A stretch of DNA of 54,888 bases from positions 1-54,888 of the forward strand of contig JAAILG010002404.1 in NCBI GenBank assembly GCA_012026655.1. The letters are read 5' to 3'. The notes beneath the pieces were generated by a model, which was not told the DNA's origin, ran no database searches, and saw nothing but the letters and a program-made list of their open reading frames with translations. The stretch is from Hydrolagus affinis. Its lineage: Eukaryota. The translations under genes and the position numbers were made by a program. Shown here piece after piece: positions 1-54,888 of this stretch (positions are counted from its first letter, which is position 1; each line of letters begins with the position of its first letter).

Positions 1-3000
1 GGGTTAATGATGCTAGCATGACAATGGACCGGGTGTCCCCAGTTTTGTATAGGAGAAAAAATATCTTGCACAGATCTGTCAAAGTACTCTCCTTCACCCC
101 AGAACATATAAGTGTTTGGCTGTTTAATGAAAATGAGATTTACTGGCAGAATTGTCCCTCTAATCAATTGTTTTTCACGTACAGGTTGCATGTAAAGAAT
201 GGGGGAAAAAACAGTGATCACAGAACGTTTGATTAATAGTATTACTTTTTTAAAGAATCAAACCAAATCAATAAAATCCAGAAAAATGAATTAACATTTA
301 CAAAATTAGAGCTAAAAAAAAGGCTGCAGGGGGGAAAGATGAACAGTAAATTGCATTCGAAGTGCAAGCAATTAAAATTGATAGATCGGTTACATCCCTA
401 GACTTTCAAATTAGGCTAAAGAACACAATTTATTGCTGCCAAGTGGTTCCAAAAAATAAATTGGTCAACAGCCAGGTGCTTAAATGAACTCTTTGCAGAT
501 TGGAGGTTAAGCTTCTCTTTTATAACTTGGACTTACGCCACGCACCCCCTCACACAGGTACTTAAAGGTGAGTGACTTTGAGTGAATGTGTGACAAGGTG
601 ACTGAAAGAATCTTAGCTCAGCCAGAATATGTTGCCATATCAGGCAATTGTGCCGCTATCTGTTCAGTTCTGCACCAGAGAAACTAATATAAGAGCAGGT
701 CAACAACTAACATCTAAACTATAAGGTATTTCTTTTTTAAAAAAAGGTTCAGGTTTTAAATTTCAGTGGGTTCACCCAGCCCTCGACCCTTTCAACCCCA
801 ATAAAATGAACGCCATGGTAAATGTCACACATTCTCCGTGGGTGAGTGCACTGAACTCCAAGCCGTTCTTCCCGCCTGACGGGCTGACTGTGTGGTTTTA
901 CACACAGTCAGGGACAATCTGGAGGCCATGAGCAATCTTATGCGCCATAAGATTATGTCGTCAGTGCTGCATTCTTGCTTATACTGTAGAGCGGTTGTGT
1001 GGAAGCCCATGCTATTGTAGAGCCATTTGTAGTTAAAGCAGCTTTGGAATTTAAATGCCACATTACCTTTAGACCAAGCTTTGGAAATAAAGAGTCATTA
1101 GTATAATGTTGGTTTGCGAATACCCATTCATTTCCTATCATCAATGTTTGAGACGCTAGATTAGAATGGTCTCTTCAAAGGTGAGTGAAGTAAGTGTCAG
1201 TTAGTCTTTTCTCAAAGAAAAGGTTGTCGAATTAGTTGTATCGGCATAAGAAACAACTTCACTAAAGCAAAGGTGCACAGTGCGAGTCTACTCTCACAAT
1301 GTCACAGTTTAGGCCACATTGTTTGATTGTCAGTCTTGTGGGAGAAAATTAAGTGTCCCCAGGCCCTGCAGACCAGAACCTCAGCACACAACACAGCAGG
1401 ACTCTCAGCGAGCTGCAGGTCCACACTTTGCTCTATTTATTCACTAAACCATCAGGGCTCTTCCCCATGTACACAACAACAACAACAAATTTCAATTCAG
1501 AGCAGAGGAAAAATGTTCTCAAAAAATGGCACATGGGCTACTTGACCTCAATTATGTATAGGAAACAAAAATTGTTTTATTCAGTGAAAAAAAAACTCCA
1601 ATTGTACTAAAGTGGTATTCTAGCTTTGGGAAATATTTGAATCCAGGTCTCAAGAGTCTTAAAATACGGTACATCAAATTGTAATAGGCAATTTTCTCCT
1701 TGAATGACATTACCAAGTTGATGGAGGGCCACGCAGCATTAAAAACTAGCTGAGATTAATGCTGCATTAATGCCCAATTTTTGCTCAGTATTATTCCAAA
1801 TAAACATTAGAAGCACAAATGAGAACAAAATATTTTCCACATTAAGACCAGCTGAATTCAAGCTCATATTAACTGGCCGCCAGAGAATCCAATAGAGAAT
1901 TTAGCTACATGTCATACATGTCATGTCCTCTGTTTCCAGTAAAGTCAACTAACTCCCAGTTACAACTGTAACTCTTATTTATGAGTGTACAACATAAAAT
2001 TGACAAAATGCACTAAAATTTTGAAATGTAGAAATCTCTCAGGATAGCACATTACCAGCATAATATGTAAAGCCTTCTAAGTATTATACAGCAGCTTCAA
2101 GAATTAGACAGGTGGCAATAGTGGTTAAGATTGGAAATAAATATCTAACACAAACATTGTTGAGGACATTAATACTAAAATACAGAATATAAGTTAACTC
2201 TTGTAACTTGAATATTTGTACTGCAGGAATAGACAGAAAATGTCACCATTTGCAGCATTTTTGCTCTAGCAATAAACACTTAAATCTATCTGTTTACTGT
2301 CAGTAACTCTCATAAATCCAGTGAATACCCTTAAGTGGAAAAATAGTCCTTTTTTGCTATTGCCCGATCAGGTGATTTTATGATAGATTACTGCCCCTTG
2401 AGGGAGCTAGCAGAACACAAGCAATCATTTTGATCTTTAACGTTAAATCCTTAACAGGGGTGGTCACATTAGAAACCAGCTTTCAATGTAATCTTCTATT
2501 GTATTCAGCAAAATGTAATGTCAACAGATAATACTGGCTCAATGATAAAGATTAGTCTCAAAATGATGAGGCACATGTTTTCACTAATAGTGACAACAAA
2601 TAGATTTCCCTTTAAAGCTTCTACATATTACAAACCAAAATACCTAGGTTATAATTCCTAAACTATCATTGCAGAATGAACAGAATAATGCCTTCTCCCA
2701 TTGGCTTACGGCATCAATACGCATGAACCACTTCTGTAAATCTCGATATAAGATAAAGTTGCCCCACATTGCAGTCAACATCAGTGCAGCATCCACATCG
2801 AAAGTCCTTTGTTTAAATCAGTTATATTATACTCCAGATAGTACCTAAAGGCCTGAAGAGCAATTCACCAGATAACATCAGTAAGATAACAGACAGCGTT
2901 ATTGTACGAGAAAAGACCTCAGAACTCATAAGCAGCCAAAGTAGTTAGATAGATCTTCACCAGAAGTGAAATAAATCCCACTCTCACTAGTGAACATTGG

Positions 3001-3035
3001 ATCAAAATCACACATTTTCCTAATATATATTCAGC

Positions 3036-3087
3036 TTTATTTTAAAACACAAAAAAAACACTGACTGCGATTTTAAGCAGATTTATT
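3036..3087 (-). terminator. Candidate NCKIPSD polyadenylation signals (two AATAAA)
   Basis: TTTATT on the plus strand at 3036 and 3082, ~1.1 kb past the stop. Further candidates lie near 1576 and 429, so the true 3' end is unresolved. Confidence 0.3.
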
Positions 3088-4197
3088 CTTGGCTAGGTGA
3101 TATTTACTATGCTTATCTGTATATTTATCGGTGCAAAATTGGCTATTCCCATTATTCTCCTGTATAGTTTTAATTGTCGAATGACATCTCATGGTTTGGA
3201 TTTGACCATGTGGCAAAATGTTACAAACCCACAGTATTAATGGTCTGAGTGACTGAACTGACTATGTGCTGCTCTTATTTGTTTTATCTAAGGAGGTTAA
3301 CTGTATTCCCTGATGTCAATGTATTATAAATATAAAATGGGTATCTAATTTCCTTGTATCATGACTGCAAAAGTTACTGCAGGCCCTACATGTAACACAC
3401 TGGAGGAGTGAGGTCATCACAATTGTTCTTTTCATGTCACCTGGGGACTATCATGGTGGACATTAGCAGCTAATCACAGGCTCCACAACTAAGGCAGATT
3501 AAGCATTCACAGAAAAAACCCTAGCAACCATTCATTCTATAAAATAGGCACGTTGAAGGGAGTTACCTCTGTAACACAATGTTGGGAGTTCAGATGAAAT
3601 TCATTTGCTTCATTCCAATACTTTCATTCCACCTCAACCCCCTTCGACCAACTTACACTCCAACCTACTCGTTCTGATTAATACTTTAACTGGTCAGTGG
3701 CTGACAAGTGAGAGCAGGTGAACAGCAGTTTGCAAGCCTGTCTGTCTGTCACCAGCATGGAACCAATCTGCTTCTTTATAGGAGCAAATTGATGTTGTAC
3801 ATTGTTATGTTATTAAGCACTCCTCCGGGCCTGCTGTGCCTGTTTAGCATTTAGTTAGTTGCAAGACAACATTTCTACTGGAGCTATTTACATTCCACAC
3901 ATACTTTAAATGTGTGAAAATCCTGTCTGAACTATATTGACAAGTGTTGCAACAGATGTAATCGTGGGCATTTCTACATTGCCCTGAAACTGCAGTACAA
4001 ACACCACTTAAATAGATGAGATACAAGTGTTACAAGTCATTGGGACAGCTTTCGTTCGCTTGTAAAAGGCCTCAGGTTGTATCAGACCTTAAAAATGCCT
4101 TCAAATAGGAGTGAGTGTTACCAAATCGGATAAACTTTGAAGTACTGTATATGTATATTGCAAACGTTAAACCCACATTCCCTATTCAGTCGGCTCC

Positions 4198-4389
4198 CTA
4201 TTGGATATCAGGAAACTCTTTGTAAATCTCATTGATGATCAGCTTGTCCATCTTGCAGGACTGATCATCCTCCTCTTCACACAGGATTCGCTGGAATGTG
4301 GCCTGCAAGTCAGGCAGCCGATGCTGGTGACATATGTAATCTGTTGAGCGCACGATTGCATGCATCAGTGAGAGGTACTCCATTCTAAT
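4198..4389 (-). CDS. NCKIPSD: NCKIPSD exon 13 (last coding exon, TAG stop)
   Basis: [40 protein letters not shown]...EFPDIQ*; acceptor tttctgcag|. The 13 exons sum to 2250 nt = 749 aa + stop. Confidence 0.95.
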
Positions 4390-5260
4390 CTGCAGAAACA
4401 GGAAATTGGGAAATGAGTGTTCACTGGTGTGGAATAATAAATTCTTAATTCTAGGTGGAATTTCACCTGATTGTCACTGCTATATACAGTTAATTATCAA
4501 CACTCCAACTCACCACTGCCTGTTAAAATAACAGAAGACTGCACCACAGCATTAAGCTCCTCAGTGCTTACCTCTTGTGCAAACAATATGTAATTTAGAA
4601 TATATAGCAGCTAACAAGAGCCACTGACACCAGCCACTGCAGTCACCTTTGGGATTAGATTTGGCTGGTCCAGAACGCTGCTTATTGTACCTTCCGATAA
4701 CAATCTCAACAAAATAGAACGAGTTCGCATTTGAAATGGAATAACAGCCTTTCTATATACATTTGGAGATAGAAATCAAGTGTACGTTTAGAAGGTTAAC
4801 ACCTTAACATGGTGATATTTTCTATGCAATTTTAATGGTTCAGTTAAACTGCTAATGTGCGAGCAGCACAATAGGAAACGAAAGTGAAGGCACTTTAGGT
4901 TGGCTGGGGGAATATCACTGCCAATTTAATAAAAGGGGAAAAAAAAGAGCCTAATTGATCATGCTAAGTGCAGTAACAATTTGACTTCACTCGTGAGAAA
5001 GATTCATAGGTCTCACTCAGAGTACAAAATCAATATTACACTTAGCACTTTTCATTATAGTCAATACATTTCTGGATAAAGTGTAATTCTGTCTATTGCT
5101 GACCATGTTCATTAAGCCAGAGAATGGGGCCTGCCTGAGTTAAAATCAAAGGTAACAAAGATACTTCATATCCCAAATCATCTGACATCAAGGAACCATA
5201 CTGCAATATGGGGACGTTACATTCTATCTTTCCATTTAAAATCAGTTCCGAGTCCCTATG

Positions 5261-5495
5261 TGGAGCTCCTGTAGCTCAGTGGTTAGAGCACTTGCCTTAC
5301 AAGTGTGAGACATGTGTTCGAATCCAGGCAGATCATGACGAAACCTTGAGCAAGTTTCCTTACTCCACAAGTTTCCTTACTCCCCTCCCCCTGGCTCAGC
5401 CCCAGGATCCATTATATTCCGTGAAGTGCTTTGAGTTGTTGATAAGATGTGAAAAGCGCTATATCAAATGGAAAGATTCTTGTTGTTATTATTAT
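5261..5495 (+). mobile_element. tRNA-derived SINE (internally deleted)
   Basis: A box TAGCTCAGTGG and B box GTTCGAATCC; L2-like tail GTGAAAAGCGCTATATCAAATG...TTATTA. Confidence 0.88.
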
Positions 5496-6639
5496 CTCCA
5501 GTGTCACGCTTACCTGATCGGAAGTTCTATGAGTCAAACACCAATCTTTTTTTGTTTATTGTGGGGTGCTGTTTCTGGGAACTGAAGTACAGGATTGAGC
5601 AGATTCTAGTCTGGTTTATTCACATGGGAGTATTATTTACCATGGTTTGGTGCCTGGTTGAGATCTGCCTGCAGAGTGCTTCTCCATTGAGAAGACCTGA
5701 TTGCTGCTCACTCAGATTAAAGGCTGACTTTACAAGAAATTGGTGATTATTTGTTACTGATGATCATCACAAAAATCACTGAGAGAAAAGCTCAGATGTG
5801 TCTACAATATGCTGTAGAACCCGGTTATACAGTGAAAAAGAGCCTTCTTCGTCCAAACCAATCTGGTGATCTTTTGAATGGTCGGAAAAGATGTGCAGAA
5901 CAAACAACACTATCTCTCTGCAAACGTGATGACTTGCCTATAGCTATGAACAGGAGTTTAGCACTGTAACTGAAGACCATTGATTGTTACAATGAGGAAA
6001 ACACACAGGGATCACAAGCATATGGATCTTATTTTGATCGGTATAAATCAATGGCAATAATTACACATGAAGACGTTTGTCTCTCTAGACAAATGTGTGC
6101 AGAGGACAGAAATAGGCACTATTCATTCTTAGAACGTTTTTCAGTATTTTGGTATTTCAGTATTTAGGACTCGTTTGAAAGGAGCTTTAATAGCAATGAT
6201 ATTCAAGAGAATGGCTATTGCAGAGTGCCAATCGAGCTGTGTGGGCTATGAGTGCAAATCATCCCCAGTTCCATCAACTTGGTTCCTGAATTATGAACGG
6301 GCAGGCAGTCTGACCTGACTGCAGTCAGCAATGTTCAGTGTAAACAGCAATAAAATAATCAGATGTAAACCGCTATAAAAAGACTTGACTCCTGCAAGAT
6401 CAATCGGACAATATTTGCTAAATTCTCATCAGCATCTAAACTACCAACCGCCTGACACTGGGAGACTCTCCCAATCAATCACCAATACAATGCTCTAGAA
6501 TTTCACCACCCAATCAGTTTCATGTGTTCCTGTCGTGGACCTCACAATGTTCTTCTACTTACCCTCTCTGCCACAGATTCCAGTTTCCCTGACAGAGCTA
6601 AGGGGAATGTTACAAATAAGGGTCACAGGCACATTCAAC

Positions 6640-6900
6640 AATATCACATGCTCTACCGGGTCTGGCCTCCTCTTTGACCCCCCAAATCCTCCGTTCCACC
6701 ATTGGCAGCCGTGCCTTCAGCCACTGTGCCCCGAGGCTGTGGAACTTTCTTTCTCACTCCCTTCGCCTTGCCCCCTCTCTTCCTACTTTCAGGTCATGGC
6801 TGAAGACTTTTCTTTTCAATCGCGCTTTTGGTAACCTTCTTCCTCCTCCCACTGGCTTGGCCCTGGAATACGTTATTGGGAAGCGCTCTGAGACGCTATT
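6640..6900 (+). mobile_element. L2 LINE 3' fragment
   Basis: STIGSRAFSHCAPRLWNFL...FRSWLKTFLFNRAF. Confidence 0.85.
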
Positions 6901-7706
6901 ACCTGCTCCTTTTCAGTCTTCAGACCATGTCATGTTATGGATATAAGGTGCAAGTGTGCCGGTTAAAATCTACTACTCCCAAAAAAAAGTTTAAAGGTTA
7001 TTAGGCATCAGAAAATACCCCAAAATGAGATAGGAGTGGCGGTATAATGTATTGTCATTATCATTGGAAATTGACGTCAACTTTAAGATTTTTCCCCTCA
7101 AAAATTCATCTCTCTCAAAGAGAAGATTTGCAGGTTTGGTAATCCAATTCCAATTGGTAGCTATTTCTTTTTAAGTTTCGTTCACGGAATCAGTTTTATT
7201 TAGGTTAAAAAATGATGGAAATCCTGTTCCTCAATTTCAGGTCTACAGCATAAGCAATAGGATGATTTACAATGCGTACTTCAAGTCATCTATCTACAGA
7301 ACTGATGGGATCTTAGCTGTTGCGAAAATATTCTTAGCATGTTTTCTTTTGACGATGTTCTTGAAAAATATTCTGAGGGACAAAGTATTAAATTCATTGG
7401 GTTAATGAATTCAAATGTTATTTCTTTTAAGAATAAATAACATCATTATAATAGCCTGCCAAGTTTCTAATTCTCCATTGCAAAGAAAACCATTTTCGTG
7501 CCATTTCAATTTTATTAAGGCAGCTATTATTGCAAAAACAAATTACATTCATATGGCACCTTTCACGTCGGAAGTTATTAAGGTAGTCCATACCACTAGG
7601 ATCGCAAATTGTAATCCTAATGCTGTTAACTATCTAGATGCAGCAAACATTGTAGATTATTTAGATCTATCTTTTCTTCCTCAACCTCCTCCTTCCCTGA
7701 CATTAT

Positions 7707-7843
7707 TTGCACAATTGGCTGCCGTGTTTCACCTACAAAATACACAGTCAATCCACTTTACAGTGTGCAGTATTTGGTGGGCCGCTTTGAGACGTCTCAA
7801 CGATGTGATTTGGGGCTACATCTAATGTAAGGATTGCTATTAT
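7707..7843 (+). mobile_element. 3' half of the same SINE family
   Basis: CAATTGGCTGCCGTGTTTCACC...ACAGTCAATCCACTTTACAG...GGATTGCTATTAT, matching the other copies. Confidence 0.8.
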
Positions 7844-8759
7844 AAAGCAGAAAAATTAATCCATACTAAGAACTTTCTTCATCTCGCTGAGTAAAAATAT
7901 CTCCAACTCCTTCTCCCAGATGCCACCCATTGCTTGTTTTGTGATGTTACAAGGTCATCTTATTCTGATTCTTTTATCAGGTGAACTACCACAACACTAA
8001 CATCAACACTCCAGAACAGTCTTTACCGCAGACAGATTTACCAGCTATGGGTAGAAATTGTACAGAGGAATCAGGAATTTGTTTTGTAGAAAATGTTTTG
8101 CAGTATAAAAGGGAACGCAACCGAAAATGGTTCCAAATTTTCTTAAAACATTATGCAATCTATAACTTTTGCAACCTTAACAGTTCAACAGGTTCACATA
8201 TGAATCCTGCACAGAAATGAAGCACAGCGAGACAAGTCTCAATGAGTTAAAAGCCCTGAGATGTTTCTGTAATCTTTTACGCTGCAGATTTTGCTGAAAC
8301 TACAGCTTCTACTGCCAGAAATGCACAAACCGCTGATCCTGACCATAATTACAATTCAGGTCTATTGATGTATCAATTGATCATCTCAACCTAAAGGGTT
8401 CGGAATTCCTTTTGCATCCTAATTTTTGTACTTGCTGGACAGTGGGAGGACTATATAAAGCTAACTAAAACCTGAAAGGAACAATGGATCAATCAGGATC
8501 TGATAAGAGAAAAATTGGGTTAATATTTTGGATAATGATCCTTCATCAGGATTGAAAGGCAGGATGAGAGAGGCCCATATATGGATGGAGAAGGGCAAGT
8601 CAAGGGAAAAGGCATTTGGAAGAAATTAGTAAATGATTACCTGCATAGCTTGATTAAGAAATATGGGGGAGAATGGAGGCTGGAAACGGAGGGTACCATC
8701 TAGGAGGCCAGCCAATAGGAAACAAATAGATGAGTGTTTTGCAACTGGGGTGAGGTTGT

Positions 8760-9200
8760 GATGAAGGCGGATTATGTTGGCAGTGATGGAAGAAAGTGGA
8801 TTTGATTAGAGCCTGAATGGAACGCTTACTGGAGACTTAAGGGTGGATCAAAATCCTAATGTTCCGCACAGGCTCCATAAATTGTAAGTGGTGAACCGGG
8901 CAGATGAACACAGGCATTGCCTAAAATGAGAAGGTGCTGGTCATGGCTATGCTGGGCAGTCTCAGCTTTGTGGTTGCTTAGTTAAGGCTCATTGAGGTTA
9001 TGATAATTGAGAGGTAATTCTCAGCACACCTTTAGTCCTGTAGTTTGGGAAGGAAGCGGAAAGGTGAAGTTGGGTGTCACCCACTTGTATATGGAAGTGG
9101 ACCCCATTTCTGCAGATCATATAATTAAGTGGGGTGGGGGGGGGCGAGGGTAGTAGGTAGACAAGGCAAAGGAGAGTACTGAGGATAGCGATCTGGGAAA
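8760..9200 (-). mobile_element. Decayed L2 reverse-transcriptase fragment
   Basis: ICRNGVHFHIQVGDTQLHLS is a degenerate form of HxYADDTQLYLS. Confidence 0.7.
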
Positions 9201-9250
9201 TTCTACACATGCCCACGTGAAAGAAACAGCCTCATCAAACAAGTCCTCAC

Positions 9251-9423
9251 CTTTTCTCCTGGCGAAAGGTCAGAAATTTGACGCACAATAATGTCTATCA
9301 TCACCATCATGTCGGTGCGATAGAAAATGTTGCCGGTGCTCTTGTCAGCAAACACATCCTGCAGGAACTTTAGTACCGAGTGCGGTGGCTGAGGTTGATG
9401 TTTGAAGATACAAACTGGGTCAT
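9251..9423 (-). CDS. NCKIPSD: NCKIPSD exon 12 (SPIN90/Ldb17 leucine-rich domain)
   Basis: [25 protein letters not shown]...[26 protein letters not shown]; accccag| ... AAG|GTGAGG; 173 nt, phase 1->0. Confidence 0.95.
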
Positions 9424-9665
9424 CTGGGGTTGGTGGGGGGGGGCGGGGGAGAGAAACAAAGTCACAAAGGTTAATGTCAATTGAATGGAATGTGTACATT
9501 AATTAATGGTAATAGGTAATGATTAGTACCTATTCTGGATTGCAAAGATGCTCGCACGTAATATACCCATGCCCCGAGGCTCAGAGAGCATATTTCACAC
9601 CTGATAATTTGAAAGTAGATTAAAATAAAGGGGGCTGCTATGTTCAACTCCTGTTTTAAACTCAC

Positions 9666-9758
9666 CCGCTCGGTTTAGTAGCAGCAGTAATTTCTCTGTG
9701 ATTACTTTTACATTTTCCCGTTTTGCCAGGGTTGTCATGATGATGTTATTAGATGGCA
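9666..9758 (-). CDS. NCKIPSD: NCKIPSD exon 11
   Basis: (V)PSNNIIMTTLAKRENVKVITEKLLLLLNRA; ttccgtag| ... G|GTGAGT; 93 nt. Confidence 0.93.
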
Positions 9759-10204
9759 CTACGGAAGAACAAATTATTTCATTAACCACAGGGTTAGAGA
9801 CCAAGGGAAAGTCTAATCACTTTCATACCAATCTTCTGATTTCAAATAAAACAGAGTATAGGTCTTTGACAGTTCAGTTGAGATTAACTCAAATCCCAAA
9901 TAAATTCAAACTATGAATCTGAAATTTGAAACAAATTCTCAGTGAGTAACTGCACGATTTCTACATACAAACAAGAACAGTACTGGATAATAATCTCGCA
10001 CATTCTGGTTTGCAGAATAGTATAATTAAAACAATTATTTATTTTGAAAACGGAAACTCTTGCAAACTTTTCCATTTTAAATTGAGAGAAACAAAATGTG
10101 TCAGGCGATTGATTCCCTGCCCGATGTTTATTCCTTTTTTGTTCCCCCACCAGGGAGGGTAAGTGAGCAAGTCTAAAACAAGGGTGCTTAGAACCAGATA
10201 TACA

Positions 10205-10507
10205 GTAATAGTAACAGTCCCTCCATTTGATAGCGCTTTTCATATCTTCTAGACCTTTCAAAGCGCTTCACAGAATATACTGTAAAGTGAATTGGCTGTA
10301 TATATGTGGGCAAAACACGGTAGCCAATTGTGCACAGCAGCGTCCCACAAACAGTCGTGGATTGAAATGATCAATTTATTATTTTTTTGAGGGACTATTA
10401 TTAGGTGCGTGGAGTAAGGAAACTTGCCCAAGGTTTCGCTTTGCCTGGAATTGAACCCAGGTCTCTCGCTTGTAAGGCGAGTTCTCTAACCACTGAGCTA
10501 ACTGGAT
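10205..10507 (-). mobile_element. tRNA-derived SINE, near full length
   Basis: Reverse complement of the copies at 18527 and 21395, with A/B boxes and tail. Confidence 0.9.
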
Positions 10508-12259
10508 AAACTGAACAGGCCTTTGTGCTGTGAATGCTGCATTGCGCATGTGTGGTGGAGACTGGAAGAATCGATACCAATTTAAAGTAACCCATTACCA
10601 TTTCATCTTAACACCATTCAGTTTACCCATCCCTTAGTTTGGGCTGAAGAACCTTTTTCATCCAAACCTTTTCACACCTGATTGATTGGAAGCCAATTTT
10701 TTTAAAAAGAGAGTTTTTATTTAACAATCAAGACCGAATTTTGCTTAGCAATCTCTAAAATATAAAAGTCGTTGAAGGATTATTTAGGAATGAACTGGCA
10801 GAACAAAAATCTCTGTAAAAAAAACTGTAGAGACAGCTGGTGTCAGTAACCAGAAATAGCTGTGCCAAATTTGAGTTGTCTTTATTTTTAAAACGAAAGT
10901 GAAAGAGGTCAGTTGACCTCAGCAGGAGGTCCTGGCATATTCGTAAGAAATAGTATTTTTATTGAAAAAAAAGAAGTGTCGACAGTTGGTAATCTTTGGC
11001 TCCTTAGTGTGAATGATGGGTGACATTTTGCTATGTACAATGGATGAATAAATAAAGCAAGTAATAGAATTGACTTTTTTGCTGCAGATCTACTGAGAAA
11101 GACCCCAAAGGGTTAAGCAGACTAGGATCTGATCGGTAGTGGCCTATTCAATATTTGGTGCAGTGGAGCCGGAACCAAAAAGATACCTGTAAAAACAGGG
11201 GGGAAAAAAAATGCTGATCCCTGCTACATTTAATAATAAAAGCCATATTAGGTTACAGGCTGAAAAGAAAATAATGGACATCAATGCTAACCCATTTATA
11301 TTCCATATTTATGAAATACAACCTTTTATAAGCCACACATTTTCAGGTAGCTAAGGTTACCTCGGCGTTCCACATTGATTTAAAATTTTTTTGTTATTTA
11401 AATTGATGTCATCTCTGCTTCTTAGAAGCGAACGGCAGTAAATTTGAAACGGTTAGGAATTTACCAGCATTTAAAAAGAGAATACTGGTGTCCCTGCAAT
11501 ATGCTGAATATTTGCCATCAGCGTCTAATGTACTGCATTCCGGTCACGGCTTTTAGTCTTTATTGGAGCCATCGATAATGTTGTGATTCTGCAGCTGTAT
11601 TCTCCAGCTGTATTCAGAAGCATGTCATGTGATGACTTGGGATCTGTTGTTGCTTTGGTGTAGGCTGGATACTGCTGCATATAGCGTTCCAAACAGAAAT
11701 CAAATGTTATCAATTGTTTTGTTAAAAATGGAAGGATTGGAGTGATTTGTTTTTGAACATCGCACGCACTAGCGTAAAGCTGCTGATATTCAAATGTGCA
11801 CAGGCTCTTTCTTCCACGTGTAAGTTGTGTGTACCTCTCAGCAATGATTGAGAGCATTTCATAAAAAGAACATTTTCTATTACACATCTCAAATTGAGAA
11901 TCCTCAAAATGTTAATGATGAAAATAAGTTGTCAACAAGGCAGTGTGAATTCTACATCCCAACACCTCTCTGCAAAAAAATCTCCAGCAAAGCGCTTTAA
12001 GACAACTCGACAAGATCTTTATATAAAGCATTCTATTAAATGCAAGGATTATTATTCTTTTATTATACTGTATATCGATAGGCATTAGCATGTGTACTCT
12101 TCCTTTTTTTTTACAAGATACACAGTCACTACATTTTACAGTAAATCCAGTGGCACTTTGAGAAGCCACTGATCTGAAAGGCACTATGTTACATGCAAGG
12201 ATTATTATCCCAATTACTGTATACAGAAACACTTCTCCCAGAATATCTCAGGTACGCAC

Positions 12260-12388
12260 CAAGTATGTGGAGATTGAAGGACAGCATCACATTCACAAAC
12301 AAATCTGGTAGCTGGTCAGTAGAATCTGACAAAAGCCCATCTTCAACCACATCAAGAAGGAATTGCACAAATTCTGCGTTCAAATGCT
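12260..12388 (-). CDS. NCKIPSD: NCKIPSD exon 10
   Basis: (E)HLNAEFVQFLLDVVEDGLLSDSTDQLPDLFVNVMLSFNLHIL; ttcacag| ... G|GTGCGT; 129 nt. Confidence 0.93.
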
Positions 12389-13944
12389 CTGTGAACACAA
12401 ACAAGAAATTAAGCCTCCATCAGTCTTATTGTACAAAGCAATGATAGGCAGGACTACAGTTTATTGAAAAGGATTGCAACGCAGAATGGATAAGACACTC
12501 CTGTTAAAACACAGTTCAAACATAGGATTTAAATGGTCAAATGCTAATTTATCTAATTGCAAGTGTCCTCTGCACTTTCCAGAGTAGACAAATCGTTTCT
12601 CACTGATTAAATCTCTTCACAAACGATAATTTTGTTCTCTTGCAATAGTTTTTTCTGAAACTTCAATATTTACTTGAAATTCCAAATAGTTAAAATGAAC
12701 AATTGGATATTATTCATTGCTGTAAAAGACAGTATGTCTACCGGACTTTCCATTCTGCAAAGCAACAATCACATAAATTAATTACAATCATGGGTTTTAT
12801 AGAACTGAGGACAATAAGATAAAAAAACATGAACGCAGTACATCCAGAATTGGCTTCTCATTTATCTGACTATATACATGATAAATTGTTGTTCTAAGAA
12901 TCACTGAGTACAGTAGTACAATTAATTATTTATTCACTTATACTTTCTGAAAACAGATTCTCATTATACTGTTAAAACTAAAGTGTATATCTATGCATTT
13001 CATAGTCTCAGTTAAATCAATACAAATATACACTTTCTTCTCAATAATCCTTATATAATGATTTTCTTTTCAATGAACAATTGTTATTGCAATTGTTCAA
13101 GATTATGTTAGGTTACTGCGCACATTTTTGATTCACACGTGTGATGTTTTTGCAGTCAGACAAGAATCGGATCTGTGTAAAAATCTATTGTCATGCCAGC
13201 ACTTGCCTGCTGCTGAGAAGTTTCAGAAGTAGTGGTAGGTTTCCCATTCATTGCTTGTCCAGTTGGAAGACAACCAGAAAGAAGCCTGCCTACATAACTA
13301 TCCCACCAAGGTCCTTTAATGATCCAGGTAGACCGGTGATCAAGTATGGCCCTTTGAAGTACAGTGGATGTGTTTAGGCAGGTTTTGGATGACCGAATCC
13401 ACCACAAAGCTGATTCAGCTATCTGTCCCTCTTCACTAAGCACATCACTACGGTGCCTCCCTCACTCTCCAGGGTCAAAATTTATTATGAACTGATAAAG
13501 ACTAAGAATTAAGGCTTATGAGAATTTCATTTTGTGAAGATCTAATCTTTTCAGCTCAGTTTTATCTTGAACCAAAGATTGCTGGGGGTGGGAAAACTAA
13601 GCACTTAATGAATGAAGTGTGAACGGTGCTACTTGAATGATGTTAGGTATTTCCTGCGAGTGCCAAAACAATTACAGTGCCAGCTGTAAATGTATTACAA
13701 AAAGGTGATTTGGGACGGACTCAGTTTTAGCAAAGCTTACGGTATCAGCCATTGACATTCTTTGACTTTAATGAAATGCTGATGGGAATGGAAGAGTTAT
13801 TAAAATAAGACAATTGATTAGAAGTAATGAGAATATTTTAATCCAATCTCTGTTTTGAAGATTAAGTGTGTGTTTTATTTGGGAAAATGTAAATGTAGCG
13901 TAATCGTTGGGAGAGTTTTCTGCTCTTTGCTGTTTTGTGCCTAC

Positions 13945-14025
13945 CGTAGTGATGATATGGCAATGGCTCCCCCATAGAAAATATCATTGTTAGGAGTAGT
14001 GCTGAGTAGCAAAGCTTTTGATGTT
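13945..14025 (-). CDS. NCKIPSD: NCKIPSD exon 9
   Basis: Manual translation: (E)[26 protein letters not shown]; ccttcag| ... G|GTAGGC; 81 nt, phase 1->1. Confidence 0.93.
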
Positions 14026-14114
14026 CTGAAGGAGGACAAAAAACAATTAATCGCTTGTCAGTTAAGTTAAATCATCACGCATTAACTCAGCTTTGGTGTC
14101 ATTAGGTGATACTA

Positions 14115-14400
14115 ACAAACAACAACAAACAACAAATTTACATTTATATAGCACCTTTCAGATCGGGAGGACGTCCCGAGGTGCTGAACAGTCCAGGATT
14201 TTTACCTGATCTGAGGGTGGGAGCTGATGGTGGAGTGGCAGAGTGGCATGGTGGCGGGGGCGAAAAGATGACGAAAGAAACAGTCACACAGGAAGATGTT
14301 GAGGTGGATGTTGAGTGAGGAGAGCGAGGCGGTTGGTCGTAGGGATACCGGGATTCCAGGAGTTCCAGAGAGTCGGGGCAGAATAGTGGGGGACTTGAAG
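14115..14400 (-). mobile_element. L2 LINE 3' fragment
   Basis: SAPTLWNS motif, L2 tail and (TTG)-rich end. Confidence 0.8.
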
Positions 14401-14896
14401 CAATTGAAACCTGTCGAATGTCCAATCACGAGCTGTCTTTCTAAAATAGCTTGCCCTGAAGGAGTCACTTAGTAATTTACACTGCTGAAAATATCTTTTC
14501 ATTACAAATACATAAGGCTGATGCCATCATAAAAGCCCTATGCATCAGTTGTATGCATTCGTCAATGCCTCGGGACGTCCTCCCGACGTGAAAGACGCTC
14601 TAAAATGTGATTTTGTTGTTCTGTTGTTTGTGGACACCAGCAAATATATTGTAAATAACATCACACTTATAGCAATCCCTTGTTGTAGCTCAGATTTCCC
14701 AGTTCCAGATGCTAAGGAAATTATATATAGTTTTGTTTGCTAGATTTCTCCTCTTGTTTTGAAATACAAGCACTGGGCTATTTTGGAAACACAAATGCCC
14801 CATAGCACTATATTGAGCAGAACTAGTCAGTGCTATGGCTGTTTGGTTGGACAACTACAAAATCTATTTTAAAAAGACTTTAGAAATAAATTATAC

Positions 14897-15035
14897 CTTT
14901 AGTGTCAGTTTGCATGTCACGCGCAAGTTCCATGGGTAGTACGGAGTTGACCAATGTGGAGATGATGGCTGCGTCCAAACTGCACATTGCTCCAAAACAC
15001 TTGAGTAGCAATAACCGCAATGCAACTCGGTGTTC
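14897..15035 (-). CDS. NCKIPSD: NCKIPSD exon 8
   Basis: [46 protein letters not shown]; cccag| ... G|GTATAA; 139 nt, phase 0->1. Confidence 0.94.
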
Positions 15036-16087
15036 CTGGGCCAAACAAGTGGAAGTATAAGACACAGAACAAGGTTCACATTTATACTTATCATAATCAG
15101 TCCTTTGAAAGAGATACAGTCCACTCGATTAATGTAACATTATCCTTTTTTTTTATCATATTTCAGCAAACTAGTTTGCCCAGTTTTCTCCAGTAGGGCT
15201 GTTAGCAGCCTGACAATGAGTGTGAGAGCCCAAATTCCATCTTTACATTTGTAGAGCTGATGACGGAATTTGTAAAATAATGAAATAACACAATAAAATA
15301 CCAATAAAATTTCATAGACCTTCTTTATGGTGTACACAATTCTGTGCTTAAGGTTTTAACATAAAACCTTAAGCAGACCTCATTAATGAGTGAGGGTCAA
15401 ACTACCATTACTTTATTCTGTAATGTCCGTTGTTTTAGACTGCTTTAAATTCACTGTTGATTTAAGGTTGGAAAAATATATGTGTAAATGATATTACAGA
15501 CTTTTGAGAAGGGAGCAGCAAGGTGGATTGGACGGCAGATATGAAGGGGTTATAGTTGCTTTGAATGAAAATATCTATATTTCAGCCATAAATACGTGAC
15601 TCTTCCAACAAAAAATAGTTCTGGGGTGCAGTGAGATACAGAATCTCTTCTCAGATATCTACCTGTTGAACCAGCAGACCTTTGACCTCCCTCACTCTCT
15701 CTCTCTCCTCCCTTGCTCAGGATCCAACCCACTCTGTATAGTGCTCCAACAGTGTGGACGACAAGTTGTTATTCCTCTCAATCTGTGCCCCAGCCTTGTG
15801 TTGCTTCTACTCCTTACGTTTTTGACCTTGTAAAACTCCCTATGTATGCCGTCAAAGAGCCTCAGAAATGTTCACAACAAAGCAGCCAGTGCTGAAACAC
15901 TTGAAATAAATCAATTTTCAAGCCATCAATACAATATTGCACTGTGTGCAAGTGCTGTTGGGCAATTAGCAACTCATTACTGTCTCCCATATACCCTTCA
16001 ACTATCCATAAACATCAACAAGACAACCACTTTCACAGAACACAGAAATTCTCAAAACAGGGTCATATAGATGCCATGTCCATTTCA

Positions 16088-16337
16088 ATAATAATAATCC
16101 TTGTATTGGAAATAGCACTTTTCACATCTTCTAGATGCCTCAAAAGCGCTTCACAGAATATACTGTAAAGTGAATTGATTGTATATATGTGGGTGGAAAT
16201 TATTATATATATTATAAAATATATTAGACCCATCATTTACTCTGAACCCTCAACACAAATATACAGTCAATCCATTTCACTCAATATATTCTGTAAAGCA
16301 TTGTAAGGTGCTATATCAAACACAAGGATTATTATTC
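16088..16337. mobile_element. Two SINE 3' fragments in opposite orientation
   Basis: Minus-strand tail at 16088-16195 and plus-strand tail at ~16250-16337. Confidence 0.75.
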
Positions 16338-16827
16338 AACACCAACAACTTGCATGTGTATAGATTCCCTCAAGAAGGGCATTTTCACAGAATGTCCTCA
16401 GAATTTACTTGCTCTTCCAAATTGAAATACTATCCAACATAAAAATATCAAGCATCTTTAAAGAAATAATCATTTTCGCTAAATTTATGCTGGGGTGCGG
16501 GTTTTTTACACAAAGAGAGAATCCATCCTTCAGCACCCAGTATCCCAGATAATACAGAATAAAATCAACACATATTGTTCAAAAAAAATCAAAAGCAAGA
16601 GTCATGGAACAAAATGGTCCACAAAATAAGTTGTTAAGTGAATGAGTTACTTACTACACCATTCCTAGCCTGAACATTGCTATGATAACATCACAGATAG
16701 AAAAGATCACTTTGCGATTCCATTCCCAGATATAACCTTACAACAACCTACATTTATTGGACACCTTTCATGTAGGAAATCATCTAAATGCAATTCACAG
16801 AAGTAATCAAACTAGACAATCAACATG

Positions 16828-17047
16828 AAAAACAGAAATGGCTGAGAACACTCAGCAGGACAGGCAGCATCTGTGGAGAAAGGAAAGTGAGTCAACATTT
16901 GGGGTCCACGACCCTTCGTCAAAACTGGGGCATGTTGGGAGGGAGAGGCTTTTAAAGACTAACAGAGAGAGGGAAGGCAGGGCAAGGAAGTGATTCCCAG
17001 AGTTTTCTGTTTTTGTTTCAGATTTCCAGCATCTCCAGTATTTTGCA
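16828..17047. mobile_element. Penelope-like short repeat with inverted ends and a decayed hammerhead-like motif
   Basis: AAAACAGAAA...CTCAGCAGGACAGGCAGCATCTGTGGAGA...GGGTCCACGACCCTTCGTCA and an inverted end TTTTCTGTTTTTGTTTCAGATTTCCAGCATC. Family assignment is from recall. Confidence 0.55.
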
Positions 17048-17059
17048 TTACTTAAACGA

Positions 17060-17280
17060 GACCTAGCAGGGTTGAAGATGGGGGGAATTGGGATGGAAGG
17101 GAAGAGGTGCGTTGAAAGAGGTAGGGTTTTAAAAGGCTCTTGAAAAAAAGAAAGCAGGTGTGAGATGGAACGATTTTAAGTTCCAAAGGAGCAAAGATGC
17201 TGAAGACCCTTGGTGGGGGAGGAGGGCCAGGACACAGGAAGGAGGCTAATTTTAGCAGAGCAGAGGAAGTGAGTGGAGTC
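17060..17280 (-). mobile_element. L2 LINE 3' fragment
   Basis: RVFSIFAPLEL...FKSLLKPYLFQR. Confidence 0.65.
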
Positions 17281-18526
17281 ATTAGGTGTAGCCTAGACCA
17301 GATCTATGCATGCAGACTAGTTTTGAGGATATGTTGTACTCTAATCTTTTTTTAAAGAAAAAAATTCATAAAGATTTGGGTGTTTTGGGCTACCATAAAT
17401 ACACTTTACCGTTTTAAACCTTGAAGCTCAGTATTGTGATCTTACAGAACACGTGTTGTTTGCACGAGGATATTTTTGAGCTGGTCTAAATTTGCAGCAA
17501 AATATATATTTCAAAATAGGCTCACGACTTAAACCATTTATATGATGACCTGATCATGTTTCATGCAGCGGTGGCTGCTCTTGGTATATTTACCCCAGTA
17601 CTGACTAACTCCCCCTTTATTTTACAGAGAACTCTTTCAAGTAGCTTATTCAATAACGTCAGCCAAAACGTTTCACGCCCAGATAAAAATTTAATTTATT
17701 ACCACCAAATATAATTCTCAAGATATACGATTAAATAAAATCAGTAAGAGAGCATATGGATTTAAATTACTGCAAGTAATAATATCGCAATTTAATCACT
17801 CAAAGTGCTCAGAAAATATCAAACAAAGAGAGCAAAGCTCAATGATTTGAGCTCATAACTTGGAGTTAATCAAATGTAATTTTGTTGTGGTTCAGAAGTT
17901 AGCGAGTTACTACAGTTTTCCTCAACTGTGCAGTCAAACTAAGACCAAATAAGTCTGCTCTATAGGGCAAATGCAAACGTCATTTGAGACTGGGATTTAA
18001 AATCAAGTCACTTAACTATTAATAGCTAGCAAGCACTGTAACAATTTTTTTATAGCAAAATTAGATTGGATAGTCCTATATGCCTTTGTGAGACTAGATA
18101 GCGCCTAAAATAAAGATTAATTTCAAAACCAACTCAATTTTGAAATGAAACTGATGGCAGTTACGCTGATCATGCAAATCCTGGTGCAGTCTACATACTG
18201 AACCTTCTGACCTTCTGATGCAAAGAGAGTATAGATACAGGAATGGTGGACGGGCAAAGAAAAAGAGTCATTTATATTCAGTTTACTAAAAGCTTTTCTT
18301 CAAGTCTTGCCTGTATTTTACTGATTTCAAATCAGATCCACATTATTTGGTTTCATCTTTTGGGTTAATGGAAAATCCAAAAGATGACAATACATTAAGG
18401 AAATATTTCTTTCTTCTAAAATAATATATAGCTGTACGTATTCTTAGATGCCTCAAATGTTATACTGTACATTGTTTTTTAACGGAGCTACCAAAACATC
18501 TGAGACTGTTTCTTGTATATGATTAT

Positions 18527-18850
18527 GGAGTCCTGTAGCTCAGTAGTTGGAGCACTTGCTTTACAAGTGTGAGACCTGTGTTCGAATGCAGGCAGGTCAG
18601 GGCAAAACCTTGGGCAAGTTTCATTACTCCACATGCCTAATCATAATCTGTCAAAAAAAAAACTATAATAAAATTTGGTCATTTCAATCCATGACTGTTT
18701 GTGGGACACTACTGTACGCAATTGCCTGCCGCATTTCGCCCCTCAAATACTGTATACAGTCAATTCACTTTACAGTACATTCTGTGAAGCGCTTGAGACA
18801 TCTAGAAGATGTGAAAAGCGTATGTCAAATGCAAGGATTATTATTATTAT
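18527..18850 (+). mobile_element. tRNA-derived SINE, full length
   Basis: A/B boxes, body and (TTA)n tail. Confidence 0.9.
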
Positions 18851-19622
18851 ATCTTGCTGAAATACATCGATTGACTAACAAGAAGTTGCCATTGTCAGAA
18901 TTCAAGCTATTCATAACTGATGACTATCATTTATTTCCTGGTCAGAACCAATTCCTTTCTGAAAGATTGATGAAGCACAATCATGAGCAGTATTTTAAGT
19001 ATGTTACATGATCATGTTACATAACAGTTTTATTATTTTTAGATTAAGAGCTGGGCTGGCCTTGACAAAAATGTTCCATGTACTGAAAAGGATAACTTCC
19101 ATCCACTCCTTGACAAGTACAGTAGTTAGGGTGCGTGCAATTACCAGCAAAATAATTATTGCTGATTTGAAGCCCAGATCGAAATGCACACTAAAGGCAT
19201 TGGGATTGCTCTGAGATTTCATACACCATCAGCTCTTTGACCAGCTCTTAGTAGCTGAGATTTTGATGGAAAGTCTGTAAACAGGATTTCAGTTATCCTC
19301 TCTGCCAGGGAATGGTTGGTGGGGGGGAACACTGGAGTAAAATAAAATTTCAGCTGCACTGCTCGGGAAGACAGACTATAGGTCTAACACTTCCTGCCAC
19401 AAAGACAACAACAACAACAAAATTATATCTGTAACAGAACTCTTCCAAGAGCAGAGGAGTACAGTATGTCATCTGAGTGTCTTGTGCAAGATTAGAAAAT
19501 CTTGGGAGAGGAGAACAATGGGAAATAAATGCAAAAACGCAAGCCTTAGGAAATGAAAAGTACAATTCTCATCAGTCACTTGGGCATTAATTAGCTTCAC
19601 CCCATTGCAGTTGTATACTTAC

Positions 19623-19709
19623 CATCTGATAGTAAGCAACAAGAGAAAGAACTGGTTCAAAGTGATTTTTCTTGGCCATTTTCTTACAAACCTCTGGATC
19701 TGCATCAGT
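19623..19709 (-). CDS. NCKIPSD: NCKIPSD exon 7
   Basis: [29 protein letters not shown]; ttaccag| ... ATG|GTAAGT; 87 nt. Confidence 0.94.
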
Positions 19710-20350
19710 CTGGTAAAATGGGAAACAAATGCAAAATATGCTAAAATATGTAAGACATTTGAAAATAATGCTGTAATCCTTGATATAATACCTTAGAGCA
19801 TTGTTGGAACATCTCAAAGCACCTTAAATGTACCACAAACCACCATGAAGTAGATGGCCAATTATATCAATTGTATAGAAAAAATTATCTTCTCCTCTCA
19901 AACAATGCCATGGGAACTTTATCATCTCCATAAACAGGCAGACAGGACTTCAGTTGAACATCTCAGGTCAAACGAATGTTAATTTGCATAATGTTTCCTT
20001 TGAAAATACTGAGAGTGAGTATAGCATTGAACCACAGAAATTTATAGCACAGAAGATCATTCTGCCAATTTGTCTGTCATGGCTCTTTGAAAGAGCAATC
20101 ATTCAGTCCCCATCTAACGCCTTTTCCGTTACATCATTTTAGTTCTCAATCTGATTCCCTCTTGAAAGTCAATATGGAATCTGCCTCAACCAGTGCACCT
20201 GTTGCTAATTATTTTAAATTGATGCTTCTAATTTGTGGAGGATGACGAGAAGGTTTTCCAGCAGTTATTAAATACACCTATGTCAAACAGCAGTACACTT
20301 TGCAGCAACTTAACTTCTTATTCTTGAGACTGTCATTAATCCTTACTCAC

Positions 20351-20521
20351 CAGAATAGCCAGCAATTCTTCCAGATAACAGGAAATTACACTCTCATCCT
20401 CATGCAATGCCCAACTCCTTTGTTGCGCATCATTTTTGTGTCTTGCCAAATCAGCAAAGATCACATCAAGACGCTGCTCATCCTGACATACCTGTCCCTT
20501 TGGTAATGCTGAACTGAGTTC
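20351..20521 (-). CDS. NCKIPSD: NCKIPSD exon 6
   Basis: Manual translation: [57 protein letters not shown]; ctcttag| ... CTG|GTGAGT; 171 nt. This frame is not in the ORF track. Confidence 0.94.
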
Positions 20522-20764
20522 CTAAGAGAAAACATTGAAACTGTGTTAATTTTACAAGTTAAACATTGATTGATCGGTAACTTCTCACAATTAATCAATG
20601 AATCGTGCATCAATGATCTTATTTTTTGTTGAAGTGCTAATGGGCTTCTGGAAGGATGTCTTAATCAGGAAATATCCTTGCAACACCTTTCTAAGTCTGG
20701 TACTAAGTGTAAAGTACTTTTAGCTTTCAGTATTCAATCCTTTAAAAATCAAAAGTTTCAATTA

Positions 20765-20970
20765 CAGTAAAAGCCTGTTTATCCGGCACCCTTGGGACCT
20801 GGCCAATGCCGGTTAAAACGCGTGCCACATATTTGGCCGAAAACACACCAAAAAATTTTTAATGCATTTTTCTGGATAAATTCCGGTTAATCGAATGCAA
20901 ACCTTGTTTTGCGATGACGGTTATACGTAAGTTACGGTTGATCGGGCCCCGGATAAACGGGCTTTTACTG
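20765..20970. mobile_element. Tc1/mariner (Tigger/pogo-like) MITE, 206 bp
   Basis: TIRs CAGTAAAAGCCTGTTTATCCGG / CCGGATAAACGGGCTTTTACTG (1 mismatch in 22), flanked by TA on both sides. Confidence 0.92.
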
Positions 20971-20972
20971 TA

Positions 20973-21280
20973 TTTATTTAGGGACTCTGCCATATCTTTA
21001 GCCTCCATTATAATTCCTCCTGTCTCTGCCTGGAATGGACCCACATTTACTTTTGCTAGCCTATTCCTCTCAATGTATTTATAAAAACTCTTACAATCTG
21101 ATTTAAGGTTCCTAGCTAGCTAGCCTTCATGATCCATTTTCTCACTCTTAATGAGCTTTTTGGTTTTTCTTTGTTGGTCCCTAAAACATTCCCAGTCCTC
21201 AGGTTTGCTGCTCTTTTTGGTAGTTTTGTGGGTCTTTTCTTTTAGTTTTATACTTTCCCTAACTGCTCTAGTTAGCCACA
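20973..21280 (-). mobile_element. CR1 LINE ORF2 fragment
   Basis: VGPFQAETGGIIMEAKDMAESLNKY resembles the CR1 linker (KAEVLNxFF); it ends at the MITE. Confidence 0.75.
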
Positions 21281-21394
21281 GTTGAACTCAAACTTTCACA
21301 CTTTGGGTTTGACTACACTATATGGACTTCATGCAGGATGTCTGACATCCGAACACACATGAGCCAATCTGTGCATCACACTGTAAGTCAAGAC

Positions 21395-21729
21395 TCCTGT
21401 GGCTCAGTGGTTAGAGCACTTGTCTTGCAAGCTGGGGAGACCAAGCTGGGGAGACCTGTGTTCGAATCCAGGCAGGTCAGGGTGAAACCTTGGGCAAGTT
21501 TCCTTACTCCACACACCTAATAATAATCCCTCCAAAAAAAACACAATAATAAAATTGGTCATTTCAATCCACAGCTGTTTGTGGGACACTGCTGTGCGCA
21601 ATTGGCTGCCGCGATTCACCCACAAATATATACAGTCAAATTCACTTTACAGTATATTCTGTGAAGCGCTTTGGGACGTTGATAAGATGTGGAAAGCACT
21701 ATATCAAATGCAAGGATTATTATTATTAT
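21395..21729 (+). mobile_element. tRNA-derived SINE with apparent 5-bp TSD (AAGAC)
   Basis: AAGAC at 21390-21394 and 21730-21734; it interrupts a repeat whose uninterrupted copy lies at ~22276-22412. Confidence 0.9.
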
Positions 21730-22414
21730 AAGACAGGAATTGTTAGGAACAGAGGCTGAGGTTTGATGGGGACAAGATGGGGGAGATGTTGACTTGGTTC
21801 AAGATTGATACTTGGTTGAGTTTGTTCAGGACTGAGAGTTGGTTCCTGTCAGGGCTGGTTTGAAGCAGGTCACAAAGTCAGTTTGCTAGTGAGAAAGTAC
21901 AATTTGTTGTATTTATGGATGATTTTTCTCACTCCATTTAATCATTTGCAGGTTTGAAGAGGAGGCTCCTTTCTGTCGGTTCTTGCTTAGCTGGGATCTC
22001 CTCAGTTATTCAGAAGTTGCCCTGGAGCCTGTCCATGCCTGCGACCTTGATAACCTCTGGGCTTCACCTAAGCCATCAACCGAAGGTAAGTCTGTGCTGG
22101 TTGGAACAGTACATTGACGACTGAAACTCGGGCCATTTTTCTTTCGCTGTGTTTCTAGCACCTCGGGATTCGTGGAACATAAGGTGAGTGTAATAATGGA
22201 AACCTTACGGTGACAACTAAAGCTATTACACCTTTTTTCTCTCTTTGCATTTTTCTACACTCCAGACGTTTGGCAACACTATGCGGACTCTAAATAGTGG
22301 ATGTCTGACATCCGAACATATGAGCCAATCTCTGGATCACATTGTAGGTCAAGATGGGAAGGTGTTAGGAACACAGGCTGAGATTTGAAGGGAACAGGAC
22401 GAGGGAGATGTTGG

Positions 22415-22684
22415 TCGGTCGACTGATTGTCAGTCAGTCGGCCCCACCCCCTGGCCAGCTAGTGGAGTCAGTCGGCTCCATCCCCTGACTGCGGGCCTCT
22501 CAACCCGGTGGCCAGCCGGTGGAGTCAGTCGGCGGATATTCAGACGAAAACACCAAAAAAAATTAAAAATTTAACGCATTTTTCCGGATAAATTCCGGTT
22601 CATCGAATGCGGGCCTTTTTTTTTGCGATGTCGGTTATACGAAAGTTACGGTTGATCGGGTGCCGGATAAACAAGGTTTTACTG
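22415..22684. mobile_element. Truncated longer copy of the same MITE family (right TIR only)
   Basis: 22545-22684 aligns with 20840-20970 and ends ...GGATAAACAAGGTTTTACTG|TA, 55 nt from the NCKIPSD exon 5 donor. Confidence 0.8.
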
Positions 22685-22739
22685 TATATGTTAAAACAAT
22701 TGTCTTCAAGAAAATGAGTCAGAACATTTGCTTTCTTAC

Positions 22740-23344
22740 CTTGCTTTCCACCAGAGAAACTAGAATCTGTTCCATGATCCCAGCTGTGGTGGGGACTGAA
22801 CTCTGAATGTGCCCTACCATAACACCAATTGCTACTCTTGAAAGTTCATAGCTGAGATTTGTATTCCTGCGGACTAGCTCAATCAGTTCGGCACCGATCG
22901 TTTTAGGCACCGATACCACAGATTTGCTGGACTTCACAGCAGAGCTTGGAGATGTAGACACTGAAGAAGACTGTTTGTCCTGATTTTTACCATGGAGGTT
23001 TTCAGCATCCAAGTCCAGGAGGAGTGGTGATGGCAACTGGCTCTTAGGATTGAGTGAAAATTCATTTGCGTTAGACAAGGGTGCCGGGCTTATGTTAGAA
23101 TGGGTGGGTATGCTGGTTGGATGCTTTGAGGAAGTGAATGTGCTTCGAGTTGGAAGAGGTGGAGGGGTTCCTGAAGGGCTGGGGGTGGCTGTGGACTGAT
23201 GGAGCTCGGAAGAGTTTGAGGATACAGTGTATGCAGTGTCAAGAGAAGCTGTACTCACATAGGAAACAGCTGACACAGTCCTTGGAGGGATTTCTGTGGA
23301 AAATGATTGAAGGATTGCATTAGGCAAAACATTTGGTTGCATAT
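22740..23344 (-). CDS. NCKIPSD: NCKIPSD exon 5 (Ser/Pro-rich linker, then conserved segment)
   Basis: Ends [36 protein letters not shown]...LVESK; acceptor ttgatag|, donor AAG|GTAAGA; 605 nt, phase 1->0. Confidence 0.9.
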
Positions 23345-24255
23345 CTATCAAGTAAAATAACTCAGGCCCTATTTATTACAAATAGCACGCCGAGTGAAAT
23401 TATCAATACAACATAATATTGTTTCAAATCAAAGGCAATGAAAACCGTAGGAAAAAAAACATTAAATTAAGTCAGCGTTTTAGTCCATGAACCCAGACAA
23501 AAGCTCAGCTATCGATATACGTGCAGTGTTGGCTCTGTTACAATCCTGTTCTTTACAGCTCAAATTCAGTCAGCATGCAGGGAGGCAAACACAGGCATTT
23601 GACTGTGCATATGAACAATGCAATCATCTCACAATAGTGTAGGTTTGGATTTTACAGATCCAAACGTGGTATTATAATGAGGCTCCACTGTAGATTTGAT
23701 TTGGCCGGGTATCTAACAGGGCGGGAAGACTTTTCTGTCTAAGTCTTGGGTATCCAAGCCAGACTGAGCAGTTTACGTATGTATCCCACTTACACATTGA
23801 AATTTCCCTGCAGTTTGAATGGAATCCACACTCTGTACCTGGAGGCTGCACACTGCTTTACCAAATTCCAGAGAGCATTTGGTACAGATTGACTCGAGGT
23901 TTAGGGATCCAAGAACATTAGGGTGCTGCTTGAGTTTGATGAGTAAAAGTGCATAGCTTGCCTTTCAGAGCACTACTCCTAACATCAATCCCCTCTTCCA
24001 CAGTCCTGATTAAACTACTCTGCTAGTGAGAGGAGAAAGCAAAATTCATATCATCACAACTCACCAAAGAATCGAAATTGAGAGAAATTGGTGCAAATTA
24101 GATTAAGATCAGTACTAGATTTTAACCTGTGAAAACTGACAGGATGAGCATCTCCTCGATTATGGGTCCTCGGTGATATCATTCATGAAGGTCCGACACA
24201 TTGTCAATTACAGTAATTAGCATCCCTTGGCAATTCAAAAGAAATTGGCACTCAC

Positions 24256-24361
24256 TATCAACATCCTCTTTTGGTTTCAGTAATGATCCAGGGAGCAATT
24301 CCTTATGTTTTTCAGGTTCTGGAGGAGCGACAGGAGCAGCACGTCGAGGTTGAGGTGGCAC
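24256..24361 (-). CDS. NCKIPSD: NCKIPSD exon 4 (Pro-rich)
   Basis: VPPQPRRAAPVAPPEPEK...EDVD; acceptor ttgcag|, donor A|GTGAGT; 106 nt, phase 0->1. Confidence 0.9.
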
Positions 24362-24456
24362 CTGCAACATCAAGTGAATATACAATGCATTATTCTATCG
24401 TTAGTTGAGTGGGCAGATTGATCGCTTTCAAATAATCCCTCCCCTCAAAAAAGGTC

Positions 24457-24952
24457 ACTCAATCCACGACTGTTTGTGGGACACAGCTGTGTCTGCTGTG
24501 TTTCACCCACAAAATGAACAGTATATACGGTGAAGCGCTTTCAGATTTCTTGATGACGTGATAAAGTGTTACATCAAATGCAAGGATTCTTATTATTATT
24601 CTTATTATAATTTTCCCACAAATATACAGTATCTTCTGTGAAATGCTTTGNNNNNNNNNNNNNNNNNNNNNNNNNNNNNNNNNNNNNNNNNNNNNNNNNN
24701 NNNNNNNNNNNNNNNNNNNNNNNNNNNNNNNNNNNNNNNNNNNNNNNNNNCCAATTGCGCACAGCAGTGTCCCACACACAGTCGTGGATTGAAATGACCA
24801 ATTTTATTATTGTGTTTTTTTTTGGAGGGATTATTATTAGGCATGTGGAGTAAGGAAACTTGCCCAAGGTTTCGCCCTGACCTGCCTGGATTCGAACACA
24901 GGTCTCCCCAGCTTGCAAGACAAGTGCTCTAACCACTGAGCCACAGGAGCTC
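24457..24952. mobile_element. SINE fragments flanking the assembly gap (plus-strand tails on the left, minus-strand head on the right)
   Basis: Same family; the minus-strand copy 24751-24952 has intact A/B boxes. Confidence 0.85.
24651..24750. other. Assembly gap (100 N)
   Basis: Run of 100 N inside NCKIPSD intron 3. Confidence 1.
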
Positions 24953-25310
24953 CACGAAGATGTGTAGAAGATGTGAAAAGCATGATTTCAAATGCAGGGA
25001 TTATTATTATTTCTTCCTTCTTTTTACCCTTTACAGACAGCGCATGTATGACTATTTTTAAAAAGGTCTGAAAATCGAGCTATTACAACCTGTACCAGTT
25101 TGAAATTACGGTATTCTAATAATTATAGAACTAACAAATTTAATATAACCTGACGTTAAAGTGACATTCACCCTGGGACTACTTTCATCTCAAATTGAAG
25201 TAACGAGCAGTTATTTATACCAAAGTTCAAAAATAATTACACTACTTGTATATTATTGAAAGGAGATTTAGAACATTGGATTTTTCCTGCACACCTTTCA
25301 TCTCTGGTAC

Positions 25311-25500
25311 CTGATATACATTGTCTGTAGGGGTTGCATTTACCGGACTCGAGTTTTGGTCGTATGGAATCTTGCTCAGTCCGTTTGGTTTGCGATCACT
25401 TTCCTGCTGATGATCAGTCGAGGGAGTCAAGATCACCTTCTGGTGGCTTACGGTTGAATCTTTTCGGGCAACTGTGTCCTTTCGATGATGGATGAGTTTC
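25311..25500 (-). CDS. NCKIPSD: NCKIPSD exon 3
   Basis: KLIHHRKDTVARK...DNVYQ; acceptor ctaacaag|, donor CAG|GTACCA; 190 nt, phase 2->0. Confidence 0.88.
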
Positions 25501-25619
25501 CTTGTTAGAAGAAAGTGTGGAGAAGGCAAATGTGATTGTCAAGACAAATACGTACTTGGCAACAAATGTATTTTAAAAAAATAAATCGGTCACTTCAATA
25601 CGTGACCTTTTGTGGCGAT

Positions 25620-25752
25620 GATGCTATGCACAATTGTCCCCGCATTTCACCAACAAATATACAGTCAACTCACTTTACAGTATATTTTGTGAAGCGCTTT
25701 GAGATATCTAGAAGAAATGAAAAGCGCTATATCAAATGCAAGGATTATTATA
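25620..25752 (+). mobile_element. SINE 3' half
   Basis: GTGAAGCGCTTTGAGATATCTAGAAG...GCTATATCAAATGCAAGGATTATTA. Confidence 0.85.
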
Positions 25753-25815
25753 ACTATTTCAAGTGTATTTTGTTCATTTAAATGTAGAGAATATTTATAA
25801 TTATTCGTGACTTAC

Positions 25816-25928
25816 TGTAGAACCTCTCGCTGTTCTAGATTGTATTTGCCGCCATTTTCCATTGCTGCATTGTGAATGGCTTCAATAGCTCGGTCTATTG
25901 ATTGAAGAACCAGGTCTTGCTGATTTGA
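25816..25928 (-). CDS. NCKIPSD: NCKIPSD exon 2
   Basis: SNQQDLVLQSIDRAIEAIHNAAMENGGKYNLEQREVLQ; acceptor tttgtaaag|, donor CA|GTAAGT; 113 nt, phase 0->2. Confidence 0.93.
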
Positions 25929-26481
25929 CTTTACAAACAAACAAAGAGAGACGTCAATCTGTGATGACTTTAGTCCAAGGTAAATTTTAATCATTTCGTC
26001 ATGTACATCATATTTTCAGAACATTTTCCCCCATCAATGGATGGAGCAATACTGAATTTAATTCCAAATATTAAAGTGAACACAGTAGAGCTCCTACGGC
26101 AGTAATGCCAGGATTATTATTATTACTAAGACTACAAACCAAAGTCCTAATGGGTAAAGTGGTCCCAGTAGTGAGAAGTTCGAATGATAACTAAACAGGT
26201 TGCATCCTTCCAGATTTTGAATATGCAATACATACAATTCCAGACAAAAAGGAATATATAATGGGAATGAAATATGGGTTGAATTATGTTTAGGTCAAAT
26301 ACATGAGATCTTGGCAACTTGCACACATATCTTTCCTCCAACCTGGTTAGAGATACGGATCTACCATGATTCCTGTATTCTGATGAATAGTGTGCAGTGT
26401 GCTGTCAAATTAGCAGAAGTATGCTGGGTGGAACAATCTCTACCCAGGAAGTGAATCCTGTCCCACATTATTCACTTCAAA

Positions 26482-26900
26482 TACAACAACAACAACAAAA
26501 TTGCACTTATATAGTGCCTTTCACGTCGGGATGATGTCCCAAAGCGCTGAACAGTCAAGTTGGGACCCAAGCAGGGGTGGGGGGTGGGGGGTAGGGGGAA
26601 GGAGAGAGGGAAGAGTTAGTGGGGGAGCCGAAGGCACGGTCGAAGAGGAAGGTCTTGAGACCGGCCTTGAAGGAGGAAAGGGAGGAAGCAAGGCGGAGGG
26701 GCTGCTCGATGGAGTTCCACAGTGTGGGAGCAGAGAGGCTGAAAGCCCGGCCGCCGATGGTTGGGTGGTTAGGGCGGTGGACACGGAGCAGGCCTGAGTT
26801 TGCTGAACGGAGGGGGCAGGCAGGCTGATAGGGAGACAGCAGGTCAGAGAGATAGGCTGTGAATGGCCTTGAAGGTGAGGACAAGGATCTTGAATTCATG
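26482..26900 (-). mobile_element. L2-clade LINE 3' end
   Basis: [12 protein letters not shown], then (after a frameshift) YLSDLLSPYQPACPLRSANSGLL...TIGGRAFSLSAPTLWNS, typical of the L2 ORF2 C-terminus; (TTG)n tail. Confidence 0.9.
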
Positions 26901-28099
26901 AATAGGTGAATTTATGTTTGAAATGGCTAGAGAGAACTGTTGGGGACCTTGTTTGGGCAGGTTTTGAGTATTAGCAGGAATTTCAGCACTGGATACGATA
27001 GAATAAATATTCTCCAGATCTATTGTTGATCCCACCCCAATATTTCTTGCCACTTCTTCTCTTCTAGACTGGACCAGTACATTGCAGCAGGAAAGTAAGC
27101 ATATCTGTATATTGGGTACATGCCATAACCTGGGTATATCCTCTTCAGTGGATATTGATTTATTGATTGTCTCTCTTATTGTGCCTCCCTGCAGGCCTAT
27201 TACTTAAGAGACATTCAATACCAGGAAAGCAAATTGTTGCCTTTGTTATGGCTATATTCCAGCATTAAAATTGTAAAATGGAACTCTAAAATTGCAAGGT
27301 GAAAGCCACACGGAAAATCTTATGACAACCACAGGTTGGCGATAATAGAAGAGAAACACTGAATCTCTAATATTTATATAAATCTCCAAAAGTGGAAACA
27401 AAAGTAAACCCCAAAGAAAAATACTGCACAAGGTACTCAAGGCTGTAACAGACTGTCAGACATTATTTGTTTTTTACGTTACAGTATAAGGAATCAAAAT
27501 GATAAATTCTTCTACTTCCACTTGCCTGGAGCACAGGCCTATTTAGTTCAATGCTGATTTACTTGCAAGCAGTATGTTTTTCTAGACATAACTACCGTTC
27601 TCTAAAGGGCATGATGCCACATTTGCTTTTTTCTAAAACAAAATGTAATCATTGTTAAGTCAACAGGGATTCAGCATTTTTCATGCGAGTATGAAATACT
27701 GTACTTTGACAAAGTTTAGTTGCAAGCTTGTAGAGGTAGAGAAGCTGGAATGCTGACAGTTTTACACAACTATTAAATTACTTTAGTTTTTGGGGATAAG
27801 GGAAATTGAAAAGTTATTCTATGAAATACAAACATACAAGTCCTCATTGAAGTATAAACTAAAACAAATTTTACCTCCCGAGAGAATCTTGACTAAAGCA
27901 GATTTCAAAAGTAATCCTGGCATTTGGGGAGTGCTGGAAGACATCATTGAGACGTCTCAAGGCCCTTCACAGGATACCTTGGTTTAACATCTCATCCGGA
28001 GAATACCTGCATTAATATAGTACGTTTCACGTAGGGCTCACCTCAGAGCACTTAACAGTGGCAGAGTCTGACACTGAATTGGAGGTGACACAAGCACAC

Positions 28100-28800
28100 A
28101 AGAGGAAGGTGATCTGAAAGTGGGGGAGGAGAGAGCAAAATGGAGGGATTGAAGGAAAGAGTTCCAAAGTTTGGTGGTGTAGCGACTGAAAGCATGGCTG
28201 CCATTGGTGGAAGCAGGATGTCAGAGCCAGCCAATGGTGGCGGAGGGTGATAGAGTGGGAAGTAAGTATATTGGAAAGAGAGGGAGGTGCCAGGGCATTA
28301 GGATATTTTTATACGAGTATGAGGATCTTGATATCGACATACTCTGTGATAGCGAGACAGTGGAGCCTGGCAAGGACTAGATTGTTGGGGGTACACAGTA
28401 TGCGGGTGGAAGAGTTTTGAATGAGTTGGATTGTGAAGCTGGGGAGACCGGCGAAAAGGGAATCGGAATAGTTGAGGCAGGACGTGACGAAAGCGTGGAC
28501 AAGTGTTTTGGCTACGTAGGCTACCTCCAGACTTGCCTTTTCAAATTCCCTTCTCGTTGGCCCAGTTCCACAAGCTCCAACTCATGTAAAAGTCCACCCT
28601 CATCTTTAGAAGCATAACACGTCCTAGGCCCATCACTCTATTCCTCATTAGGCTCCACTGATCTAACTTCCAGTGGATTGACTTCAAAATTCTAACCTTC
28701 ACCTGGTCCTCCCTACCTCTGTGGTCTTTCTCTGACCTCACTCATTTGCTTGCACATCCTCAACGCTGTCCCACCACCATCCGAATCTTCAGCCACCACC
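28100..28800. mobile_element. Decayed L2 fragments (minus 28100-28520, plus ~28620-28800)
   Basis: Degenerate L2 C-terminal motifs in both orientations. Confidence 0.7.
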
Positions 28801-29974
28801 ATCTGGAACTCTTTTTCTCAACCCATGCATTTCATCCCTTGCTTTCAGACACTATCTCTGTAAATCGCTCCACAACATTGCGTGATGGACATTGTGTTAA
28901 ATGCAATATGTTGTTGAAGCAGTCTACTGGCTCTCAAGCATTAAATGCAGTGGGTAACAATAGTCATTCCCATGAGTAACGGAATTTTTTTGTTCAATTT
29001 TGATTATTAGAGCTGAACAAGTTGCATGCTTAGTTTGATTTTCTTTAAAATATATATTAAAGACTCTAAAATATGGAGAGAAAAACTTTTCGATAGTGTC
29101 TGTTTCATTATGAATTATTTATTTGCTCCTCTTTAGAATCAGGAGCCTATAGGAATATAACTTGGTTTAAATCCTGTGTGGCAGAAAAAATGCTAATATA
29201 TTTTTCTGTACTTCGTTTATTAACTGAGGTTTTCATACATTTTGCTCTTAAGATTAGATTATTGTGAACTGGCTGATATTTTCCTTGCATTATTAGTTGT
29301 AGAATTAAATATATGGAAAACATCTTACACAATAACGTGCCTCTGTGGCTCCAAGATAGAGCTGCAGTATCTACTTTGAACTAATAGAACTTTTTAAAAG
29401 AGAATGGGAATACTGTAGTAAGCAAAAGTAAGCAGGCTCCACAAGGAGAGAAAATTTAAACTTCCAATCCACTGCTGTATGAGAACATTTAAAACTCACA
29501 ATCCAGTGCTGTATTGTTGAAAATGCCATCTTTCAGACAAAACATTAAACTGATCAGATGGTCAATAAAGATCCCACAGAACTGTTCTGATGATAAATAA
29601 TTTTCCACTGTGCTAGAAAACATTAGAACGTCAACTAAATTCAAGAAAAACTGAATCTTTGGTCATTCTCATTATTGTTGGTTATGCGTGCTGAACATGG
29701 ATGTTTCCAGCAAACTATTTATCAGTGCCCACAGAACTCTTTCCTGTTATCTCAAATAGCTCCATTCAAATGGTGTATTGGATTTGAAACCACAGGTTCT
29801 TGAGATTGAATCTCCTAGGATATCCACTCAGCTGTTCTGCCTTCTCGAAGGTCGATGAAATGAGTTACCATGTCTAAAAATATCAGCTAGTCTAGCTCAT
29901 CGATAAGATTTAGGAAATGTAGTCACATTCCCAGCAGTGTTAAATAAAACTCTAATAGACCAATCCAAGCTGGG

Positions 29975-30150
29975 TAACAACAATAGCAAAATTACATTTG
30001 TAGAGTGCCTTTCATGTAGGGAGAACGTCCCAAGGCACTGAACAGTCATGGATCAGGACCTGAGCATGGGTGGGAGGGGGTATGGGCTGGGTTGAGGGAG
30101 GGCAGAGAAGTAGGAGGATGACTGAAGGCAAGGTCGAAAAGGAAGGTAAG
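29975..30150 (-). mobile_element. L2 3' tail
   Basis: Similar to 26482-26650. Confidence 0.75.
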
Positions 30151-33100
30151 TACCATACTAAGTAGCTACTATTTTTTCCCTTCTCGCAAGCCTATGTAGG
30201 ATAGCTAATCCTAAGCATTATCTTCAGACATCAACTGTGGAACATGCCAACACAAGCCTAGACATTGCATTTCCAATCAAAATTGGCTGGTAATGGTGCA
30301 GATAATTTAAACTTAAAGCACTGAAACTGTAAACACAGCTTCATATAAACAGAATACTTTCAATCCATACTATTAGCCACAGCTCATCTGCAGCTCATAA
30401 TGTGGTGAAATTCTTCAACACCTACAATTCTTCAGCTTGTTATGATGTTGAATAGTGAGGAAATTTAATTTTGCAGTTAATAGTCAACCTGGCTTTCATT
30501 TCTGACATATAAAGGCACTAATATACTATTTACACCAACGACAAGCTTTTAGAAGCATAATTGACTGAATCTGGATCACAAACGAAAGACTTTAAGAAGT
30601 GTTTGCGACTTAGGCTCAGTTCTCACAATATTGGTGTTAAAAATGAACTTTTAAAGATATTGTGCATCTACAATTTTGCCTCAACCTTACATTTTTATTA
30701 GATCTAGAACAAAAAAAAGTTGAGTTTATCAGCATTATCTGAACCCAGATATTATGAATATTCCTTGCATTTACATTGATATATACACTCAAGTTTACAC
30801 AATATTCTGTCCTACAACTGTTAATCTCAATGTCTTGCCATTGTTCTATTTAATGATTTGCAGCATTCAAATTGAATCTTACGTGAAACATTCAATCTAC
30901 GTGAAACATTAATATTTAAAACAAGTTACGACGAGAGATTTAAACTACTGTATGTAACAAGACAAGGAAATATGACAATACCAAGTCTCAACATTGTCAT
31001 GTTCGTCTTATCAGGGACACAAAGGATTAATTTAGGAATTTAAGCCCTGTATTATTTTTTGCCTGAAAATTTCAGAGTTTATTTCTTCATTTACTCAAAT
31101 TTCAGTAGGTCAAATTTTCTATTTGAATAGGATTCTTTAAATTATACAGATTAATTATATCGATTGATTATATAATTACATTTAATGCAGAAGAAATGTA
31201 AAAATGTTAATTTTTCAAATGAGCTCCTACAATATCACCGACAGCAAAATATATTTCTGAATACCAAATAAGAAGGCTTGTGTGTGTAGCTTAGGAATTT
31301 TTCACATCAAAAGCAATTCCTGCAACAAACTGGTAACACCTTTATTTTCGTTTGACCAACAGCAGCCTGTATACAATACAAAGTCACAATACAGTAAATT
31401 TCCAGATAAGCACAGCCACATACCTGATCCAAGAGTAATTCTGACCCAAGCACAGAATTCTAAATGCATCAAATCACTCCCCAATACATAGAACGCTTCT
31501 TCCAAGCATAATTTTTAAATGCACCATTATGATCCAAGCAGATTTTCTCTAATATTCCTGTTTTCATTGCTCAGCACATTGTATACTGTCAACCAATTAC
31601 CACCTAAACATAACACCACATTAGTAATTAAATGATTAGCACATTAGCACCTTCCTGAAAGAGGATTTTTTTTGTTATTTTTCACAAAAGTGAAGTATAC
31701 TGTATTGTGAAGTTCTGATAAATATTAAAGTGTTTAATGAATGGAAAGGCTGTGGTAAGAAATACTACAAATGGGTCATGCAATCTATACAAATTTTGAT
31801 ACAGTAACTTTTTGGCAAACTAGTGTTTAAGACTAACTACTTAGTTATTACAAAACAGTGAACATATTTTGCAATCAACTAAAGTTGCTTATATAAGCAA
31901 GCGGTGTCAAAACAGATATAATGGACCCATTTACTACTAAATCCAATATACAAGCCAAATAAATGGTTCCAGTAGAAAACAACATGCAACAAGATCATCC
32001 ATGAACAAATTGATATTGTTTCACAACTGGAAAAAAAGTGAAATGGGATGTACAAGTTACAAAATGATTAGAATATAAGAATTAGGAGGAGTAGGCCATT
32101 CGCCCCTCGAGCCTGCCTCGCCATTCAATATATGCTTATATGGAAAAGATGTATTTAAATAATACCAAATATATGCTACAAAAAACCAAATGCATACGGA
32201 AAAACAATAGTCAAACCCAATTTCATTCCAATTGTAAACAAAGGAGGGTACTCACATCTCGTAGACTAAAATAACAATTGACAGAATTGTTGTATAGGCT
32301 AGCAGGAATTAAATCTATATCTATATATAGCAATTGAAGACACCTGGTGAGAGCACCCTCGCTTATCCAATTATGCCAATGAATCAAGTATTTGTATTAG
32401 AGCTTAGAATATGCATACATTAAAGGAGTTGTGTTTCCAAGATAGATGTACCATTTCCAGAGCTGGCAATCTCTTTTAATTCCCCTGATCCAGAAATAGA
32501 CCCATTTAATAGAAAAATAATTTCTTCGATTTATAAATAAATCACTCTTCTGTCCACACCAGATAGTTATTTCAAAAGTGAAGAGCACATAGAGCTCAAA
32601 CAATTCCCTCTGTTATCTTTCTCCCCCAACACCAGTTCTGTATTTCCTATAGAGCACCTTCACTGCATTAGAACAAACATGCCTAAAACAGCAGCAAGCC
32701 TGCAGCCTGTAAGTTATGTCAGAATTAAAAAGACTATACAAAAAATAAACCACAACAGGCTACCCCACAGGCACTAGTGAAAAGAGTGGGTGAGGTAGGG
32801 GAGAATTATTCAGGAATTAACAGCTCCTTTAATTCTGCAGCTTGAATTCTGCTTTGCAAAGGAGATTAAAATTAGAAACAAAAAAGTTTATGAAAGAAAA
32901 AAAAAAGTAAAAATGAGGGTAACAGAGGGCTGTATTGAATTACATGGTAAATAGATTATGCTACTGAAAGCTAGTATAGTAAATGGACTTCACTGTACCA
33001 TTAACAACAAAATCACAGATCTAGTTCTAAAGAGCAAATGTAGCCCTTGCATGTGGATGTTTTGGTTCTAATATGATGCTTTTGAGATACTGGACCTGTT

Positions 33101-33930
33101 CTGCATTATTTAAAGAAAACAAAGTAACAGATGGGACAGTTTTCAGACTGATCTATACATGTAAGACAACTTGGTCATTCAGAAAATTGAAGCCTTCGTC
33201 AAAAGGTTTATTTTAAAAAAATAAATGTTACCGATACACATGACAAATGGAAACTCAGATAAAACCCCAAATCGGACCTTTCTGCACTGCATACAGAAAG
33301 CTGGGATTTGTAACTCCCTGAAATGATACACAACAGCCCTACCCCCTCCAAAAAAAATAGCTTTACATATCTCTTAAAATCACATTTACCACCATTATTT
33401 TAAAATATCGCCCGAATGGAATAATCAATATATCCATCAAATTTCACAATTTTGGAACAGTTCACAGCATTTTGTATCACTTTTTCCACCATGGAACCAA
33501 AAAATAATTTTAAACCTCAATATACCACCAGAGCATTCTTTAAAATACACATTTGTTTGAACATTGGCTTTTCAGAGAATTCAGATTTAGGATACAATTT
33601 CAGAAGCTGCTTCCTATCTACACAAGTCTTACATCCATTTCAGAAATTATAGCAGCCGATTTAGAAAGTTATTATCTAAATCTTTAATACAGAATCACAT
33701 CCAATCAGTTGATAGGAGAAACTTTTCTTTAGTCTAAGAAAGGTAAAGTGAATATCAAGGGTTTGTTTGATTAAAAAGGTACCAATGTTGCTAGTCATGG
33801 ATAACCCACCTGTACTTAAACTAATATATAAAAGTCCTGTTTTGCTAGTTCTTCATTGTATGGTAGACATGCTATGGTGTGGAAGCAATCAGCAATAAAG
33901 GAACAGTATACAGAATACTGGTAGATGCCT

Positions 33931-33936
33931 TTTATT
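33931..33936 (-). terminator. Candidate polyadenylation signal (AATAAA) of the nested gene
   Basis: AATAAA on the minus strand ~175 nt downstream of the stop; another at 33207-33212. The hexamer is common in AT-rich DNA. Confidence 0.35.
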
Positions 33937-34109
33937 TTAGGCAATGTAATGTAATGTAAGGCTAATGTAATGTAAGGCAATGTACATTTTTTTGTAATAC
34001 AATTACAAACAACGTAGCACCAGAGAATAATCACGAGTTAAAGAAATTAGATTTCCTCCCTCTTTTGTCATGCATGTCCGGAGACACCAGCAGTCAGCGC
34101 CAACCATTT

Positions 34110-34323
34110 TCATTCAGAATCGGACAAAGGATCCAGATCGGATTCCGTTGAGTCAGATTCAGTTTTGGATTCTTCCCCTCTTCTCCATTCTTTGAGGAGA
34201 AGCCTCCACTGTTCAGCTTGTAGCCAAGCAGCATACGCTGCATCTAAGTAATCCTGCGCCTCTTCAGGCTTCTCCAGACAAAGCCTCAATAATTGGTCAA
34301 GCTGGTCTGAAGTCAGACGATTC
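34110..34323 (-). CDS. Nested hAT-derived gene, last exon (TGA stop)
   Basis: Manual translation: RNRLTSDQLDQLLRLCLEKPEEAQDYLDAAYAAWLQ...ESDSTESDLDPLSDSE*; the junction completes IKNKYRNRL; 214 nt. Confidence 0.92.
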
Positions 34324-34422
34324 CTGTCAACAAAGATAAAAACAGAAAATGGAAGAACATGAGTTGCTAATAAATCAGATCAGAATCAAGTCAGGTGGCC
34401 GATTTTCAACTTAAGAATATAC

Positions 34423-34571
34423 CTGTATTTGTTTTTTATCAAGTTCACAGAGGAAAATCCCCTCTCGGGTTCAATAGTCGATGCAGACATCACCACACAA
34501 ACCTCTGATAGTATTGAGAAGTTTGGATATTCTTTTCTCCACATATCAGAGTGTGCCAGATCAATGCAAAC
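34423..34571 (-). CDS. Nested hAT-derived gene, exon 11 (hAT C-terminal dimerisation domain, catalytic Glu)
   Basis: EYPNFSILSEVCVVMSASTIEPERGFSSVNLIKNKY; ERGFS motif; ctctccag| ... AG|GTATAT; 149 nt. Confidence 0.94.
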
Positions 34572-34979
34572 CTGGAGAGGGGAGGAGGGGAAAGAAAAAA
34601 GGAAATTCACTAAGATGGCTTTTTTTCTCTCCAGAAGTACAAGTACACCTGGCAATCAGGTATAGTGAAGTTCCATTCTTATCACTGCTCCAAATTCCAA
34701 ATTACACCTTGATGCTTGGGATATGAAATACTCATAAAGGTGCATGTTATGAACCAGATTTTACAGAAATGGGAAGTAACAGAATAAAGTAACAGAAATA
34801 TAGAACTTTACGTTCTATGTATGCATTCTTCTTTTCAATATTCGGCATGATATAAAGAAAACCAATTTTGCAGATACATTTTGGTGTAATTTTAAGCAAG
34901 GGAAACTCAATAATAGAGGGAATCTATTAAAATTTTAAATTATCTTAACGTAACATCTATTTCTTGAAGTACAGCTTAC

Positions 34980-35228
34980 TTCTTCCAAACTCTCTCCTTT
35001 TCTGGTTGCAATTAGATATTTCATCTGGTCCCATTCAGCAACTAGATCCTTTCCATTGTTGGAAAGAAGGTCTGAGAAGTGATTCTGCAGTGCAGCCGCC
35101 TCGTTGTTGCCATACTGAGCCAGTTTCTCAGGGTCAGAAGGAATCCTATCAGGATCCAGAATCCGAAAAGATCTGATGATCGCATTATCAGGAAATCGCT
35201 CCTTCAGACTATCAACGATAATTCTCAC
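34980..35228 (-). CDS. Nested hAT-derived gene, exon 10
   Basis: VRIIVDSLKERFPDNAIIRSFRILDP...YGNNEAAALQNHF...AEWDQMK; the LxxRFP, LDP, YG and EW motifs are typical of ZNF862-like hAT proteins; 249 nt. Confidence 0.92.
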
Positions 35229-35659
35229 CTAATAAAAGAACCATAAGTATAAGACTTGAAACAAATATTATCAAAATTCATTTTTACCAATAATTATCAA
35301 ACAAAACTTGTGTTTTCTCAGGCATTTTTAATATTATTGAACGCAAAATGCAGTGACTGAATTTGCTTTCTAACTCTTTTATACTGATACCATACACAGC
35401 TCCCTACTCTATGGTTTTTCATCCACACAATGGATGCATGGATTGTTGTATACTAATATTATGTAACCTCCCCTCAATGAAGATGGTGCAAGTGACCCCT
35501 ATACAAGTGAGCAACTTGGGAGATGATAGGGCAGACTGAGAAAAAAAAATCCAATGTCTCCTGCTTGCTGAGCAAAATGTTGAAACAGAATTTATTTTTC
35601 AGGCCATCCAAAAACTTTCCAATAACCATTCCATATTAACTGAGCCTTGTCAATGTGAG

Positions 35660-36078
35660 CCTGCCTTAGTTGGCAGCTCTCTCACCTCAGAGTCAGAAGG
35701 TTGTGGGTTCACGCTTATAGTCTAGGTTGACACTCCAATGCAGTGCTGGGGAAGCATTGCATTGTCAGGTGCCGTGCTTCAGATGAGATGATAAACCGAG
35801 GTCCCATCTGTCTGTTCAGTGGAAGATGAATCGCATGGCACTCTTTGAAAAGAGAAGGAAATTTCTTCTGGTGTTCTGGCCAATGACCCCCACGCCTCCT
35901 CCCACACAAATAAAATTGGTCATTCGTTCATGGCTATGTGATACATAGCCTGTCAATACAGGGACAACTTGGCTATCATATTAGTCTACAAATAATAGTC
36001 AATATACTTTACAATAAATACAGTGAAGCATTTTTGACAACATGATAACCGGCTATATCAAATGAAAGAATTATTATC
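35660..36078 (+). mobile_element. Deu-domain SINE (SacSINE1-like)
   Basis: tRNA-like head GAGTCAGAAGGTTGTGGGTTCA followed by the Deu-like core TCAGATGAGATGATAAACCGAGGTCCC...CATGGCACT...CTGGCCAAT; recognised from memory of the family. More decayed copies lie at ~29490-29690 (+) and ~19880-20010 (-). Confidence 0.7.
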
Positions 36079-36239
36079 AAGTGGATGCTGCATTTCCACT
36101 AAGGTTCCATAAGGTCTGACACTGAAAAGTTATTTAATGTGATATTAAAGCATTTAGCATTAAAGCATTGTTTTAAATAATAATCATTGCATTTGATATA
36201 TCACCTCATCATTGTCAAGATGATACTTCAACAGGATAC

Positions 36240-36480
36240 ATATCACACATCTCAGAGAGGACATTATCGATTTTTATAAAGTTTAATGGGTTAGAGAAAG
36301 TAAACCTGGAATGATACTTTCCGATACGTCATGGCAAAGGTTTACGGTTATCAAGGGCAATTTAGGGAAGAATAGAAAATATTTCTTCATAAAGAGGGTT
36401 ATCATACTTCTGCATAAATATAGTCAATAGCGGTGAGAACACAGGATTCATTCAAAAAAATTATCTGAATGCTGTAAATG
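36240..36480 (+). mobile_element. Decayed CR1 3' fragment
   Basis: Degenerate LRGDIIxxYK...RKYFFxxRV coding remnants. Confidence 0.55.
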
Positions 36481-37193
36481 CAAAATGGTATGATTGGCAT
36501 TCTAAGTGACATAAAATTTGATTTATGGCTTTTCACCTAAACCTCTGGTGTCATTAGAAAAAAATTAAATGGATTTCTTGCAGAATATTAGACGAGAGGG
36601 TCAACTTCAATCATCGATCAAATCGAGGGGTATACAGAAAATTATTTCAGGACACAGAAGAGTAACTACTTCATAAAGCCTGAAATTTTGATGTTGGCAA
36701 TATTGGCCGGTGTTTGTTGAAATATACTGTGGCTTGCTGGTCACACAATGACTCAGATTCTATGGTAACACTCAATGGGGTTGGAAATCATATCCTTGCT
36801 AGTAAAATATTGTTCTTTCATATGATGTAGAACAGACGGTTATTAGGAAAGCTAGAACTGATCTTAAAAACTGTTTGCCCTGACCTCATTTATAATGGGG
36901 TATGTGAATGCCACTGGAAGACCAAGCGAAAAACTTCCAATAAACCAACGCAGCTCATGTAAGTGCCAGATTTAATTATTTTGATCTGAAGTCAGGAAGA
37001 ATGTATGACCATTGAATACTATACCAGGATGTAATAAAATATATATTAAGATTCCAAGATGTAGAACAAGGAGAACAAATCTTGCAGGTTGACCAGCGAA
37101 GCACTAAAATGAAGGTTAAATCCACGTCCTGGATTAGTATTGATTATTTTTAAATGTCTTGCTGTCATCATAGCCTTGAAAACATCTACTAAC

Positions 37194-37500
37194 CAGAGCT
37201 TTAACAGGAGCTGCTATCTCATCAGTGGCTTTTGCTGCTGTCTTATGAAGTATGGGTCCGTGCGGTTTTCTTGAAGTAGGGGGCCTAGAAAGAGCACCAC
37301 TTTCAAGCGTCTGTATTCCAAGGAGAAAGCTGCTCTCCCACAATATATTATTTCCAAGATATTTGCATTCAAGGAGGTTGATTGTTGCTTGAACCCTTTC
37401 AGGAACTCTGACGGTGTTTACAAATTTTTCGTGAAAAAATAGTGATAGATTATCCAAGTGGTGGAGAAGGTCTCTCAAGAAAAAGATGGCAAGTAGAATG
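37194..37500 (-). CDS. Nested hAT-derived gene, exon 9
   Basis: ILLAIFFLRDLLHHLDNLSLFFHEK...APVKAL (cf. FLxDILxxLxxLSxxFQ); tttacag| ... CTG|GTTAGT; 307 nt, phase 2->0. Confidence 0.85.
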
Positions 37501-38204
37501 CTGTAAAGGTTCAAAATAAAAATAATAAATACACCACAAACATATAGAACTTCTAATATTAACGACTAAATTTCAGAGCTTGCGTTTCTCATATACAAAT
37601 TATTATTTTTTTTAGAATAGGTGGGAGTGTGGAAAAGGCCCAATCAGTGTATTTTCAACCCCAAATGTCACAGAGAAGTTGGTTAACAACCTTTGTAAGT
37701 AAACCTTTACTAAAATAAAGAATAAATCCACCACCATTGTGTTAGTCACTGGTAATCCAGGGATTGCTGGCAGTTAATTGAAAGCAAATAGTTATTTAAA
37801 TTTCAGTCTATGCACTAATGGTGCTCAGTATTGAATACTTAACATGTGCACAATTAATCACACCTTTCTCCTTTCTGCTTTTGTCCATTCTCTCTTTTGC
37901 ATGAATCCCTCATTCTAACATTTGTTTTTTTTCTGCTTTCCTGGTTCCACCAAATACACATTGATTAAACTTTATGGAATATCCTGTGAGGCTTTTAACA
38001 TAGATAGTTGTCTCACAAAAGCAACTACATCAATCCTTGATTTGGAAATGAAGAAGTAAATGCAGCCGACATTTACTTGAGCAGCAAGTGACCCACAATT
38101 GCTCAAGCAAATAAACCTGCCTATGGTGCTAGATTTTAAACATAAGATCTAAAAATTACAGGTCATTAGGAAATCAACTTGAATAGAAAATTTTAATACA
38201 GTAC

Positions 38205-38426
38205 CGAGGTTGCTGAAGTTTAAGTAGGATGCTTTCTGCTGTGATGTCATGATCTACGTTACTCATATCAGCAAAATAGATTATTAAAGTTTGATAAGAT
38301 TTGCAAATTGCTTGCACTGCTATCCCCCGGTTTATCCACTTGAGGTTGCGGGCCTTCGCCAGTTTGATGGTGCTCAACTCCAGGACATTGAAGACCTCTT
38401 CCAAACCACTATGCTTAACAGTGGAT
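38205..38426 (-). CDS. Nested hAT-derived gene, exon 8
   Basis: STVKHSGLEEVFNVLELSTIKLAKARNLKWINRGIAVQAICKSYQTLIIYF...LQQP; LKW occupies the hAT TRW position; 222 nt, phase 2->2. Confidence 0.88.
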
Positions 38427-38497
38427 CTTAGTAAAAAAAACAGGAGAAAGTAATTGTCAATTTACAGTAAATTGCAATTCTGTGTAGCTGGGAAGGA

Positions 38498-38760
38498 ACT
38501 GAGTGGTGCAGCAGGTTAGAACACTTTCAGCTCTGGCTCTTAAGGCTAAAATACTGCTCCTAGAGGGGATAAAAATCTCTAATCTCAGACAGCAGATAAC
38601 TGATCCAAGTAAAATGAACCTTGAATGTCTTAGTCCATTTCACTCAACTAAAGTCCACAGAACAAAATAGCTGAATATATTAGGACTACTCTGAAGCAAA
38701 TCCACTCAGAGATGGTAGGAATTTTTTAAACTGCAGTTTTGAAATGTACGTACGAGTAGC
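38498..38760 (+). mobile_element. Decayed LF-SINE-like element
   Basis: tRNA-like head and GTAAAATGAACCTTGAATGTCTTAGTCCATTTC, resembling the LF-SINE core as recalled; heavily diverged. Confidence 0.35.
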
Positions 38761-39349
38761 TATGTAATTGCTTCGAGTGACTGGCAGAAGGCTTGACTAC
38801 TGTGTTTGGTCAGCCAGGTCTCTGACCTATGAAGAAATCCATCACCATGCTTAAGAGAGTTCCATATTTGTATACCATCTAGAATATAGAAATTTTCATG
38901 TGTCTAGAATGGAATGCCCACTCTCTCCCTGGAAGGGCACATCCTACTTACCTAATGTCAAGAGAGTATTAGGTGCAGGTTGGCAATAGCCAAGGCATGG
39001 TAATCCATGCGTGGACAATTAGGCAATGCTGGCATTTAACCAACTAAAACCATAGCTTGCCATTGTGAGTATCTGGAAAGCTTTCCGCTGCTTGTCCAAT
39101 TGGTACAACTTATCAATTAGGCCTTTATCTTGCAGAATTAACAGAAGCTGAGTGGGAAAATTCCTGGCCTCCAAGTTCAAGTGATAGGTCTGGCCTCCAA
39201 ATTCTGCCAATGAGTCCAGCTGGTTGGTTATCAGCGGTGGCCTGGAGGAATGTGGACCATTTGGCTCTGGTACCAGATGACTGAAACAGTCATAGAAGAT
39301 TGACTTGATTCCAATGAACTACAGGGAGTTCCCATTTATCTCACCCAAG

Positions 39350-40450
39350 GAGGAGAGGCACTGGATCGTTATTTGAAATCAAATAAGTGCAGGTTTAAAC
39401 CTTTACTAGGTGGATAGCGGGTACCAGTAAATTCCAACAAGCTTCCAGTTGAACAACACAGCTCTGCATGAAATACAAGAGCATCGCCACCATCTTCCTG
39501 CTCACAGCATGGACACATATCCCTACTCGTTGAATGATAGTTCCTCCAGGAGGAGGTGTGGAGATGGTCTCTCTGCATACCAATCAAGGTGGACACCAAG
39601 GTTGCCAAGTTCTTCATGTATGAACACAAGTCCATGAACTTGTATTCAAGATAATGCCTGGAAAACAGCTGTCGTCCTGAACCCGCGTTTTCTCATCAGC
39701 TATTTGATGGGCATCCATCTTCAGCGTGATGCAACAATCTTTACAAGACAGTTTGTAATGCACTAGCCACCTTCATGTTCCAAAGATCCAAACCAGACTT
39801 ACTTAGCCCCAACTATTTATTCAAAGTGCTTTTTGAGAGGCTTTGACAAATAGAACTACTTATCACGAAGCTGACAGCCTTCAGGCAGCTCAGCAACTGG
39901 TCAATGTATACCAGTGCCTTCCCACCCTGCAGCCTCATTCCCCCATTTACAAATCCACCTCACTTGTCCTAGACTTCACAAATGGGCTAAAGGAACCCTA
40001 TCTTCAGTATGCTCAGGAGCTCGGAACCATGAAGGAAAACATGTCTTATATGTCACAAGTTTAACACGCACTGGAACCTTGCTTTCCTTAACAAGGCACA
40101 AGAAAAACCAGAGTGCCCTTTTCGCTTTCTCAACACAGTCCAATAAGACAGTGTCCAACCAAACATTGGTGTCCACCACAACCCCCAGATCCCAATAAGA
40201 ATCAACAGTTAGGACTGATGCATTTCGTATCTTCCGATCAATACCTGCAACGTCCACTCTTGAGCTGCACAGTGCCTTAATATCGGACTTGGGGGCACCC
40301 ACCATCATGTCCCACTGAGTGACCCAGTGTTCAAGATGGTGAGTGTAGCACACGAGATCCCCAAGTGAGTCCGCCAACAGCACAATATCATCTGCAAACA
40401 GAAATGCCGCAATTCAGTCAGGAATGCCTGGAATAGATACACCAAGTCCA
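39350..40450 (-). mobile_element. Decayed non-LTR retrotransposon RT/C-terminus (not L2-like)
   Basis: AFLFADDIVLLADS (FADD at ~40387-40398), YWDLGVVVD (YLG motif) and C-terminal RDMCPCC; contains stops and frameshifts. Confidence 0.8.
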
Positions 40451-40540
40451 CCTGTACAGGAAGATGAACTCACGAAATAGGTGGTTTTAGGTACCTTAAG
40501 TTCCATTATAATTTCAGCATACATGTTTAGTCTATTTTAC

Positions 40541-40677
40541 CTGGAAAAGTATGAATAAATAGCTTTGAAGCATCCATCTATTTCTTCAAAAAGGGAAATG
40601 TCATTATATGCCTCTTTAATGGCTAGAGCTTCTGAGTGTACCACAAAGTGCTGCCCAAGTAGCCATGGAATATCTAC
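40541..40677 (-). CDS. Nested hAT-derived gene, exon 7 (CxxH region)
   Basis: Manual translation: VDIPWLLGQHFVVHSEALAIKEAYNDISLFEEIDGCFKAIYSYFS (cf. HCxAHRLxLA...IYxYFS); ttattacag| ... AG|GTAAAA; 137 nt. Confidence 0.9.
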
Positions 40678-41016
40678 CTGTAATAAAATGACAGCATAGA
40701 TTGATTCATATTGTACATTACAAGAACAGTTTAATGAGATACATTATATTAATGTGTTAATCCAAATTTAGTCAAAAGTTTCTGTATTATGGCATTCTAG
40801 ACACTTTTCCAGCAGTTGCCTGAGCCCAAGATATAACGGCAGATGCTAAGAAATTCCCAGAACCATTCATTAATATACTGCAATAATTATTTTAAAAATC
40901 TCTATTCTATCATTTAAATAGAAATTCCAAATAGGAACCCCATTTGGTTTAACAGACCAAAACCATTTGGTTTAACAAACCAAAATCTCTTTTAAGAGCA
41001 AACATAACTCCTTTAC

Positions 41017-41205
41017 CTTGAGCTTGAGATGAAGGCCTCCTTTTGAACCCATCATGATGGCTGATCCATTTGTTGTTATCATAGCCATAGATTGGAAACA
41101 GATCTGGTGTTCAACATAGAACTTCTTTATGGATTTGTATAGGGACATAGCATCAGCTTTACCATCCAAATACAGCAGCTTTATGAATTTTACCTGCAGT
41201 TCTGT
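41017..41205 (-). CDS. Nested hAT-derived gene, exon 6 (second Asp position = Asn)
   Basis: TELQVKFIKLLYLDGKADAMSLYKSIKKF...MITTNGSAIMMGSKGGLHLKLK aligns by eye to the consensus TDGAxxMxG; 189 nt, phase 0->0. Confidence 0.9.
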
Positions 41206-41617
41206 CTGTATACAATATATAAAACATTTTTTTTTAAACTAATGATAATCAACAACAACAACAAATTGCATTTTTTATTGCATTTTTTGGAGACAATCCA
41301 CTCCTGCTTTAACACTAAACTAGAAAAAGGTAAATAGATATAAATGTTGATAGAGAACAGAAAGCTTATACTGGTGGTAAGCCGTGCAATTGCTCTACAA
41401 TAATTTTTTTTAAAGATTTCACCTTTGGAATACAATAGTATCAGCCCTTCGAATAGCACATTAGAAGATATGAAAGTGAACACTGATCAGGATTTCAATT
41501 TAGTTATGTTTCTCAATAATCTTTAAATAGTTCACTCCTGTCAAATCTCTAGATTAGAAGCTAACATGAAGTAAGCCAGCCACAAGAGCTACTAAATATT
41601 ACAATCTGTTTGCCATA

Positions 41618-42388
41618 CAGGTGGCATGTCAAAAATCCGGCATGGTTGGGACCAAGCATCTCCCGGATTTTGGAGTTTGCTGGTACAGTAGAAGCCCGTT
41701 TATCCGTGACTCGATGCAACGGCACTTCCATATAACCGGCACGCCCCAAAAAAAGTCCCCATTCGAACTCATCCGGAACAATAACAGTGGAGCATTTGTA
41801 AATGCATAAATAATAACATAATAACAGAATATTGTATTGGTACTTATTGTTAAAACTACTCTCTTGCGCTTTTTACCTTTGCTGGTAGATGCTTCGCTGG
41901 ACTGTAAGCCTCAATCAGTAAAGGTGAGAAATGCAAAAGAGTAGTTTTAACAATAAGTACCAATATAATATTCTGTTATTATCTGTTATTACTCAGTCTG
42001 GTGTGTCTGGTGTGTGTTAAAATAACCTTTTTTTTTGTAGTGGGTTTTCAGCCGCGGTCCGCCCGAATATCCGGCAGGCGCTTTAACCAGCATTGGCCAG
42101 GTCAGGGTGCCGGATAAACGGGCTATTACTATATTTAGAAACCCGCCCTAACATTGCGTAATGTTGTTTTATTTTACACAATATAGTTTTTAAGTGTTAT
42201 TTAACGTGATTTATGTGTAAAAATATATAACAATCTAATGAAATAAGTGTTATTACTTAAAATTAAAATAAATTGTAAATTTAAATGGAATATTTTCAAA
42301 TCTTTTTTAGGGAAATCTTTGAAAAAATTTTTAGGGAGTTTTAGGGAGTTGCCGGCTTTTGGAATGCCGGATTATCGTCGTTTTACTG
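41618..42388. mobile_element. Older Tigger-like element hosting the nested MITE
   Basis: TA|CAGGTGGCATGTCAAAAATCCGGCA ... TGCCGGATTATCGTCGTTTTACTG|TA; imperfect TIRs. Confidence 0.55.
41686..42131. mobile_element. Tigger-like MITE with long internal hairpin
   Basis: TA|CAGTAGAAGCCCGTTTATCCG ... CGGATAAACGGGCTATTACTA|TA; same TIR family as the element at 20765. Confidence 0.85.
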
Positions 42389-43178
42389 TACCAAAATTAT
42401 ATTTTATTAGTTCTTGGGATTCTTAGAAGTGGTAGGACACTCCATTGCAAAACTAAAGAATATTTGTACATTTGCTTTCTCTCACCTAAATTTTGGCTAA
42501 CATCCACTGCTTGATAGCAGCATATTAATACAGTTCCGAAGATTGTACAATTATCAGCCCCTGAACTCTTGGCAGATTATCATTCTCAAAGGAAGGGATA
42601 TTAAGGCTGAGCCAAATATTGGTAACAGTTTCATTTCCTATCTATGTATATAAGTGTGTTTTCTACCTCTCCAACATTTGAATACTAAAACCATTATTAA
42701 GACAAGGAATTCTCCGATTGAGAAAGCATTCTTCAGTATCAATGATTCATATATTAAATTTGGTAGAAGTCTATCAAACCTATCAAAACATTTCAATTTT
42801 TGTAAACAATTCATAAAATTATAATCTCTACCTACTTTTCAGATATAAAACAATGACTAAATATGGGGAACATTAAAAAAAACTATATGGCATTTATCAA
42901 AATTAATATTTTGTCAGAATATTTTGTCTACTTCCTGAAAGCAATGTATACAAGCACAATGCAAGTACAGTATATGGATTCCATCCAGTTCAAATCCACT
43001 GAAGTTAAAATAATTACACAATAAAAACCATAATGTAAGGGGCAGCCAATATATATTCCGCATCTTGAAACTTACTCCCTTATTAGTTAAGTTGGTTGCA
43101 AATTCACTGAGAATTGGGCAAATAGGCCCTCTACGAAAGCCCACTCCCAGTAAAAAACCGACAAGTGGAGAACTTTAC

Positions 43179-43386
43179 CTTTGCTAGGAATTTTGTGTAC
43201 ATCAGCAGGTGCTTTTCGGTGGCAAACTCTGTACTTTCATCGACAACCAGAGAATGAACCCTGGCTTGCTTTAAAGCCCTCAAGTTTTCTGCCTCAACGG
43301 GTTCGTTAAGAGCTGCAACAAATTGCCAACTATAATTTTTGCTTCTGTGCCGTCTACCCAAAGACACACCATGGGTCTCTATTAAC
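43179..43386 (-). CDS. Nested hAT-derived gene, exon 5 (first catalytic Asp motif)
   Basis: LIETHGVSLGRRHRSKNY...HSLVVDESTEFATEKHLLMYTKFLAK; the DEST motif is typical of hAT RNase-H-like cores; 208 nt, phase 2->0. Confidence 0.92.
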
Positions 43387-43467
43387 CTATAATAAAAAAT
43401 GGTTGTGAGAAAAGCATAATGTAAACAACATGGAAGAAATTTATGTTTTAGAAGTACATTTCTTTAC

Positions 43468-43743
43468 CTGTGTAAGCTTTTAGCTTTGGAAATGGGTAAC
43501 TGTTCCTTGATTAACCAAAGAACATTTCTTAGGAGATGAACAATGTCATCTTTTGTGTCACTGCTCAGAGCATCAGTAAACAGTGCCTTCTCCCAGTTGG
43601 CTGCATTTAACGGGACAGACAGCGCCTGAAGGTGTTCCCTGCTGGCCAGGTGGCGAAGCATATAATCTTTTTTCCAACCACCTTGTGGTTCAGACCTACC
43701 GCTTGTCCACTCTGTATCAGTAATGCTATTATCAACACAGACT
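43468..43743 (-). CDS. Nested hAT-derived gene, exon 4 (rest of zinc finger)
   Basis: The junction completes CFCKVC; then WTSG...GWKKDYMLRHLASREH (HxxSxxH); attttag| ... AG|GTAAAG; 276 nt. Confidence 0.9.
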
Positions 43744-43848
43744 CTAAAATAGAACACAAACCAAAAAAAATTTGTTTCCCTTGCATAAAAATCCATAAAT
43801 AACACTGTTAATTTCAATGATTCTTGCTTGTTAAATACTGATTCTTAC

Positions 43849-44084
43849 TTGCAAAAACACTTGTTTTGTTGCTCATCATATAAGAAACAGAATAGCCGTG
43901 GATCCATTTGAAGCCATGATTTGATTCTACAATTACTTCCTCTACACCTTTTCAATGCTGCAAAATCGGAGTCGGAACTTTCCTTCAAATGACCATTAAT
44001 ACTATTGGAGTATAAATTGTCAGCCCCACCTTTGTCTTCATCTTCATCAATCTCATGGCCATTAACACATTCCTCCTCAGAATT
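43849..44084 (-). CDS. Nested hAT-derived gene, exon 3 (acidic N-terminus, start of TTF/BED-type zinc finger)
   Basis: tttctgcag|NSEEECVNGHEIDEDEDK...KSWLQMDPRLFCFLYDEQQNKCFC; donor AA|GTAAGA; 236 nt open, phase 0->2. Confidence 0.85.
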
Positions 44085-44180
44085 CTGCAGAAAAACATAG
44101 TGAAATTATACTTTAGGTGATGACTTTTAAAATGAACTCATCATTAAAACAATTTTTAAAAAATCAATCAAAAATGTTAC

Positions 44181-44250
44181 CTCGGATGATCTTGTAGTTT
44201 TATGCTGAAACAATTCTAAAATAGAGCGATGTATTGTATGTCCATCCAAA
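44181..44250 (-). CDS. Nested hAT-derived gene, exon 2
   Basis: ttttccag|T TTG GAT... gives LDGHTIHRSILELFQHKTTRSSE; donor GAG|GTAACA; 70 nt, phase 2->0; 96-nt intron to the next exon. Confidence 0.6.
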
Positions 44251-45115
44251 CTGGAAAATGTGAAACATGAAGTTAAAAATAAAATACGAAATGCTTAAAT
44301 AAAAAAATGATATTTTTAAAATGTGTTTTTATCCCTTTTGCTTCTGTGATCACCAAAAAAGGTTTTAAATCTTAACCATTTCACCTTCTAGCCCTCTCTT
44401 AATTTCTATATGGATCTCTTATATTTGGATAACTCCTTCTAACATCACCTTATAATGCTCTCTTATGGAATCAAATTTATTTTAATTAGGAAAGGTAGCA
44501 ACTTCCCAATTCAGTAACAAAAAGTCATTCTATTCTAGAGAATCTGCACAATTGTATTCACCTAAAGAATTTCGACTTATCTTTGATTTGGGTAATTTTG
44601 AAACACCAGGCTTCTCATTAACAGAGAAAGGATTGCCCCACGGCAATAATTATCAAATGACTGTACTCTAGAAACTACAAGTCACTTTATAAATTCCCCA
44701 TTTTCTCCTTACTATATATGAAACATCAAAATAAAACCAGACAAAAAAACTAGCTTGTTGTTTTTAGCTATTCACAAACTTAATTCTCCATTAGTCAATC
44801 ACACATATTCCTATACACTGACGATCAGTTTCATCACAATGGTTTCTGAGTCATTTTGCGCAGTAATATCATATGGGCCTGTATAATTTTTAAATTGTGG
44901 TTAATTAGTATTTTTGTGGATTAAAGTATTCATAGAAAGTGCCTACACTCTGCAATGCTGTGTATTTGCAGAAAGTTCAAAAACCTAAATTGTTTTGGTA
45001 CTTCAAGCTTTAAGGATCTTTCTATACCTTGACTACCCCATAACATGGTATCTTTTATTTTATTAAAAGGAATAAAAACACATTTAAATCACACTATATA
45101 TTTTTTTCCTCTTAC

Positions 45116-45150
45116 CTTTCAAAACATAACTTGCACCCTTTTAGCGTCAT
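45116..45150 (-). CDS. Nested hAT-derived gene, tentative first coding exon (MTLKGCKLCFE)
   Basis: First ATG after an in-frame stop, followed by a strong donor AAG|GTAAGA. Its phase 2 matches the next exon. A possible acceptor at 45343 would make the upstream part 5' UTR. No homology support. Confidence 0.45.
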
Positions 45151-47382
45151 AACTGCACATGAAAACCAGCTGGTCCTTCCACAGCCTTAGGGAGTTCCTC
45201 CACAGTTGCCCCATCTTGTCAACGAATATATTTGGCGGATTCTCAAATGCTTCAGCAGTCCTTTCCTCACTGCAGCTCCAAAGCTTCCTCAAGTCCCCAA
45301 TAACACCAATGGATAGAAAACTACTGACCACAGTTCCGGAGCCCTGATTGATTTAAAAAGCTGACCACACGCTTTTTTAAAAAAAATTGTAGACAGGCCA
45401 ATTTTCAGTTTCGGTGCCAGTTTGCAGGGAAAAGAACAGCAAAAGCGCATATGACTGCAAGAAAAACTCAGAAAATGCACTTGGATATTTGGTCACAGAA
45501 ATACTGCTCTAAATCTACTCTGTACATTGTGCACAAAACTTAGTTACACCACATTACTCTGAAGTGCATTTCTCCTCCACCCACTCCGCAAAGAGACAAA
45601 CGCTTGTAAAGAGACTGATAATGCATTAACTGGTGGATGGACACTTGCATCAAAACCTTAGCCAAAGATCTATTCTCAAAATCATTCAATTTTGCTATTA
45701 ATTTTTTTTTACTATTATTTTCATTTGTAGAACATTTGTGGCACATTCTAGAACAATGGCTGAATTCAAAATTACTGCAACACTCGTACAAAATTCTTTG
45801 TAAATATCCTAAAGGTTGTAACCATAACTTGCACTGATAATAAAACACCACATGCACCATAAAAGAAAGGTTAACTTTATAGTTTATTCCTCATTCTTCA
45901 AATGTCTAAATTTTCCAAAAATTGATAGTTGTTACAAGCAGCAATATGTAAGAATTGCTGATAGTGGAAAAAGGTTACCTCTAGCGCCAATAGAAGGCAG
46001 ATACTCCAGCAGTGTGTGGAGAATGATGAATGAAGATAGAAAGATTACCTACCTTTGTAGGGCTTCATTATTCTACAAGTGGCAACATTCTCCATACACC
46101 ATGAGAATACCCTTCTCCCACTGACACTAGTAGGTAACATTTGCTGAGGTCAAATATTATCTACTCACAGGAGTAGCATATTCATATGGTATATGATGGG
46201 TGGGAAGTGAAGAACTGTTTTTTCTACAGTTATTTAAATTAAATTTTAAATTTTTTTTGCTGCTATTAGGTCATAATACACTGCTTTGTTTAGTTTTGTT
46301 TCACGATATAATGTACTTCTTTACCCACTCAAATACAAAATCACAAAAGAAAAATCAAATGTTCTGTGGCATATCCACAATGATACAAATAGATTATTTA
46401 ACCAGATTATTTATACATAATATTAAGTACTAAATAAATTGAAGATTAAGATTTTAATCAAAGTGAAAACATCCAAGAATGAATTTTGTGCTTTTATACA
46501 TTAAATGCACCAAATAAATGCATCCTATATTAGGTCGCAATTATGCAGTAGCAACTTAAAACTGAATGGAAACATTGTCCATCAAAGGACGTTCAATCTA
46601 GGATGACTAAGAGCTGTCCCAGCCTACTAGTTTGCTTACTGTTTTTATAACTGGTTTAATTCAATTGATATTTACAATATATTCTTTGTTTCTATAAACG
46701 ATTTCAGCTGCCACACAATAAACAATCACCAAAAGACAATCCTGCACATGCACTATTTCAACAGAAAGCAGCAAAAAATAATATTTTTTTTATCGTACAA
46801 ACATGTACTGGTCAAACTTCCCTACCTTTCTAAATCATGGAAAAAATCAATTGGGAGAGGAATAATTTAAATTCCTGAAATATCAGAATATGGAGATAAG
46901 GAAGAATAAGACATTTACTCAATCAAAGCAAGAAAGAATGCTTTTATTATATTTTACTATTATGGCTAACAAATTTCCAAAGCCATTTTACATCATGCAA
47001 AGTACAACATTTTAGCTATGTAAAACAATGTACAGGATTTAATAGTATTTAGTATTTAAAGTCTCACCACCCAAATGTCACGTTGCTAGCTACGCATAAA
47101 TGTATAGATTTTCCAGTTTCCATGTACAGTATATCAAAGGTCTGTCCCTCTGAATATGCTAATATTCATACATCATACATCTTCCCTAATGAAGACACAC
47201 CATTCACCAATAAGTACCTTTCTAAGTTTCCGGAAATCTGAGTCTTAGATACCTAGTCTCCTTGTTTAAAAGGTGCACCAGTAGACCTTTCATCACAATA
47301 ATAACATTACACGAATTTACATTCACTTTATATTATTGGGTTATAATATGGGTGTTTTGTTCATGTAATAATGGGCCTTTTG

Positions 47383-47492
47383 CCCACAAATATACAATTA
47401 ATACACTGTATATTCTGTGAAGTGCTTTGCGGCATCTAGAAGACGTGAAAAGCGCTGTATCAAATGCAAGGATTACTTTTATTTTATTATTA
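47383..47492 (+). mobile_element. SINE 3' tail
   Basis: Same tail sequence as the other copies. Confidence 0.8.
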
Positions 47493-50400
47493 ATATGCTA
47501 CATATCCCTACCTATTCATTCTTCAGTCATGTAATACAAGCAAGAACATACTATCAGTGCAGTACATTAGTGGCAGACAGATTTACAGCATGAAGCAAAT
47601 ATTCAAATTTCCCTGCACTGAATAAAAGAGGGAAGTGGTTTTCTGATAATCAGTTGTGCTACATCCTAAACTGAGAAAATAAATATATAGGATATGTGAA
47701 TTCCAAGTTGGGCTCAATTCAGATTATGCAAGAACATTCTGATATCCCCTACTTAATTCATCATTACACCACTGGACGTTTACTGAAACCATTGTGATCC
47801 TAAACACTTACTTCAGAACAATGCAAATCAACAAATATTTTTAGTTCTTATCCCACTGTATGTCAGTGGAAAGTACAATCAATGTTTACATCCATTACCA
47901 TTTATCTCCATTGCATTGGGTGCTCATTAGACAATTTTTAAGATGCATGGTGATCACAGAATAAACATCACACTGTGCTAGTCATTTCCACAGTTCTCTC
48001 ACTTGTACAATAATGCCTTTGTAACTCACTCATATGACTTTTGAATTATGAGCCTTTCCACTGATAGGCATGAAACACCTTTCATTATTGCCAGATCTAA
48101 TGAACTCCCAATTTATGCCCTCATTAATATTGTCCTACCAATTTCAATAAACTACATAAGACCTCACAGTAAAGAAATATCAAATGCAAAGTTGATGCAA
48201 CTGTTTCATTCTATCTAAAATTGGAAGTGGAAAAATATTCAACAAAAATAACAAGGATGAGGATGGAAAAATGGAAAACAGCACTTTCATTTTGTTAAAA
48301 AAAAAAGTTCAAAAAAGACGTTTAACAAATTATCTGATAGCCACAAAACAAAACCAGAATACTGACAAAGTAAATGAATTCAAAACGTGCAATAATAGCC
48401 ATCACGCTGGTAAAATACATGTGGCATGCAAACATTGAACATTAAAGCAGGGGTTGAATTCAACACTTGCCAGTAACCCCAGGATTAGTCGAGATACTCA
48501 TTTTTAAAAGAATTGATTATAAGAGATCATTATAGCCATAACAGTCTTCCAATCTCCAAAAAGAGAACAAATAAATACATTAATAGCATGTCTTAAAACA
48601 TGCAATAATAAATAAAGAGCAAGACTGCAAGACTGAATGCCTTACGAGTATCTTGTGTCTCAGACTAGAGAAATTTCCCCTATTGAGCTACCAAATTAGA
48701 AGTTGATAAAGTTCCCAAAATATTTTTTAAAAACATATTTTTAACCCCTGCGTTAACATTTTAACCATTACGACACACTTTGACCTTTTTGGTGTATAAT
48801 GTAATACAGTATCATGATCTTGAGGTTTTTTCTAAAAAAAATTCTAGGAGAGTGAACAATTTTGCACTCTATAGCCGCATCAAAACATTTGCAAAAATTT
48901 TAAAATTGCATAATCGTACACAAGTTAAATTTACCACTTGACATATAGTATTCATTAATTTAAAAGACTATGCTAAAATTGTTAAAATTCAAGGCTCTGC
49001 TCACTCCCATAGAATAATGCAGAATACCTCACCAGTGGCCCAAGAGTTCCAGTCCTACTCATTCACTTGAGCAAAAGATCATCCTAACTACTTGTGCCTG
49101 CAGCATTTGTAAGTTACGGCCAACTCAATGTCACCAGTGAGATATCCTCAATGCCACACAAGTTTACTGCAGATGTCAGGCACAAGGAAATCGCAATCAA
49201 TTTCAACTCACAATTACATACAAATTACAATGGGCTTTCAAGTGTACTGTTCAACAATTTCCACTGCATTTTTTTAAAACTGCACTAACTTTATCAATCG
49301 TTAATGTTTCTTTACAATTATGACAACGCAATAATCACACAACTCAACTTAGGTTCTTAATGAGTAATATTTGCCTAGAGAAATGTTGGTCAGACACTGC
49401 AAATGGAATAAAATGAAAATTTCAAAAACAAAAGAAAATAGATATAATAGTAATACTAATAATATTATAAAATATATGTAGAGAAACTGTAATTTTAAAG
49501 GTAACAACTACTGTAGCAATAATGTTAAATTGTTGGTTGCATGTAAAGACTGAAAACACACAAAAAAAATGCTGAGCATGCTATTTCCAGCTTCATCGAT
49601 TACCATGAATTAGCTGAACACAACAGTTTTAGACCAAAAGATAAGATATTAGGTACTGTTAAGGTACTGTTTTAATTGATTTGTGTTCCACCATTCTAAA
49701 CTATACAAATTGTTGTTGTTGTTCAGATACAGTAACCATTACTGGACTTCATACGTAGTCCTTTTAAAGAAACCATGGAGTGTCACTAAGAAAAGCAACC
49801 AACATTCTTTCATAGAGATTGTCAACTGGAAGAAATACCTGATAGACAGTTAATCAGTTAAAACTTTTGACTATGAATTTCATTCTCCTTAATGTCGCTC
49901 TGATTCTGTGCACTAATGTTGGCATGCCAGTTCAACTGTGATGAAATTGAGCCAGTGACATAAGAATTAGAGCAACAATCTATAGTCTATGCAGCCCAAT
50001 TCCACCCCTATATTGAGTTGCGATTAGGATATCACACTGGTGACAATACATAAAAATACATTTCTTTCATATCTGCAAGTCCCAAAATGTACAAGCAATA
50101 CAGGCACAAGTGATATCTGGATAAAACATTTCACAAATGAAAAACAACAACATTAACAGGAACACTGTCTCTGGTGCTGCAATGAAATACAGAGCTCAAG
50201 ATCTCAATCGGACACCCAATATTTATCTTGAATTGGGAAATGTGAGCAGCATTGTTGAAGGAATGTAAATACTCTGAATCACAATTTGTTTTGTTTTTAA
50301 ATCCTTGGCAACTTACAAATAGTGAAGACAAAGGTGATATCAATGGTGGTATATGTGAAATACATTTATTATATTCAATATTGCTGAAGCAGAATTTAAA

Positions 50401-51222
50401 CAGCATGAAGCTATAGCTTCGTACTTATTTATTCTTGCGTCACAACTTGTAATTTTGCTGCTCACAAAATCAACTGTTCATACATTTGTGAAGTCAAAAG
50501 TAGTGTCACATATGGGAGAACATTTCACAGACAGCCACAGAACACAATGTTTAATAGAGAAAACATACAAAATGCTACCTAGAGACAAAATCACCCCTGA
50601 AGAATAATCAGAATCGCTCAACATTCATTCCAGGCCTTTCTTCACTCAAACGAAAGGTAAGCGCAACTCATGTCACACCTGTGGCAGTATTGAGTTAAGT
50701 ATCTTTCATATTCGTAAAAGAAGCTGCATCATGATAATATGGCAAGATACCAAGTTATGTTTAAGGTGTCCATCAAGGCACACATCTGTACAGAATCCCG
50801 TACATGTACAGGTTATCAATCAGAATATGTGAGCATATATGTTTTAGCAATTGGGTATATACTGTATATACACACTTATCAACCCTCCCCTCCCTACAAT
50901 CGTTTTGGCATGAATTACTGGGCACAAAACTGTTGTCATCGAGGCAGTAAATCCACAACAACCAGCAACCACTTAAAACAGTGGACACCTTGAACTGCGC
51001 AAGCGTGTGCAGCTTACTTCAATACACATCAATCTTAACTTACCTTCCCTCTCCTTATTTTATACGAGGAGGAGCCGGGTGCTGCTGAGGGTATTATGAT
51101 TAAACACGGTTTTTTTGTGTGTGTGCATGTGTGTGTATATGTATATTGCGTTTCCGAAGATTATGATAATAAGGCAGAGGAGGCAGGACAACAGCCAACA
51201 CCCCCCCACCCCCTACCCCCAC

Positions 51223-51242
51223 CTCTCTCTCTCTCTCTCTCT
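51223..51242. repeat. (CT)n microsatellite
   Basis: Read directly. Other simple repeats: (TG)n ~51604-51623 and ~52392-52411, poly-C 52741-52755, (ATA)n ~52994-53022, (TA)n ~53125-53152. Confidence 0.9.
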
Positions 51243-51387
51243 TGTTGCTCTGACAGAATACTAAACACACGATCTGCCTTCCACCTTCCCCTTGACACAA
51301 CAAGGCCTCGGCTGGATCAGCTCAAAGCAATGCAGCCACATACATACATAAACACACACCCACACACATAAGAGTCCCTGGTCTTAC

Positions 51388-51558
51388 CTCGTCTTTCTGG
51401 ATGTAGGAAGCCGGAATGTAGCCCACTTCCCCGGTGCTGCTCTTCGAAGCCAACCACCAGTGTTGGTTACTTCGCTCCAGAATAACGAAACTCTCGCCCG
51501 CTGTGAAGTGCAGCGAGTGCGGTTCGGCCGAGTGGAAGGTGTACAGAGCCCGGTACAT
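51388..51558 (-). CDS. NCKIPSD: NCKIPSD exon 1 (start codon, SH3 domain)
   Basis: MYRALYTFHSAEPHSLHFTAGESFVILERSNQHWWLASKSSTGEVGYIPASYIQKDE has the SH3 ALY/WW/GxIPxxY motifs. Start context gccgccATG; donor GAG|GTAAGA; 171 nt, phase 0. Confidence 0.96.
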
Positions 51559-52370
51559 GGCGGCCCGAGGAGGAAGCGAGGAGGAGCAGCCGCCAGAGGG
51601 AGGGTGTGTGTGTGTGTGTGTGTAGGGGGGGCAGGGGGTGGGGAGTTAAGGAAGGGCTTGAGAACCCGGCGAGGCGCAAGCGAGAAAGCGATCGAGTGAA
51701 GAAGAGTTGAGAAGACTGGGCCGGGGTGAGATGATGAGTGAAGGGGAAAGCGAAGTTAGAAGTCAGAGCCGAGTTACCCCCTCCCCTTTCCCCCCACCCC
51801 CCCCTTCCATCCACCCACAACCTTTCCCCTCGGAGGAAGCGGACTTCTGTGTGGGGGGCAGGTTCCCGCTCGCACTCCGCGACAGTTGGGGGAGTTGGGA
51901 TGGGGAGAAGAGCGGTTCTGGTGGCGGCGGCGGCTCTCACGCTGTGGCGGTTGAAGGGGAAATCTTTTTGACGGCTCGCGCTGTGGCGGTTGGTCTGGCG
52001 GCAGCGGCTCGCACTGTGGCGGTTGGTCTGGCGGCGGCAGCTCGCGCTGTGCCTGCGGAGCTTTGCAGCAGCAGCCAGCAGTCAGTCAGTCAGTCAGCCA
52101 GGCGAGGGAGAGGTGACGGCTCGCGCGCTCCGGTTGCAGTTGCAATGATTGCTATTTGCTGCTGCTGCTGCGGCGGCGACGGCGGCTCGCGCTCCAACTG
52201 CCAAAACAGCCCGACGGACTGCGGCTGCCTCGCGCACGACGCGGCACTGCGCACGCGCCGCGCCACTCCGCCCACCAACTGTCAGTGTAAACACTGCGGC
52301 TTCCAAACCAGTGTTAGTCAGTCAAGTCAGTCAGAGTCATTCACGGTGGGTCCGATCGATTTCAAACCGC
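51400..52370 (-). promoter_or_regulatory. CpG island / promoter and 5' UTR of NCKIPSD
   Basis: Sharp rise in GC and CpG density around and upstream of exon 1 in an otherwise CpG-depleted window. Confidence 0.85.
51973..52051. repeat. 33-bp GC-rich minisatellite (~2.4 copies)
   Basis: GCTCGCGCTGTGGCGGTTGGTCTGGCGGCAGCG is repeated, with a partial copy at ~51933. Confidence 0.85.
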
Positions 52371-54319
52371 TCACATGAAAGTCACAGTTTTTGTGTGTGT
52401 GTGTGTGTGTGCGCGCAGTTTTTTAATTTATATTAAAATATATATATATAGTTTTGTGAAAAAAAACAAGGAAAAGGAACCGTGTTTCTGTCTCTCTCCT
52501 TCCCACTCCTCTTCCACTTTCATCCTCTCTTCCCTCCTCCCGCCATCAAAGTCAATCCAAGCCACAAGCAGCAGGTACGTTATTCCGCCAGGCAAACCGT
52601 CCGTCAGTCAGTCAGTCAGCAACCCGTTACACCCCTCAGTAAATAACAACAACAACAAAATGACATTTACTGTATAATAAAACCAAAGCCAAAATAAAAA
52701 AAACACACCCTCGTTGTCCTACAGACGCAGGGCTATACATCCCCCCCCCCCCCCCACACCACCACAGGATTGACCGGGAGACCTGCATCTCTGATCTCTT
52801 CCACCACTTCTCACCTTCCCCTCATTCCCCCTGAGCGGGTTCAGCTCATCTCAGCGGAATCATGCGGCAGTGCTGCCCTCTCCCCCCCCCTCCCCCCAAC
52901 CGACCACACTATCAACCCCAAGACCTGAGGGAACTGAGGGTAGGTGGAGGGGGTCGGGGGTGGGGGGGATAAGCTGGCAAAGTTGGGTCACTGATAATAA
53001 TAATGATAATAATAATGATAATTATTATTATAATCATTGCATTCTGATGAAGCCATAGGTGATGTTTTTTTTTAACAGCTGGACGTTTCACGATGACCTG
53101 TGTAACAGCACAGTAAACGGGCTGTATATATATTATATATATATATTATATATGTATGTATTTATATGGGCTTGTTATTCAAAGGAAGATTTGTTTCACT
53201 TGAGATGCCAACCGATTATATGCAAAACAATATGACACACTCCTCAACTCACTCCCCCCCACCCCCGCACCTCCAACACCCCAAAAAAATCTATACTTGT
53301 TTGTTTTTGCAGGGACGACCCCCACACACTCACACTATTTAGTATTCTCTCCACGCGAGCCTTGACTTTCTCAGTAATTCAGTCGTGCCTTGAAACGTGC
53401 TTTCCACCCAGAGGTTTTTTTGAATAAATTCCTCGGAGGAGTGAGGTTTTTAGTTGGGATTAAAACGTGTTTAACGGCAGGAATCCACAGGCTGCTGCCG
53501 TTCATTTTCAATGTGTTTTGTTTCTCTCTCCCCTCCCACCATCACCCCCTCACAAAAAAATCAATGATCCAAACTGCATAGATTATATTTTGGGAAACAA
53601 AATACTGTACAGTACTATTATGAGTTACCCCCCCCACACACACACCCTTAATCCTTTCAGCAATCCAAACACAAACATCACGTGGAACTTGCAAAGCACA
53701 TCAACAACAATTCTGTTCACAACTCGTTACTTGTTTATCCTCATCTATTCTCACACACAAGGTTGGTCAACACAATCTGTGTGTGTATAGCACATACAGG
53801 TACAACATGGTGGCTGTTTCATGACAAGCACACTCCCCCGAAAGTTGAAAATAAACGAGAGCATCATTCACAATCCACAGACATTTTTAAAATCAGAAAC
53901 AAAAACAGAAGTCGCGCGGAACACTCGGTGGGACAGGCGGTTCCCAGCCACTTCTGTTTTTGTTTCGGATTTCCAGCATCTGCAGTATTTAGAATTATTT
54001 TTAAGATCAGGTCTGTTTGAAAACAATCATATTTTTGTAACTGCAGGTATTCGGTTCCGTGTCCTTGTCTTATTCATTAAAGAAATCCCAACTTGATCAT
54101 GGAGGAGGGAAATCAACTGCAATAATTTTAACACTCGTCACATTTTTGAGAGATCGTAACATATTTCATATGATTTGTATTCCTGCTTGGTAGTGTTTAG
54201 CAATCAATTTTAAATATAGATAATGCCTTTCAATATACAGTATTATGTTTGAAACTGAAAGCTTCCTTAAAACAACTTCATTCAAATTGGCAACAACTTC
54301 TCTAGAACTGGTCAATCTC

Positions 54320-54888
54320 CACAACAACAAAATTACATTTGTATAGCTCCTCTCAAGTACATCTCAAGGTGTTGGACAATCAATGTTTCAGACCTGAGCT
54401 GGGGATTGGGATTGTGGTGGGGATCGGAGAGTGTGAGAAGAGGATAGCCAAAGATGAGGAAGAGGGTCTTGAGATGGGTCTTGAAGGAGGCAAGGGAAGA
54501 CAAGAGGTGGAGAGACTGCGGGATGCAGTTCCACGTGGGGGCAGTGTGCCTGAAGGCCCGCCTGCCAATGGGGTGGACAAGACTGGGGACATGAAGTAGG
54601 CCAAAGCCTGCTGAGCGGATGGAACGGATAGGTTGGTAAAGGGTTAGGATGTCGCAGAATTAGGGGGTAACAGGGCCATGGAGGGCTTTGAAGGTGAGGA
54701 CCAGGATTTTTAACTGTCGTCTTTCCTCCCACCTCAACCTTCAAGGCACAGTCCTTGACTGGTTCCATTCCTACCTGACCCACCGTTTACACTTTGTTTC
54801 CTCCAACGGTTTCTCTTCAAACCCCCGCACAGTTTCCCACGGCGTCCCTCAGGGCTCTGTCCTCGGCCCCCTTCTTTTCACCCTTTAC
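54320..54888. mobile_element. L2 LINE: 3' end on minus (54320-54712) abutting an RT fragment on plus (54725-end)
   Basis: The plus strand reads VLDWFHSYL...[15 protein letters not shown] (RT motif); the minus strand carries the L2 C-terminus and tail. Confidence 0.85.

What the first reader, a model, noticed from the sequence alone, without database searches (positions are those of the whole stretch)
34110..45150. Intact, intron-rich hAT-transposase-derived gene hidden inside NCKIPSD intron 1
Seen in sequence: 11 exons (44250->34110) plus one tentative start exon, all bounded by GT-AG. Every junction is phase-compatible, giving an unbroken frame of 2292 nt (~763 aa). Motifs are completed across junctions (CFCK|VC, YFSR|S, IKNKYR|NRL). 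Established knowledge: the order TTF/BED zinc finger, DEST, TDG, CxxH, TRW, RFP/LDP, ERGFS is the hAT transposase architecture found in domesticated genes such as ZNF862, C17orf113 and ZMYM/ZBED members. Inference: the frame is intact while its introns have collected old decayed SINEs, LINEs and MITEs, and I saw no terminal inverted repeats. Together these point to a long-resident host gene under purifying selection rather than a mobile copy. I know of no such gene in mammalian NCKIPSD intron 1, so it may be a lineage-specific, undescribed domestication.
Basis: partly seen in the sequence, partly recalled or inferred. Interest (0 to 1): 0.92.

Follow-up and report, generated by a model that had tools for sequence, protein, structure and literature searches.

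The report
Tamed hAT transposase gene inside NCKIPSD
A gene derived from a hAT "jumping gene" enzyme sits in a large intron of NCKIPSD; it has lost a key DNA-cutting residue but is still intact and expressed, so it is probably a transposon turned host gene, a known kind of event.

Summary
On the minus strand, 12 exons (45150 to 34110) have AG/GT borders and matching phases and sum to 2292 nt with one stop.

- **Homology:** nine exon stretches (E3-E11), and no other of 1832 open stretches in the window, match a profile of DUF4371/zf-C17orf113-type hAT transposases, in order, with E 5e-18 to 6e-6.
- **Lost catalytic residues:** the protein keeps the first Asp and the Glu of the hAT catalytic triad. 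The second Asp is Asn, CxxH is FxxH and RW is KW, so it should not cut DNA.
- **Expression:** polyA RNA reads cover exons E7-E11 and a 3'UTR of at least 1.1 kb on one strand only. Unique intron bins are near zero.
- **Copy number:** a DNA run of a related organism carries the locus at flat single-copy depth. No flanking inverted repeats were found.
- **Orthologues:** no close orthologue or named protein was found; the best identity was 41% or less over most of an exon.

Not shown: splice-junction reads, dN/dS, the true first exon, or that the introns arose after capture, since some relatives seem to share intron positions. Verdict: a new member of a known kind, a likely domesticated hAT transposase. 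The spliced product was never joined or searched whole.

The parts
45116..45150 (-). E0, tentative start exon (ATG at 45150-45148, donor GT at 45115)
   Evidence: Sequence only. No homology and no reads were laid here.
44181..44250 (-). E1, 70-nt exon that links E0 to E2 in frame
   Evidence: AG/GT borders and phase. No homology and no reads were laid here.
43849..44084 (-). E2: acidic/Ser-rich N-terminal part and the first Cys of the zinc finger. No in-frame ATG before 43907-43905.
   Evidence: hhalign places it at the right spot of the family but not significantly (E 0.42).
43468..43743 (-). E3: second Cys and both His of the zinc finger, plus the start of the DUF4371-like region
   Evidence: Profile positions 57-148, E 2.9e-15. 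Alignment A2.
43179..43386 (-). E4: holds the first catalytic Asp (VVDEST)
   Evidence: Profile positions 162-234, E 4.9e-18.
41017..41205 (-). E5: has Asn where the family has the second catalytic Asp (TTNGSA against TSDGA). An alternative in-frame acceptor lies at 41193.
   Evidence: Profile positions 226-290, E 4.7e-15. Family invariant D289 aligns with Hermes D248.
40541..40677 (-). E6: the CxxH motif reads FVVH
   Evidence: Profile positions 288-335, E 4.4e-10.
38205..38426 (-). E7: the RW motif reads KW
   Evidence: Profile positions 332-414, E 1.4e-15. RNA depth 3.47 in bin 38200-38399.
37194..37500 (-). E8: helical insertion-domain part and a variable linker
   Evidence: Profile positions 403-482, E 2.2e-8. 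RNA depth 5.36 in bin 37200-37399.
34980..35228 (-). E9
   Evidence: Profile positions 504-578, E 2.3e-16. RNA depth 6.76 in bin 35000-35199.
34423..34571 (-). E10: first half of the hAT dimerisation region, with the catalytic Glu kept (PERGFS)
   Evidence: Profile positions 588-643, E 8.4e-12. Pfam Dimer_Tnp_hAT is only sub-threshold (E 0.076). RNA depth 6.3.
34110..34323 (-). E11: second half of the dimerisation region, an acidic tail, and the TGA stop at 34112-34110
   Evidence: Profile positions 635-689, E 6.2e-6. RNA depth 3.8-8.4.
33000..34109 (-). 3'UTR, at least this long (reads run over the 33000 end of the laid stretch)
   Evidence: Continuous one-strand RNA depth of 2.2-8.4 in all six bins.
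51388..51558 (-). NCKIPSD exon 1 (SH3 domain; ends in phase 0)
   Evidence: Best PDB match is NCK-interacting protein with SH3 domain, residues 1-55, E 2.3e-19. Sequence.
25245..25538 (-). Open stretch holding the next NCKIPSD exon that could be identified (residues 93-164)
   Evidence: PDB 9i2b_H, E 5.7e-5. A further exon at 23372-22722 matches residues 210-364.
35600..36400 (.). High-copy repeats inside intron E8-E9 (another block lies at 38800-39000 in intron E6-E7)
   Evidence: Depth in the hundreds to thousands in all three contig runs.
39979..40413 (-). Probable LINE reverse-transcriptase fragment in intron E6-E7
   Evidence: Pfam RVT_1, E 0.0041, 17.3 bits, below the 29.6 cut-off.
41818..41982 (.). 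165-nt palindromic (MITE-like) element in intron E4-E5
   Evidence: 77-nt arms, 87% complementary, 11 nt apart.

Best explanation
A hAT transposon of the DUF4371 / zf-C17orf113 type inserted, in the same orientation, into the large intron after NCKIPSD exon 1. It lost its ends and its ability to cut DNA and has been kept as a single-copy, spliced, polyadenylated gene.

It carries Asn in place of the second catalytic Asp, Phe for the Cys of CxxH and Lys for the Arg of RW.

Most likely it acts as a non-catalytic, oligomerising, sequence-specific DNA-binding protein, that is a regulator, as other tamed transposases do.

Shown: gene structure, homology, the residue changes, exon-limited expression, and single copy at 95% identity or more. 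Inferred: selection, DNA binding and the regulatory role.
For: - **Structure and frame:**
- **Homology:** 9 of 1832 open stretches match the family profile, collinearly. Each junction from E2|E3 to E10|E11 restores the family's residue spacing without gaps where the family is alignable.
- **Family identity:** the family profile hits Hermes transposase at E 5e-11. It aligns its invariant D289, C318/H321, R382/W383 and E634 with Hermes D248, C265/H268, R318/W319 and E572. D180, D248, R318, W319 and E572 are named as essential in PMC6027215 (passage read).
- **Residues here:** D, N, K, W, E. In all, 6 of the 21 family-invariant columns are changed.
- **The Asn is unusual:** of the 120 listed relatives of the E5 region, 74 matched my motif pattern and all 74 have Asp.
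- **RNA:** in run X21, nine unique all-intron bins have depth 0-0.16, bins that are largely exon or 3'UTR have 2.1-8.4, and bins that only clip an exon edge have 0.27-0.61. All reads are on one strand.
- **DNA:** run X1 shows depth 40-60 across all unique sequence. Two contigs of 3614 and 3185 nt span the exons. All 10 gap letters in 33000-35708 are non-coding.
- **No flanking inverted repeats**.
- **Intactness:** substitutions alone would leave the frame open with P about 0.005 after 5% neutral divergence.
Against: - No single exon reaches a Pfam threshold.
- Splice joints of the RNA run were not among the 15 of 111 joints displayed, so splicing rests on depth only.
- dN/dS was not obtained. 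Only 40 of 95 differences were displayed. Three of those fall in coding exons, 2 synonymous and 1 Ile to Arg.
- No orthologue was found in any database, so conservation beyond organisms about 1.2-1.6% apart is unknown.
- E0, E1 and E2 lack homology support.
- The time since insertion is unknown. Some intronic repeats are 95-99% like many other copies, so they may be young.
- One unrelated invertebrate relative (P0121) also has Asn at the second Asp position.
Confidence: 0.65

Rival explanations
1. The transposase exons are alternative 3' exons of NCKIPSD itself. Exon 1 (SH3 domain) would splice to E2, giving an SH3-transposase fusion (transposase capture), and E0 and E1 would not be the real start.
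For: - NCKIPSD exon 1 ends in phase 0 at 51388, and E2 starts in phase 0 at 44084 on the same strand.
- E2 has no ATG before the zinc-finger region except 43907-43905, and its open frame is closed 21 nt upstream of the acceptor.
- GC is only 0.33-0.34 across 44-50 kb, against 0.46-0.48 at the NCKIPSD 5' end, so no obvious separate CpG-rich promoter exists.
- Capture by alternative splicing is the usual birth route of such genes (bioRxiv 10.1101/2020.05.07.082677, passages read).
Against: - No reads were laid on 39000-51600, so there is no direct evidence.
- E0 and E1 give an in-frame ATG with good splice sites.
- Exon 1 spliced to E1 runs into a stop (read off the E1 sequence).
Confidence: 0.2
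2. It is a dead but not yet decayed transposon copy with no function of its own. Its inherited introns are still spliced because it is transcribed as part of the NCKIPSD pre-mRNA or from a leftover promoter.
For: - Relatives elsewhere seem to share intron positions, and active multi-exon hAT elements exist (PMC3942097).
- At 2% neutral divergence the frame would stay open with P about 0.12.
- Selection was not measured.
Against: - Six of 21 family-invariant residues are changed while 757 whole codons stay open.
- No other copy at 95% identity or more was seen in DNA run X1, where depth stays flat and the contigs are unbroken.
- There are no inverted repeats.
- Several introns have since taken up other repeats.
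- The zinc-finger ligands and the dimerisation motif are kept.
Confidence: 0.13
3. It is an autonomous, still mobile hAT element.
For: The reading frame is full-length and intact.
Against: - The second catalytic Asp is Asn, CxxH is FxxH and RW is KW.
- There are no flanking inverted repeats.
- Depth is single-copy.
- The span is 11 kb with repeat-filled introns, against 2.5-5 kb for hAT elements (PMC3942097).
Confidence: 0.02

Closest known systems
DUF4371 / zf-C17orf113-type hAT transposases of invertebrates (P0044 family). One member is named 'zinc finger protein 862-like [Dysidea avara]' by NCBI.
   Same: Collinear over profile positions 57-689. It has the same zinc finger, DESxD, ERGFS and dimerisation motifs and the same acidic tail. 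Identity is 24-48% per exon in the best BLASTP match to P0044.
   Different: - The relatives are single uninterrupted ORFs, for example 738 aa on a 2759-nt contig. They keep D, CxxH and RW.
- The window gene has 9 introns inside the homologous part and has lost those residues.
Hermes transposase of Musca domestica (PDB 4D1Q, 2BW3, 6DWW)
   Same: Same superfamily. The family profile hits it at E 5e-11 through the dimerisation region, and the weaker core alignment lines up the key residues.
   Different: Hermes is an active enzyme with D180, D248, R318, W319 and E572 (PMC6027215). Here the equivalents are D, N, K, W and E.
BuT2, a Tip-group hAT transposon of Drosophila
   Same: It has a DUF4371 plus a hAT dimerisation domain, and its transposase gene is split into five exons (PMC3942097).
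   Different: BuT2 is about 3 kb with 12-bp inverted repeats, 8-bp duplications and short introns, and it is thought to be mobile.
Captured transposases such as KRABINER, SETMAR and PGBD3-CSB
   Same: A transposon in a host-gene intron, on the same strand, used through splice sites (10.1101/2020.05.07.082677).
   Different: - Fusion to NCKIPSD exon 1 is not shown here.
- That survey covers tetrapods, and its main text has no mention of NCKIPSD or SH3 (0 occurrences). Its supplementary tables were not seen.
Human C17orf113, ZNF862 and KIAA1586 (hAT-derived host genes; their origin and map position are recalled, not tested)
   Same: Pfam's zf-C17orf113 and DUF4371 models match the relatives' family just below cut-off (28 against 29.5 bits and 27.8 against 32.1 bits).
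   Different: None of the 13 hits of the exhaustive E3 search carried a name. Ten of them were looked up for names and eleven were read as sequences. All those read are fragments or unnamed transposase-like ORFs. Orthology is therefore not supported.

Membership tests
hAT transposase superfamily (by descent) | C-terminal hAT dimerisation region (Pfam PF05699) with the SxERxFS motif | tested here: met
   E10 and E11 match family profile positions 588-643 and 635-689 (E 8.4e-12 and 6.2e-6). That family hits PF05699 at 31.6 bits and Hermes at E 5e-11. Pfam directly on the E10 stretch is sub-threshold (E 0.076), because the domain is split by an intron.
hAT transposase superfamily (by descent) | RNase-H-like core collinear with known hAT transposases | tested here: met
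   E3-E9 match profile positions 57-578 in order.
hAT transposase superfamily (by descent) | N-terminal zinc finger (CxxC...HxxxxxH, zf-C17orf113-like) | tested here: inconclusive
   The second Cys and both His align with the family. The first Cys lies in E2, which has no significant match. Neither half gives a Pfam hit. A whole-domain score would need the joined sequence, and that step was left out.
Active (catalytic) hAT transposase | Five key residues D180, D248, R318, W319 and E572 (Hermes numbering; PMC6027215) | tested here: not met
   The equivalents are D, N, K, W and E. CxxH is also FxxH.
Mobile hAT element | Short terminal inverted repeats, 8-bp target duplications, and multiple copies | tested here: not met
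   Across 32000-47500, the only inverted pairs that bridge the gene are AT-rich, 21-30 nt and 71-87% matched. DNA depth is flat at 40-60 with unbroken contigs. Copies below 95% identity could not be looked for.
Domesticated transposase gene | Intact frame although immobile and no longer catalytic | tested here: met
   2292 nt, 757 whole codons and no internal stop.
Domesticated transposase gene | Transcribed and spliced | tested here: inconclusive
   Exon-limited, one-strand polyA RNA depth over E7-E11 and the 3'UTR.
Domesticated transposase gene | Orthologues at the same locus in other species with dN/dS below 1 | tested here: inconclusive
   The locus is present in organism A at about 1.2-1.6% divergence. 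In 33000-35708, 27 of the contig's 32 substitutions were displayed: 1 in 612 coding nt (synonymous) and 26 in 2097 non-coding nt. All 10 gap letters are non-coding. The 5 hidden substitutions could change this.
Host-transposase fusion gene | Transposase exons spliced to host-gene exons in one frame | not tested
   Only phase compatibility of NCKIPSD exon 1 with E2 was checked.
Orthologue of a described vertebrate gene (C17orf113, ZNF862 or similar) | Close sequence match to the named protein | tested here: not met
   The exhaustive HMMER search of E3 against 1.84 billion representatives gave 13 hits, none at E 1e-10 or better, with 41% identity or less over most of the exon (53% over a 28-residue stretch). 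No hit carried a name: ten were looked up for names and eleven read as sequences. The E5-region search gave at most 46% identity.

The most novel reading that the evidence does not exclude
The locus may be a young-to-middle-aged case of transposase capture by a cytoskeletal adaptor gene. NCKIPSD exon 1 (SH3 domain) would splice in frame to E2. That would give an SH3-zinc-finger-hAT fusion protein alongside normal NCKIPSD, a host domain not reported among captured transposases. The donor would be a hAT lineage otherwise seen here only in invertebrates.
Probability: 0.2. Interest if true: 0.7.

Novelty: new member of a known kind. Interest (0 to 1): 0.5.

Why it matters
Tamed transposases are a recurrent source of new DNA-binding regulators. 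This one can be caught in an informative state.
- It is still full length, but it has a clear catalytic knock-out (D to N), together with changes in the CxxH and RW motifs.
- It is nested in a host gene on the same strand.
- It has an unusually split structure, with 9 introns in the transposase part.

It offers a test of two questions. Are such introns inherited from the transposon or gained later? Does capture by an SH3 adaptor gene occur? If orthologues exist in related fishes, it would add a lineage-specific gene that current protein collections appear to lack.

Tried and rejected
- **Pfam on ten exon stretches:** nothing above threshold.
- **PDB search with E10 alone:** 0 hits.
- **hhalign of E2 against the family:** right place, but E 0.42.
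- **Orthologue hunt:** the E3 search of the representatives, the search with an alignment of the E5 region and the atlas look-up of E9 (nearest clusters mollusc, arthropod and rotifer hypothetical proteins) gave only distant relatives.
- **Source names:** The listing of cluster members gave no names or organisms.
- **Runs X13 and X17 (organism D):** they matched only the intronic repeats, not the gene, so they say nothing on conservation or expression.
- **Earlier-findings look-ups:** by sequence and by words they added nothing beyond two notes on this same stretch and one note on another hAT relic.
- **Papers:** 'NCKIPSD'+'transposase' gave 2 papers, both irrelevant by their listings. 'C17orf113' gave 1 irrelevant paper. 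'DUF4371'+'hAT' gave 8 papers, of which BuT2 was read in passages. So I found no description in print with these three searches. Supplementary tables, for example Table S3 of 10.1101/2020.05.07.082677, were not seen and might list related fusions.
- **Readings rejected:** an active element (lost catalytic residues, no inverted repeats); an orthologue of C17orf113 or ZNF862 (no close hit); the inverted pair 44297-44339 / 45065-45107 as a MITE with target duplication (AT-rich, 77% matched, flanks not duplicated).
- the spliced product was never joined. Whole-protein Pfam, a full-length homologue search and structure prediction were therefore not done.

Full report
**What is there**

I re-derived each border from the sequence and checked them by script. 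Every internal exon is preceded by AG and followed by GT. The phases chain, the lengths sum to 2292 nt, and the only in-frame stop is TGA at 34112-34110. Intron lengths are 865, 96, 105, 81, 1973, 339, 2114, 704, 1965, 408 and 99 nt. E5 has a second in-frame acceptor 12 nt further on (41193). The family alignment favours 41205.

**Is it more than chance, and what is it**

Pfam on ten exon-bearing open stretches gave nothing above threshold. The best was Dimer_Tnp_hAT at E 0.076 on the E10 stretch.

An exhaustive HMMER search of exon E3 (91 aa) against 1.84 billion representatives gave 13 hits at E 0.001 or better, and none at 1e-10 or better. The best was 2.4e-6. Identity was 30-41% over most of the exon, and 53% only over a 28-residue stretch of a repetitive protein.

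One hit (P0010) led to a family with precomputed DUF4371, zf-C17orf113 and Dimer_Tnp_hAT domains. One member is named 'zinc finger protein 862-like [Dysidea avara]' by NCBI.

I built a profile of 16 mostly full-length members (A1) and searched it against all 1832 six-frame open stretches of the window.
- It hit exactly nine, all on the minus strand, in family order and nearly end to end (profile 57 to 689), with E 4.9e-18 to 6.2e-6. The next best was E 3.6.
- BLASTP exon by exon against P0044 gave the same collinear picture, E3 to E11 against residues 78 to 705 of 707. E5 gave no listed match to P0044 and was placed through P0019 and P0030.
- Where the family can be aligned across a junction (E2|E3, E3|E4, E5|E6, E6|E7, E7|E8, E9|E10, E10|E11), the spliced reading restores the family's residue spacing with no gap. 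This is independent support for the splice sites.
- E0, E1 and E2 have no significant match.

**Catalytic state**

Profile A1 hits Hermes transposase (4D1Q, 2BW3, 6DWW, 8EDG) at E 5e-11 to 3e-9. Its core alignment puts the family's invariant D289, C318/H321, R382/W383 and E634 on Hermes D248, C265/H268, R318/W319 and E572. I obtained that numbering by counting along the printed chain with an offset of 76. PMC6027215 names D180, D248, R318, W319 and E572 as the five residues essential for function (one passage read).

The window gene has D (VVDEST), N (TTNGSA), K and W (LKW) and E (PERGFS), and FVVH for CxxH. In all, 6 of the 21 invariant columns of A1 are changed: D226E, D289N, A291S, C318F, R382K and S385N. 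Of the 120 listed relatives of the E5 region, 74 matched my motif pattern and all 74 have Asp, while 46 did not match the pattern. One of those 46, a mussel protein (P0121), has Asn.

**Expression**

One sequencing-run search gave no indexed RNA holder, but it did give raw-read polyA single-cell RNA runs of 'organism B'. I laid run X21 on 33000-38999, with two runs of organism D and one DNA run of organism A.

X21 gave 170 reads, all with the first mate on the + strand in unique sequence, which points to a minus-strand RNA.
- The nine all-intron, non-repeat bins have depth 0 to 0.16. These are 34600-34799, 35400-35599, 36400-36999, 37600-38199 and 38600-38799.
- Bins with exon sequence have depth roughly in proportion to their exon share. 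Examples are 5.36 in 37200-37399, 2.41 in 37400-37599 (half exon) and 0.61 in 38400-38599 (27 nt of exon).
- The 3'UTR bins 33000-34109 have 2.2 to 8.4, and 20 reads run over the ends of the stretch.

This is what a spliced mRNA gives and what intronic pre-mRNA of NCKIPSD would not give. The weak point is that only 15 of 111 joints were displayed, all in repeats. 

**Copy number and conservation**

DNA run X1 (organism A) covers the 6 kb with two contigs of 3614 and 3185 nt. Depth is 40-60 in all unique bins, exons and flanks alike. The repeats at 35600-36400 and 38800-39000 reach the thousands. So no second copy at 95% identity or more is seen there.

X1 differs from the window by 32 substitutions in 2709 nt and by 50 in 3200 nt.
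- In 33000-35708, 27 of the 32 substitutions are displayed: 10 in the 3'UTR, 16 in introns and 1 in coding sequence (35181, synonymous).
- All 10 gap letters there are non-coding.
- In the other contig only 12 of 50 are displayed. Two are coding: 37386 is synonymous and 38322 is Ile to Arg at a variable column. The RNA reads show both as well.

This leans towards constraint, but the 5 hidden substitutions could undo it. It is not a dN/dS.

Runs X13 and X17 (organism D) matched only the repeats. A 'fish gut metagenome' run holds 0.38 of the words, the only hint of the host's kind.

**Mobility marks**

Across 32000-47500 there is no convincing inverted pair around the gene. An 11-kb span is far beyond the 2.5-5 kb of hAT elements (PMC3942097).

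Several introns carry other elements:
- a 165-nt palindrome;
- a sub-threshold reverse-transcriptase stretch;
- two high-copy repeat blocks.

**Host gene**

The region 51558-51388 encodes residues 1-55 of NCKIPSD (E 2.3e-19, against 1.4e-10 for the next SH3 protein). The stretch 25538-25245 matches residues 93-164, and 23372-22722 matches residues 210-364. Further likely exons lie downstream (by eye).

The transposase gene thus lies inside NCKIPSD, on the same strand, after exon 1. A small exon for residues about 58-92 was not located, so 'intron 1' is probable but not shown.

**How long resident?**

Against this:
- The intronless relatives are single ORFs, for example 738 aa on a 2759-nt contig.
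- However, several database fragments break off exactly at our exon borders. P0006 and P0011 stop where the E3 stretch stops. P0006, P0001 and P0003 lose homology at the E2|E3 point. P0104 reads on as 'VK' after the residue that ends our E5.
- BuT2 is a five-exon DUF4371-bearing hAT transposon.

So the short introns (81-105 nt) may be inherited, and the long ones may be swollen by later insertions.

The case for selection therefore rests on something else. Six family invariants are replaced while 757 whole codons stay open. By my count, substitutions alone leave the frame open with P 0.12 at 2%, 0.005 at 5% and 2e-5 at 10% neutral divergence. Indels and splice sites are not counted. This is inference, and it assumes that the ancestor had the family's invariants.

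**The start**

E2's frame is closed 21 nt upstream of its acceptor, and its first Met (43907-43905) lies inside the zinc-finger region. The product therefore needs an upstream exon. There are two candidates.
- NCKIPSD exon 1. Its phase-0 end fits E2's phase-0 start, as note s1-906341 proposed.

I checked only the phases.

**Comparison and verdict**

The gene works like other tamed hAT transposases. By descent it is a member of the hAT superfamily. It fails the test for an active transposase and the test for a mobile element. It is not a close orthologue of any protein in the collections searched. Three paper searches found no description, and supplements were closed.

I rate it a new member of a known kind, real and well preserved, of moderate interest. 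The fusion reading is the boldest one not excluded.

The spliced product was never assembled. All searches were exon by exon, and the joined step (whole-protein Pfam, full-length homologue search, fold prediction) was left out.

Noticed in passing
window 43467-43844 and 40975-41238, against P0006, P0011, P0001, P0003 and P0104: ORF fragments of distant relatives (about 30% identity, unnamed ENA and Logan contigs) end or lose homology exactly at this gene's E2|E3, E3|E4 and E5|E6 borders. This suggests an intron-bearing sub-lineage of this hAT family, or very distant orthologues.
   Followed up: partly
window 51388 and 44084: NCKIPSD exon 1 ends in phase 0 and transposase exon E2 begins in phase 0. 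Exon 1 spliced to E1 would hit a stop, but exon 1 spliced to E2 stays in frame.
   Followed up: partly
window 25245-25538, 22722-23372 and further minus-strand stretches down to about 4200: Downstream NCKIPSD exons are in the window (residues 93-164 and 210-364 were confirmed against PDB). The exon for residues about 58-92 was not found.
   Followed up: partly
window 35600-36400 and 38800-39000: Very high-copy repeats, with depth up to 8875. Organisms A, B and D share them at 95-99% identity. They are the only parts of the laid stretch that organism D holds.
   Followed up: no
window 10445-10500 (-), 24881-24947 (-) and 5265-5330 (+): Three tRNA-like Rfam hits at or just above the gathering score. 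They are probably tRNA-derived SINE heads. The second lies next to the 100-N gap at 24651-24750.
   Followed up: no
window 41818-41982: A near-perfect 165-nt palindrome (77-nt arms, 87% complementary) in intron E4-E5. It looks like a MITE.
   Followed up: no
window 38322 and 37386: At both coding positions the window differs from the DNA run of organism A and from all RNA reads of organism B. The first is Ile against Arg and the second is synonymous. The window carries the minority or derived allele.
   Followed up: no
run X12 (organism C): This run holds 0.20 of the sampled words of 34110-44100. It may be a more diverged relative that carries the locus.
   Followed up: no

What the first reader, a model, noticed from the sequence alone, without database searches (positions are those of the whole stretch)
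40645..43241. The nested transposase has lost catalytic residues (DDE -> DNE, CxxH -> FxxH) but kept its DNA-binding and dimerisation modules
Seen in sequence: D1 is retained (VVDEST, 43239-43241) and the Glu is retained (ERGFS, 34464-34466). The second Asp position reads TTNGSAIMMG (AAT at 41068-41070), the CxxH motif reads HFVVH (TTT at 40645-40647), and TRW reads LKW. The zinc-finger CxxC and HxxxxxH ligands are intact. Established knowledge: both the DDE triad and the CxxH motif are needed for hAT (Hermes-type) transposition. Inference: this is a pseudo-enzyme, probably a dimeric DNA-binding regulator or a dominant-negative repressor of related hAT elements. The acidic N- and C-terminal tails (EEECVNGHEIDEDEDK; ESDSTESDLDPLSDSE) fit a transcriptional role.
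Basis: partly seen in the sequence, partly recalled or inferred. Interest (0 to 1): 0.78.

Follow-up and report, generated by a model that had tools for sequence, protein, structure and literature searches.

The report
Dead transposase gene of cartilaginous fishes
Sharks, rays and chimaeras share a strongly conserved gene made from an old jumping-gene enzyme that has lost its cutting residues, sits inside the first intron of a cytoskeleton-adaptor gene and may be spliced onto that gene's protein-binding domain.

Summary
The window is a chimaera NCKIPSD locus whose intron 1 holds a same-strand, spliced hAT-derived gene (ten core exons, 728 open codons). The Asn and Phe are neither errors nor misalignments. 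Asp fills that column in 137 of 139 distant relatives and Cys in 136 of 139. Among 19 chondrichthyan species, all 15 that carry the exon have Asn; 17 have Phe, 1 Leu, none Cys.

One correction: the 'retained' Glu is Asp in all 18 sharks and rays. The protein keeps the Hermes fold and is better conserved than its host gene in 28 of 28 species pairs. It is a domesticated pseudo-transposase.

DNA binding is only partly supported: the zinc finger is intact, but the C-terminal end-binding region has turned acidic. Dimerisation is untested, and a dominant-negative role is unlikely.

New lead: NCKIPSD exon 1 (SH3) joins the first core exon in frame, and RefSeq models of three species show SH3 fused to this protein. 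I did not see that junction in RNA myself.

The parts
51388..51558 (-). NCKIPSD exon 1 coding part (SH3 domain, 57 codons, phase-0 donor); candidate N-terminal fusion partner
   Evidence: Pfam SH3_1 E 5e-13; 171 nt, donor GAG|gtaaga; joined to this protein in RefSeq models P0003/P0018, P0012, P0016
45116..45454 (-). Upstream exon U1; holds the chimaera stand-alone start codon at 45150. The 5' boundary is my inference
   Evidence: tblastn of Callorhinchus P0020 and Chiloscyllium P0005; contig pieces 45116-45440 (X5) and 45057-45355 (X9); stops in the frame of host exon 1
44181..44250 (-). Upstream coding exon U2; Met start in sharks and rays, Ile here and in Callorhinchus
   Evidence: X9 joint 44086 to 44187
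43849..44084 (-). Core exon 1: acidic disordered N-tail and first zinc Cys (43853-43851); phase-0 acceptor, no start codon
   Evidence: pLDDT under 50 for residues 1-83 of P0083
43468..43743 (-). Core exon 2: remaining zinc ligands (Cys 43739-43737, His 43652-43650, His 43634-43632)
43179..43386 (-). Core exon 3: first catalytic Asp kept (43241-43239)
   Evidence: spliced in runs
41017..41205 (-). Core exon 4: second catalytic Asp replaced by Asn (41070-41068); symmetric 189-nt exon, absent from some batoid isoform models
   Evidence: spliced in runs
40541..40677 (-). Core exon 5: CxxH reads FxxH (Phe 40647-40645), His kept, following Arg replaced by Ser
38205..38426 (-). Core exon 6: RW motif reads KW (Lys 38341-38339)
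37194..37500 (-). Core exon 7: helical insertion domain
34980..35228 (-). Core exon 8: helical insertion domain
34423..34571 (-). Core exon 9: third acidic residue (Glu 34466-34464; Asp in sharks and rays), hAT C-terminal region
34110..34323 (-). Core exon 10: last helices, near-invariant acidic Ser/Thr-rich tail, stop codon
33002..34109 (-). 3' untranslated region of the nested gene (at least this long), inside NCKIPSD intron 1
   Evidence: X1 record 1 runs from core exon 8 through 33002, with 911 more letters beyond; X20 depth 5-6 on one strand
25816..25928 (-). NCKIPSD exon 2, the alternative splice partner of exon 1; marks the end of intron 1

Best explanation
A hAT transposon of the ZNF862/KIAA1586-like group was fixed in NCKIPSD intron 1, in the sense orientation, before chimaeras split from sharks and rays. 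It became a host gene and lost catalysis. Shown: location, splicing, fold, loss of the active-site residues, strong conservation. Inferred mechanism: a nuclear oligomer that binds DNA or chromatin through the zinc finger and the basic RNase-H-like surface without cutting, and recruits partners through the near-invariant acidic tail, as a transcription or chromatin regulator. Also inferred: it is made as an alternative 3' end of the NCKIPSD locus, with stand-alone starts and, in some transcripts, the SH3 exon spliced in frame.
For: Asn in 15 of 19 species (4 models lack the exon); Phe 17, Leu 1, absent 1; Lys 16, Arg 1, absent 2. 107 of the 115 distant relatives covering all seven sites are intact. 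Each DDE mutant of Kat1 loses target joining and the CXXH double mutant loses hairpinning (PMC4763223, passages). Identity is 98% to Callorhinchus and 86-89% to full-length elasmobranch proteins; median 94% against 84% for NCKIPSD, higher in 28 of 28 pairs. The model has pLDDT 84 and its top Foldseek hits are Hermes, E 1e-10. Zinc ligands are kept in every species covering them; 21 of 30 basic columns are kept. No flanking terminal repeats with a target duplication were found. Gene and host share contig length in 11 species.
Against: No binding, location or phenotype data. The C-terminal region is acidic where the family is basic (3% of 119 relatives are as low); the zinc-finger region is +1.3 against a median of +4.5; 9 of 30 basic columns are lost or partly lost. 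The first Asp, the His and the Trp remain. The SH3 junction was not among the 15 of 213 joint rows shown.
Confidence: 0.6

Rival explanations
1. Protein scaffold rather than DNA binder: the dead fold serves protein contacts, mainly as an SH3 fusion that relocates or sequesters NCKIPSD SH3 ligands and lowers full-length NCKIPSD by an alternative last exon, or as a SUMO-ligase-like adaptor.
For: In-frame phase 0/0 join. SH3-fused models in 3 species, two of them with exactly this join. Transposase-only records filed as NCKIPSD isoforms in 4 more species. The stand-alone Met differs between chimaeras and elasmobranchs. The end-binding region is acidified. The nearest relatives are named 'E3 SUMO-protein ligase KIAA1586-like' (a name only).
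Against: Zinc ligands and most basic columns are kept. Most models seen lack SH3, including all 3 Callorhinchus records. Only 15 of 33 members of the main cluster were visible.
Confidence: 0.25
2. Dominant-negative repressor of related hAT elements, by poisoning transposase oligomers or covering transposon ends.
For: The full fold is kept without catalysis.
Against: No relative between 35% and 89% identity among the 150 best clusters. The protein changes more slowly than its host gene, unlike an arms-race factor (inference). Basic residues of the end-contact region are eroded. No genome was held to look for cognate elements.
Confidence: 0.06
3. Residual or altered nuclease that uses the kept Asp, His and Trp and an Asp or Glu at the third site, for example a nickase.
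For: The first Asp is present in all 16 species covering it and the third site is always acidic. The Kat1 CXXH mutant still nicks.
Against: The second Asp is invariant in 137 of 137 relatives with a residue there and is Asn here. Three batoid isoform models omit its exon. The Arg after the third site varies: R 10, I 5, T 3, V 1.
Confidence: 0.06
4. Assembly error, misalignment or a decaying transposon copy.
For: Asn and Phe are each one base from Asp and Cys codons.
Against: The same residues occur across sharks, rays and chimaera; the frame is open and the RNA spliced; conservation exceeds the host gene.
Confidence: 0.01

Closest known systems
ZNF862/KIAA1586/C17orf113-like hAT proteins; nearest sequence Ptychodera flava XP_070581385 (P0251)
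   Same: Colinear over 709 columns at 32% identity; groups with this gene and with turtle and newt relatives, SH-aLRT 99 in a quick tree; Atlas neighbours are ZNF862-like, DUF4371 and zf-C17orf113 clusters.
   Different: P0251 keeps Asp, Asp, Glu, CxxH and RW. This gene has lost them, has at least nine introns and an extra conserved acidic tail. Human ZNF862, KIAA1586 and C17orf113 were not identified among fetched sequences, so no direct alignment was made.
Hermes transposase (PDB 6dww, 4d1q)
   Same: Same fold (Foldseek E 1e-10, TM 0.65 on target length) and matching motif columns.
   Different: 12-14% identity; catalytic set incomplete; no terminal repeats found.
ZBED6 (ZC3H11A intron 1) and ZBED1 (DHRSX intron 1)
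   Same: Domesticated hAT genes in a host's first intron; ZBED6 is a DNA-binding repressor (PMC3606216, passages).
   Different: That paper reports DDE conserved in ZBEDs and places them with Ac; this gene has lost DDE, belongs to another hAT group and is multi-exon.
Host-transposase fusion genes (KRABINER, SETMAR, PGBD3-CSB)
   Same: Intronic sense transposase captured by splicing to an upstream host exon (10.1101/2020.05.07.082677, sections 5-6 and passages).
   Different: That survey covered tetrapods; its main text has no 'shark' and no 'SH3'; it found the parental transcript usually lost in old fusions, whereas NCKIPSD is intact here. Its Table S3 and Fig. 3 domain list could not be seen.

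Membership tests
hAT transposase-derived protein | RNase H-like core with helical insertion (Hermes fold) | tested here: met
   AlphaFold model of P0083, pLDDT 84; all 11 listed Foldseek rows with E under 0.001 are Hermes
hAT transposase-derived protein | Sequence homology to hAT transposases | tested here: met
   A1 profile hits Hermes at E 7.5e-16; 4191 hits at E 0.001
hAT transposase-derived protein | Pfam Dimer_Tnp_hAT above its cut-off | tested here: inconclusive
   18.3 and 19.0 bits against 21.4 in 2 of 4 ortholog records scanned, no hit in the other 2
Active hAT transposase | DDE triad | tested here: not met
   D-N-E in chimaeras, D-N-D in sharks and rays
Active hAT transposase | CxxH and RW motifs | tested here: not met
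   FxxH 17, LxxH 1; KW 16, RW 1, of 19 species
Active hAT transposase | N-terminal CCHH zinc finger | tested here: met
   All four ligands in every species covering them, 15-16 of 19
Active hAT transposase | Terminal inverted repeats with 8-bp target duplication | tested here: not met
   56 exact inverted 11-mers flank the gene; the only one with a near-duplication is a microsatellite; no convincing flanking pair among the 25 longest of 638
Active hAT transposase | Excision or cleavage activity; oligomer formation | not testable with these tools
Domesticated transposase gene | Orthologous locus kept across deep divergence | tested here: met
Domesticated transposase gene | Purifying selection | tested here: met
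   Protein level only: more conserved than the host in 28 of 28 pairs; dN/dS not computed, no ortholog DNA held
Domesticated transposase gene | Spliced transcript | tested here: met
   8 of 9 introns among the joints shown; six of them in raw one-strand RNA reads of X20, 1-5 reads each
Domesticated transposase gene | Single copy in the genome | not testable with these tools
   No genome held
Host-transposase fusion (HTF) | Host domain in frame with transposase in gene models | tested here: met
   Leucoraja, Rhinoraja, Stegostoma; frame compatible in the window
Host-transposase fusion (HTF) | RNA reads across the fusion junction | tested here: inconclusive
   Not among the 15 of 213 joint rows shown

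The most novel reading that the evidence does not exclude
The functional product is an SH3-pseudotransposase: a host-transposase fusion as old as crown cartilaginous fishes (about 400 million years, recalled). An actin-regulatory adaptor's SH3 exon switches between its normal body and a dead, chromatin-binding hAT scaffold, with both products still kept. This would tie cytoskeletal SH3 ligands to gene regulation in sharks, rays and chimaeras only.
Probability: 0.3. Interest if true: 0.75.

Novelty: new member of a known kind. Interest (0 to 1): 0.5.

Why it matters
What adds value is that this one appears confined to cartilaginous fishes, is more conserved than the gene that hosts it, and lets the decay of an active site be read by lineage. 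RefSeq lists it only as uncharacterised, ZNF862-like or a NCKIPSD isoform. If the SH3 fusion is functional, it extends transposase capture outside tetrapods and to a signalling domain, with the parental transcript still kept.

Tried and rejected
Single exons against Pfam gave almost nothing. A single-sequence fold of the fused form P0012 was unusable (pLDDT 36.5). A search for short proteins spanning the SH3 junction gave 1 hit among 7 candidates, not spanning it; this is weak evidence. The run search listed no holder on record as RNA (no RNA holder listed); X1, X5 and X9 are RNA by guess only. Joining host exon 1 to U1 or U2 directly does not give an open frame. Two Arg calls at the Asn column (Pristis, Amblyraja) are misalignments across a skipped exon and were counted as absent, following. 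No ortholog outside cartilaginous fishes was found; relatives over 50% identical could hide inside one cluster, but one search showed none. The careful tree did not finish; the quick tree used 56 rows. No genome was held. Conservation of the host gene was compared only among sharks and rays, not against this chimaera. Paper searches found no description of this gene; the library lacks most subscription journals. Two look-ups of earlier findings were blank.

Full report
Observation. The LKW Lys is at 38341-38339. These sites lie in different exons. Ten core exons from 44084 to 34110 give one open frame of 728 codons with GT-AG introns. Two more exons lie upstream, U1 (45454-45116, 5' edge inferred) and U2 (44250-44181). 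Four public runs were laid on 33000-52600. Of the 15 joint rows shown out of 213, eight match introns of the model; one is inferred from a joint with 18 replaced letters, and the 105-nt intron was not shown. Six are seen in raw reads of run X20, 1-5 reads each, all on one strand. A contig carries the last three exons into a 3' untranslated region of over 1.1 kb.

Setting. The host is NCKIPSD on the same strand: its SH3 exon is at 51558-51388 and its exon 2 starts near 25928. The nested gene therefore fills intron 1. The model is 98% identical to Callorhinchus milii XP_007888642 and 86-89% to full-length shark and ray proteins, so the window comes from a chimaera. Orthologs were named in 19 species. 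No ortholog outside the class was found: after the class's own cluster, the best of 150 hits are 37% identical or less.

Is the alignment right? Alignment A1 holds six orthologs and 139 of the 149 distant hits (ten very long or short ones left out). The Asn column is Asp in 137 rows (2 gaps), the Phe column Cys in 136 (1 gap), the Lys column Arg in 134 (1 gap) and the Glu column Glu in 122 (15 gaps). Of the 115 rows covering all seven sites, 107 are intact. No other Asp lies within 20 residues of the Asn. The A1 profile matches Hermes at E 7.5e-16 with these columns on FVTD, CSSH, TRW and SER. An AlphaFold model of the Callorhinchus protein (pLDDT 84, pTM 0.78) finds Hermes first (E 1e-10). 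The nearest free relative, a Ptychodera protein, is colinear at 32% and keeps all catalytic motifs. It groups with this gene in a quick tree of 56 rows.

Are the changes fixed? Yes. Among 19 species, Asn is present in 15 and four stored models lack that exon. Phe is present in 17, Leu in 1, absent in 1. Lys-Trp is present in 16, Arg-Trp in 1, absent in 2. The third residue needs a correction: it is Glu only here and in Callorhinchus, Asp in the 18 sharks and rays, and the following Arg is R 10, I 5, T 3, V 1. Isoform models of three batoids omit the 63-residue exon that carries the Asn. In Kat1, each DDE mutant loses target joining, and the CXXH double mutant nicks but makes no hairpins (PMC4763223, passages seen). 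Catalysis is therefore very probably gone. The Cys alone was not tested in the passages I saw, and the His is kept, so the Asn carries most of the weight.

Is it a working gene? In 28 of 28 pairs among eight shark and ray taxa it is more conserved than NCKIPSD (median 94% against 84%; one taxon mixes two skates). Across 11 full-length orthologs, 595 of 728 positions are invariant. No terminal repeats with a target duplication flank it. It is a domesticated gene, not a decaying copy.

What is kept for function? All four zinc ligands are kept wherever covered, as are 21 of 30 family basic columns, and the core's net charge is ordinary. Against this, residues 661-740 are acidic (-2.5 to -3.8 per 100, family median +6.0; 3% of 119 relatives are as low), and the Arg after CxxH and the C-terminal basic motif are lost. 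Of the Hermes end-contact residues K585, R586 and R588, my reading is that the first aligns with Tyr, the second is Arg in 19 of 19 species, and the third is Leu in the two batoids of A1. The C-tail is disordered yet invariant at 22 of 23 positions and rich in Ser/Thr among acidic residues, which suggests a partner-binding, perhaps phosphorylated, motif (inference). The N-tail is invariant at only 19 of 50. As I recall, the Pfam 'dimerisation' region is not the main Hermes dimer interface (from memory, no call).

The SH3 link. Host exon 1 is 171 nt with a phase-0 donor, and core exon 1 opens at phase 0 with no start codon, so the direct join is in frame. RefSeq models of Rhinoraja and Stegostoma have exactly this join, and Leucoraja links SH3 through two further exons. 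Transposase-only records are filed as NCKIPSD isoforms in Mobula birostris, Cetorhinus, Mustelus and Amblyraja, and Heptranchias numbers the two proteins as consecutive isoforms. The stand-alone start differs: Met in U1 in chimaeras, Met in U2 in sharks and rays. Against: most models seen, including all three of Callorhinchus, lack SH3; only 15 of 33 members of the main cluster were visible; these are predicted models; and the junction was not among the joint rows shown. I put fusion transcripts at about 0.7 and the fusion as the main selected product at about 0.3.

Mechanism. Most likely (0.6) it is a non-cutting DNA or chromatin-binding regulator that recruits partners through its acidic tail. 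A protein scaffold, mainly as the SH3 fusion, comes second (0.25). A dominant-negative guard against hAT elements (0.06) fits poorly with the lack of close relatives and the slow evolution. Residual nuclease activity (0.06) is not excluded. Location, splicing, fold, residue loss and conservation are shown; binding, oligomer state and partners are inferred.

Comparison and novelty. It works like ZBED6, a domesticated hAT repressor in a host's intron 1, but ZBEDs are reported to keep DDE (PMC3606216, passages). Its layout resembles the host-transposase fusions of 10.1101/2020.05.07.082677 (passages and sections 5-6). That survey covered tetrapods, has no 'shark' or 'SH3' in its main text, and found parental transcripts usually lost in old fusions; its supplements could not be seen and may list SH3 partners. 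GIN2 is a published precedent for an old vertebrate domestication with an eroded triad (PMC3424704, passages). It is not an active hAT transposase: triad, CxxH and terminal repeats fail. Six searches (listings only) found no account of this gene in the held library. Verdict: a real, undescribed member of a known kind, with an unproven but testable fusion that would raise its interest.

Noticed in passing
window 45116-45454 (-): Exon U1 is mostly non-coding yet matches contigs of two other organisms (X9: 23 differences over about 300 letters). In a frame other than the chimaera start it holds a 31-codon ATG frame that ends just before the donor, possibly a conserved upstream ORF.
   Followed up: partly
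window 41017-41205 (-): The exon carrying the Asn is symmetric and absent from Leucoraja X2, Pristis X4 and Amblyraja X2 models; such a product would lack several core strands.
   Followed up: partly
window 38427-40540: A contig of run X5 has 147 extra letters between core exons 5 and 6, a multiple of three, suggesting an optional exon not placed on the window.
   Followed up: no
window 41818-41982: Hairpin with 77-nt arms in intron 3, inside a stretch with high two-strand depth in X20; probably a small repeated element.
   Followed up: no
window 39976-40413 (-): Reverse-transcriptase-like fragment (FADD-type motif, label recalled) in intron 5 of the nested gene.
   Followed up: no
window 5260-5490, 18531-18864, 21394-21743, 24751-25013: Copies of a short interspersed repeat with a tRNA-like head in NCKIPSD introns (label recalled).
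   Followed up: no
P0251 (Ptychodera flava): Closest free relative, two records on contigs of different length, catalytic motifs intact but Gln after the Glu; a good control for activity assays.
   Followed up: partly
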